64,000 nt of DNA from the human T2T-CHM13v2.0 reference genome, Homo sapiens, in the NCBI RefSeq assembly GCF_009914755.1, contig NC_060925.1, one strand, 5' to 3'. The notes below the pieces were generated by a model. It was given only the letters and a program-made list of their open reading frames with translations, was not told the origin of the DNA and made no database searches. A program made the translations under genes and the position numbers. Shown here one piece after another: positions 1 to 64,000 of the stretch. Every line of letters begins with the position of its first letter. The first letter of the stretch is position 1.

Positions 1-600
<600 letters not shown>

Positions 601-1140
601 ATCCAGCAGACACCTATCAGGAACATAGAAAATAACAAGTGTTGGCAAGGAAGTGGAGAAGTTGGAACACTTGTGCACTGTTCGTAGAAATATGAAATGG
701 TACAGCCATTATGGAAAAGTGTGGTGATTCCTCATAAAATTAAAATGGAAATACCATGATCCAGCAATCCCAGTCGACATATATACTCAAAAAAATTAAA
801 AGCAGGGTCTTGAAGAGATACTTGTGTTCCATGGTGATAGCAGCCATTGTTCACAATAGCTAAAACATAGAAGCAGCCCAATCGGCCATCAGTAGATGAA
901 TGGATAAGCAAAATGTAGTATATCCATGCAATGGAATATTATTCCACTTCAAGGAAGAAAATTCTGACACTGGCTACAGCATGAATGAACCTTGAGGACG
1001 TTATGCAGTTTTACAGGATGAGTTATGGAGCTGGATAGTGGTGATGGTGGCACATTAAGGATGTATTTAATACTGTTCTTAAATGGTACACTTAAAAATG
1101 GTAAATTTTATGTGTATTTTACAATCTTTTTTTAAATTGA
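601..1140 (+). mobile_element. Old L1 (L1M-type) 3' fragment
   Basis: L1 ORF2-end/3'UTR motifs: acaagtgttggcaagga, gatccagcaatccca, gatgaatggataagcaaaatg, gaaccttgaggacgttatg. Confidence 0.8.
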
Positions 1141-1639
1141 AGAAAAATCCTGTAGATAAATTAGAAAATTCTTCCCTTCATAGGTTTATCTGCATTTGAT
1201 TCTCCCATACTTGTACAAGGATTTATTTGTATTCAAATGGACAAATTACGCAATAGGAAATATTTGAAAATATTTATCATGGGTAATTGCTATTTTCATT
1301 GACTTCCTAAGATTTTATGTAATAATCATTTGAGTCAATATTGGTAGCTAATGTACTAATCTAATATTGAAATCAGATTGATATCTTTGTTACTTAAAGA
1401 TAATTTGATTGGATCAGCAGTTATTTCAAATTGATTAAACAAAAAATTATAAAACACCTAGTTTGTGCTAAGCAACGTAATGCAGTGATCATACAGAGAT
1501 AAAAGTCCTTACCTCGGAGTTAAATATCTACTAGGAAGACAGCAAGAATATGTGATAATACAAACTTGAGCACAGGGTGCTCTGAGAGTGTGGCAAGCAC
1601 CATTTTAGGTAGTCTCACCAGCCTCTTGTTTCCCTCATA

Positions 1640-2157
1640 TACATCATCCAGGTCAAGGTTCAGTCAGAGAAGCAGAATATATGTTTATATATAAGGAATT
1701 TGACTACGCTGTTGTGGGAGCTAAACAATCTGTAAAGCTGTTAGTGTTCTTTCTGATGCTGGAGCTTAGAGTCCACACGGCAGTCAGTTAAGGGAAGACG
1801 GGTGTAAAATGGGAGGCAGTTAAGAACAAGTGGAAGTAACAAGCACAGACAAACCCATGTCCGTTTTTATCATCTCTGGCCTTGATAGTGGTTGTCCTGT
1901 GTAACCCCATATCCAACACAAACATGTGGTTTAGAGAAACCTGGTTAGAGAAATGAGTGATCCAGGGAAGGGATGGGAAGTTGTCCAGCTGCAGCTTGTG
2001 AGCTAACACATGTATGAGCTATAAAACAGCTGCTGCTTCACATTTATCCTCCAAATTTTGCTCAAGACTTGTGGCTTACCCTAACCAGAACATTGAGGGA
2101 AGATAATTCTGGAAAATGTAGTTCTGCCTAACCAAGCTGACATTACAAACCACCACA
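1640..2157. mobile_element. ERVL/MaLR-type LTR (MLT-like)
   Basis: ggttcagtcagagaagcagaa start and gacattacaaaccaccaca end resemble MLT-family LTR termini. Confidence 0.5.
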
Positions 2158-2392
2158 ATAACTATCCTATCAATAATTGTTAACCTGAATGAATAATGCT
2201 TAAAAATTTCAGCCCCAGGAGATCAAGTAAAACAGAGAGAGAGAGGGAAAGTGACAGGTTCGAAAACAAATGGTGTCTGAGCTGGCATTTGGAAGTTAGC
2301 CAAGAGGGTGTCTCAGGGATTAGATAGAGTCCAGGAAGATGGAACAGCATAGATGTAGGAGAGTGTGACATTTTAAAAACTCTTAAGTTTGA

Positions 2393-2738
<346 letters not shown>

Positions 2739-3084
2739 TAGGGACAGAAGAAGATTACATGGGGTTAAAAGGATTGAACAGCAATGAAGAAATTGACTTA
2801 AATATAGAATAATTTCCAGAACATTTCTCACCCCAGTAACTAGAGGGAACCAAAGGTTGGCTCAGGGGAATGTTGTTTTAAGATAAGAGGCTTGAATGAA
2901 GAAAAAGTCAATGGAAGAAGAGGATGAAAAGAAAACAGTGAAGGAGGATACACATAGTAAAATCCCTAAGTGAGAGAATAATATTCAGATGACAGGAATT
3001 AACAGAAGGTAAACATCTTCCATTGAAACTAGAAAGATAAAGATGGACCTTGAAAGAATGAAGTTTTTCAGTGGTGGAACAGGA

Positions 3085-4270
3085 AGCTCATTCAACAATC
3101 GTTTATATAAAAAAAAGATACCATGTGTCATGCTTACTGCTAGAAATTAAGATAAGACAATATGTCATCTCATCTCCACAGACTTTACAGTCTAGCAATC
3201 TAGACATAGAGTAGTATAAGGGTTGCCATTGTTAAAACTGTAGGGTGATAGGGGCATATATAAGTAAACTTAATCTAGTGTAGGAGATTATGAAAGCCCT
3301 TCTGGAGCAAGTAATATTTAAATTGGTATCTGTAGAAAAGAGAGATCATCAAACAGAGGAAATATTAATACCTTGTGCAAAGCGCCTGAGATAGGAAAGA
3401 ACATGGCACCTTGAAAACCCTAGAAATGAATGACTGGAGCACAGGGGAAGGGAGGGTGTGGGAGATAATGCTGGAGAAGTGGATCATCCAGATTATGCAT
3501 GTTTATGGCCTTTTTGACCATATTAAAGAATTCTATGTTGTTTTTTTTTTAAATAATGGAAAGCCAGTTTTTTTTTTAAGAGACTTTATGCAAGGTAAGT
3601 ATGGATAATGTATTAAAAGAGTTGCCAGCAAACTTTTCCTCTTTAGGGCCAGATTGTAATGGTTCAGACTCTGAGGGCCACATACAGTCTGTGCTACATA
3701 ATTGTCTTTATGTTTTGTTGTGTTTTCTTTTTACAACTGTTTGACCCCTGTAAAACTGTAGAAAATAGTAAGAGTAGATGGCGGGAGCATCTAGGAAGCT
3801 ATCAGAGTAGTCTAAGGAGGACCTGATATGGCTTGGGAGAGAATGGCCATAATGAGAAAGAAGAGACTTGCCATAAGATTTTAGAGTTGAATTGACAAAG
3901 CTTGCTTCTAGATAGGAGGAGAGGAGGATGTGAGATTGAGGAAAGCATGTAAATTGCCTCGTAGGATTCTGGCTGTGTGGTACTGTTAATTAAGATACAA
4001 AACAGAGGAGAAGAAGCAGGTTTTAAGGGGGAAGCTACTGCATTCAGTTTTATTGTTGAATATAAGTTGACAATTAGATGGTTCTTTGGCAACATGAGGA
4101 AATGAGCTTCAGATCTGGTAAAAGTAATGGCCAAAAAAATAAAGTAGGGCATCGTTAGCATATAGATAGTAAGTCCAGGGAATGGCTGAGGTAACATAGG
4201 AAAATTGTATGGAGTAAGAAGAGAGGGCTGTCTCAGCCAGATTGGATGGAGGAAATCAAGCAGGCAAAGG
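3085..4270 (-). mobile_element. L2 fragments (with MER58-like insert ~3625-3750)
   Basis: cattcaacaa L2 end and purine-rich L2 motifs (gagaagaagcaggttttaagggg, ttcagtttt). Confidence 0.5.
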
Positions 4271-4470
4271 AGACTGGTGAGAAAGGGCCAATTTCAATTA
4301 TCATTTTTTTGACCTATGATTTACTTAAAAGTATGTTTTTGAAATTTCTAAACATATTTGCTCTTTTAGTTCTTTTTATTGTTGATTTCTAACTTAATTA
4401 CAGGCTGGTCAGAGAATGTGGTCCGTATGATATCAACTTGAAATGATTGAGAGTCACTTTCAGCCTGAAA

Positions 4471-4778
4471 CAGGTGTCAGCAAACTATAACCTGTGAGCT
4501 AAATCTGGCCTGCCACCTAGTTTTGTACAGCCTGGAAGCTAAGCATGATTTTTACATTTTAAATATTATACATAAAAATTATACAAAATTCAAATTTCAG
4601 TGTTCATAAATAAAGTTTTATTAGAACATAGCTACCTACACTCATTCATTTACATATTGTCTGCGGCTTCTTTGTTACCATGTTGGCAGAGCTGAGTACT
4701 AGCAACAGAGACCATATGCTCCACAAAGCCCAAAATATTTACTATCTGCCCTTCACAGAAAAAGTTTACCTGCCCCTG
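4471..4778. mobile_element. MER58-type hAT DNA transposon (MITE)
   Basis: Termini caggtgtcagcaaacta...aaagtttacctgcccctg; internal gcaacagagaccatatg and aaagcccaaaatatttactatctg. Confidence 0.8.
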
Positions 4779-5665
4779 GCTTCCAACGTGTTCAATTTTT
4801 AATGTTTTAGGTGTTCTTGAAAAAAATCTGTACTCTCCAGATAACATATGCAGGGTTTTATATATGTTTATTAGATTAATCTTACTGACTGTATTACACA
4901 AATTTATATACTTATAACATTTTGTCTGCTTAATCTACCAAATACTGAGAAATGTAAACTAAATTTCCTACTTTGGCAGTGGATCTGTTAAGTTTGTATT
5001 TTTTGTTTGTTTGTTTTGGGGCTTTTTTTATAGTTCTGTCAATTTTACTTTATAAATTCATAGTTTAGGTAACTAGAAGCAAATAAGTTTAGAATTGTTA
5101 TCTCTTCTCACTGAGTTAAGCTTTTATCAGCATGTAATGATGATCTCTTTTTTTAACGAATAGTGTCTATGTTAAGGTATATTTTGCCTGATATGAATAT
5201 ACCAGCTATCTTGTTAACATTTTCCTGGTGTAACTTTTCATCCTTCTTTCAACCTTTATGGCTGTTTAAGTTCTAGATACATATTTTCAAACAGTATATA
5301 GCAGATTTTTTATTCAATCTGGCAATCTTTGACTTTTAACTAAAGAGTATAGTCCATTTTCATTTATTGTAATTAGCAATTGCTGTTCTATTCTGATTCA
5401 TTCCCACTAATATATTTTATATTTTCTGTTTTGTGGCCTATTCTGGTTTTTGCTATTCATTGTTTTGGATTGACTAATTTAATTCCAATTGTTTTTTTCT
5501 CTAATAGTTTGAGTTACTCTATTTCTGTTATAATGATCACTCTAGAAATTTTAATATTTTAATCTCTCTTCTATGTTTTATATTGTTGTCTGTGTTATAT
5601 TTCTTGTCCACTATTTTTCTCTTCAAATGTTTTAAACTTGTTATTTATCCCCACTATTGAATTTC

Positions 5666-6065
5666 TATCTTAGTCCATTTATGCTTCTATGACAGAGTAC
5701 CTGAGACTGGATAATTTATAAAGAAAATACAATTAATTTTTCACAATTCTGGGAGCTGGAAAGTCCAAGATCAAGGTGGCAGCCAGATTGGTATCTGGCG
5801 AGGACTGCTCTCTGCTTCTGAGATGGCACCTTGCTTCTATACCTTCTGCTGGGAAGGCATACTGTGTCCTCACGTGGCAGAAGGGACAGAAGGGCAAGAG
5901 AGGACTCTTTTCAACCTTGAGCCATTTTGTAAGGATGCTAAATCCATTCAGGGGGCAAGGTCCTCATGACTTAATCATCTACCAAAAGGCTTTCCCTCTC
6001 AAAACCATCATAGTGCGATTAAGTTTCAACATGAATTTTGAAGGGGACACATCCAAACACAGCAA
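5666..6065 (-). mobile_element. MaLR LTR (MST/MLT1A-like)
   Basis: cttagtccattt, ctgagactggataatttataaagaa, gtccaagatcaaggtggcagc, gtttcaacatgaattttgaaggggacac. Confidence 0.8.
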
Positions 6066-6611
6066 TTTCTAATTTCAATGATAGGTTTAATATCTTTACA
6101 TTCTACTTATTTCTTTTCAAATTTGCCTGATTATTTTAGTACTTTTTTATTCCTTCATTACACTTTCAATATCCACTTTATTTACTTAAAAATATTAAGC
6201 ATACTTTTATTTTGGATCTGATCATTCTTATACCTACAGCCTTTGCAGGTCTCTGTCTCTAACATTTGTGGTTTGTTATTTCTGCTGTCTCTTTCATGAT
6301 GGCTTGATTACTTTTTGTGTTTTTGTGATTTGTCTTGTTGTTAGCTCATATTTATTGGAAATGTGTCTGTGGAAGTCTTTGACACCTGGTCGAAGAGGCA
6401 TTCTTCTACAGATAACTTGCATTTTCTTCTCCCAGCGTCCAACTTAAACAACCAATTTAAACTTGGAATTTTGAGGTCCACAGACAGTACAAAGTCTGGC
6501 CTAAAACCTCCTAAAGTTAGGTTTGTGGTTAGGAATGTCCAAGGGAAGCGTATTTTGTTTTGTTTTTCTTTTTGTCCCCTTCTATCCAGAGCCAAGCTTG
6601 AGATAAGCAAG

Positions 6612-7190
6612 TATGACAGGCAGAATTCTACAATGCCCCATGATCTCTGCTCCCTTGTGTTACTGCAAGTATAATCCTCCCTCCCCTGAATGTGGGTGGA
6701 ATCTATGACTTGCATCTAATCAACAGAATATGGCAAAGGTGACAGGCTGTCACTTCCATCATGACATTATGTTATATACAACTTTGTCTTAACAGGCTGG
6801 AGAGACTCTTCTGTGGCATTCAAACTGCCATGTTGTGAACTGCCTGTGGAGAGAACCACAAAGCAGGGAACTGTAGACAGCCTCTAGGACCTGCAAACAG
6901 GCTCCAGCTGACAACCAGTAAGAAGCCAGGGCCCTCAGTCATGTAAGTCACAAGGAAATGAGTTCATCCAACAACCAGAGGGAATTTGGAAGTATATCTT
7001 CTCCTAGTCAAGCCTCTGATAAGAACACAACCCCAGCCAATACCTGGATTACAGCCTGGTGAGACCTTGAAGCAGAGAACCTTGATAAAACATGTCCAAG
7101 CTTTTAACCCATAGAAACTATAAGATAAATGTGTATTGTTTTAAGCCTCTAAATGTGTGATATGTTAGGCAGCAATAGAAAACTAATACA
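6612..7190 (+). mobile_element. MaLR LTR (MLT1-family)
   Basis: tgacaggcagaattcta start; ttttaagcctctaaat...gcaatagaaaactaataca end. Confidence 0.8.
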
Positions 7191-7599
7191 GCAAAGGTCT
7201 CCACCATCTCTATCTGTGGCATGGATTTTTTTTCCTCATTCACCCACCAGGGGTCCCTTTTCAGAGGGTACAATCCAAATCGCCACCTTTGTGCAGGCTC
7301 TAGACTTGGTTTCCTAACCTTGCACACATGGCCTTTAAACCCAACCTTCAGGTCACCAAAAATTGGTAGCTATATCCAGAGCAAACACCCATTTCAGGTC
7401 TCAATCAACTTTCTTATTTCCCACATCTACTTTAGCCATGTGCTTCTAAATTATGGTGTTTAAAATATTTTATCCAACAAGTGTTATGTTTTTTAACAAG
7501 AGGATTTCCTTACATACCTAATCTGCTATACACCTGGGAATTTCCATTACTCATCAGCCCATTGAAGGTAAATTTCCTACTACTACCAAACCCCAGGCT

Positions 7600-10425
7600 A
7601 CTTAAGCAAAAGAGATTATGATCTCTTAATTGCCAAATCCAGTCAACTCTTTCCAGTCCTCATGTTAATTGGCCTCTCTCTTTCAGCAGCATTTGGCACA
7701 GGTGGCCACAGCTTTTCCTTCCTTTCTTTCCTCCTCTGGCTCCTAATCACATATGTTTATGCTATTTCTGCTGTCACCATTTCTTCTCAATTTCCTTAGC
7801 TGACTCTACTTTTTCTGCCTCCCTCTTAAATCTTGGTGCTCCTCAGAGTTCTATCCTAGGAATTTTATTCTCATTCTGTAATACATACTGTACGTGGATT
7901 ACCTTATCCATTCCCATGGCTTCTACTATCATGAGTATACTGGTGACTTCCTAATCTATACCTCAAATTGTATTTGGAAAGATAGATTAGGTTCAGTGAG
8001 ATGAGACAATAGCTGGGATCATAGGTGTGTGACATTGCACGTGTCAGGTGCAATGATCCCAGCTATTAGGGAGGCTGAAGTGAGAGGACAGCTTGAGTTC
8101 AGGAGTTCAAGACCAGCTTGGGCAACATAGTAAGACCTGTCTTAAAAAAAAAAAAAAAAGAAAAGAAAAGATCTACCCAAAATCTCAGTAGCTCAATACA
8201 GAAAAGTTTACTTTTTGCTCATATAGAGTCTACTGGGGGTCCAAGTGACTCCCCAGAGAAACTGTCCTCCATATGTTGACTCAGTGATCCAGGGTTAGAA
8301 CTCTTACCTTCACCTTCCCATCATAAAATCTCCATTGTTGTGGGAGGGGGTCAGAGCAGGTTTTGCATTAGCAATTAAATGCTTTGGCTAAATGAGACAT
8401 GCATCACTTCATTCACTACCCATTGGCCAGAACTTGTCACATGACATTACCCAACCACAAGGGAGGCTCCACACAAGAAGGAGAGGAGAACTGGTTATTG
8501 GTGAGAACTAGTACTGTCTACCACACAAATCTAGATCTCTTTTGTGAGCCCCAGATCTGTGCATCCAACTGCTCTCTCAACATCTTTACCTAAATGTTCC
8601 ACAGGCACCCCAAACCCAATGTGTCCAAAATTAAACTCATTATTTTTTCCCAATCCTATAACCCCTTATTTTATATTATCAACATTAGTTGATGGATACA
8701 ACGCAGGAAACCTAGTTATTGCCACATCCCCTCTCTCTCTTACTTTCCTCTCACACCTAATAAATGACTAGACTCATCACCTATCTGCTCTACCTCTTCC
8801 CCATGGCCATTGCCGCTATTCAGATCATCCTAGTTTCTCACTTGGAACTCTGCAACACCAAAGGATTCTTCACCCACTGTCTGGCACCTCACCAGTCCCC
8901 CCTACACTCTGTTGCCTAAACCCAAATGTGCTTGTGTTAGTCCTCTTCAGCAGTCTTTCCATTGCCTATACGGGTAAAATATGTTTAGGGCCCGCCATTA
9001 CCTGGTTTTATCTATCCTCTCCAGCCTTTCCTCTTCCATCACCCACCCTTATCCTATCCTCATTCCCCATAGCACCACCTATGGTGAAATACTTGCATTT
9101 CCCTAAACTCAACCATCGTGCCAAAGCATGCCCTTGTTTACCCTGTCCCTCTACCTGGAATACACTTCCTCCCTCGCTCTGCCTAGAAAATTATTCATCT
9201 TTCAAGGTGCAACTCAAACATTGTCTCCTCTATGAGGCTTTTCTTGACACCTATCCTCCCTCCTTATTGTGTAGCCTGACCTCTTTGTTCATTGCATCTC
9301 ACTCTATCCTGTACGGATGTCTCACATCTACAATATTTCATTATGCTTATTTATGTGACTGGCCAGTCTGGAACATGCTTTTGTAGATGAATGAAGATAT
9401 CTGTCTCTCTGCAACGGACAGATCCCGCAAGTCAAGAACTGTTGTCTTACTCATTATTGAACCTCCAGAGCTTGACAGGGTGTTTTCGTAGGTGCTAACT
9501 AAATGTCTGATTAATTAGTTAATCCTCCCTCTAAGTCTTGAAATACCGCTGTTTCCTTCTGTGGCTCCTCTTCCTCCTTCTTGCCCTTTGGTTGTGTCTT
9601 TGATCATTGTCTAATCTTTTATCCCCCCTTGTTTTTGCTGCCACCTTCCTAAATATCTCCCAAATCCATATATATCTCTTCATCTCTAGTGCTACCATCC
9701 TAGTCCACATTACTATTACCCTCCTCAACTGTATCACTGCAGTAATCTCTCAGCCGGTCTATTCATATCTATTCTGGCTAACTTCCAATCTGTTTGCTCC
9801 AGTTTTAGTGATTGTTCCGTAATGCAAACCTGATCATGTCACCCTTGCTTAAATATCTTTAGTACAGATAAACCCACTTCTCTTAAAGACAAAAGTTGTG
9901 ACGGACTGGCCCCTTCCTGCCTATTCAACCTCATCCTCATCATGCTCCACCCTCTGCCCACAACCCAGTGCCACCTCACATACTTCCTCTTTCAGCTTTT
10001 GTCAAACTAGTCTTTTTTTTTTTTGCCCTTCAACTTCCTACCTTCCTTCTGGCACAGGATTTTTAAATGTTCTGTTCCCTCTGAACTTTCCCTTCCTCTT
10101 GTTCTAGTGGAACTGCAACTCACATTTCAGATTTCAGCTTAAGTGTTGGGTCATTTTGTTATGTTTTTTGGCTCTAGGAAGGCTTCCCTGGTCCTCTTCC
10201 CCTCTGTTGTAGGCATCCATGGCACAGGGTCCTGATCCTTCACAGCACACTTAACAATCACAATTTACCATTTCTTTGTGTGGTAAGGGCCTCCTTTACT
10301 AGTCTGAAAGTTCCATGAAGGCAGCCCCTCACGCTCGTCATAATATCCTTAAAGCTTAGAATGGTACACAGCACATAGTAAATGTTCAATAAATGTTTTG
10401 GAGTAAGTGAATGAAGAAATGAATT
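7600..10425 (+). mobile_element. L2 fragments
   Basis: Pyrimidine-rich L2 motifs (tgccaaatccag, acccaatgtgtccaaaattaaactc) and 3' ends such as cacatagtaaatgttcaataaatg...gaatgaa. Confidence 0.55.
8008..8170 (+). mobile_element. Alu monomer (FLAM-like) with inverted 5' end
   Basis: atcccagctattagggaggctgaag...ttcaagaccagcttgggcaacatagtaagacc plus poly(A). Confidence 0.8.
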
Positions 10426-10807
10426 ATCTCAGCAACTGAGGTTCAAAAACTTGAAGTAATCATTGACTCATCCTACTGTTTTATTCCCAATATCCAGGTC
10501 CCAAGTTATATGTCCTCCAATTTTATGATCCCTGTGGTTTCAGCCTATACCCTTACTACACAATACCCAGAATATCACCGTACCATCTAGCTTCTTTGTC
10601 TCTACCCACAATTTATCTTATATGATATGGTACAATCTGTCATAAAGGCTATGTTTATCATGTTATATCTCAATCAAAAATATTTAGTGTTTATTTTTTA
10701 AATATTTCAAATATGTCTTGCTTGGACTTAAAGCTCCCCACCATCTGGCTGCAATCCATCTAAGTCAACTATTTTTCATCTCCCACCCTCTCCAAATGCC
10801 CCTCCCT

Positions 10808-10965
10808 ATTTATTTATTTATTTATTTAAGCACTCTGTCACTCAGGCTAAAGTGCAATGGCATGATCGTGACTCACTGTAGCCTCAAACTCCTGGGCGCA
10901 AAGGATCCTCCTGCCTCAGCCCCCCAAAGTGCTGGATTACAGGCGTCAACCACCACACCCAGCCA
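10808..10965 (-). mobile_element. Alu fragment (old, internally deleted)
   Basis: (ATTT)n tail, ctctgtcactcaggctaaagtgcaatgg...caaagtgctggattacaggcg. Confidence 0.8.
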
Positions 10966-11482
10966 AAATGTTCCACTCTTGAACTGTGCTAATATCCCAG
11001 AAATACATCACTTGAATTTCAGCAACCAACCCTGGGCCTAGGGCACCCCTCCCACAGCCCTTTCTCCCTCCATCCATCCAAAGCCTATCCACGCTCAAGG
11101 TTTACCTGAATACTTCCTTGCCTGATTTCTCCAGCTCTGCCAGCTGTGAGTTACTCTTCTCCACGTGGAAACCTCTTCCCCAGACTCTGTGCCTGGCTAG
11201 CTCCTTCTCATCTTCGAGTTCTCTAAGTGGAAATGTGCACTCCTTAGAGAAGCCTTCCCCAGTCCTCCATCTTCTCTGAAGACATTCTCCCAGTGTATTC
11301 TGTCTAGCTAGCACTCTTTTTTTTCCCTCAAGGCCCTTAATACAATGTGTCACTGACTTATCATTTACTTGTTTTTCATTTCTCTTCTCAATTATGTGGT
11401 AGAGTCTGTGAGGCAAGGAACTTTTCTGCCTTGCTCTCCGAAAAACCTGTAATAATCTGGTCAGTTATTAAACCTATATAAC

Positions 11483-11818
<336 letters not shown>

Positions 11819-12218
11819 TCACTGTATGGCCTATAGCATTTACTTAATGAGTATATTTATTAATATTATTTTACAAATAAATATTTATAAAGAAATGATT
11901 CGCCTTCCCTTTGAAGGGATCTTAACACTCTTAACACATTTGAAGTCTGCACAGCTAGTACTTAACTCTTAGCACTGTTTGCTCTTCATTTTTCATTATC
12001 AGCCTCATCTCCCTGGTTAGAATAGATGAGATTATAAGGTTTTTGATGACAATGTCATACTGATGCGACCTCCACAGTAAATCTGGCACAGTGGTTAAAG
12101 TAAACACTTAATAAATATTTAATTAGCAAGAAACCTGTCTTGCCTCCTTATGTTCTGTCATTCATGTGTCAGACACAAAGAAAAGGTACAAAAGAAAGAT
12201 TAAAAAATCATAATGTTG

Positions 12219-12530
<312 letters not shown>

Positions 12531-12599
12531 TCAAAGAGGAAGCCTACCGTTGAGTTTAGTAAGATCTTTGCTACACACAATGTGATGCTGGCAGTGGCA

Positions 12600-12713
12600 G
12601 GGGCAGTAATCTTTATTTCGTCATTTTTGAAACATAGAAGCCGTAACGGAAGCAAGTGAAATGCTCAGTCTTAGACGACTGCGTCGTGCTATGACCGGAC
12701 TTTTTCTTGAAAG
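12600..12713 (+). other. C1orf162: C1orf162 non-coding first exon / promoter (start approximate)
   Basis: Local CpG cluster, ETS core CGGAAG near 12647, donor AAG|gtaaat at 12713/12714. Confidence 0.65.
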
Positions 12714-14711
12714 GTAAATGCATTTACCACATGCTTTTAATCTAGATTAAATAATCACTCACCAAAAGAAAGTGTCGTCTAATTGTTAGTGGTTTCTATC
12801 ACTTGTTTTCTTTGATGCAGGAAGGGTTGTATTTGAATGGTTCTATTAAGTTGATGGATTTTACGCTATCAGTAAGATTCTCCAGTGCTGGATGAAACGT
12901 GAAAAAGTATATATAGCACCGCTTCTATTTTAATTTATGCTTCTGCCAACTGTTTGGGTTGTGCTGAAAGGGAAATATATTTCCTGCTTTTCTTGGCCTG
13001 GATTTGTGAGTAGCTATTTCCCTGTGGTATTGTACGATGATTTTGTCCATTTATGTGAAAGTTAGGGTGGGGTGGCCTAATGTTTTCACAGCGGCTATGG
13101 TAACATTTTTGTAAATTCAGAACTGCTACTGTGAATTTCAGGATTTTACAGAAACCTATGATCCTATCTTCTTCCACCTCTCCAGTGGCAAAGCCTAGTG
13201 TAAGCTCATACTCTGTTTAGCACCAGCATATATTTCAATATTTTAAAAATATTATGTCAATATTTTATGATGGTCTGCAAAGAGCACCACTGACTTACAA
13301 GTTAGAAAAGGAGCAAAAAGTGTGAGAAAAATTACCACTGCCGATTCTGCTGCGGACTGTGGGCCTCCTATTCTCATGGCTCAGATTCCTCAACACATTT
13401 TCCCGTTGGCCCTTTTCTTATCTGACATTGCATGATCTAAAAATGTTTGGTGAATTGTAAGGTACTTGGTAATGTTGTTGTTGCTGCTATTGTAACAGGT
13501 ACAGGGCGATGAGGTGTCCTTCTCCCAACCCTCCCACAGGTCCAAGGACTTGGAAGTTAACTTTTGAGAGCTGAACAATAAAACAATAAATAATTGATGA
13601 CATTTGTTTAAAGAAATGACCTTAAAATATAGAAGAAATAACAAAGCCAAAACATTTTCCCATGAGTTTGCCTAAATACAAAGTAAAATTTTGGCCTCCT
13701 AAAAAAAAAAATCAGGGATGCATACAATGTTTTATGCACAAAAATATCTCTTTCATTGTTATTGATTTAAATAAAAATGGAAACAATTCTATCAGTAAGT
13801 GGGGAATTTGTTAAGCAAGTTATAGTACATAGCTATAATGGAAAGACCTATCACCACTAAAAAATGTTATAAAAAGTTTTTAGTGACATAGAAGAATGTG
13901 TATGGCAAAATGCTGAGTGTAAAAGGAAGATATAACCTCTTATAAAAAGAAATATCTCAAGTAGCTTTTTAAAAAATGCATGGAAGTCTGACTAAAAGGA
14001 AAGACACTAAAAACATTAATGAGTAGTAGGAGTTTGGGTGATTTCACTTTCCTGCCTTTAGATATTTTATACATTTTGATATAAAGCCTAAACAAGAATA
14101 TTGGCAAACTTGAGAAGATAATACGTGAACAGATTAGAAGTGTCTAATGAGGTCTAGAGTAAGGGTCTCCAAGAGCAAGTTTGTCAAAGTTTATGTAGCA
14201 ATGCCAGGGAAGAGTAAGATTGATACATCAGACCCAGTTGGCAGTCAATATAAAAATCATCCATTCATCTTCTCTCATACTTACTTCAGTTCAGTGCTTA
14301 CCAAGCAAATTTATGATTTTCATTGGCATTCTTATATGTTCCCCTGATAGGCAAAATTCACTGATTGCACCAACATGTACCTAATGTTATTTCGGCTTAT
14401 ACATCAGTCTCCTGTGAGTTGGTTGGTGGGAATCAGTTCTGGAGAAATCAGTCATTTCTTGGTGCCCTGATAAGATCAAATTTCTGGACCTGCAAACCTG
14501 AAGGCTGGCTGCTGAGCTGCAGAAACAACACCAGAATTGTTAACCACTGATGAGTGATCTGTGACCACTGATGGCACTAGAACACCCACAAATTGCCTCT
14601 CATTGTTACTACTCTTATATGACAATCACAGTCTCAGAGCTGGCCCTTAAGCCGGCTCTCCCTTCCAAGCTTTCTAAGAGATACCTTGTTTTATTCTCAG
14701 GGGATGACAGC

Positions 14712-14748
14712 ATGGGAGGCAATGGCTCCACATGTAAACCCGACACTG
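14712..14748 (+). CDS. C1orf162: C1orf162 coding exon 1 (MGGNGSTCKPDT); exon begins at 14701
   Basis: Acceptor ttattctcag|14701, ATG in agcATGg, donor G|gtgagt, ends phase 1. Confidence 0.9.
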
Positions 14749-15480
14749 GTGAGTTTACGACAGGAATAATTACCTGCCTCACGTCTGAGTTAAAATAACT
14801 AGAAATTGTGCTGAAGGGCTGTAATGGAAAGGCACTAGCTAGTGCATTTCTGAAACTGGAAGAATCCAATTTTACCAGGACACAGAATTTAATGCCAGGA
14901 GGGGTGAAAGGGGGAACCACAGAGACCTGCCTGGCCCTCCAAATCTGAGTAAAGGGTGTCTCTGCTCAATATCAAACTAGGTGGGTCCTGCTCCCCTATT
15001 TGTGGTGTAGGCATTGGGAAAACCACTGTGGCTGTTTTTGGCTAGGCACTGCTAATAGCTGCTCTGCAAAAAGGGCAAACATAAAAGGGCAGCAGTTTCA
15101 AGGTCAAATTCCCCAAGGACTTTGGGAAGCATTTGTTGTTTCTCCCTAGCTGGGAGATGCTTTCCTTAGGCCAGAGGGAGCATATCTCTTCAGGAGTTCC
15201 TATTAAAATCTTTGAGGAGAGCAACATATGAGATTTTTTTTTTTAATCAAAGGAACACTAGGCTTGTATTTCATGTATGTAGTTGATTTTTAAGTTCTAT
15301 TTTTCATTTAAAAGTACTTGGAATCTAAAAAACAATGTTCTCTCATTTTTGTAAGAGTTGCAGCCCCATCCTTAATTTCCACTGGTTGCTTGGGTAGAAT
15401 GGGGCACCTGGGGAAACTTAAGCTGGAAGGGTATCATGAAAAGTGACAGATACACTAATTCCTTTTGTGTTTTCTTGTAG

Positions 15481-15550
15481 AAAGACAAGGCACTCTCTCC
15501 ACAGCAGCCCCAACAACTAGCCCTGCACCCTGTCTCTCTAACCACCACAA
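15481..15550 (+). CDS. C1orf162: C1orf162 coding exon 2, S/T/P-rich stalk (ERQGTLSTAAPTTSPAPCLSNHHN)
   Basis: tttcttgtag| acceptor, |gtaaat donor, 70 nt, phase 1-2, frame continuous. Confidence 0.9.
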
Positions 15551-16016
15551 GTAAATGAGCATTCTCCTATCTGTTTCATCTTGTACCACGTGGGATTTGA
15601 TGTTGTGCTGACAGCCTCGGCTTGGGGATTTGGGCAGGGAGACTGGGGAGAAAGGACTAGAAACAGTAAAAGAACAAAGTCAGTTTGTGATCTCAGGAGT
15701 ATGGCTCTTAATTTGGCATCCCCTAAGCTTCAAGAGATCCATGGATCCCCTAAGCTTATAGGTAAAATTTGCTGGGTGGGGAATTATGAACATTGTGTGG
15801 GTTGAGGGAGGGGGAGAGGAAGAGGCCACAGCTTCCTCTGAGGCCTCAAATGGATGTGAAACTCAAAAGCAAAAGCTGAAAACCACTGGGTGAAAGTTCA
15901 TTAATCAGTGTGAAAACCATTTCAGGAGTCCATCCATAGGCAGGAAAGGTTTCACTCTTTAGGAAAGGCCTTCAAAAGCCCAACAGTTCATCCCCTGCCT
16001 TTCTTTGCCAAAACAG

Positions 16017-16111
16017 CAAAAAACATTTAATCCTTGCCTTTTGTGCTGGGGTTCTACTGACACTGCTGCTGATAGCCTTTATCTTCCTCATCATAAAGAG
16101 CTACAGAAAAT
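16017..16111 (+). CDS. C1orf162: C1orf162 coding exon 3, transmembrane (KKHLILAFCAGVLLTLLLIAFIFLIIKSYRK)
   Basis: aaacag| acceptor, |gtaagt donor, 95 nt, phase 2-1; hydrophobic helix followed by basic residues. Confidence 0.92.
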
Positions 16112-16407
16112 GTAAGTGGTCTCCAAGGGATAGGACAGCCCTTCTCTCTCTGCCATTGATACTAGAATTAGCTATGAGTGAGTAATGGGAGGAGGTAGGG
16201 GAGGGTGCAGTGTGATAAAACCTGCTTAGCCCACCCTGTCTGCAGACTGAAGATTCAAATCCCTTCATTTTTCTTCCGCCCTGACCCCACCCACCTGCCA
16301 ACACCTCCTCCCCACCCCACCCTTCACCCAAGATCGAAGGGAGAGGCTTCCCATTTCCCCAGGCCCATTGCTGAGATGGGTCCCTCTTCTTTCTGGCACC
16401 ATGGCAG

Positions 16408-16457
16408 ATCACTCCAAGCCCCAGGCCCCAGATCCTCACTCAGATCCTCCAGCCAAG
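16408..16457 (+). CDS. C1orf162: C1orf162 coding exon 4 (YHSKPQAPDPHSDPPAK); alternative acceptor at 16333 adds 25 aa
   Basis: ggcag| acceptor, AAG|gtaaga donor, phase 1-0. Confidence 0.88.
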
Positions 16458-16664
16458 GTAAGATGACCACACTGTTTTGGGGACACTGAAGGGCTACCGT
16501 CATTGGAATTCCCCTCCATACTCTTCATTATCTGCTAGAATGGTGGTATTGATTTCCAGACACTGGGCAAGTGATTCTTTGACCAAAGTGCTCAGGTTGC
16601 TTCTAAAGAGCAACCTTTTGCTCCAGACTGGACTCACTCATTCCTCCTTTTTCTCCCTCTGCAG

Positions 16665-16805
16665 CTTTCATCCATCCCAGGGGAATCACTTACCTATGCC
16701 AGCACAACTTTCAAACTCTCAGAAGAAAAGAGCAATCACTTGGCTGAGAACCATTCTGCAGACTTTGACCCCATTGTCTATGCTCAAATTAAAGTAACAA
16801 ACTAA
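16665..16805 (+). CDS. C1orf162: C1orf162 last coding exon (LSSIPGESLTYASTTF...DPIVYAQIKVTN*)
   Basis: ctccctctgcag| acceptor; TAA at 16803-16805; spliced CDS 37+70+95+50+141=393 nt, 130 aa. Confidence 0.92.
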   Translation, partial: LSSIPGESLTYASTTFKLSEEKSNHLAENHSADFDPIVYAQIKVTN

Positions 16806-17173
16806 CTCAGCTTTTCCAATGAGGCTTGAATCCATTTCCTCTCATCTCAGCCCTATCTTCACACATCACTTTCACTTTTTTACAAATTTTGGACCACCAC
16901 CTGTGTGAAACTGCAGTCGGAGTTGTTTAGATGTGATCTGGCAATGCTATCCAGCATCTTTGGAGACCAATGGTCAGTCTTTTCCTGGCCAGAGGAAAGA
17001 TTGATGGCCCTCCCACTTGAACTGACAGCCTGTGAGCCCCTTGGGGGCATAGACTGCCTTCCTTGGACCCTTCCAAAGTGTGTGGTACAGAGCTCAGTGC
17101 ACAGAGTATTCACCCAGCATCATGAATCAACTTGGGAGGAGTCAACCAAATGAACAATCTACCAAAAATTTCA

Positions 17174-17179
17174 AATAAA
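17174..17179 (+). terminator. C1orf162: C1orf162 polyadenylation signal
   Basis: AATAAA ~370 nt after the stop, followed by a U/GU-rich element (ttattatttgtttgtctgtt). Confidence 0.8.
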
Positions 17180-17749
17180 GTCAAACCCCCCACAGTGCTG
17201 CCTCCATCTTTATTATTTGTTTGTCTGTTCCTGCCACCTTCTCCAGAGGTCAAGATTAAAAGTCCAGAGCTCATTCACAGCCAAAAACACCACCAAAGGT
17301 GATGGCACTTGGAAACAAGCTCAGATTTGATTGGGGTGCAGGTACCAAACTCTGCCACTAACTAGCAGCATTCATTTAGGCAAACTTGTTAAACTTTTCA
17401 AGCCTGAAGTCTTTCATCTTGAAAACAGAGATAACACTTACCACTAATATTTAGTGTGAAGATTAAATGAAATATCTTATACATAAACATTCTATACATC
17501 CAAGAGCTCTACACAAACACAAGGTCCCTACTGTATAAAGCACTATGCAAATGGAGATTTCTACCTCCATCCTATAGCATAAGAGGTATGCATAACAACA
17601 TTATATGAGAACCAAAGATAAAGATTAAACATTAATTCCCCCAAAATCCCAATGAATAATCACATATAAAAATCCCATTAAAAATATCATCAGATGAGTT
17701 CCCAAAGGTGAACAACAACAAAATATCAATAAGATTATTTTTCACCGGG

Positions 17750-19310
17750 CAGGCTTACTCTAAATTTCCTATGTAAACCATAAACAAGACAGCAAATCCA
17801 GAAAAATGTATAAAAATAAATAATTAAAGTTATATGGGAAGGCTAGCCCTAGTAGCTAACTAAAAGTACTTGTTTTATTAAGCATCACTAATTAAAGCAA
17901 TATGTTAATGGTACCTGAATAAATAAATCAATTGAATAGAATTTAAAGACCAGAAATACATCAAAATATATAAGGAAATTTAGAGTATGATGAAGATGGC
18001 ATATGAAATCATTTGGGAGAAATTGGTTTATTCAATAAGTGGTAGCAAGATAACTAGATAACCATGTAAATGAAAATAAAGTAGGATCCATATTTCACTT
18101 CTTATATGAAAATAAATCCCAGATGTGAAAAATTTAACAGTAAAAAAAATCATAAAAGCACTAGAAGAAAATATGGGAGAATTTTTAAAAATATTTTTGT
18201 AGAGCATGCCTTTGAATGTATGTCACAAATCCCAGAAACCAGAAAAGATTAACTTGACTTCTAAAGTACAATTAAAAGTCCAAAGTACCATTAAAAAGTC
18301 AAAAGGCAAATGACAAGCTTAGAAAACACTTGCAAAGCATCTTATAGATATATAAAGATCATTTGTAAATCAACAGGGGAAAAAATGAACAACTCAATAG
18401 AAAGGACAAGGGATAGGGGTGGGCAATTTGTAGGAAAGAATATATAAATGGCTCAAATATATGAAAAGATACTCGACTTCACTCATAATAAGGGAAATAA
18501 TGATTACAACTAAAATTACATAATTTTTTCTATCAGTAAGACTGGCAAAATTCAAAAAGTTTGCTACCTGTGTGGGCAAGACTTGGGGGGAACCAAGACA
18601 CACATACACTACTGGTGGGAGAGCACGTTGGTACAGCTACCACAGAAGACCATTTGGCAATAGCCAACAACATTCTAAATTCTTTTCTAAGAATTTATAA
18701 ATAATCCTATTTCTAAGGATTTATCCTACTCAAATACATGGAAAATTGCCTACGTAACTTGAACTGCAGCAGTAATCAAATTGGCTAGAACTTACTGAGG
18801 CTTATTACACTTTTAGTACGATTCTAAGTGCGTGGCATGTATTCGTGGAATCCTCACAGAACACTGTGAGGTACAATTATTACTCATTTTAGATACAGAA
18901 ATGGAGGCACAGAGAGGTTAAGTAACTTGCCCAAGTTCACATTGCTAGTAGTAGTGGCACCGGAACTCAACCCTGGGTAGGCTGGCTCCAGAGTTTGCAT
19001 GTTTATACATTATGCTCAATTCTCTGAAACAGCAAAAGATCGAGAAAATCTTCATTGTACATGGAGAGGAGACTGGTTCATTGAGTGCAATGTAGCCATT
19101 AAAAAGAATGAGGCAGCTCTATATGTTCTAATAAAAACAGATATCTATGATATATTGCAAGCTGTTGAACAGAATTATGAATATGCTCTACTCACATGTA
19201 GTAGAGTATATGTGTATCTATATATTTAGTATACCTCTGGAAGAAAACACAATGAATGGTCTTGGTGATGGCCTCTGGGGAGGGGAAATTGCTACCTGTG
19301 GGACTGAGGA
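17750..19310 (+). mobile_element. Old L1 (L1ME-like) 3' region with MIR insert (~18780-18995)
   Basis: ttattcaataagtggtagc, aaatatatgaaaagatactcgacttcactcataata; MIR core gaggcacagagaggttaagtaacttgcccaag. Confidence 0.7.
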
Positions 19311-19772
19311 TCCCTAAACATATAGATATAAATAAGAGGACTGAGCAGACAGAAACCAAAATATCATCTTTATTATGAACATGGTCAACATTGGAGAATA
19401 GAGCTTATACTACAGCTGCAAAGAAGTTCAGAATACTGAACTCCACTACTGAGTTATAAGCTGCACCAGAGCAAGCCCACCCGTCCCAACAAGCAATGCA
19501 GTTGTTCAACCTTCCCCTAAGGAGTTGCAGAAGAGCTCATGTGCTCTTTCAAATCTGCACCCAAAAGAGTAAAAGAGGAAGAGGAAGAAAGAAAGTATGT
19601 ATGCCCAGTTCCTATTCCCAGTCTGCCATGTCAGATAGCCCCCTCTACCTCCCATGGTGGGGGGTCACTGAGGAGTGTTGCCTTAATGGAGCTCAGTCTA
19701 CACCAAAGGAAGCAGGAGTGGGAGAGAAGCATCCACCACAGATCTTTCAAAAATACATTAAATAATATTTTG

Positions 19773-20070
19773 GGGTCTGGGTGTAGTGTCTCTTGCCTGT
19801 AATTCCAGTCCTTTGGGAGGCCAAGGCAGAAAGATTGCTTGAGCCCCAAAATTTGAGACCAGTCTGGGCAACATAGGGAGATCCCACCTTTACAAAAAAT
19901 AAAATAACTAGCCAGGCATGGTGGTGCATGCCTGTGGTCCCAGCTACTTGGGAGGGTGAGGTGGGAGGATTACTTGAGCCCAGGAGGTTGAGCCTGCAGT
20001 GAGCCAAGATTACACCACTGTACTCCAGCCTGGGTGGCAGAATGAGACTCTGTCTTAATAATAATAATTC
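19773..20070 (+). mobile_element. Alu (AluJ-type)
   Basis: gattgcttgagccc...ggcaacataggg dimer with (TAA)n tail. Confidence 0.9.
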
Positions 20071-20366
20071 TTATTATTATTTGCAAAATCAAGTTAAGAA
20101 AATTGAAGTCCAAGGAGATGAAATAATTTACTCAATGACATCTGGCTAAAAATAAATGGCAGAACAAAAATTTAAATCAAGTCCTCTGACTTCAAATTCC
20201 TTGCATCTGGCCTCCACATCAAGCCGCCCCACAGCACTTATGGTGTCAAGGAGACGAGAAAGGCAAAGAGTCAGGTGACGTGATCCAGACAGCATGTTCT
20301 TTCTGAGAGAGAGCAACTGCTCCTGGAAGTTGGATTTTGAGGGAGAAGCCAGTGGAAGACAGTTTG

Positions 20367-20401
<35 letters not shown>

Positions 20402-22051
20402 AGTCTCTCTGTGGGAGTGAACAGGTCTAGAAGAAAAACAGGTTTAAGGGAGATAATTCAGTGAGGTGGCCACAGCACCACCAGGGCAGCCACCCCACGA
20501 GGGCAGCAGAGACCCAGGAATGGCCTTCTCCCGTTCGCTGACTGTAGGAAGTGCACACAGGGAGGCCTCTTGAGCTTTCAGCTGTTCCCAAACTTGGGGC
20601 TGACATCAAACAATTCTGCCATCCCTGAAGCTAGAGGCCATATCAGCTTTCCAGTTCAGGGCCAGCACCTTATAAACATCGCTACAAGAGTAGAGTAAGC
20701 ACTGTCACTTGGCTAGCACTGTCACTTGGCTATCTACTTGTACAAGAAATATCAAATTAATTGCTCTTTCCTGTTTTCTTGAAGCTGCCCATTTTTTTTT
20801 TTAATGGTATAGCCCTAAACAGCGTCTTGTTTTTTGTCTTCACATTATGCAGCCAGCCTTGCTGGAGGATAAAATGAGTAATTAAATGATTGACCCCAAA
20901 TTCAAAGATCTTTGCTAGGTAAGAGCAGAACAAAGCTCTTGAATCCTGGATCATGGAATCAGAACAAACCTACAGGGAAATGGTTCTCCAGACATCGTGA
21001 ATGTAAATCTTCCAAGACATCTGTAGATGTCTTCATCTGCTGCGGAAGGTCTATGTCTGCTATCTCGCCTTGTAGAATGGAATGTCCTAACTGAACCCAA
21101 ACTGTATTGCTATTTGCAGAACTGGTGGGTTAATGATCCCATTTGTTTAAATTCAATACAGGGCCACAGGGGAGGAATTGGGGCTGTTTTGTGGCTAAGG
21201 GAAAAGAGAGCACTTTTGATGTTGTTTGATCTGAGCCTCTGGCAAGGAGGTGGGTTGTACAGAAACACAGAGGTGTGGTGTCCACACCCTCATCCCTTCC
21301 CATCAGGCCGTTGAGTAGCTTTGAATTCCCTACCTTTGGGGAATTAGGACTTAGGGTGGAAGCTGAAGGAAGTGTGTTCATGAACGATTTTGTGGGAGTC
21401 TGGATCTAAACACACAGGACATGTGCAGAATTATTTCAACAAACAACCTCCCTGTTCCAACTCTGCTCAGACCAGAAGGCCACTTGAGTATCCTGAGGAC
21501 TGAGGCTGGCCAGCACACCCATTAGAAGAGATCGTAACACAATGAAAAGCAGGCTTGTGATGACGGCAGCACAGACAGTGAGTGGGAGGCCCTGAGAATT
21601 CCCAGAAATAGCAGGAGAGACCCTATATGGGGAGAGAGGGTGTAGATATGCAGGTGGGAGCTAAGAGTGTTGGTAATTCTGGCATGAATGGCAATATAAC
21701 CTCATTCACACCCATGGCTGTGATGTCTTGTTCTTGATTTGTATTTCCTGATTTGAATGAATATTTCACTTAAGTTATCACACCTTGGTTTCTCATTGAT
21801 CAAAAGCAGCATCCCTTTAGTCAGGTGGAAGTTTCCCATTAAGGATGAGAGGAATGGCCTTTTCACCAAAAGAATCTGAGAACCACTGATTTAGTCTATC
21901 TCCCTTTCTTTGGGTTGGGCAGCATTTGATACCAATTCAGAAATGAGTTAGAACGTTATTCTTTGAAAGAAACTTTTCCAGAAATATTTTTACAGTGATA
22001 CCCTAGAAGAAGTTACTCATACCTTGGAGTTCATTCAACACTGGCTAGGAA

Positions 22052-22057
22052 TTTATT
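22052..22057 (-). terminator. TMIGD3: TMIGD3 polyadenylation signal
   Basis: Plus-strand TTTATT (minus AATAAA) ~310 nt past the stop codon. Confidence 0.75.
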
Positions 22058-22368
22058 GGCTAACAAAATACAAGTGATTTCCTGGTCCCCAATCCAGATT
22101 CTCCACCTCTTCTTCACTTCTGACTGATGGAATGCATAAGAACTAAGATCTTGAGATGTTATTTGAGGGCAGCCTTGCTTGGGTGTGGTCTATCATAGCT
22201 CCTCTGACTACTGCCGTTGCTACCTGGCTGCAAATGATTGTTGTCAAGGATAGAGGGACCTTCAGAATTCCTGGGAGATCAGAATCAGTCTCTGAGGTGT
22301 GGGCCAGTTGTCATGGTGATTATTCTGTTGTAGCATCACTTTATGAACTAAATTAAAAAAATCTTCAG

Positions 22369-22439
22369 TCACATCTGTTCAGTAGGAGCCATTTCCTTTG
22401 GAGTCAGGACACGCGAGAAGGGCTTCAAAGTGTTGCCTA
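22369..22439 (-). CDS. TMIGD3: TMIGD3 last coding exon (VGNTLKPFSRVLTPKEMAPTEQM*)
   Basis: Minus-strand caaag| acceptor, TGA at 22371-22369, frame continuous with the TM exon. Confidence 0.85.
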
Positions 22440-23745
22440 CTTTGTTGGGGAATAGAAAGGGAAAATGGAGTTGAGATCTATTGCCTACCCCTGAAGAGTG
22501 TTTCTGCAGCAAAAGTTCCAAACTCTGTCATGGGGCTTTCATGGGGACTAAACACAAGTTTATTTTCAGGGCTGAGATCAGATATCATTACTGCAAAGCC
22601 CATCAGTAGGAAAGTCAATAAGAAGGCTTGGTACACAGGGCTTGCATTCACCTCTGTGAACACAGCTGAACTTCTTCAGAGCCCAAGAATGTCAAAGCTA
22701 GGAGCCTTGGTTCAGGCTGCCACATTTCATCTGCCTGAGTTTGAGGAAGCAGGCCATGGCTACAACAGGCTGTACAACTTCTTGCTAAAAAGAAGTAGCG
22801 TTGAGTTCTACTGCCTCATCTTTCATAGTATCATGTGCCTTTCCTTAAGAGCACTGACTCCTGGTGGCAATGTTACATTTGGGTGTTGATGTGTGATGTG
22901 TGATAGTTTGTCTTCCTCCCCCTCTACAAGTTCCATGGACACAGATGGCATTTATTTTGCCCATCTTTGTATCCCCAGCATCTAGCTAGCATGGTCCTTT
23001 TTTGTTGAACTAATGAATAAAAATATTGGGGAGTATGAGAATGAGACCCTCAATTTATAGAAAAGGAAACAGGCCCAGAAAAGTATAAAGTTTCCCAAGG
23101 TCACACCTTAAAAAAGTGACAATGGTTTTAGCAAAAACCTAGACTACAATTGTGTCCAGAAGGGCTGGTCTTGGGCAGACCTGAGAAAGCCATTGTCTTG
23201 TCCACATGCCCCACCTTCACAGTTCCCAAGGCTGCTAGAGGACAAAAGGTCAAGAATGCTGTGGGAGCCACTACTTTGCTTTTTTTAGGGCTCCTATTCT
23301 GACCACAGGAACAAAATATCCCAGGGAAAGTATGAGGCCTTGAAGCCTTTGCTTTGCATTTCAGATTCTTCTGGCTATGGATCCTGGTGTATCACTAGCA
23401 AGGGTTACTAGGAGTGTTTTTCTGTCTTTTTCTGAAATATTGTTCTTCTACATTTCCATACCCAAGGGAGGTTGCAGTCTGTTTTTAATTATGCCTACAG
23501 ACTCTTCATTGCCTAAGGTGTTCCTGTGATTTCTGAGCATAAAAAGAAAAATGCAAAACTACTATTAGCCAAACAGTGGCAACTGTGCAATGTTCTTTCT
23601 GCTCTGTGTACACTTCAGAGGTTGGCATATTTGCCACATGCTGGAGGATTCTCTGAACAGTAAGACCAGCCTTGTCTTACTGACCAGTCATGTCTCTGAT
23701 GCTGCCCTAAAGGGAAAGGTGGGCACACAGTCCCTTCTCTATTTA

Positions 23746-24040
<295 letters not shown>

Positions 24041-24421
24041 TATATGAAAAAGGAGACTCTTCTATACCTGCTTACCCAGCGGTCCCAGAAGCTCATTCCT
24101 TCGACAGGAGCCCGAAGTTTGTGTGCTGGGGAGGTAGGTGGCTCTGCAGATGGGAACCTGGTGTGGTTGTCTCAGGACCTCCTTCCTTCCTGACCTACAC
24201 ATGTATCCACTTAAGAAAGCTCCAGTGCTCCCTCTGTCACTTCTCGTGATGCCTTGTCACCATCAAGCAGATATCTACCCCAGCCCATGGCTGGCTGCAT
24301 TGGTCTCCAGGTGACCAGGCAATATGAAGAGGCTCTCATTCACTCATTTGAAATCTGCTCCTTGACCTCTTTCATTTTCTCTAATTCTTGCCCACCCCCT
24401 CCCTCAACAATAGCTACTTAC

Positions 24422-24522
24422 CCCTTCTATTCCTTTGACTTCTCCTCCTTTTGGTCAAATGACTGATTACAGAGATGATTCCCAAACCCGTGATCAGTAT
24501 GCAAATGATGAGAATGGACGTC
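24422..24522 (-). CDS. TMIGD3: TMIGD3 transmembrane exon (RTSILIICILITGLGIISVISHLTKRRRSQRNRR)
   Basis: ccttctag| acceptor, G|gtaagt donor, 101 nt, phase 2-1. Confidence 0.9.
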
Positions 24523-25267
24523 CTAGAAGGAACCACAGCAGATTTCATGTTGCTTGGAAGAAACTGCCTATTGATTCTCAGCTCTGGATCCCTTTTTCTG
24601 GGATTTGCACCCCTGCCCACCCCCCAACCCAGTTACAGTAGCTTCTGGGAACCGTATTCCTTTAGAGTGACCCTGTCCTTTGGACCACCCTCGATGGGAC
24701 CTGCTGAGCATCTGACTAAGCTGGGCCAATGAACCCCTTCCTCAGAAATTAACTGTGGATTGGGAATAGGAGAATCCAGTCTCAGACTGGCCAGTCTCTT
24801 GAATGGGGGAGAAATAAACTTAGGAACCATAAATGGATGACTATTAGGGGAAAAAAGAGAAATATACAAGGGCAATACAGAGACAGAAGGAAGGAAACAC
24901 ACAGATTCGAAGCAGATTAGAGACTGAGGTAAATTCGTGATGATGTTCCTGACAATTTCCAAGGGTGGCCACATCCCTGCTCCTGCATTTGAAACACCTC
25001 TCTCTCCTTATGATAAATGTCCCCTTTTAATTAAAATAGCTAGAGGGCTTTTTTGCTGCTTGCAACCAAGAGTCCTAAACTGTATTTTTTTTTTTTTTTT
25101 GAGGAAACCAAATACTCAGATTAAGGATACATAGTTAAGGTGGAGAAATAATGTGCAGTAGAAAAGTTGTCGGTGCAAATCAACTGTCATATCATACTGC
25201 TGCCACCCCAGCCCCTACCTCCACCCCACCGCCCCAAGCCCATTCATCCGCCGAGACTATGACTCAC

Positions 25268-25334
25268 CTGGAGCGGTCAGCCTTGCGGACAACTTTGGGA
25301 GCCTTGCAGCTTCTGGTTTTGTTGCCTGATAGGT
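25268..25334 (-). CDS. TMIGD3: TMIGD3 stalk exon (DLSGNKTRSCKAPKVVRKADRS)
   Basis: attcag| acceptor, AG|gtgagt donor, 67 nt, phase 1-2. Confidence 0.88.
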
Positions 25335-26486
25335 CTGAATCAGAAAGGATTTGTTAAGTCAGGTGAGGCCCATAGCCAGGTCCTGCCTCTGCCTCCCAGC
25401 TGCAGCTCTGCCTGTCATTCTATGTCCAGAGAGTGAGTCCCCTGGTTGACTCCAGAGTAAAGCAGAGGTACCACGCGCAGTTGTATAAATGTGCCCTGCA
25501 CAGGGAACAAGGCTGAGGGGACAAGCAGGGGCCGACATTTAGCCCACACTCTGCTTGCCAGGCCATGCACCCTACCACTGGACTCCATGCACCTGAAGGA
25601 AGGGGCCCCTTTTCCAGATTTGAACAAAGGCCCCACGTAGACTAGAAGTGGCCCATAGTTACAGTCCTAAACTGAGGTCTCCTCCCCATAGGAGGGGATG
25701 CCAGAGGCACAAGAGGGCCAATCCTATCCTTAAAGAACTGCTCATTTGGTGATGTAATTGCCATGTTTTTCTTATGACAGCCACCAAAACCCAACGGGAG
25801 CAGTGGCACCACGACCACCTACGATACCCCCTCTGATAAGACGTGGGAGAGGTCTGTGTTTCATTTAAACTAAGGAGTACGTTCAGGTGGGAACGTTCTC
25901 TTGTCTGAGCCTAAGATTCAGGTCAAGTTGCACAGTTAAGTAAAAGCAGAACAACACAAAGTAGAAACACTGTGGGTGTGAACGATGTTACATTCCGTAG
26001 GATGCTTGCTGAATCAATCACTAGCTAGTCAAGTGTTAGCAAAACTCTCTTTCTAGCATGGGGACAGGTTTCCAAGGGCACCCCTTAAGCCCTTCTGGTT
26101 TGTTTTCCTACCAGCATTGTGCTCTGGACTGTGATAGAAAAGGACATCCTTTCTAGAAATGGAAACAACAAGAAGGCACAGGGGAAAGAGAAAAAAAAAA
26201 AGGAAGAAAGAAAGGCTAGCGCCTTCCATAAGTCCTCTGTCTGAGAGACAGAGGTTTTCTGGTGCAAAAGGAGATTTTCATCATTCAACAGAAGGAACCT
26301 GAGTGAACATCTGGAAATCCTATGTCTTAGCTCCAGCCAAGAGTTGTAATTTGTTAACTCGACTTTTCTGCTATGGGTTCCAGTTCCACCCACACCTTCC
26401 CTGTGGTCTCCAAATATAAACTGCACATTCCTTAAAAGCAAAATAGGGTGCTTACTAGTTGGACCATGAAATTTATATCTGTAAAT

Positions 26487-26785
26487 TATTATTATTATTT
26501 TTTGAGACAGGGTCTTATTCTGTCATCCAGGCTGAAGTGCAGTGGTGCAATCACGGCTCACTGCAGCCTCAACCTCCCTGGACTCAGATGATCCTCCCTT
26601 CTCAGCCTCCTGAGTAGCTGGGACTACAGGCAGGCACCACCACATCCAGCTAATTTTTGTATTTTTTGTAGGGATGGGCTTTCTCCATGTTGCCCAGGCT
26701 GGTCTTAAACTCCTGGGCTCTAGCAATCCACCCACCTCAGCCTCCCAAAGTGCTGGGATTACAGGAGTGAGCCACCGCACCTGGC
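26487..26785 (-). mobile_element. Alu (AluJ-type)
   Basis: tttgagacagggtctt...gtgagccaccgcacctggc, full antisense dimer. Confidence 0.93.
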
Positions 26786-26908
26786 TACCTCCGTATACTA
26801 TTAAATTATTTAAGTTGACAGTTACCAGGCACGTGGGTCATTTTTTGCAGCCTCAGACACCTCTCAAGAATCTAATCTTCAAGATTCTAGACCGACAAGG
26901 CACACAGA

Positions 26909-27013
26909 CTTTTTTTTTTTTTGAGACTGAGTCTCACTCTATCGCCCAGGCAGGAGTGCAGTGGCGCAATCTCGGCTCACTGCAACCTCTGCCGCCTGGT
27001 TCAAGCGATTCTC
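26909..27013 (-). mobile_element. Alu 3' fragment
   Basis: poly(T) then gagactgagtctcactct...ttcaagcgattctc. Confidence 0.88.
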
Positions 27014-27358
27014 ACACAGACATTTAATAACAACTTCAAAGCCTTTCAACATAAAGATCTCACATCTATTAGACCCTGTCAGCCTCTTCTAAGGTCCTTA
27101 AACCAGATTGCTGTAAGGGAAGAGAAGTTCTAAAAGTGCCCCAGGGCGCAGACACCCTCCTTGTCCCCAACTTCCAGCTATTCCCCAGCACTGTTAATGA
27201 CCACCCTATGTTTGCCGGAGGAAGAGAGAGGCCAGGCAGGCCCAAAGTACCCAGTGGGAGTCTGAGTTGGGGCTCACTGGCTTCAGAGAGTGCTCTCTTA
27301 GCAGCAAACACCCATGGCTGTGGGTTACATCCAGCCATACCCCAGGCAGGCTCCTTAC

Positions 27359-27706
27359 CTTTCCCAGACCAAAAGTCATTGGCCAGGGTTCCTTTGTCGT
27401 CAGTTACAATCAGCTCTGTAAAATCCATGTCATCCCTGGCAAAGTCCCGCTGGATGCCACACCAGTACCAGCCCGTGTCCTCTTTGGTCAGGCAGGACAT
27501 AGTGACAATGAGCTGGTTCCCTGTGTCCCTCAGGGCCACATGATTGGTGCTGTTAGGGGAGAAGGCGATGATGTTGCAGTAGTCACGGAAATAGCCTCGG
27601 CACCAGTATTTGGGGTGATTCTTGTAGTGGGCATTGTAGTTGCAGATGGCAGAAGCCGTGTCCAGCACAAAGCTTCTCTTGACCTTTTCATCCATGACCA
27701 TGGCAT
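27359..27706 (-). CDS. TMIGD3: TMIGD3 IgV exon, CD300/pIgR-type (DAMVMDEK...ICNY...KYWCRGYFRDYC...DTGWYWCG...FWSGK)
   Basis: V-set Cys/Trp/D-x-G-x-Y-x-C motifs plus the extra WC...C pair; ttttcacag| acceptor, G|gtaagg donor; 348 nt, phase 1-1. Confidence 0.95.
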
Positions 27707-27714
27707 CTGTGAAA

Positions 27715-27750
27715 ACACACACACACACGCACACGTGCACACACACACAC
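27715..27750. repeat. (CA)n/(TG)n microsatellite abutting the TMIGD3 Ig exon acceptor
   Basis: acacacacacacacgcacacgtgcacacacacacac. Confidence 0.95.
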
Positions 27751-27845
27751 CATTGTTCTCTCAAAACATTGCAGCTCCTGCCCTCCTGAAGGATAATTAA
27801 TTAAAGAATCGGAGGCTGATTTTTGCCTCTTTTTGATTGGCAACT

Positions 27846-28225
27846 ATTATGGGCTGAACTATGTCCCCTTCAAAACTCATATGTTTCAGTCCTAACCTCC
27901 AGTGACCCCAGAATGTGACTGTATTTGGATATAAGGCCTTTAAAGAGATAATTAAGTTAACATAGGGTCATTGGGGTAGTCCTTAATTCAATTCAGCTGA
28001 TGTCCTTATAAAAAGGAGAGATTAAGACACTGACAATACAAACAGAGGAATGGCCCATGAGGACACAGCCAGAAGGCAATCATCTGCAAACCGAGAGATG
28101 GCCTCAGAATGAAACCAAACTTGCCAAATGCCTCGATCTTGAACTTACCACCTTCATAACATAAGGAAATAAATTTCCATTGTTTCAGCCGCCCAGACTG
28201 TGGTTTTGTTGCTGTTGTTGTTATC
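27846..28225 (+). mobile_element. MaLR LTR (MLT1A-C-like)
   Basis: tatgggctgaactatgtcccc start, cagaatgtgactgtatttgga, cagccctagcaaactaata end. Confidence 0.85.
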
Positions 28226-28998
28226 ACAGCCCTAGCAAACTAATAAAGCAACTCTGGAGAAGTCTTTTTCCCTGGCCTAAGGGTGGGTGAAATATGGAGG
28301 CCTCCTACCATTGCTTGACGGAGGGCCTTGAAGAGCCTGAGGCTTACCGTTAGGAGGCCCTCTGTCCCTAGCTCCCACCCTACCTTAGCACCCTCAGAAA
28401 GAAAGTGATGTTTGGAGGCTTCTGCTGGCTGCACAGGGCTGAAAACAGAGGAAGTCATGTTCTGTCTTTAGGGGATAAGAACTTCATGTTCCCTCCGTAC
28501 AAGACCAGCATAGGCACCTCTATCATCTCAGGATATTGCACAATGAGGAAGTCACGCACACCATGTCCAGCTTGACCATGGCAGGGAAAGTGTCTGACCA
28601 AGAAGAGGAGATGAGACAGCAGAGCCCATTCTTCTCTCAGCCTTCCAGAAGTATAGCAAAAACCACTAAAATGCAGGCTCAGGTTCTTTATAACATTTTG
28701 TTTTCGTAACAACCCCACAAGGAAGATAGCATGATCTTCAGTTTATAAGTATGAATGCTGACCCAGAGAAAGGTTCAGCAACTCTAAATGCCACACAACT
28801 GAAGGTCAGACAGAGCTGGGAAAAGGCCAGTGTTCCAAGTCTCATCTTTGGGGTCAAGCACAAGTGGAAAGGGGAAAGTCGTGTCCTCATATATGTGCAC
28901 ATATATTTTTGAGGGGAGAAGGGGGAAGGGGGAACCTGGGTAAACTAAAAGAAAATACAGAGCTCTCGTTTTATTTTATTCCAGTGGAGATGCTGGGG

Positions 28999-29105
28999 AA
29001 AAATATGGAATGCGTAATGAATTTGCATGTCATCCTTGCACAAGGGCCATGCTAATCTACTCTGTATCATTCTAATTTCAGTATATGTGCTGCCAAAGTG
29101 AGTGC
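28999..29105 (-). pseudogene. U6 snRNA processed pseudogene, full length
   Basis: Reverse complement gcactcactttggcagcacatatactgaaattagaatgatacagagtagattagcatggcccttgtgcaaggatgacatgcaaattc...ttccatattttt aligns to U6 end to end with CpG-type decay. Confidence 0.95.
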
Positions 29106-29337
29106 AGAGTCATCATTTTAGTCAAGCTTTTCAATTTCCTCACAAACTCTCTTATCTGAGCTAAGAACAAGAACTAATATGGACAAGACCTATTTTCATC
29201 GCCTTTTATTTTCCCATCCCACTCCTTAGATGGTTCGAGTTAATAAGCAAGGACTCCAAGTAGGTGAGGACTTCAGTGCAAAGTCTCTGGAAAGGCCACA
29301 GCTTAAAGGGCTGGAGCTGTTCCGTCCCCCATCCTAC

Positions 29338-29444
29338 CTGAAATGAGAGCCAAGGAGAGTAGAATGAAGAGCCACATGACTGGAAGGAAGCAAACTTTCA
29401 ACTGGAATGATAGAATGCACCCAGGGAGCCCAGGAATTCTGAAT
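29338..29444 (-). CDS. TMIGD3: TMIGD3 signal-peptide exon (FRIPGLPGCILSFQLKVCFLPV-MWLFILLSLALIS); internal ATG at 29377
   Basis: aaacag| acceptor, CAG|gtagga donor, 107 nt, phase 2-1. In frame with ADORA3 exon 1: 350+107+348+67+101+71=1044 nt, 347 aa. Confidence 0.88.
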
Positions 29445-30569
29445 CTGTTTAAGGGAAACAGATATGCTTGAGCTTAATATGGCTTTATCCTGGTTTGAAG
29501 AGACCAGTGAAAAGGGAAACAACCAGTTAGTCCAAGCAGTGCTGCCATGTATAGATACACTGCACAATGCACCATACCACATGCTCTTCATAGACATAAA
29601 CTTACTGACGGGGCAACCAAGAAAATTCTGGGCAGTAGAGATCTCCCTCCTGCGTAAATGGGCTCTGGCCCACACTCAGAAAAGCACATGCACACAGCCA
29701 TCACTGGTACACATTTGTATGTGCTCTACTGTGCCCTGTCCTGCTGCCAATGGTCCTGGCATCATCAGAGGCCACTCCTTTTGTCTGTCTACCAATCTTG
29801 GAGGCCCAATTTCTTATACAGTTGAGAGGAATCCTAGTAATCAGATTTCTAACTAACCCAGCTCCCAAGTGGACACTGCAGGCTCATCTGGGGAGTACGG
29901 CCACGGGTGGCGCATGCCAGCTGTCAGTAGCCTGCGTGCCTGGGACCTGGAACACGTGAGCAGGTGGAAGTGTGGGTGGCCGCAGTTTGGGCTGCGGTCT
30001 TCAGACTTCCTGAAAGCTTTCCTGAGAAGAGCTGGGACAAAGTAAGGAGATTCATCTATGCAGCAGCAGCTTCTCCTGATTCTAATGGGACTCATGTGCT
30101 CTGACCACTGGCTTTAAAAGTTGGAATTATTGAATCACCTCTCAGGTGAAGTTAAGCTGGGTGCTACTTATCACATCCCAGAGCCAGCACATCCCATCAA
30201 GGGTCACACATAGATTGTCCAGGTTATGCAATAATGTCCTCTCTGGAGGAAGGGGAGCCTGTCTCTAATTCATGTGAAGTCAGCATGTGGGAAAGCAGCA
30301 AGCCTTCATGATGGTAGGTTTTTATCTACATCACCTCAGTTGCTCCTCATCAAAAACCTCTATGAGTTTCACAAACAAATTACATGAATAAAAAAGGAAG
30401 CAAGGAAAGGAGAATCTATGAATCAAAAGGGACTTAAGAGACATATGACAAATTATAATATGTGGAACTTATTTGGATCCTGATTGAAGCAAACAATTTA
30501 GAATATATGGACAGTGATACTATTAGGATATAATTCTTCAATTTATTTTTTGAGATGTGATAATGGCAT

Positions 30570-31040
30570 TGCCATAGCCAACCTTCACGATGGCTCCTGG
30601 AATTCATGCCCTTATGTAGTCCCCTCCCACACTGAATCAGGACTGGCCTGTGTGATCAATAAAATATGGCAGAAGTGATGACATGTGATTTCAGAGGCTA
30701 GGTCATAAAAGGCGTGCAACTTCCACCCTAGTCTCTCATGCTGCTCCCTCTTGGGAAAGTCAGCCACCAAGCTCTTGAGTAGGCTACAGAGGGGCCCATA
30801 TGGAAAAACCAATTCACCAGACATGTGACAGTCATCTCAGAAGTGGATCCTCCAGCCACTGTCAAGCCTTCAGAGAACTGCAGACCTAGCACCCTCATGA
30901 GACACCATGCATTAACCACCCAACCAAAATGCCCCCTGAATTTCTGCCCCTTAGAAACCATAAGAGATGATAAAGGATTGCTATTTCAAGCCTCTAAGTT
31001 TCGGGTGTAATTTGTTGCACAGCAATGAATAATTAATGCA
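30570..31040 (+). mobile_element. MaLR LTR (MLT1F-like)
   Basis: ccctcccacactgaatcagg, ggcagaagtgatgacatgtgatttcagaggctaggtcataaaaggc, ttgcacagcaatgaataattaatgca. Confidence 0.8.
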
Positions 31041-31215
31041 AATATTGTTGTTATATTTTTAAGAGGCAGTCCTTATCTCTGACAATACTTCATGCAAAAC
31101 AAACACACTCAGCATTGCTCAGAGATGGCAACATGAAACCAAAGAAAGCAGCAAAAAGAGAAATGGATTGTGCACAGATATCAGCAAAATGCCCAAGACA
31201 TGAAAAAGTGTCTCT

Positions 31216-31513
31216 AGCCAGGCGCGGTGGCTCACGCCTGTAATCCCAGCACTTTGGGAGGCTGAGGTGGGCGGATGACGAGGTCAGGAGTTCGAGACCA
31301 GCCTGGCCAATATGGTGAAACCCCATCTCTACTATAAATACAAAAATTAGCCAGGCGTGGTGGTGCGTGCCTGTAGTCCCAGCTACTCAGGAGGCTGAGG
31401 CAGGAGAATCGCTTGAACCCGGGAGGCGGAGGTTGCAGTAAGCCGAGATCACGCCACTGTACTTTAGCCGGGGCAACAGAGTGAGATGCTGTCTCAAAAA
31501 AAAAAAAAAAAAA
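31216..31513 (+). mobile_element. Alu (AluS-type)
   Basis: Full dimer; TSD aaaagt(g/a)tctcta. Confidence 0.95.
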
Positions 31514-31856
31514 AGTATCTCTAAAGTAAATGAAAGTGCCAGAGCTACAGAGAATGAATGATGTGTCTACTAGTATTCTGAATATTACTTGGTGTATTAA
31601 TTCCATAGAATTAACTTTCATTCTATTTAGATGTATAAATAGGAAGGTAAATAGGCAATAAGAATAAGCCAAATAATTTTTAAAACATCTTTTAGAAATA
31701 GAAAATGAAAAGTTTGTAGATGAAATAACTTAATATCTAAAATTTCAAGATAGTCAGGCAGGGTAAGTGGATACAGGCACAAACGAAATAAGATTGGCCA
31801 TAATTTGATAACTACCAAACAGGATAATAGATAAATAAGGGGTCGTTCTTCTAGTC

Positions 31857-32285
31857 TGCTATAGTTTGCATATTTGACCCTCCGAACCTCATGCTGAAAT
31901 TTGATCCCCTATGTTGGAGGTGGGGTCTCGTGGGAAGTGTTTAGGTCATGGGGGTGGATCCCTCATGAATGTCTTGGTGCCATCATTGTCATCATGGTAA
32001 TGAGTGAGTTCTCAATCTATTAGTTCCCATGAGAGCTGATTGTTTCAGAGAGTCTGGCACCTCCCCCCACCCTGCTTCCCTTGCGTTCATCATGTGATCT
32101 CTGCCCACTGGCTCCTCTTTGCCTTCCACCATGGGTGGAAGCAGCATGAGGCCCACACCAGAAGCCAAACAGGTCCCAGCACCATGCTTCTTATACAGCC
32201 TGTAGAATTGTGAGCCAAATAAACCTCTTTTCTTCATAAATTACCTGCCCTCAGGTATTCTCTTATAGCAACACAGACTAAGACA
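31857..32285 (+). mobile_element. MaLR LTR (MST-type)
   Basis: tgctatagtttg start, ctcatgctgaaatttgatcccc, gtgagccaaataaacctcttttc, gactaagaca end. Confidence 0.88.
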
Positions 32286-32891
32286 TAGTCACTCTACTTT
32301 TGTATGTATGAAGTTTTCCATAAGAAAAAGTAAAAATCAAAAAACAAAAACAACTTCAACACAGGTATTATTAATCTGATCTTACAAATGAAGAAAATTG
32401 AGGCTCAGAAGCTTAAGTCGCTTGCCCACATTCACACAGCTAGTAGAGCCACTATGATTTGATGGTAAATCTGGGAGGAAAACAAACATTGTGCTGCTTT
32501 CCCAATAGTTATAATACTGTAAAACTGTAGAGCATATTAGAATTTACAAAGGGTCTTTAAAGATATCTGTCATCTGAGTAGTTGGAGCAAGATGCAGCCC
32601 AAGTGTTCTTATTCCCATCATACTCAGCTATAGTAGCTAAGAGCAGAGTTTCTCTAGAAAATGTGCATTTGGTTAAAGAAACTGAATATACAAGTGGACT
32701 ATGGCCACACCATACATGAAAATAGAATCCTGACCTGCAACCTGCAGCAACCTGCTCAGGAAACCAACTGCTAATCAATAAATAGTAAGCCAGCCTGCTG
32801 TAAGTCAGACTTATAGGAAGTCGGATTGCTATCTTAAGCCAGAAAGCCAAACAATGGCCCCTTTAACAATCAACCCAAAATGGCCAGGACT

Positions 32892-34878
32892 CAAAGCAGT
32901 CAGGCAAGAGACATAAATAAAGGGCATCTAAATAGGAAGAGAAGTCAAACTATCCATGTTTCTGGATGACATGATGCTATATCAAGAAAACCCCATAGTC
33001 TCAGCCCAAAAGCTCCTTCAGCTGATAAACAACTTTAGCAAAGTTTCAGAAAACAAAATCAATGTGTAAAAATCACTAGCATTCCTATAAACCAAGAACA
33101 GCCAGGCTGAGAGCCAAATCAGGAATGCAATCCCATTCACAATTGCCACAAAAGAATAAAATACCTAGGAATACAGCTTACCAGGGAGGTGAAAGATCTC
33201 TATAATGAGAATTACAAAACACAGAAGAACATTCCATGCTCATAGATAGGAAGAATCAATATCATTAAAATGGCCATATTGACCAAAGCAATTTACAGAT
33301 TCAATGTGATTCCTATCAAACTACCAATGAAATTGATATGGAATCAAAAAAGAGCCCAAATAGCTAAGGCAATCCTAAGCAAAAAGAACCAAGCTGGAGG
33401 ATATGACATTACTCAACTTCAAACTATGCTACAGGACTATAGTAACCAAAACAGCATGGTACTGGTACAAAAACAGACACATAGACCAATGGAATAGAAT
33501 GGAGAACCCAGAAGTAAAGCTACACACCTACAACCATCTGATCCTTGACAAAACTGACAAAACAAGCAGTGGGGAAAAGACTCCCTATTCAATAAATGGT
33601 GCTAGGATAACTGGCTAGCCATATGCAGAAGATTGAAACTGGACCCCTTCCTTATACCATATACAAAAATCAACTCAGATGGATTAAAGATTTAAATGTA
33701 AAACTCAAAACTATAAAAACCCTGGAAGGCAAACTAGCCAATACCATTCTGGACATAGGAACTGGCAAAGATTTCATGATGAAATGGCCAAAAGCCACCA
33801 CAACAAAAGCAAAAATTGACAAATGGGATCCAATTAAACTGAAGAGCTTCTCTGCACAGCAAAAGATATTATGGGAAAAGTATTTGCGAACTATTCATCT
33901 GACAAAGGTCTAATATCCAGCATCTATAAGGAACTTAAACAAATTTACAAGAAAAAAACAAACAGCCCATTAAAAGGTAGACAAAGGACATGAACACTTT
34001 TCAAAAGAAGACATACATGTGGCCAAACAGCATGTGAAGAAAAGCTCAATATCACTGATCATTAGAGAAATGCAAATCAAAATCAAAATGAGCTACCATC
34101 TCACACCAGTCAGAATGGCTATTATGAGAACGTCAAAAAATAAGAGATACCAGTGAAGCTGCAGAGAAAAGAGAACACTTATACGCTGTTGGTGGGAGTG
34201 TAAATTAGTTCAACTAGTATACTAATTGAACCAATTACTAAATAAAATTAGTTCAATTCATGTATAACTAATTTGTGGAAAGCAGTATGGCAATTCCTCA
34301 AAGAGCTAAAAACAGAACTATCATTCAACCCAGCAATCCCATTACTGGGTATATACCCAAAGAAATATAAATTGTTCTATCATAATGACACATACATGTG
34401 TATGTTCACAATAGCAAAGACATGGAATCAACCTAAATGCCCATCAATGGCAGACTGGATTTTTAAAAAGTGGTACATATACACGATGGACTACTATGTG
34501 ACCATGAAAAAGAACAAGATCATGTCCTTTGCAGGAACATAGATGGAGCTGGAGGCCATTATCCTTAGTAAACTAATGCAGTAACAAAAAAACAAATATT
34601 GCATGTCCTCCCTTATAAGTGAGAGCTAAATAATGATAAAACATGGAGAAAAAGAGGGAAACAACAGACACAGGGGCTTACTTGAGGATGGAGTGTGGGA
34701 GAAGGTAGAGGAGCAGAAAAAAATAATTGTTGGGTACTAGGCTTAGAACCAGGGTGATGAAATAATCTATACAACAAACCTATGAAGTTACCTATATGGC
34801 AAACCTGCACAGGTATCCCTGAACCTAAAATAAAAGTTTAAAACATAAAAAATTAAAATTTTTAAAAAGAGACATTAA
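32892..34878 (+). mobile_element. 5'-truncated primate L1 (L1PA/L1PB-type), ~2 kb
   Basis: ORF2 remnants ([43 protein letters not shown]), 3'UTR, A-rich tail, 15-bp TSD aaaat(g/a)gccaggact at 32877-32891 and 34879-34893. Confidence 0.95.
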
Positions 34879-35078
34879 AAAATAGCCAGGACTTGATTAA
34901 TAACTGAAAACTCTCCTAATTTTTGTCTCCAGTTTCAACTTAGGATCAACCAAGAAAGCCAAATGTGTGCCCCCAGTTAATCAAATAGGCTGCCCCACTT
35001 CTAGTTACCCTGCCTACAGCTTCCCCAAGCCAACAGCCTCCAATCAAGGCACACCTAAAGCCTTTCCCTTTTTTCACT

Positions 35079-35423
35079 GATGAAAAAAATTAATCGGACG
35101 GCCATTAGTCGAAGATGGCTCTGGTGCCTTGGATTCCTACATAAAGCAAACTGAAACCCAACTCAGTGCAAACAGTAAAACAAAACTTAAGCTTAACCTA
35201 TCAGAAACCACCAAACTAACCTCAAACTAGGGATTTTCCACTTTAACCAATAAAATATATTTTCTTTGTCTTACTTTCACAAATACCTCATGAAAGTTTC
35301 CTCTCTCACCTCCTTTGGTGGAGCACTGAACCACTTGTAGTCTGGTGCTGCCCAATTCATGAATCATTGAATGCTCAAATAAACTCATTAAAATTTTAAT
35401 GTGCTTAAGTTCGTGTTTTTATG
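35079..35423 (+). mobile_element. Second ERV1-type LTR nested in the first
   Basis: tgatgaaaa start, ccattagtcgaagatggct, taaccaat box, gctcaaataaactc poly(A) region. Confidence 0.5.
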
Positions 35424-35743
35424 CTACTATAAATGTTTCCCACTCTTCTGCCTACCTTTGAGTCTCTGCCAAAATGCAAGTGACTACAGCTGACCTCCTT
35501 GCTATAGCAAGCTCAGAATAAAAAGTCTTTGCTTCTTCTCATTAGATGGGTCTCTACTTTTTTCCCCAGTTGTCTTGATTTTTAAAATAAGGCAAATAAA
35601 CCCAGTTGCTCAACATCCACCCTAGTTCCAGCTTATTCATATGGAGGAAAGGGAGGAAGCAAACCTCAGTTTTGTCTGGGTGGCCTTTTTAATCTTATTC
35701 CTTTAGAATAAAAGCCCGCAGTTATTCTTTACCATTTAGCTGA

Positions 35744-36088
<345 letters not shown>

Positions 36089-36511
36089 TCCTGTAACACT
36101 AATCTCTAAACCTGAAACCAGAGTGGATCTTGTCCCTTCTAACCAAGCTCCTCACCAGTGATTCTTCATTCATCTTTTTTGAGTTTACTTCGAAAGACAT
36201 TTATTTTCACTGTACGGACTCCTGGGCTTATGGAACACCTTAAGTCAGGAGATTCCCGTTAGACAAAGATAAAAAACACAACTCCCAGCAAGCCATCAGT
36301 GGACTTGCTAAGCTGTGGCAATCAGGAAAAGAAAAAAAGAGAGAGAGAGAGACAGAAAGGAGGAGGAGGAAGAGGGAAGAAAAGAAAAAAGTAAAAGCAG
36401 TTCTGAAACTCAGAAGCTAAGGATACCAAATGACTCAGGACAGAACGCTGTTTTGTCTTGAGGGAAGTGGTCCATTTAAATCAAGTTTTAAAAAACAGGG
36501 CAGTGTTAAGT

Positions 36512-36525
36512 GTTTCTATGGCAAC
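36512..36525. promoter_or_regulatory. RFX X-box motif
   Basis: GTTTCTATGGCAAC matches the quasi-palindromic X-box. Confidence 0.5.
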
Positions 36526-37482
36526 GTAGTGTACAACGTAGTGTATCTACGTTAGAAGCTGTTTGTAAATTAAGAAGCATGGTGCGGGGATTACCAGGAG
36601 ACTGAGGGCAGCAGGACCCTTCCTCTCATTTCTCCAATGGGGCAAAAGTTGTTCCAAGGTGAACAGTGTGCCTGAGACACCCAAAGCCCTAGAATAAACC
36701 TAGGGCCTCATCCTGGAAGTGCCTTTTAAATACCACAAATTAGAGGGGAAACACCTAGAATTCTTGATTCCTGGGCTGACAGGAGGAGAAGCAAAGCTCC
36801 TTTGCTGAAATGAAATGTTAACAAGATAAATTTGGTTATCAGGCTCTGGCCTAAAAGTAGGTTCAGGATAAACCTTCAGGACTGGCTAAGAATTAATCTC
36901 ATTTTCAGATACGCTTACCCACTTTGATGTTGTTTAATTGAAATCTCCATCTTGTTGCTCTTGTCTAGCTAAAATATTTTCTTGAAAGTGAGAGTTCACA
37001 GCAGCAAATTTGGATAGATCAAACCAGAGATGACACCTTGAATCTCTAGAGCCACATTCAGTGCTCAGAAGATGTGACTGGCACTCTATCCTGTCTAGTA
37101 TCCTGATTAATTAGAGATCAGCAATAGTAGCTAAGGCAAAAATCTGGAAGTCCTCAAGCGTACAAAGCTGTAGTTTGTGCCTATCTGTTAATTGTACATA
37201 ATATGAGCTTGAAAGTTTGGGCTTTAATGTTACAAGTTCCTCTTTATGTCTGAGAATAGGTGGCAAGAAGCTTGAGTTCTCCTGTAAGGCAGGGTTAAGC
37301 TTAAATTCTGGCTCTATTATTTGTTAATCATGAAACTATGGACAAGTTACTTAACTTCCCTGTGCCTCAGTTTTTTCTTCTGCAAAATGGAGATGATCAT
37401 TATAGTGGTACCTACCTCACAGATTGTCAGGATCAAAGGAGATAATGCATGCAAAGTACTTAGTGTATATAGAGTGCTCAAC

Positions 37483-37832
<350 letters not shown>

Positions 37833-38122
37833 CTATCCATTGTCTCTTTTTGCCCTACCCCCACTACTCCTATGAGAATGAAACACCAGGGGAAATGAAT
37901 AGGATTCTTTCTCTCACAATAGATGAATGGTTCATAAAGCTGACAAATGCTCTGATGAACCCAGGAATAAGGATCAGGGTGTTCTGGGGCTAAGAGTAAG
38001 AAGGTGAGTATGCCAACACATGGCTCCAAGTAGCAAGCAAGCTTAGTGCCAAAGACAGCCAGCTGGGTCTTTAAGCCCCAAGTTACCCCAGCAAAGAGCT
38101 ACACTCCAGTTAGCTATTAGCT

Positions 38123-38128
38123 TTTATT
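38123..38128 (-). terminator. ADORA3: ADORA3 polyadenylation signal (second AATAAA at 38183-38188)
   Basis: Plus-strand TTTATT ~500 nt after the stop. Confidence 0.8.
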
Positions 38129-38630
38129 TACTCAAAAACATCCACAGGTGAATTCAGCAGTTTAAGTCCCCCTTAAACTCAGTTTATTTCTTCTGTTCCC
38201 AACATCTCCTAGGCATCCTCCGAGAGCAGGTTCTCTGCTCAATTCCACAATGGCATGGAAATGAGTCACCACCACACACATGTTCAGCCCAACTAGAGCC
38301 TTTTGTCAGTAAGTCAACTAGGCACCCTTCAGGCTCCATGACTTATTCTTCTATTGGGAAGAAGGAAAACAGACAATAATATCAATAATACGTTGTCCCC
38401 AAGTCAGGCCTCCAAAACACTGAATTAGAGAGAAAGGACAAAGGAAAAATGAAGTGGAGGAAGAGAGTAGTGGAGTGGGGGAGATATAATTGGGGAGCAC
38501 TGGAGATGCTCCCACCTCAGTGGAAGTAATCAAGGATGTAAAAATCCCTTGGCCCAGGCATACAGGCCCTCAAGTGTTTGTTGATGGGGAATCTGAAGGT
38601 CAATGAGACAGAGTCATCTCTGATGGATAA

Positions 38631-39237
38631 CTACTCAGAATTCTTCTCAATGCTTGTGTCCAAAGAATCAGAGGGATGGCAGACCACACAGGCTTTGAGG
38701 ATCAAAAGGTAGGTTTCCTTGAACTTCTTTATTTTATAGGCATAGACGATAGGGTTCATCATGGAGTTGGCATGGGACAGCAGGATGCCCATGTACAGCA
38801 CAAGCTGTGGTACCTCACCATTAAAGTAGATGATGCAGTTGATGAGAGATAAAGGCAGCCATGACAGAGCAAACAAGAAAAGAACCAGAAACAAGGACTT
38901 AGCCGTCTTGAACTCCCGTCCATAAAATGCACCTGTCTCTTTGGAGTTAGATAAGTTCAGACTGAGTTTGTTCCGAATGATGTAAAAGATGTCAAGATAG
39001 ATGGCGCACATGACAACCAGGGGGATGAAAATCCAGGTGAGGAAGCTGAAGTATACCATGTAGTCCATTCTCATGACGGAAACAAATTGGCATGAAAGGA
39101 AGGTGACATTTCTGTGGTACTCTGAGGTCAGTTTCATGTTCCAGCCAAACATGGGGGTCAATCCCACCAGGAATGACACCAGCCAGCAAAGGCCCAGGGC
39201 CAGCCATATTCTTCTGTGAGTGGTGACCCTCTTGTAT
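38631..39237 (-). CDS. ADORA3: Adenosine A3 receptor exon 2 (TM4-TM7, C-tail)
   Basis: [22 protein letters not shown] motifs; cacacag| acceptor; 350+607=957 nt, 318 aa. Confidence 0.98.
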
Positions 39238-39591
39238 CTGTGTGAATGAAGAGAGTCAGTGAGTCCACAGCAGTAATTGCTAAAGGGTAGGGGAGATGGA
39301 GCTGGTAAAGGAGAGAGAGAGAGGTGAGATAAGGCATATACTCTCTTAATTCTCCAATCTTCTGCTAAGAGAGGGCAGCATTGATACCCTATGGTGATTC
39401 CAGCTAAACTCCACTGGATACGAAGACAAGATGAGCAGACAACGATTGGAGAAAAATCCAGGAAACTTCTCTGGGGACTTTTCTAAAGAAGAAAACTCTT
39501 GAATGGATAAGGAGGATGTTGCCTAGAGTCAAGTGCTTACGTGCTCCACTCAGGGCTCCACTTACTGAGAGCTATACAACTGTTACCTATC

Positions 39592-39687
39592 TTTTCTTTT
39601 TCTTTTTTTTTTTAACTCAAAAACATCCACAGGTGAATTCAGCAGTTTAAGTCCCCCTTGAACTCAGTTTACTCCTTCTGTTCCCAA
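39592..39687 (-). repeat. Intronic 73-bp copy of the ADORA3 3' UTR end plus A-rich tail
   Basis: 39615-39687 matches 38130-38202 at 70/73 nt. Confidence 0.9.
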
Positions 39688-40670
39688 TAAGGTGTAAGCC
39701 TAAGAATTATTCAGTTCCTGGGAGCTGAGATTCATCTAAGTCTCCTAGGATTGTCTGCCTGGTGAGAAATGATATTCTCAAAGCAAGCTTGCCTGCTGTT
39801 CTTGGCACTGTTCTGTTTGGCTGTTGTGCAGATTCTCATAAATTATACTATGCCTCCCCGACACTTCCCCTCTACCTGTGCCTGCTCCTGCTTCTCTATC
39901 TTCATGGGCATCCATACTTGGTATTTGAGTTAAATGAATCAATGAAGTTACAAAATTGTATTGAAGTGTTTCAGAGACCTTAAAGGACAGTAAGAGTAAG
40001 AGTCCCCATTGCTCCTTAAACTGTCCTTCCTGACAGCAGCCTATACAGACCACAAAAAGGAAACAAATATAGTTAAGTATCAGTAGATTTTTATCTCAAT
40101 TAAATCTCACAACAAACAGGAGATATTTTATTATAACCTCAATTTTATTGATGGCAATTGTGAAAATAATAGTAATGATAGCCACCATTTATTGAGCACA
40201 GACTGTGTGACAGGTATGTTTCTAAAAGCTTTACATATGTTAACGCATTTCATTTTATGAGGATAGTGCAATTATCCCCATTTTGTAGATTAAAAAGTGA
40301 AACACAAACAAGTAACTTCTACAAGTTAGAAGTGGTGGGGCTAAAACTAAAACAAGGTAAGTCTGAGTTCCGAGCATCGTAACCACTGTGATACAGAGTG
40401 GAAACCAAAGGAGATAAAGTTAAACAACTTGTTCAAGATCAGATCTCTAATCTGGGATTTGAACCCAGACTGTCTACATCTAAAGCTTGTTTGTAGCTCC
40501 CTCACTCTGCTCTTTCCTCCAGAGAAGTGACGAGAAACACGAGACCAATGCAATTTAGGTCACCCGGGGAAGTAGATTTCTCCATTTGGCAGTTCGTTCT
40601 ATTCATATGGTCACATGTAATGAAGAATATTTTTACGAAAAAAGCTCTCACATCTCAGGAGGAGGAGGAA

Positions 40671-41199
40671 AAATATACATATATATAGGATATATATATT
40701 TATTATATTATATATAGGATATATATTTAATATAATAAATATATAGGATATATATATTATAATAAATATATAGGATATATATATTATAATAAATATATAT
40801 AGGAGATATATATTTAATATAATAAATATATAGGATATATATTTATTATAATAAATATATAGGATATATATTTATTATAATAAATATATAGGATATATAT
40901 ATTATAATAAATATATAGGATATATATTCATTATAATGAATATATAGGATATATATTTATTATAATGAATATATATAGGATACATATATTTATTATAATG
41001 AATATATATAGGATACATATATTTATTATAATGAATATATATAGGATACATATATTTATTATAATGAATATATATAGGATACATATATTTATTATAATGA
41101 ATATATATAGGATACATATATTTATTATAATAAATATATATAGGATATATATATTTATTATAATAAATATATATATATTGGAATATATATATATTCCAA
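40671..41199. repeat. AT-rich minisatellite (~28-33 bp unit) in ADORA3 intron
   Basis: Tandem atatatataggatacatatatttattataatga units. Confidence 0.95.
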
Positions 41200-41689
41200 G
41201 AATCCCTTTCTCAACATTGAAGTAGGCACAGAATAGGAAGCAAAGATAAAATAATAACCTACATTTGCAAAACAACAGAACCATCAGTTTATCTCCTCTT
41301 ATGTTTATCTGCCTGCTTCTCCTAAAATAATAAGTCTTATCTAGTAGGCTTTTATCATTTCTAAAACTGAAGAGCATTTTTTACTAATTAAAGATGCATC
41401 AAGATTTCATCATTTTTAGCCAAGGATTAGTAATTACAGCTGGAGGGATTGAGCACCCACCCCTAGTCAGTGGAGAAAGGATTGGAGCATTCCTCTGATT
41501 CTAGCTCCTGAGTCCCAGCCCATTGATGCTAACCCCCTCACAGACCATATCACAAAAAGACACTTATTGCCCTCTTTCAACATCAAGGGCCAATTTGGAT
41601 ACATTTTTACTCAAAAAGTCTGGGCTCTGGGCTTTGTAGCCTCATTTCCCAGCTGCCTCAATTGCTGCCCACCCCACGCCGCAGGCTAC

Positions 41690-42039
41690 CTGACGGTAAG
41701 CTTGACCCGCAAGTATCGGTCCACAGCGATGGCCAGCAAGGACATGATGGAGGCGTGGGTAAAGATAAGCAGTAGGCAAGTCATAAAAAGGCAGCTGTAG
41801 AAGTGGATTGTGATGCCCAGGCTGACAACAATGGCCAAAGGCATGACCAGCACCCCAACAGCAATGTCAGCCAGGGCTAGAGAGACAATGAAATAGAAGG
41901 TGGTGGTCTGCAGGCTGGGGTTCAGCTTGACCACGCAGATGACCAGCACGTTGCCCACTATGGCGCAGAGTCCAATGAAAATTTCCATGGTGATGTAGGT
42001 AACATTGGCCAATGACAGAGCAGTGCTGTTGTTGGGCAT
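41690..42039 (-). CDS. ADORA3: Adenosine A3 receptor exon 1 ([13 protein letters not shown]...[13 protein letters not shown]), TM1-TM3; shared with the TMIGD3 chimera
   Basis: GN, LALAD and DRY motifs; ATG in aagATGc; AG|gtagcc donor, phase 2. Confidence 0.98.
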
Positions 42040-42900
42040 CTTGCCTTCCCAGGGGAACCTCCACAGGGACAGGTGAGCCAGCAAGATCCGTCTGTAGGGC
42101 CAGTGGGCCTAGCTCTCGCCAGACGTCTTCCCAGAGGTCCATGTGCAGTGACAGTCTAAAATTCCCAACTTGCTCATTCCTACCCTTTTCTGGTGGGGTG
42201 ATCTCTTGGAAACCCTTCTCCTTAGAAAGGGCTCATCACAGGTGGGTCACTTCCAGCCCGTTTATGCACCGCACATCCTCAAGTTTCCAGAATGCTGTAG
42301 GACAGCTCTATATGGACTGAATCTGAAAGTGCTGCTGCTCTTAGTTCCCCAAACAGATGTCCTCAACGCCTCTGCCTGCAGCTTTTTGGCTTTTTGAGTT
42401 CCATCAAGATAAGCAACCCTCTTCAGGGGTGTTTCAGGAAGTGAGATGGGCCAAGAGGAAGTACAGAGCTCAGAACTCTCAGCAAAAAGATGGAAAGAGC
42501 AGAAGAGGAGCCATGAGTGGCATAGAGAAGGCTCGAGACAAGATTGGGTATCAGAGTTCATTCATTCAGGGACCAGAGGACAGTGCAGGATCAGGTGGGA
42601 GCGGAGCTGGAAGCACTGATTATGCAATCTTTCTGCCAGCTTAGCAAAAAGATCTCATGATAAGGAGGCAAACGGGAGAAGCAGAGGAACAAAAAAGAGA
42701 CTTTGGTGGCAGCCTCCTAACCTTAGCCAGAACTATTCCTGCTAAGTTCTTGCACGAGTTGACGCTTTGCTGAGCACAGCCGATACCCAGCCTTTGCAGC
42801 AAAGATCCTTGGTCAAAGGGATAAGCAAAGATTCCCTGCTCAGAAGGGCAAAAACTCAGCACCTCTGAGAAGCATCACACCTGCTTAGCCTCCACCTCTC
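42040..42900 (-). promoter_or_regulatory. ADORA3: ADORA3 5' UTR / proximal promoter region
   Basis: Repeat-free stretch with PU.1/ETS-like CAGGAAGTG (42435) and AGAGGAAGT (42454); TSS cannot be fixed from sequence. Confidence 0.55.
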
Positions 42901-45582
42901 TTTCTCAGCTCACACCCTAGCAAAATCACACTGGCACTTATGCTGGCAGCCGGCCAATGTCCAACCTATGTGAGGAACGACAGAATAGCAGAATGACCAG
43001 ACATACAGAAAGAAGGGAAAAGAACGTGTGCAACAGAATCAAATGGCATATCCTCCTGCCCACATTCCCCAAGCCTCAGCCCCATCCCCGCAGGAACAGG
43101 CGACTGTCTGGGAATCAGCCCCCTCTCCCTGAAGCTGCTTACCTAGTCACCAACTTCTGGGAACCAGACACTTGCACGCCATAGTTATTTGGGGACCCAC
43201 TTGGTTCAGGTGCTTCTCAGCACCATCCAAAGGGATTATTTTAACCAGGCGTGTTAGAGAGGCAGCAAGAAGGAACACTTGGACCCAAACCCACACAGTG
43301 GCTTGAGGGCTTTATCATTTTTACCTTAAGCATCTAAATATGTACAGCCCAAAATAAAATTCAGCAGTAACAACAATGGCGTTCTGGTGTTTACTAACAA
43401 ACACTTCGGAGTGGGGCATAAGGGAGACGCCTCTGCCTGGGGCTCATCAGGGTCCTCTTGTTAGTTGATCTGCTCTGGCATCATTCATTGATTCCACTCC
43501 CGACCCCCACCCTGTATCCCAAGTTGATCCAAGTCTTACCAAATCCCATACTTGTCCCCGCCAGACTTGTCATTTCTCCCTGAGCAGACTCCCCAGACAT
43601 TAAAAAGGGCAGTCCTCTCCAACTGAATTTCCATCATTCTAGTATTTTCCAATGTCAGTTCTGCCCACATCCCTGCACTGCTGGAACTTGAAAAGCTTCA
43701 TCGGCCTCCAATGTGTCCCTCATAAATGTTTCTACTGTAATTGTTTTCTTTATCTGTGCTTCAGAGAAGGAAGTTACCAAGAGAAATTTCTAGGAGGCAG
43801 CACTCTGCCAAAAAAAAAAAAAAAAAAAAAAAAGAAGCCTTTCTCACTATATAGCACTCTTTGAACCTTAGTTAAATACTGCAAAAAACCCTCCCTCCCC
43901 TACCCCAGTACATAGGTGAGTTCTTTTGGAATCAGTCCATCTCAGCTGGGTCAGAGAAACCAAGGAAAGGGGTTTGTGTCCAAACACAGCATGCTGTAGG
44001 CAAGATACCACATGAAAGAATAACCCACTAGAGAGAATAAAGGCAGGAGACACACTTAGGGTCACCAGCCCAGCCACCTCTGCCCATCTGGGAATTCTAC
44101 CCTCAGAATTCTCTGCACATACCATGGGGGTTTCTTTTCTGTGAACAAGAGAAGCCCTTCCTTCATGTTCTCTGAATAGACAAGGTCCATCAGTGCTGGG
44201 TGGGGTGATTTGAGAACAGAGGAGAAGGACTTTCACAGTCACTTAACATTTTGGCCTGGAACCTGACCGTAGATTGAAAACCAAAAGGCAATCTGGGAAA
44301 GAGGACAGAGAGGCTGGGGCAGAAGGTCACTTCATTTGCCCATTCCTACCGCTGCACCCACAGCCCATGGCGCACAGCCACTCTTGGTCATGTGCCTCAT
44401 CACATCTCAAGTAGGAGATGCTGCAGCCTCCTACTCGGTGCCTCAGGCAACCAGAGGAACCACGCCAGAGCTCCATGCCCAGGATGACCCCTGCCCCTTC
44501 TAAACCATTTGGTCTGCACATTGCCTTAGGATCAAGTCCAGACTCCTTAGAGTGGCTTATACCCTTCTGATGGGTCTCCCAGCCTCTGCAGTCTCCTGTC
44601 ACCTGGGTCCGCACAGACACCATTGGCTGCACTAGACTGAGCAACTCGTGGCTCAGAGTCATTCTCTTTCACTTCCTCTCCCCTGTGCACACACTCTTTG
44701 TCTGGTTTGCAGGGCCCTTCTCCCCCAAGTCCATCTAGAAAACAAATACTTTTCCTCCAAGACTGTTACCCAACAGGACCTTGAAGAAAACTTCCCAGTC
44801 TTCACCTCTCCTCTGGGACCACACTGTGCTGTGTGTATATGACTTCCCCGCTTAGCCTGTAAGTTCCTGGAGGACAGGGACCACCACTTTCCATTTCTGC
44901 ATTTCTCGCCCCTACTATGATGCCTGGCAGATCATGGGTGCTCAGTACATTTTTGATGAATGAATAGGAAAGCACTTCAGTGAATCAGGTGGCATAAACT
45001 AGGCATTGGGTATATAAGGAAACAATAAATCAGCGAGGACTCTTAAGTGCTCTGCATCATACCAACTACTCAGTGTTAAGCAGCTTCTATTCACAGACTC
45101 ATTCAATGCTCTCGAATGAAATAGATACTACCATTATGCTGAGCAAGTTGAGACTCTGCGGGGTTAAATAACTTGCCCAAAGTTGTAAGCTAGGCAGTGG
45201 CGAAGCCAGCATTCAAACCCAGGCTTCTGCTTCGGAGCCCAGGTTCTGAATGGCAGCCCTCAGTAAGTAAATGAGCAAATAAACTCTACAAACCTTTCAA
45301 AAGTACAAGGAGTCCCTGGGTTTGATGTTGCCATGCTATCAAAATCAGTAGAGATCAGTATTCTCAGATCTAAAAAAGAAAGTAGCCACCAAGACTATGG
45401 GCACAAAGCACAAGTATAATGTAGATTTGGCAACTGCTCTGAGCTAGGAAGAGATGGCAGGACCAGAGAGATGACTGCATGAGCAGGTCGCTGGTAAGGC
45501 TGGGGCCCCAAGGTGAGCTCTGGGCCAGAAAGGAAACCATTTTTATTGGATCAAGGTACAATTTTTTTCTTAAAAACAAAAA

Positions 45583-45696
45583 ATATATATATATATATAT
45601 TATATATATATATATACACACACACACATATATATACACACACATATATATACACACACACACACATATACATATATATACATATATACACACACA

Positions 45697-45737
<41 letters not shown>

Positions 45738-45738
45738 G
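45583..45738. repeat. Compound (TA)n/(CA)n/(TG)n microsatellite
   Basis: Near-uninterrupted alternating purine-pyrimidine tract. Confidence 0.95.
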
Positions 45739-45817
45739 TTAACTGTAGTTAACTGTGGTTCAGGAGAATTTCCCACCTAAAAGAAAGGCCATGGCTGTTT
45801 TCAATTTTACTAGAAGA

Positions 45818-45935
45818 GGCTGGGTGTGGTGGCTCAGCCTGCAACCTTAGCACTTTGGGAGGCTGAGGTGAGAGGATTGCTTGAGGCCAGGAGCTCAAGA
45901 CCAACCTGGCCAACATACTGAGACCCCACCTCTAT
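45818..45935 (+). mobile_element. Alu monomer (FLAM-like)
   Basis: ggctgggtgtggtggctca...ggccaacatactgagaccccacctcta. Confidence 0.85.
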
Positions 45936-47060
45936 TTTTTTTTTAATTAAAAATAAATTTTAAAATTCTACTAAAAGAACCTGAACTCCATCAGGGAAGC
46001 AAAGATCTAGGAGAAACCATTGGCTTAAATCACAGGAAGAGTGACTGGAGGGGAAAGGCCTCACCTGTCCCAAACCCTGGCCTGGGGCCTACTTGGGTCT
46101 GATGCCACTGGGCACAGCTCAACCACAAGGCTGCAACCTTGCCCTTGGGGTTCCGCTTAATAATCTGAGAGGCTGGCAGCAGAGATGATTCATCTGATCC
46201 TTTGCAGCTTCTCAGAAAACCCTAAAAAACCCCAGTTGCCAGCCTACAAAAACAGCAAGATGCAGTGTTAGCAGGAGCCCAGGGAAAAGGCCTCTGGAGC
46301 CCTAGAGCTGGTCCACGGGCAGCTAAGACCGGATGTCAGGCAGGCGAAAGGTGGGGCTTCTGCCCAAGGCTGTCTCCCACCCCACGGCTGTCTGCAGAGT
46401 TGCACAAAATCAGCTTGCTCACTTCCTCTTGGCCCCATCACCACTTCCCCAAAGCCTTACATTTTTATAGAGCTTCATGTTTGCTAGCCGACAGCTGAGG
46501 CTTAGAAAAGACAAGTGCTCAGGGTCAGCCCTGAAGGTGGCGCTTCCTAGGCCCCTCCCCCACCACTCTCCGGGCTCTGCCTCTCCATCAAGCGCCGGGG
46601 GTCAGGCTGGGCTTTCCCGCGCCGGGGGCTGATCTGGAGCCTCTGTCCACACGGGCCTTCTAACCAGGGCCCAGCCACTGAGGCCAATCCAAGGAGCCCA
46701 AGACTCACAGGCTGTAGTCTGAGCACAAGGAGTTTCACTCCATGCCAGTGTTGGTGGGAGGGAGGGTGAGGCCTGGAAAGGGAGGTCAAGGTTCCTTCAC
46801 TCTGAGCAACAGGAAATCCTGCCCCACGAAGGGGAGCTGCTCTGGGCGCTCAGCCTCACCCACCAGACCCCCCCACCCACACCGAGTGTGTCAGGAGGTC
46901 TCCAGGCCCTGGGGGAAAGAGAAGGGTTCAGCTAACTGAACTCAAGGCACTCAGAAAGTGAGGAAGCGTTTCAGCTGCCGGAGACTTAGCACGGTAGCGT
47001 CAGCTTCAAGTGTCTGAAAGAGTGACTCCTGCGTCCCAGCTGAGGCGCTATGCTCAATGG

Positions 47061-47079
47061 TGGCCACCAGAGGGCAGCA
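47061..47079 (+). promoter_or_regulatory. CTCF binding motif in a CpG-enriched islet (46540-47120)
   Basis: TGGCCACCAGAGGGCAGCA, near-perfect CTCF core. Confidence 0.8.
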
Positions 47080-47491
47080 CGTTTCTGTTGTCACTCGGGA
47101 CCCAGGCTGCTGCCGAGAAAGAAAACGGGAAGAACTTGAAACGCTCCTTTGAAACTGCTTAACCAGCAACCTCAGATGGTGCAGAAAATGAAAGAAGTGA
47201 GAATCAAGGGAAGGCAAAGGGGTCGAGAATAGGTAGCCAACTGCCTGAAGTCAATCCAATCCCATAGAATATTCCTGGGCAGTACCAAATTCAGTCCTCC
47301 TGACTCCAGAAGGTTGAGAAGCAGCTTTGCCTTTCAAACCTGTGACTGTTCCAATAAACACAGTATTTGTGTTTTGCTTTGTCATGTGCAAAGCTCCTCC
47401 CACAATCAACTTTACTGAATTAACTCAACAACCCCACAAGGCAGGTATCATCAATCTCATCAGAATGAATGACCTGCTCAGGATCATACAC

Positions 47492-47903
<412 letters not shown>

Positions 47904-50348
47904 TCATTGATCCTTCCCTTGGCACCTGTCAACCTCTGACCTATCCTTCCCCTCTTGTGAGCTCAGGTCCCACTGGTCAATTTTCCCAGCCTTTGCTGGA
48001 GAGCTTCCAAGATTTCTCCAAATGCCCTCATGTCTCTTGGCCACCCAGCCTCCTCTTTATCACAGTCCTAGGCTTCTGGGTGCTCAGGCCGGGTGTCCCC
48101 ACCCCTATCACAGTGGTAGGGCCTCATCCCTTGATTTCACCCAGGAAGACTTTGGATCCTGGTGTTGATTCTCATGCCCTTTATCTAAACACCGGGAGGC
48201 GTAGGAATGAGTTCTGGATATACCAACTACTGATCCCAAATGTTTACAGTAGGGCAATGTCCTGGTCTCCTTCTTTTAACCTGCTACCTACCAAATGGGA
48301 CAAAACTTCTTACGGAATTGCATGCAAACCTTACCGCCACAGTGGGAGATAAGCAACCTTCTGATTTTGATGGCATGTGTCTTCCCCTCCTACTGCACAA
48401 GGTCATTTCGTAATTATTACTGTAAGAGCTGCCATTGATAAAATGCCAATTCACATGTGCCAGGCACTATGCCAGGTGTTTTGCATACATCACTCACAAT
48501 TCTATATCAGTCCTGCTGGGAAGTATTATTAGATCCATTTCACAGATAGAAAACTAAGGCTAGGAGAGAATTGACTCACTCTGGGCAGCACAGCAGCAAA
48601 TGGCAGAGCTAGGGCCTGAACCCAAGTCTATCTTGGCTGCAAAGCCCTGGCTCTTTCAATGAGCCACACAAAAACAGTCCAATATCAATTATGCCAAAAC
48701 CCAAATTGCCATTTTGGGCAGACATTCTTCAGTATCCTAATGGGTAGACTTGCTTCCTAGGCTGGGCCAGATATTGAAGGCTGTGCATTCTGTGTCAATT
48801 GTCTACTCTCCAGCTCCTGTCAAAGCTCAGCCAAGAGTTTTATTCCAGGCCCATGGAGAGCAGCCAACAGGCCCTTCCTCTACACTCCCTACCCGCAACT
48901 CCTGCATCTACTCCCTGATCAGACAACAGCACTGCAAAACCGTTTTACTTTAGTTCCCTGCTGAAATGTCTTCCCAGATGACCTTAGTCCCTCTGCTTTG
49001 TATGAAAGGTTAATATAAAAAAACTGTACTATGAAGTATGTCTCGGTGTTTCATCATGATCGAAAATACTATCTGTTGCTATGTCTCTTACATAAAGTTT
49101 CATAGGATAAATTTCTCTGAGGAGTTTTAGTGCTAGAAAAGAGGTCGTTTTTCTTAATAAACTAGACTGCCTTGTTCATCTGGTTAGTGGCAGAGCTTTG
49201 TCCCATTCATTTGTGTGTGAGCAGCCAGGAGTGTCAGAGCCGATGTTCGGTCTCGGTAATCACACTTGGCTTAGGTTTTCTAGGATGCCTTTGTGCCCCA
49301 TATCATTCCTTGGCTACCGGTGTTTTAATAATTCTGTCAGGCCCTGTTTTTCATGAGGAGCTGCACATCATTTTTGGCAGTGTGCAAGGTATAAGAAATG
49401 ACTCCATAGAACTCACATTAGAAGGAGTACGCGTTTATTTTCAGGCATATTGCAGGTTGATTGGTCCAGTCTGTCATGCAGGGATACCTGTCACTACCCC
49501 CATGATTTGGGGGTGAGGATTTTTTTCTCCCACAAGTGGTCCAAAATGACATTTTCGATGATCAATTTTGGCAAAAGAGAAAAAACTGATGAGACTGAAA
49601 ATGTCCCCTCATTTGAAGTGAGTCTTTTAATACAGCACTCACGGGCACCCACATCCAGCAATATTTAGGAAATGCTTCCTTAGGAATCGCACTGGGTAAA
49701 CCATAATGCTATCATTCCCCCAGGAAGAATGTATTTTTATTGATGTGCACCCCACCTATTTCCACAAAGTACTGAAGTTACTGTCAGGCTGAGTTGATGG
49801 CTTCTTCCTCTACACGCCCACATCGCTTTACACATTCCTCTCTTGGAGCACTTACTACACTATTCTGTAGTTATTTATTTACATGACTGCTTCTCCCGCT
49901 AGCTGGTAAACTCCTTAAATGTAGAAATTATGTCTTATTCATTTTTATGTCTTCCTCCCACTTCCCTTCTCCCCAAAGCATGAAGATCCTAAAATATACC
50001 TGCCACAGAAGAAACCTGCAATAAATTCCAGTTGAATGTATTATGTAGTACTCTCAGGTCTGTCTTCTCCTTCCCTGTAAGAATGCTGGCTATACCTCTC
50101 TATGTCCAGTGAGGAATCAGAAGGGATATTTGGAAGACCTCTTCCTCAACAAAAAGTAGGTTTTTGCATCTTCTAACTTCAATCACAAACCACTACAGAT
50201 AGAAAACACCACGTGACCTATTTGGGTCTAGTTAAAGGAAACCTCAGACAGAATGTCTAATATTTACATTACAGTTGCTATTTCAGCATTTTTACCTATA
50301 ACAACCATTTCATTCCCTCATCTCTGTGATCTATCTCAAATGGTGCCC

Positions 50349-50353
<5 letters not shown>

Positions 50354-50385
<32 letters not shown>
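50354..50385. repeat. (CA)n microsatellite
   Basis: Pure AC run. Confidence 0.95.
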
Positions 50386-50388
<3 letters not shown>

Positions 50389-52947
50389 CACATGCTCTTT
50401 CCATCCTCTCTGTTTATTTCCTATGCCACACCTTTCGCAGTCAGAGCTCATTTGTTCATTTACTTGTCTTTGGTCTGTCCCCTTGCTTGTCTTGTTCACA
50501 ATTCTATCTGCCAGACCTGGAACCACCTCTGGCCCTAGTTACCAGCTTAGTCTGACACATTACTCCTGATCACTGACCACTGATCTTGCCCCAAATCACA
50601 GTGTTCATGATGGGGTTTTTAGGACACAACACATTTGGAGTAAGATGTAACACCAGAGGGAACGGAGGCCCAGAGTAGCCAGTTCAGGGTCAAAACTAGA
50701 AAAGCAGCCAGGTTTCTTTGCTAGCAAGCCCCCTTCACTGGCTCGTTTGTCACTCTGTCCCCGTTTTCTGAAACCTGGGCCAAAGAGCTTAGGGCCCTCC
50801 AATCAAGCACACAGCTGACCCTTCCTTCTTCATCACTGCACTTGCCCTTTGCCAGTTGGCCAGTCAACCCATGCTAGTGGGTAGAATAGTGGGTGCTAAT
50901 CAGTTACATTACCCACATCAGCAGTGCCCTTCAGGCCCTCTCAAGCTGTGCCTAATTGATGTTCAGCTGCAGTGAGACACAGCCACCTGTGCGTCCAGCA
51001 TGGCACGCACTCTAGTGCCTCCTCACTGGGCATCAGGCCCGCCCCACTCCACTTACCCCAACGTGCTCCAGAGGAGAAATCACTGTCAGGCTCCAGCCAT
51101 GTGTTTCTGAATATGCTGTGTCTTTCTTATTTTGAACTCTGTGTCTAAATGGATGACCTTAGCCAAACTGCTTAATCTCTGTGCCTTCATTTCCCCCTTT
51201 GATAAATAAGATACCCCTCTGCGGACTGGATGAAGTAACCCAGGCACAGCAGTTAGCACAGCACTTGGTCCCCTGCACCACCACCTTGGGCAGCTACCAG
51301 GAATGTGAGTGCTGCAGCTGGGTGGGGTTGGGGGTTGATGTTTCACTATCAGAGCCACTCCAGTGCCCAACCAGTGCTCCACTTCCACTTACAAGGTGCT
51401 TGGTAGAGGTTGAATTAAAGGAAAGTCATTCCACACCCACCACCCTGTGGGCTACTGAACTGTGAGATACAGACTTGTTGGGAAGCCACAGGGGTGTGTT
51501 CCATAGACCCTGTGTTTCTGAAGGGCTGATTGTCTCAGTCTTTCTCTGGAGGTGCTCTATCCCTGTTCCAACTGCCCCAGTGGTACCTCCAGCTTTAGAA
51601 ATAGGAAGTATCCAAAAGAGACTGTGGGAGGCAGTACCATTTTCCTCTCTTTTCTCCACCCTTGCCAAGAAGCAGTGGTTTGTCAGCATAAGCAGGCCTG
51701 CTGGGTGGACTTTGCGAACCCCGGGGAAAGGCTGCCCCAGGTCTGACAGTTCACAGCTTCCAGACATTTAGTCTTCCAGGTCACCAGCCCCCAAGAGCCA
51801 CCCAGGCCACCTCAGTTGCTGCAGGTGAAGCCCTCTAAGGGCCAGATATCAAGAACTAGAGTATTCAGAGCAATAATCACAGTTTCTGTTTCTTGAGTGT
51901 CATTCATTTTAGAAGGCCTGGCGGATCACTCAGCACTACTCACTGCTATAAAGGGGCCACCTCCTGCACAGGGTGTGAGGGTTGCTGAATAAACAGCAAC
52001 AAGTGGGGATATTACAGCCAACCCCAGCCAAAACAACTGCACATCGGCAAACACGGAGGCACATGAGGCCAGTAATTTAATTTGCATTACATTTATTTGT
52101 ATTTTCTCTTGACCTGAAATACAAAACATCCTCTAATCTTTCATTAACCCTGGAAACATTTCTGCTTTCAAAGAAGTAAATAAATAAAATTTATTCTAGG
52201 TTGGGAGTTTAGCCTCAGGGCTGGGCTGGGGAGCCAGGCTCTCCATTCTCTCCCAGGCCTCCAAGATAAAATCTCATTCTGTCCTTGTCCCTCTAAGATA
52301 AGTCAACTGGCCTGCTCAGTCCCAGAGGAAAGTTCGACACGGTTTCAGTGACCGTGACTTCAGCAGGGCCAACAGAACTCTAGGTCACTGCAGATGGTCC
52401 ATCCTATGCCCCCTCCCTCCCTCTACCCCACCCACGCCTAGTGCCCATGACTAGGGCTTTTTGTGTTATCTCGGAGTTGGTGCCCTCTCCATTTCCTGCC
52501 AATAATGCTAGCTGTTGTTTCTGAGCAAATGGAACAAATGACCAACGTGAACTCTATGCTGTCTGCAAACTGGAAACATCTGCAGGGAGGCAGGGCATCC
52601 CCTAGTTGGGGTGCGGTTGCATGGGAGCTGGTGGGAGGGGCTGTGGGAAGAAGGTCCAAGAATCTCAGGGAGGAGGGCAAAGGGTGAAGCCTCAACAGAA
52701 AACTGCACATAGGCACATGGGCCTCACAACCCCGTCCCTTCTTTTACTTTCCAAACATTCACTCTTTGCAGTGTCTTGACCAAATGAAGGGAGGATGCAC
52801 ATACCCTTTTATAAATATCATTTAAGATGTTAAACTCTTGTGTGGTAAAGCCAAAATGGCTCGTAGAAAGCAATAGGTGCAACTCGCCATTTCAGAGATG
52901 ATGACAAAGGCCCAAAGAGGGAGTAGATGTAGTAGCTACAAGTAAAG

Positions 52948-53253
52948 TCTGGGATGTGCGGCAGCTCACACCTGTGATCCCAGTGCTTTGGAAGGCCGAG
53001 ACAGGTGGATTGCTTGAGCCCAGGAGTTCAAGACCAGCATAAGCAACATAGCAAGACTCTGTCTCTACAAAAAAAATTCAGAAAAAATTAGTTGGGCGTG
53101 GTGTAAAAAATTATAGACCTGCACCTGCAGTCCCAGCTACTTGGGAAGTCAGGGAGGTCAAGCCTGGGAGGTTGAGGCTGCAGTAAGCAAGGATCACACC
53201 ATCACCGCACTCCACCCTGGATGACAGGATGAGACCTTGACTTAAAAAAAAAA
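52948..53253 (+). mobile_element. Alu (AluJ-type)
   Basis: ggattgcttgagcccagg dimer with poly(A); short insertion near 53100. Confidence 0.88.
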
Positions 53254-53329
53254 GCAGCAGCAAAGTCTGAACCATACCCAGAACCGCCATTACCTTACTG
53301 CTAGTATATGAGTGTGCATACAGTATGGG

Positions 53330-53359
53330 AACACACACACACACACACACACACACACA
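53330..53359. repeat. (CA)n microsatellite
   Basis: Pure AC run. Confidence 0.95.
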
Positions 53360-54099
53360 TCATACCATGCTGCCTCCCTTAAAGTCATGGTAAAAAGAGT
53401 CATGCCTCCCTTAAAGCCAGGAGCCATGTTCAGACTTCCCCATGCAGTAACACAATAATGGTAACACTCCAGGGCTCTCTCCGGGCCTGGACCACACTAG
53501 CACATCCTCTAATCTTTCATTAACCTTGGAATACTCTTGTCAGAGGCTCTCCCTGGATCCTTGACATAGCCCTATAATAGAGCCTGTCATTTTCATCACC
53601 TCTTCTTTTCACAGATAAGAATATTGACATTGAGCAAGGTCAAGCAACTTGCCCAAGTTTGCACTGCTAGCAAAGGGCAGAGCCCGTCTTGACCTCAGGC
53701 AGTCCCATGCCCAGCCGCCTGTGTTACACTGCCTGGAACCCCACATTGAATCCAACTGCAACCTTGAGAAGTGGGATTTGCTCATTTCTGCAGATGGGAA
53801 ACAGAGGCTGAGAGTTTAGAATCCTGAATTCAACAGAAAGACAGCCCTTGGTCAGCTCTTCCACTGCGGAGGGAATCTCTAGAGTGAGACCTAGTTTCTT
53901 GACCCAGACTAACCTGGAAATGATTTTCTGAGCATCACAGTGGCGGGCGCAAGGGGGAAGATCCACTAGCTCTTCCTTCCTGATTTCACTGGGGTCGCTG
54001 AACCAGAACTCCCACCTACTAAAAACTGAGCCTGGCTTCTCTTGCGCCTTGGGGAAGTGCCAGTTCCCTACCCTGTGGCCTGCGGTCCTCAGCCCTGCT

Positions 54100-54840
54100 T
54101 GTGTGAGGAAGGAGTCGCCGCTGAGAGGCTGTTCATGCCCTGGTTGTAGAGATTGGTGTTCCCCGATGGGAGTTGGGGACGCTGCCAGTCCCCTTTCAGC
54201 AGATGACAAGGAAGGAGGTCTCTGCAGCAGCCAGCTGCCCCTTGTGCCAGAGGCGATGAGCACCGGGCCTCCTGGCAGCGGCTGGGTTCCGCGGCAGCAC
54301 GGGCCGCTCCCCTGAGCCTGGGAAGGAGGACACAGAGACTGCCCAGGAGCAGCGCTGAGGGGGCCCTGGCGCCGGGGACTGTGGCCCCGACAACCCCCCA
54401 GAAGTCGCAGTGGCGTCGGCTCTTCTCCCTTGCTCTACTGCGGCTGGTGGAGGGGGCGGGACTGTCGACCTGATTCATCCAAGACACAATTTGAGGATGC
54501 TGGTGCTGCGCCGGCCGGACGCACTCCTCCGGAACTCCGGGAGCCGGGGAGGCCGGAGGGAGGGGTGTTCCCCGCAGCTCGCAGAGGTCAGCACAGCCCC
54601 AGCCCAGACTGGAGGAACTGACCGCGGCGTTCCTACCATTTATATGTCAGGGAGCGGCGGGAACCTGCAGGTGGGACCGCATGATTCCTGCTGAAGGACT
54701 CATCTGAGGCGAGTCTCTAGGAGGCTGGGCGTCCTCTGCACAACCCCGTCATGAGAGCAATTGGGTTTGCCCCCTGCCTGCCAGGACAGCGCCCTCAGCA
54801 CCCCTGTTGGCAGGGCCGCGGTCCAGGGCAGACGGCCCTC
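54100..54840. promoter_or_regulatory. CpG-island-like GC-rich segment
   Basis: Dense non-Alu CpGs, GC box GGGGGCGGG at 54452. Confidence 0.6.
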
Positions 54841-57024
54841 ACCTCCCAGGGCCTTGCAGGCAGCACCTTGTGCTAAAGTTGGCCTAAGCAGGAAGCTGCT
54901 CTCAGGGCATTTGAGAGAGGGGAGTGGGAATGCGAGCCAAAAGGAAGTCACGAAGATCAACTTAAAAATAGCACCCCCTCCAGGTCAGTCAGGAGGAGGA
55001 ACTTGTAGAAAAGCCAAGTTCTGATGGTGATGGCTCAGGGCGACGTCAGAAAAGCCCAAAAGCAAATCAGCAGAGGCCGGGCTTGGAGCACATCTCATGC
55101 TCTTATCAGCCTCAGCAAACCACTGCCAAGACCCCTTCTTCTCCTTAGACTTCCGCCCCAGCCAGCATCTGTTTCCTCTCCTAAATTTAAACAACCAGGT
55201 TAGTGAACTTGAGAGACCATTTCTGCCCAGAGAACAGCAGACCCTCCTACGCCCTCAACAGAACACACAGGACACACAATGACACCAACTCCTCCTCAGC
55301 TTCTGCTGGGTGAGTGGGGCCCAGGGTTTCTGAGAAGGCCTCAGCTCCCATTATTCCAGGCAGAAAGCCACAAAGCTGAAGTCTGAAGAAGACCTCAGCT
55401 TGAAAGAGAGTAGGCAGGCCAGATGGCTGGGTTGTCCCAGGTTGAGCAGTGTGTGATGCCTTCCAACACGGGATAAGGTGAAGGGGGCCCTCAGGAAAGC
55501 CAGAAATCCACAAAACAACACTTGTTCCACGGCCCCAGCCCTGAGTGTTGATGGGTAAACCTCTTAACACAGCTAGTATTGGGATAAATCAGACCTTCTG
55601 GCTTTTTCTAGGCACCATTCTCACTCTTATCTAAATAGAGCTGTTTGCTTAGGGGAAGGTGACAGCAACTACCTAGAACCTTTCCCTGGTTCTGCTGGCT
55701 TCTCAGTCCCAGACTATTATGGCCCCATCCCACACTCTCTCACTCTCACTCTCCCTTCCTCCCTCTGTCCCAAGTGCAGGAGTGCAAGCTCATGCTTGCG
55801 CATGTGTACACACACACACATGCACACACTAGCCTCATGGAAACATTTAGGGCAAAGAGGGATGTCTGAGGAACCCTCGATAAAGTCTCTCCTGGAGAGA
55901 CTGAGTCCATATCCTTTCTCTTAGGCTATCAGGCCTCAGACATTTCCAAGAAATGTTCTTCCTAAGTAGCTTTATGCTGCTATGGCAATACAGGGTGACT
56001 TCCTTGGATTTAGCAGTAGTCAATGGAAAAAAAAAAAAAGCGAGGACTGCTCCTGTTAATTGCATCCTGCTGTCTAGATTGCCTGTCACTCTCTTCTCTA
56101 CATACCCCAGGCCATTTGTTGCAGCCAAGCTACTAGATTTCTCTTCCTTTCCTTACATATAGAAAACTGGTTAAATGTGTCCTATTCTGAGAATTTGCCC
56201 TGAGTAGAGCATTTCTGAATTTCAGTCCACAAAAAACACATGCCAGAATCATACTAGGATTCAAAACCCCAGCCCTGCCACTTAGTGGCTGTGTGAGTTT
56301 TGGCAAATTGCTTTAATTGTTCTGAGCTTATTTTCACATCTGTAAAGTGAGACTGAAAGAGGTTAATAAAAGCCACTTCAAAGAGCTGTGAAGTGGATTC
56401 AATGAGATGTTAGTTATAGATACCTGGCACCTTGCCCAACAACCAAAAGTGGGTCCTCAGTGGGTTGATGCACTTTTCTACTGCTGCATGGATTATCTAT
56501 TTCTGTTTGGTGTGTTCCCCTTCATACTCCACATCAAAAACTTCAGAGCTTCTTATTAAAACCAGTGCCCCTCTCAGCATTAGCCTCATAATGACTCCCC
56601 AGTAATAACAGCAAATATTAGTTGAGTAGTTTCTATGCAGACTGGGTTCTTTTGTATCTTAACACATCCCTGTGAGGCGGATATCATTTTGTACCCATTT
56701 TATAGATAAGTAGGCTGAGGTTCAGTGACTTACTCAAGAACACATATGCAGTTCATGGTAGAGCCAGGATCTGGACCCAAGCAGGCTGGCTCCAGAGGAA
56801 CCACTTTTAACCTTTTTGCTATACCTGTGCTAACTGTTTGACAGATTGTGGCTCCCACTGTTAGGGACTTTTTCTGAATATAAGACAGACATGGATGGTC
56901 TTGATTTCTCCAGAATCTGGGTTTTAATCAGCCACACTGAATTGATCATTTGACAATGGTAGTTACCATTCATTCAGCATCTACTTATTTTAAGCCAGAC
57001 ACTTTGCATACATTATCTCAAAAC

Positions 57025-57253
57025 CAGGGTTTCTCAACCTCAACCCTATTGACATTGTGGACTGGATAACTCTTTGTTGTGAGGAGCTGAATGTGCACTG
57101 TAGGATGTTTAGCAGTAACCATGGCTTCTGCCCACTAAATGCCAGTAGCATCCCCACATCCAAGTCATGACAATCAAAAGCGTCTCCAGACATTACTAAA
57201 TGGTCCCTGGGAGAATTTGGAGGATGAGAATCACTCCAAGTTGAGAAACAGTG
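57025..57253. mobile_element. MER20-type DNA transposon
   Basis: cagggtttctcaacct...attgacatt...ggataactctttgttgt...gtctccagacatt...gttgagaaacagtg. Confidence 0.85.
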
Positions 57254-57546
57254 ATCTAAACGAGAAGCCTAAAGTTCAGAGAGGCTAAGCGATTTTCCCA
57301 AGGTCACAAGCCTGGCAGGCAGCAGAGACAGAATCTGAACCAAGCTTTGCCTAACAACAAGGTCCAAGTAGGATCATTACATCATGCTCTCTCCTAGTTC
57401 CTAAATAAGGAAGGTGTGAACTAGATACTGAAATCTACTTGCCCAGAAGCAATACCATTAATGCATTCTGATTCTCCTATGCCAATATGGTTCAAATTCT
57501 GAACTTACAACCTCTGGCTACTTAACAGAGCACAATCTAGATGTAA

Positions 57547-57942
<396 letters not shown>

Positions 57943-58389
57943 TAAGCTCTTATTTACAGTCCTGTGTCCCCTGAGTGTGCTATGAGGCTTGGTTTGAGCA
58001 CCTACTCCACTAGTTCTTCTGGAACCACTGAGAAGATCATGGTCTTGGGAAATAATGGCAGCACTTTGTGTTTCTTATCTTCAGCCATTGTTTAAAAGAG
58101 CTGAGGGCAGAATCACAACTCAAACTTCTGCCTGAGTTTCATTTCCTTTTGGTTCCAGATTAATTTATTAAAATCTTTATGAACACAAAATGGACTGAAT
58201 TTGCAAATGACTCCACAGCCTGTGACACGGAGAGATGTGTAATCAAAGAGAGACCACCAGGCACATAATTATCAAGTTGCCTACAGGAAGACTCATTCAC
58301 AGCAGAGTTGAAACTAACCCAAGCCCAGGTTTCTTTATCATTTTTTTTGTTCTCCCTTTCCCTCCCCGAGCTTAGTGCCTTTTCTCTTC

Positions 58390-58683
58390 TTTTTTTTTTT
58401 TTTGAGATGGAGTCTCACTGTCACCCAGGTTGGAGTGCAGTGGCATGATCTCGGCTCACTGCAACCTCCACCTCCCAGGTTGAAGTGATTGTCCTCCCTC
58501 AGCTTCCTGAGTAGCTGGGATTACAGGCACCTGCCACCACACCCAGCTAATTTTTGTATTTTTAATAGAGATGGGGTTTCACCATATCGTCCAGGCTGGT
58601 CTCGAACTCCTGACCTCAGGTGATCCACCTGCCTCGGCCTCCCAAAATGCTGGGATTACAGGCGTGAGCCACCGTACCTGGCT
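58390..58683 (-). mobile_element. Alu (AluSx-type)
   Basis: Full antisense dimer; TSD tgcctttttctcttcttt. Confidence 0.95.
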
Positions 58684-61195
58684 GCCTTTTTCTCTTCTTT
58701 GCTGGGCCCTGTTGTACACAGACCCGGTTAACCACTGTTAATATACTGTACATTAGCAAACAGGACGAACAGGAACCTCTTTCCATATGGTCTTCAATGC
58801 ACAGTCAAAAACAACAACAACTAATAGTAAATTCTGCAGGAAACTAAATAGGTTGTCATAAAGAGTGGGTTCACTGCCAGAGCCAGCTTGCTTTCTTTTA
58901 TGGAGGAAACGATAGTTAATAGCAGCTGCTACCCATGTTAGTGAAGTCCAAAGGCCTTGACAACCTTAGTACATGTGCAGTCAGGTAGCTGCCATCTCAG
59001 TGTTCCCCAAAATCTCCCCATGTGTTCCTCCTGACTAGAGTCATCACAGAAAAGTTTTTATTACAAGATCGTAAAATCAACAATCTCGCCAACAAGATAA
59101 TAAGATGATGATGGCAGAAGGGTGAGAGTAAATCTCAGTCTCCCGTGCAGGAAACTGGAAGATTAGGACTTTTACTTTAAGGCTGTGTAATTTCTTAACC
59201 AGGTGAATAGAAGGGGAGATGAAATTTAGTAGTAAAGGCAGAAACTGTCTCAGAGGTGCTTGTCAATGTAACTAAGAGACTGTTTTGGATGGAAGCCATT
59301 CATTTTTCAAATATATCTGAAAACAGTGTTTTTCAAACTACAGGTATCAACTCATTCAGGAATCCTGAAATCAACTTAGTGGATCATGACCACATTGCAT
59401 TTTCAGTTAAATGGAGTGGAATGGATATGTCAGACTACATTGTACATAGCAATGGTATTTTTGTTTCAGTTATATGTTTGTGTGCTGGTAGGTAGTAATC
59501 TGAAATGAATTCTCCTTATTTTATACCTTTATTGAAGTCTAATTAGCATGCAATAAATTGCATATATTTAAAGTGCACGCTTTGACTTATACAAGTTTTG
59601 GCATATGTATACACCTGTGAAACCATCACCACAGTCAAGATAATAAATATGGCCGTCGCTCCCAAGTCTCCTCATGCCTCTTTGTAATCCCTCCTTCCCA
59701 CCCCTTCCCACCCTATCCCCTAACTATTGATCTGCTCTCTGTTATTACAGATTAGTTTGTATTTTCTGTATAACTTTGGCATTCATCCATTTGTTGTGTG
59801 CATCAGTGGTTCATTCATTGTTAATGTTGAGTAGGATTCCATTGTGTGGATCTATCGTAATTTGCTTGTGCATTCACCTATTGATGGACATCTGGATTGT
59901 TTCCAGTTTGGGACTATTACAAATAAAGTTGTCATAAATATTTGTGAAGAAGTCTTGTGAGGACATGTTTTTGGGGTAAATACCTCGTTATGGGATGACT
60001 GGATCATACAGTGGATGCATTTCACTAAAGAAATTGCCAAATTTTCTTGTAAAATGATTATATCATTTTACATTCCCACCAGTAATGAATGAGAGTTCCA
60101 GTTTCTCCACATACATCCTCACCTGTGCTTGGAATGGTCAGTTGCTTTCGTTTTAGCCATTGTAGTGGTTACATAATGGTATCTCATTTTAATTTGCATA
60201 TGCCTACTAACCATTGAGACTGAGCATCTTCTTATGTGCTTTTTTGACATTTGTATATCATCCTTGGTGAAGTAACTATTAAATTTTGTGCCCATTTTTC
60301 TATTGGGTTATTCATATTCTTAATGAAGTTGTTAGAATTCTTTGTATATTTTAGTTATAAGTCTTTCGTCAGATATAAGATTTGCAAATCTTTTCTCCTG
60401 GTTTGTGGCCAACTTTTTACATTCTTAAGAGTGCCTTATGAAGGACAAAAGATTTCATCTTTACTGTTAATTTTTGCTCGTATATTTTGTGCTTTTGTGT
60501 TATATTTAAGAAATCTTTGCCAAACCCAAGGCCACTAGGACCTTCTCCTGTGTTTTCTCCTAGAAATTTTATAGTTTTAGTCTTATATTCAAGTCAATAT
60601 TACATTTCAAGTTAATTTTTGTATATGGTATGAGGTAAGGGTTGAGGTTCATTTTATTGCATATGGCTATTTAATTGCTTCAGCACCATTTGTTGAAAAG
60701 ATTGTCCTTTACCCATTCAGTTGTTTTGGCACCTTTCTTGAAAATCAATTGACCATATACGTATGGGTTTATTTCCATTTTTGCTCTGTATTGTGTTACA
60801 TCAATCTATTTGTCTATCTTTATACCAATACCACATCATCTTGATTGTTGTCATTTTACAGAAAGTCTTGAAATCAGGTATTATTGGTACTCCAACTTGG
60901 TTCTTTTTCAAAGTTGTTTTGGCTATTCTAGGTCTTTTGAATGTTCACATACATACATTTTAAAATCAGCTTTTCAATTTCTTCAAAAAAGTCTTCTAGG
61001 AATTTGATTGGATTGTGTTAAATTGACAAATCAGTTTAGGAGAGAATTGCCAATTCAACAACACATAATCTTACAATCTACGAACACACACATCATATCT
61101 CTCCACTTTATTTGTCGTTCTTTAATTTCTCTCAGCAATTCTCTGTAGTTTTCAGTGTTCAGATTTTACAAACCTTTTATTAAATGTACTCTTAA

Positions 61196-61506
<311 letters not shown>

Positions 61507-62552
61507 GGTATTGATCTTAAATTTCAGTGTCTCATGTTCATTACTAGAATAGAGAAATACAATTACTTTTTGTGTATTGAACTTATGTAGGATTTTCTAC
61601 ACAGGCAATCATTTCACCTGCAAAAAAAGAAGTCATACTCATCCCTTTTCAATCAGAATGTCTATTACTTCTTTTTCTTGCCTTATTCCACTGGCTAACT
61701 TTAGCACAATGTTAAATAGAAATGGAGAGAGTGGCCATGCTTACTTCTTCCTGATCTTAGGGGGAAAGCATTCAGTCTTTTATCATTAACTATGATGTTT
61801 GTTGTAGTTTTTTCACAGATGCCTTATATCCCATTGAGAATGTTTTTTTCTATTCCTACTTTACTAAGAGTTTATATCGGTGATACTGGATTTTGTCAAA
61901 AACTGTTTTCTGCATCTATTGACACAATGATATGGTTTTTATTATTTTAGATGTTAATATATGGATTATAAATTGGATTTTGCATAGTGAATAGACCTCT
62001 CATTTCTGGGATAAAGCCCACTTGGACACTATGTACCGTATTATTCTTTTTATATATTGTTAGACTCAACGTTGCTAAAGATTTTATGGTTCTTTTCCCC
62101 ATTTATCTAATGACAGCTATTGGTCTATGATTTTTTTTTCCTGTAATGTCGTCTGATTTCAATAACAAAGCAATGCTGGAAACTGAATAGGTTGTCACAA
62201 AGAGTGGATTTCATAGAACGAGCTGGGAAGTATTTTCTTCAATTTCTGGAAGAGTTTATGTGGAAATGGTAATCTTTCATTCTTAAATGTTTGATAAAAT
62301 TTACCAGTAAAACTATATGGGCTTCGAGTTTTCTTTATGTGAAAATTTGTAATATAAATTTAATTTATTTAGCTTTGACAGTTTGTCTTTAAAATTTTTG
62401 TTCCATGTTATCTAAATTGTTGAATTTCTTGGCATAAAATTGTAAATAATATTTACTGATTATCCTTTCAGTGTGTATGGGAGCCGTAGTTATGTGCCCT
62501 TTTTAATTCTTGATATTATTAATTTAGTCTTTTTCTTGATCAATCAGACTAA

Positions 62553-63018
<466 letters not shown>

Positions 63019-63298
63019 TTCTTTTTCTTTCTTATGGTGAAAATTGAGGAAATCTATTTGAGACCTTTCTTATTCTTTAAAAAAAATTTTAAATGACATA
63101 TTTACTGGAGTTGTGCCTTTTCTACCACACTGGGTGAAATAAACTTGTCAGTAGTATGGTTTTGTCACTTTCTGGAACACTTGGTAACATAGATAATTAG
63201 TGCTATCAATTTCCCTCTAAGCACTGCTTTAGCTGTGTTCTACAAATTTTGATGTTATATTTTTACTTTACTCTTATTTATTTCAAAGTACTTCCTAA

Positions 63299-63706
<408 letters not shown>

Positions 63707-64000
63707 TGACTTCTAATTTAATTCCATGTGTTGAGAGAACAGTTTGTATGATCTAAATCCTTTTAAATGTATTGAAACTTATGTTTAATTGGTAAATGTT
63801 CTATGTGCACTTGAAAAAGATATGTATTCTACTGTTGTTGTGTGGATAGGTCTATAACTGCCAGTTTGGCCTAGTTTATTGATGGTGTTATTCAGTCTTT
63901 CTATATGCTTGCTGACTTCCTGTCTACTTGTTCTAAAATTACTGAGGGAGAGGATTTAAAATTTTGACTATAATTGTGAATTTGTCTGTTTCTTCTTGCA

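What the first reader, a model, noticed from the sequence alone, without database searches (positions are those of the whole stretch)
14701..29444. C1orf162 and TMIGD3 look like complementary halves of a CD300-type receptor (candidate split receptor / inhibitory adaptor pair)
Seen: the two convergent genes share a stalk/TM exon layout. Stalk exons are 70 vs 67 nt, both phase 1-2; TM exons are 95 vs 101 nt, both phase 2-1. TMIGD3 has a signal peptide and IgV domain, but its tail has no tyrosine and its TM has no Lys/Arg/Asp. C1orf162 has no signal peptide or folded ectodomain but has two tail tyrosine motifs (LTYAST, IVYAQI). Both have a Cys early in the TM and a Cys in the stalk. Established: CD300-family receptors signal through tail ITIMs or through a charged TM residue that binds DAP12/FcRgamma; TMIGD3 has neither. 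Inference: both descend from a CD300-like gene with reciprocal domain loss, and C1orf162 could act in trans as an ITIM adaptor for TMIGD3 or other motif-less receptors.
Basis: partly seen in the sequence, partly recalled or inferred. Interest (0 to 1): 0.8.

Follow-up and report, generated by a model that had tools for sequence, protein, structure and literature searches.

The report
C1orf162: an Ig-less CD300-type adaptor
C1orf162 looks like a small inhibitory signalling adaptor of myeloid cells whose gene is built like the stalk, membrane and tail part of CD300 immune receptors, but nothing shows that it is the missing half of its neighbour TMIGD3.

Summary
The layout is not peculiar to these two genes. 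A phase 1->2 stalk exon followed by a phase 2->1 transmembrane (TM) exon occurs in CD300A, CD300C, CD300LG, CD300LF and, by ab initio boundaries, PIGR. It occurs in none of 6 other single-pass genes (LST1, TRAT1, SCIMP, LAT, TMEM154, MYCT1).

C1orf162 belongs to a family of 66 detectable homologues, none with an Ig domain. Members share a short Ser/Thr/Pro-rich N-terminus, an AxxxG TM motif and two conserved tail tyrosines. The C-terminal IVYAQI is a canonical ITIM. Human LTYAST is a degenerate copy of an ancestral ITIM.

A family profile matches the TM plus tail of CD300A/CD300LF (hhalign 91%, above all controls) and weakly matches Pfam SIT. It does not match TMIGD3's TM or tail (0.1%).

My reading is that C1orf162 is an uncharacterised ITIM-bearing transmembrane adaptor built on a CD300-type module. 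TMIGD3 is a complete, motif-less CD300/pIgR-type receptor. A shared CD300-like origin is moderately supported. The "complementary halves / trans adaptor pair" idea has no support, and mouse expression argues against an obligate pair.

The parts
14712..14748 (+). C1orf162 first coding exon. It is leader-like in size and phase (37 nt, 0->1) but hydrophilic (MGGNGSTCKPDTE), so it is not a signal peptide. The phase-1 intron after it is where the IgV exon sits in CD300 genes.
   Evidence: CD300C and CD300LG leader exons are 61 and 43 nt, 0->1. G2 is conserved in 26 of 26 rows.
15481..15550 (+). C1orf162 stalk exon, 70 nt, phase 1->2. It is Ser/Thr/Pro-rich and holds the partly conserved stalk Cys (C30).
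   Evidence: C30 in 17 of 26 rows.
16017..16111 (+). C1orf162 TM exon, 95 nt, phase 2->1. It holds a near-invariant AxxxG (A43, G47) and a basic stop-transfer stretch. It is the same length and phases as the CD300A TM exon.
   Evidence: More K+R on the C-terminal side in 43 of 45 members.
16408..16457 (+). C1orf162 short cytoplasmic exon, 50 nt, phase 1->0. An alternative acceptor at 16333 adds 25 residues and gives the 155-aa isoform. It corresponds in position to the 38, 53 and 23 nt 1->0 exons of CD300A, CD300LG and CD300LF.
16665..16805 (+). C1orf162 last coding exon, phase 0. It holds both tyrosine motifs: LTYAST (16689-16706; degenerate in human, canonical ITIM in distant homologues) and IVYAQI (16773-16790; canonical ITIM).
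29338..29444 (-). TMIGD3 exon T2. In the short isoform it holds the start codon and signal peptide (MWLFILLSLALISD). In isoform 1 it is read in frame after ADORA3 exon 1. It ends in phase 1.
   Evidence: PMC5133659 (passages).
27359..27706 (-). TMIGD3 IgV exon, 348 nt, phase 1->1. The domain is pIgR/CD300-type, with the KYWCRG and WYWCG motifs.
   Evidence: pIgR E 4e-22; CD300LF, CD300A and CD300C about 5e-9 to 7e-8; V-set 24.4 bits, below the cut-off of 26.
25268..25334 (-). TMIGD3 stalk exon, 67 nt, phase 1->2, with a Cys.
24422..24522 (-). TMIGD3 TM exon, 101 nt, phase 2->1. There is no charged residue in the TM, and an Arg/Lys-rich stretch follows it.
22369..22439 (-). TMIGD3 last coding part, 71 nt, phase 1->stop. 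It sits at the position of the 1->0 short exon of CD300 genes but runs into a stop. It has no Tyr, and no ITIM-like relic was found downstream.

Best explanation
C1orf162 encodes a small single-pass membrane protein with no signal peptide, the N-terminus outside and the C-terminus in the cytoplasm. It has about 39 extracellular residues rich in Ser, Thr and Pro, usually with one Cys. The TM helix has a near-invariant AxxxG. The cytoplasmic tail has two conserved tyrosine motifs.

I read it as an inhibitory transmembrane adaptor of myeloid cells. Inferred mechanism: Src-family kinases phosphorylate the tail tyrosines. The C-terminal (I/V)VYAQ(I/V) ITIM, and in most species the proximal (L/I/V)(T/S)YA(S/T)(M/L)xF motif, then recruit SH2 phosphatases or Csk to the membrane, as LST1/A and SIT1 do.

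Its gene is built exon for exon like the stalk-TM-tail part of inhibitory CD300 receptors: leader-size exon 0->1, stalk 1->2, TM 2->1, short exon 1->0, ITIM exon in phase 0. Its family profile also resembles the CD300A/CD300LF TM plus tail. The most likely origin is therefore a CD300/pIgR-type receptor gene without its IgV exon. Because the only CD300/pIgR-type gene on this chromosome arm (TMIGD3) lies tail to tail 5 kb away, an old local duplication is plausible.

TMIGD3 is a complete receptor of that type, with leader, IgV, stalk, TM and a short basic tail that stops in the 1->0 exon. It is not a half.

Shown here: the anatomy, phases, conservation, profile similarity and absence of an Ig domain. 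Inferred: topology, phosphorylation, SH2 recruitment and evolutionary origin.
For: (1) Gene structure
- Spliced translations of CD300A, CD300C and CD300LG reproduce the database proteins exactly.
- They give stalk 154/127/85 nt (1->2), TM 95/-/113 nt (2->1), short exon 38/-/53 nt (1->0), then phase-0 ITIM exons. CD300C ends in its TM exon.
- CD300LF: TM 113 nt 2->1, short exon 23 nt 1->0, then phase 0.
- PIGR: TM exon 122 nt 2->1, ab initio.
- C1orf162 reads 70 (1->2), 95 (2->1), 50 (1->0), then phase 0.
- Controls: LST1 has a 93 nt TM exon 1->1. TRAT1 is 1->1. SCIMP and LAT have the ATG and the TM in one exon. TMEM154 is 1->1, and MYCT1 has a phase-1 intron before the TM.
- A phase-2 intron before the TM: 6 of 6 pIgR/CD300-type genes against 0 of 6 controls.

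(2) Sequence
- hhalign of a 50-sequence C1orf162 family against 10 CD300A/CD300LF TM-plus-tail sequences gives probability 91.1%, E 1e-6, score 44.5 over 67 columns. TM aligns with TM and the first ITIM aligns in register.
- Reversed alignments score 25.
- 0 of 150 block-wise column shuffles reach 44.5 (max 31.2).
- 0 of 150 shuffles that keep the TM and shuffle the tail reach 44.5 (max 41.2).
- Against single sequences: Myotis CLM-1 74%, CD300A 66%, LST1 8.7%, CD300C 1%, CD300LG 0.3%, TMIGD3 0.1%.
- Pfam SIT (PF15330) matches the CD300A tail at 50.4 bits. It is hit by 22 of 45 C1orf162-family members at E<=0.1, and one (P0186) passes the cut-off at 28.3 bits.
- A CD300A/LF-tail HMM run over 788 six-frame pieces of window 14000-29500 ranks the C1orf162 last exon first and its TM exon second.

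(3) Family
- 66 homologues at E<=1e-3 among 1.84 billion representatives; 64 are 58-226 aa.
- Distant members keep the MGxxxS start, the Cys, the LAFFSGVLLTLL TM and a canonical (I/V)(T/S)YA(T/S)LxF ITIM.
- Y123 is present in 25 of 26 rows and Y95 in 22 of 26.
- K+R is higher on the C-terminal side in 43 of 45 members.

(4) Context
- Protein Atlas feature neighbours of a distant member are C1orf162 clusters (0.96), LST1 (0.90), SIT1 (0.86), GAPT and SCIMP.
Against: - The sequence link is weak. Human-like C1orf162 (P0006) scores only 13.8 bits against Pfam SIT, where the cut-off is 27.6.
- Myc_target_1, a match to the TM only, is hit by as many members as SIT: 22 of 45.
- About 34 of the 44.5 hhalign score comes from the TM plus juxtamembrane stretch alone, and Leu-rich TM helices align easily.
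- The CD300A/LF-tail HMM hits on the window have E 0.24 and 1.3.
- ITIMs are short and arise convergently.
- The phase comparison rests on 6 plus 6 genes. The controls were chosen because a Pfam model let me find them. The PIGR and CD300LF boundaries, and all control boundaries, are read from splice sites and frames, not from transcripts.
- No Ig-bearing intermediate, no Ig relic and no human paralogue were found.
- The taxa of the distant homologues are unknown, because that library carries no names.
- The conserved MGxxxS start fits the N-myristoylation consensus (recalled), which sits badly with an extracellular N-terminus.
- No biochemical data exist. Phosphorylation and SH2 binding are inferred.
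Confidence: 0.5

Rival explanations
1. Independent adaptor, with coincidental or generic resemblance. C1orf162 is a lineage of leukocyte transmembrane adaptors unrelated by descent to CD300 or TMIGD3. The phase-2 intron before the TM and the 95-nt TM exon are chance. The profile similarity reflects Leu-rich TM helices plus convergent ITIMs. The function would still be inhibitory signalling.
For: - No pairwise similarity to TMIGD3.
- Pfam hits to SIT are no more frequent than TM-only hits to Myc_target_1: 22 of 45 each.
- The post-TM phases (1, then 0) and an ITIM about 10 residues into a phase-0 exon also occur in LST1.
- All 66 homologues lack an Ig domain.
- The nearest Atlas neighbours are LST1 and SIT1, not CD300.
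Against: - The phase-2 pre-TM intron separates 6 of 6 pIgR/CD300-type genes from 0 of 6 controls, and C1orf162 falls with the former.
- The hhalign score exceeds 150 of 150 shuffles of both kinds. It is much higher for CD300A/LF than for LST1.
- The gene lies next to one of the few CD300/pIgR-type IgV genes in the genome: only 10 exon matches genome-wide, on chr17, at PIGR and at TMIGD3.
Confidence: 0.3
2. C1orf162 and TMIGD3 are reciprocal remnants of one CD300-like gene and work together. TMIGD3 binds ligand, and C1orf162 associates with it in trans (stalk disulfide or TM packing) and supplies the ITIMs.
For: - Both genes have the CD300-type stalk/TM layout and lie tail to tail.
- TMIGD3 lacks any tail Tyr or TM charge.
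- Both have a stalk Cys.
- The C1orf162 TM has a near-invariant AxxxG helix-packing motif.
- Both transcripts appear in differential-expression gene lists from human iPSC-derived microglia (bioRxiv 10.1101/2025.02.13.638162, gene-list passages).
Against: - TMIGD3 keeps its own stalk, TM and tail exons, so nothing is 'split'.
- No similarity between the two TM or tail regions (hhalign 0.1%).
- No charged TM residues of the kind used by known receptor-adaptor pairs.
- The C1orf162 TM Cys is not conserved: 8 of 26.
- Mouse Tmigd3 is testis- and spermatid-enriched (PMC11166886, passages), while the mouse C1orf162 orthologue is myeloid plus marginal-zone B cells (PMC3844401, passages).
- Human TMIGD3 signal in macrophages or microglia may come from isoform 1, which is driven by the ADORA3 promoter (PMC5133659, passages).
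- Motif-less relatives exist that need no adaptor: the CD300LG and PIGR TM exons have no charge.
Confidence: 0.07
3. Not a signalling adaptor. The conserved tyrosines are YxxPhi sorting signals (YAQI, YASM) that direct endocytosis or lysosomal targeting of a small mucin-like membrane protein, or the protein has another topology.
For: - YAQI fits Yxx-hydrophobic (recalled consensus).
- The proximal motif has drifted from L to M or T at +3 in eutherians, as if SH2 binding were not under selection there.
- The MGxxxS start is conserved: G2 in 26 of 26.
Against: - The -2 position (I/V/L) that defines an ITIM, and is not needed for AP-2 binding, is conserved at both motifs: I/V in 22 of 26 at position 121 and L in 21 of 26 at position 93.
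- Distant members carry the extended classical form (I/V)(T/S)YA(T/S)LxF.
- Positive-inside holds in 43 of 45 members.
Confidence: 0.1

Closest known systems
LST1/A (leukocyte-specific transcript 1), an ITIM-bearing myeloid transmembrane adaptor
   Same: No signal peptide, a short N-terminus outside, a single TM and a tail with two tyrosine motifs. The gene has a TM exon ending in phase 1, a short 1->0 exon (23 nt) and an ITIM about 10 residues into a phase-0 last exon. It is the nearest non-self Atlas neighbour, at 0.90. That LST1/A recruits SHP-1 and SHP-2 is recalled, not read here.
   Different: The LST1 TM exon is 1->1 with no separate stalk exon. hhalign against the C1orf162 family aligns only the 11-column ITIM (8.7%). 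LST1 lies at a different locus (chr6).
SIT1 (SHP2-interacting transmembrane adaptor)
   Same: A short glycosylated ectodomain with one Cys, a disulfide-linked homodimer, and an ITIM that recruits SHP2 (PMC2193021, passages). Its Pfam model PF15330 is the family hit by most C1orf162 members (22 of 45, tied with Myc_target_1; one above cut-off) and also covers the CD300A tail.
   Different: SIT1 has a leader peptide and five tyrosine motifs, and it is lymphoid.
CD300A / CD300LF (inhibitory CD300 receptors)
   Same: The same exon series from the stalk onward, including a 95-nt 2->1 TM exon in CD300A. They give the best profile match to the C1orf162 family. They have ITIM tails.
   Different: They carry a signal peptide and an IgV domain. 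They lie on chr17q25. They have 3-4 tyrosine motifs spread over two phase-0 exons.
DAP12 / FcRgamma-type signalling chains paired with motif-less receptors
   Same: A small, possibly disulfide-linked membrane protein that carries the signalling tyrosines.
   Different: Those pairs rest on an Asp in the adaptor TM and a Lys or Arg in the receptor TM, and they carry ITAMs. Neither the C1orf162 TM nor the TMIGD3 TM has a charged residue, and the motifs are ITIMs.
pIgR and CD300LG (for TMIGD3)
   Same: The TMIGD3 IgV domain is closest to pIgR domains (E 4e-22) and then to CD300. It has the same leader/IgV/stalk/TM exon phases. There is no charged TM residue, and no canonical ITIM in the tail of TMIGD3.
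   Different: TMIGD3 has one IgV domain and a 36-residue basic tail that ends in the 1->0 exon. In human it also forms a chimeric isoform with ADORA3 exon 1 (PMC5133659, passages).

Membership tests
CD300 / CMRF35-like receptors (for C1orf162) | Extracellular CD300-type IgV domain behind a signal peptide | tested here: not met
   No Pfam domain in the exons or in P0006. No V-set among the 25 families listed for 45 members. No Ig relic in window 1-22000; best E 0.18.
CD300 / CMRF35-like receptors (for C1orf162) | Exon layout: stalk 1->2, TM 2->1, short exon 1->0, phase-0 tail exons | tested here: met
   One search compared.
CD300 / CMRF35-like receptors (for C1orf162) | TM-plus-tail sequence similarity to inhibitory members | tested here: inconclusive
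   hhalign 91%, E 1e-6, above 150 of 150 shuffles. Most of the score is TM, and HMMER-level hits are not significant.
CD300/pIgR-type receptors (for TMIGD3) | IgV domain with the extra C-C' disulfide motifs (KYWC... / ...YWCG) and similarity to pIgR and CD300 domains | tested here: met
   (pIgR 4e-22, CD300LF/A/C 5e-9 to 7e-8). (the only other genomic matches are the CD300 genes and PIGR).
CD300/pIgR-type receptors (for TMIGD3) | Signalling by tail ITIM or charged TM residue | tested here: not met
   no Tyr in the tail and no K/R/D/E in the TM.
Transmembrane adaptor proteins (LAT, NTAL, PAG, SIT, TRIM, LST1, SCIMP and others) | Short ectodomain, single TM, no folded domain, tail tyrosine motifs | tested here: met
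Transmembrane adaptor proteins | Juxtamembrane Cys for palmitoylation (in the palmitoylated subgroup) | tested here: inconclusive
   The eutherian consensus KSYRKCHSS has one Cys after the TM. Human has Y there. There is no CxxC.
Transmembrane adaptor proteins | Inducible tyrosine phosphorylation and SH2-protein recruitment; leukocyte expression | not testable with these tools
   Only expression is documented: the mouse orthologue is myeloid (PMC3844401, passages), and the human gene is a dendritic-cell marker in one single-cell table (PMC8523033, passage).
ITIM, (S/I/V/L)xYxx(I/V/L) | C-terminal motif IVYAQI | tested here: met
   Y in 25 of 26 rows; +3 I/V in 25 of 26; -2 I/V in 22 of 26.
ITIM, (S/I/V/L)xYxx(I/V/L) | Proximal motif LTYAST | tested here: not met
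   Human +3 is T. M in 23 of 26 eutherian rows. L in 11 of 45 rows, the distant members.
Pfam SIT (PF15330) | Score at or above the gathering cut-off of 27.6 bits | tested here: not met
   P0006 scores 13.8 bits. 1 of 45 family members passes (P0186, 28.3 bits), and 22 of 45 hit at E<=0.1.
DAP12/FcRgamma-type receptor-adaptor pair (C1orf162 with TMIGD3) | Complementary charged residues in the two TM helices | tested here: not met
   none in either TM.
DAP12/FcRgamma-type receptor-adaptor pair (C1orf162 with TMIGD3) | Physical association and co-expression | not testable with these tools
   Literature passages only. Mouse tissues differ (PMC11166886, PMC3844401). Both genes appear in human iPSC-microglia gene lists (bioRxiv 10.1101/2025.02.13.638162).

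The most novel reading that the evidence does not exclude
C1orf162 is the first inhibitory counterpart of DAP12: a free-standing ITIM chain, derived from a CD300-type receptor by loss of its IgV exon. It pairs through its stalk Cys and AxxxG TM helix with motif-less CD300/pIgR-type receptors such as its neighbour TMIGD3 and gives them inhibitory signalling in myeloid cells.
Probability: 0.07. Interest if true: 0.85.

Novelty: new member of a known kind. Interest (0 to 1): 0.45.

Why it matters
C1orf162 is a highly expressed myeloid gene that turns up in many transcriptome signatures. In the searchable literature it has no assigned function. Searches found no paper treating it as an ITIM protein or an adaptor; one paper calls the mouse protein 'otherwise uncharacterized'.

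Reading it as a conserved ITIM-bearing adaptor with a CD300A/LF-like TM-tail module gives directly testable predictions: phosphorylation, SHP-1/SHP-2/SHIP/Csk binding, dimerisation, and a hyper-responsive myeloid phenotype on knockout.

It also gives a concrete example of how Ig-less adaptors may arise from receptor genes, by loss of a symmetric phase-1 Ig exon.

The stronger claim, an inhibitory signalling chain serving motif-less receptors, would be a new principle. It is unsupported so far.

Tried and rejected
- DNA similarity between the two genes: blastn (word 7) of 12600-17300 against the reverse complement of 22000-29700 gave 34 hits. The best had E 0.11 and none paired exon with exon.
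- Pairwise protein similarity: BLOSUM62 local score 25 against shuffles of 23.7 +/- 4.0. The stalk, TM and tail taken separately gave z from -0.8 to 1.2.
- Ig exon relic in or around C1orf162: tblastn of four IgV domains against window 1-22000 gave best E 0.18.
- ITIM exon relic downstream of TMIGD3: nothing above noise.
- Human paralogue of C1orf162: only its own exons, with all other hits at E>4.
- TMIGD3 orthologues, to look for ITIM-bearing tails: the IgV-profile search listed the best 120 of 978 hits. These were almost all multi-domain pIgR/CD300 proteins. The only TMIGD3-like row (P0171) is an intron-retaining model without a TM.
- SIT1 gene structure: SIT1 was not found by PF15330 in the genome. 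Literature searches for its gene organisation gave nothing useful.
- Complex prediction was not run. The report does not claim binding, and isolated TM helices are a poor case for it.
- Supplementary tables of the expression papers were not opened. They may hold isoform-level or cell-type-level expression of TMIGD3 and C1orf162.

Full report
**The observation**

I spliced the annotated coding parts from the window and recomputed lengths, phases and translations.

| Gene (strand) | Leader | IgV | Stalk | TM | Short exon | Last exon |
|---|---|---|---|---|---|---|
| C1orf162 (+) | 37 nt, 0->1 | none | 70 nt, 1->2 | 95 nt, 2->1 | 50 nt, 1->0 | 141 nt, 0->stop |
| TMIGD3 (-) | ends in phase 1 | 348 nt, 1->1 | 67 nt, 1->2 | 101 nt, 2->1 | 71 nt, 1->stop | none |

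- All internal junctions are AG/GT.
- The TMIGD3 tail has no Tyr and its TM has no charged residue.
- C1orf162 starts with the hydrophilic MGGNGSTCKPDTE.
- It carries LTYAST (16689-16706) and IVYAQI (16773-16790).

**The two genes compared with each other**

- There is no DNA similarity: best blastn E is 0.11 and no hit pairs exon with exon.
- There is no protein similarity beyond composition: local score 25 against 23.7 +/- 4.0 for shuffles.
- A profile of the C1orf162 family against the post-Ig part of TMIGD3 gives 0.1%.
- The only thing the two share directly is the exon layout.

**Is the layout CD300-type?**

The window's genome could be searched. The TMIGD3 IgV exon finds 10 exon matches genome-wide: itself, eight on chr17 (the CD300 cluster and CD300LG) and PIGR. 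Against solved structures it is closest to pIgR domains (E 4e-22) and then to CD300LF, CD300A and CD300C.

I obtained the human CD300A, CD300C and CD300LG proteins from the protein database and mapped them on the genome. The spliced translations equal the proteins exactly.

| Gene | Stalk | TM | Short exon | Tail exons | Basis |
|---|---|---|---|---|---|
| CD300A | 154 nt, 1->2 | 95 nt, 2->1 | 38 nt, 1->0 | two phase-0 ITIM exons | |
| CD300C | 127 nt, 1->2 | terminal, starts in phase 2 | none | none | |
| CD300LG | 85 nt, 1->2 | 113 nt, 2->1 | 53 nt, 1->0 | phase 0 | |
| CD300LF | not mapped | 113 nt, 2->1 | 23 nt, 1->0 | phase 0 |; boundaries from frames and splice sites guided by bat orthologues |
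| PIGR | not mapped | 122 nt, 2->1 | not mapped | not mapped |; found by hydropathy, boundaries ab initio |

The TMIGD3 and C1orf162 layout is therefore the layout of this receptor superfamily.

**Controls**

I located six other single-pass genes through their Pfam models and read their TM-exon boundaries.

| Control gene | Result |
|---|---|
| LST1 | 19 nt 0->1; TM 93 nt 1->1; 23 nt 1->0; ITIM exon in phase 0 |
| TRAT1 | TM exon 1->1 |
| SCIMP | ATG and TM in one exon, ending in phase 1 |
| LAT | ATG and TM in one exon, ending in phase 1 |
| TMEM154 | ectodomain and TM in one exon, 1->1 |
| MYCT1 | phase-1 intron before the TM |

- The phases after the TM are generic. An ITIM a few residues into a phase-0 exon is also seen in LST1.
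- The phase-2 intron immediately before the TM, with a separate 1->2 stalk exon, is found in 6 of 6 pIgR/CD300-type genes and 0 of 6 controls.
- C1orf162 sides with the receptors.
- The controls were chosen by availability, and their boundaries rest on frames and splice sites.
- From memory, not from a call: KIR genes are 1,1,1,0, and phase 2 is the rarest phase overall (about a fifth of introns).

**What C1orf162 is**

A word-indexed search found 56 homologues, all eutherian, of 71-228 aa. I aligned 26 of them, those of near-canonical length; the 30 dropped were isoforms, fragments and extended models.

A HMMER profile search of 1.84 billion representatives, with no length limit, found 66 proteins at E<=1e-3.
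- 64 of them are 58-226 aa.
- One (P0195, 380 aa) looks like an intron-retaining model and has no Pfam hit.
- One (P0235, 546 aa, E 7.8e-4) is a TMEM154-like repeat protein and probably spurious.
- None has room for, or shows, an Ig domain.

The distant members keep several features:
- an MG(G/S)xxS start;
- a Thr/Ser/Pro-rich N-terminus with a Cys;
- the TM LAFFSGVLLTLL;
- a tail with the classical extended ITIM (I/V)(T/S)YA(T/S)LxF, and often a second xVY(A/S)x(V/I).

| Feature | Count |
|---|---|
| Y123 present | 25 of 26 |
| I/V at +3 of Y123 | 25 of 26 |
| Y95 present | 22 of 26 |
| M at +3 of Y95 | 23 of 26 eutherian rows |
| T at +3 of Y95 (human) | 1 of 26 |
| L at +3 of Y95 | 11 of 45 (wider set) |
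| A43 | 25 of 26 |
| G47 | 26 of 26 |
| TM Cys | 8 of 26 |
| Stalk Cys | 17 of 26 |

K+R is higher on the C-terminal side of the TM in 43 of 45 members. The tail should therefore be cytoplasmic.

**Link to CD300 tails**

Pfam SIT (PF15330) matches the CD300A TM plus tail at 50.4 bits.
- Among 45 C1orf162-family members, 22 hit SIT at E<=0.1.
- One member passes the cut-off (P0186, 28.3 bits).
- The match always runs from the TM start to the first ITIM.
- However, 22 of 45 also hit Myc_target_1 through the TM alone, and the human-like protein reaches only 13.8 bits.

hhalign compared a 50-sequence family alignment with 10 CD300A/CLM-8/CLM-1 tails. The tails were the last 135 residues, and three of these rows lack part or all of the TM. 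The result was 91.1%, E 1e-6, score 44.5 (a first run with another option gave 80.9%).

| Control | Result |
|---|---|
| Reversed alignments | score 25 |
| Block-wise column shuffles | mean 13.6, max 31.2; 0 of 150 reach 44.5 |
| TM kept, tail shuffled | mean 33.7, max 41.2; 0 of 150 reach 44.5 |

Most of the score is therefore TM, but the tail adds to it in register.

Against single sequences the family prefers CD300LF-like (74%) and CD300A (66%). It scores lower against LST1 (8.7%), CD300C (1%), CD300LG (0.3%) and TMIGD3 (0.1%).

In the alignment the 1->0 short exons and the starts of the phase-0 ITIM exons of C1orf162 and CD300A correspond (one search compared).

A CD300A/LF-tail HMM ranks the C1orf162 last exon and TM exon first and second among 788 six-frame pieces of the region, though at E 0.24 and 1.3.

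Atlas feature neighbours of a distant member are LST1, SIT1, GAPT and SCIMP, which are the leukocyte transmembrane adaptors. I treat this as a lead only.

**Origin**

The phase-1 intron after the leader-size first exon of C1orf162 is exactly where CD300 genes carry their symmetric 1->1 IgV exon. Loss of such an exon keeps the reading frame. Combined with the tail-to-tail position next to TMIGD3, a CD300-like origin by an old local duplication is the most economical reading.

The evidence does not go further than that.
- There is no Ig relic.
- There is no ITIM relic beyond the TMIGD3 stop.
- There is no human paralogue.
- There is no Ig-bearing homologue.
- The first exon of C1orf162 is not a decayed signal peptide in any obvious way.
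- If the event happened, it is old, and 'reciprocal loss' cannot be shown. TMIGD3 may never have had ITIM exons.

**The pair hypothesis**

- TMIGD3 is a complete receptor with its own TM and a basic tail.
- Relatives without ITIM or TM charge exist (the CD300LG and PIGR TM exons), so a missing motif does not call for an adaptor.
- Neither TM has a charged residue.
- Mouse Tmigd3 was chosen in a screen for testis-enriched, spermatid-biased genes, and its knockout males are fertile (PMC11166886, passages).
- In human, TMIGD3 isoform 1 shares exon 1, and likely the promoter, with ADORA3 (PMC5133659, abstract and passages). This may explain why TMIGD3 appears in macrophage and microglia lists together with C1orf162 (PMC8523033 and bioRxiv 10.1101/2025.02.13.638162, table and gene-list passages).
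- Five papers mention both genes, and none relates them.
- I put the pair at about 7%.

**Novelty**

- No paper in the library treats C1orf162 as an ITIM protein or an adaptor. One search found 122 papers, of which I viewed the listing of 25. One search found one unrelated paper holding both terms. One search covered the mouse gene name. In one search none of the 8 listed papers holds C1orf162.
- Papers outside the library cannot be excluded.
- A Pfam family named C1orf162 (PF27946) exists, according to database annotations.
- This is a new member of a known kind (ITIM-bearing transmembrane adaptors), with an informative receptor-type gene structure.

Noticed in passing
window 14712-14729 (C1orf162 residues 1-6): The N-terminus MGxxxS is strongly conserved: G2 in 26 of 26 eutherian rows and 36 of 45 wider rows; S6 in 20 of 26. 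It fits the N-myristoylation consensus (recalled). The positive-inside rule (43 of 45) and the Ser/Thr/Pro-rich sequence put this end outside the cell. This is unexplained.
   Followed up: partly
window 16333-16457: An alternative acceptor 75 nt upstream of the 50-nt exon adds 25 residues in frame between the TM and the tail, giving the 155-aa isoform (P0005). Similar insertions appear in rodent models (P0046, P0049).
   Followed up: no
window 29338-29444 and 41690-42039: In TMIGD3 isoform 1, ADORA3 exon 1 (350 coding nt, ending in phase 2) is spliced to exon T2. The signal-peptide-like stretch then becomes an internal hydrophobic segment after three GPCR helices. The frame fits. The isoform is known (PMC5133659).
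   Followed up: partly
L008 (G000:C17:75442179-75442439, minus strand): A CD300-type IgV exon between CD300C and the other cluster members carries an in-frame TGA. It is probably the polymorphic or pseudogenic CD300H (name recalled).
   Followed up: no
L023 (G000:C3:111550952-111551047): The Pfam SIT model hits the TRAT1 TM exon above its cut-off (32.2 bits) but did not find SIT1 itself in the genome search. The model is loose across transmembrane adaptors, which weakens any membership argument based on it.
   Followed up: partly
L018-L019 (CD300LF) and L029 (LST1): CD300LF and LST1 both have a 23-nt 1->0 exon between the TM exon and a phase-0 ITIM exon. The TM->1 | short 1->0 | ITIM-in-phase-0 cassette may be an old shuffled module shared by many inhibitory receptors and adaptors.
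   Followed up: no
C1orf162 upstream exons (window 5202-6942, 12638-12713): One paper lists C1orf162 among genes whose tissue expression is associated with MLT1E1A LTR elements (PMC4419796, table passage). I did not look for the element in the window.
   Followed up: no
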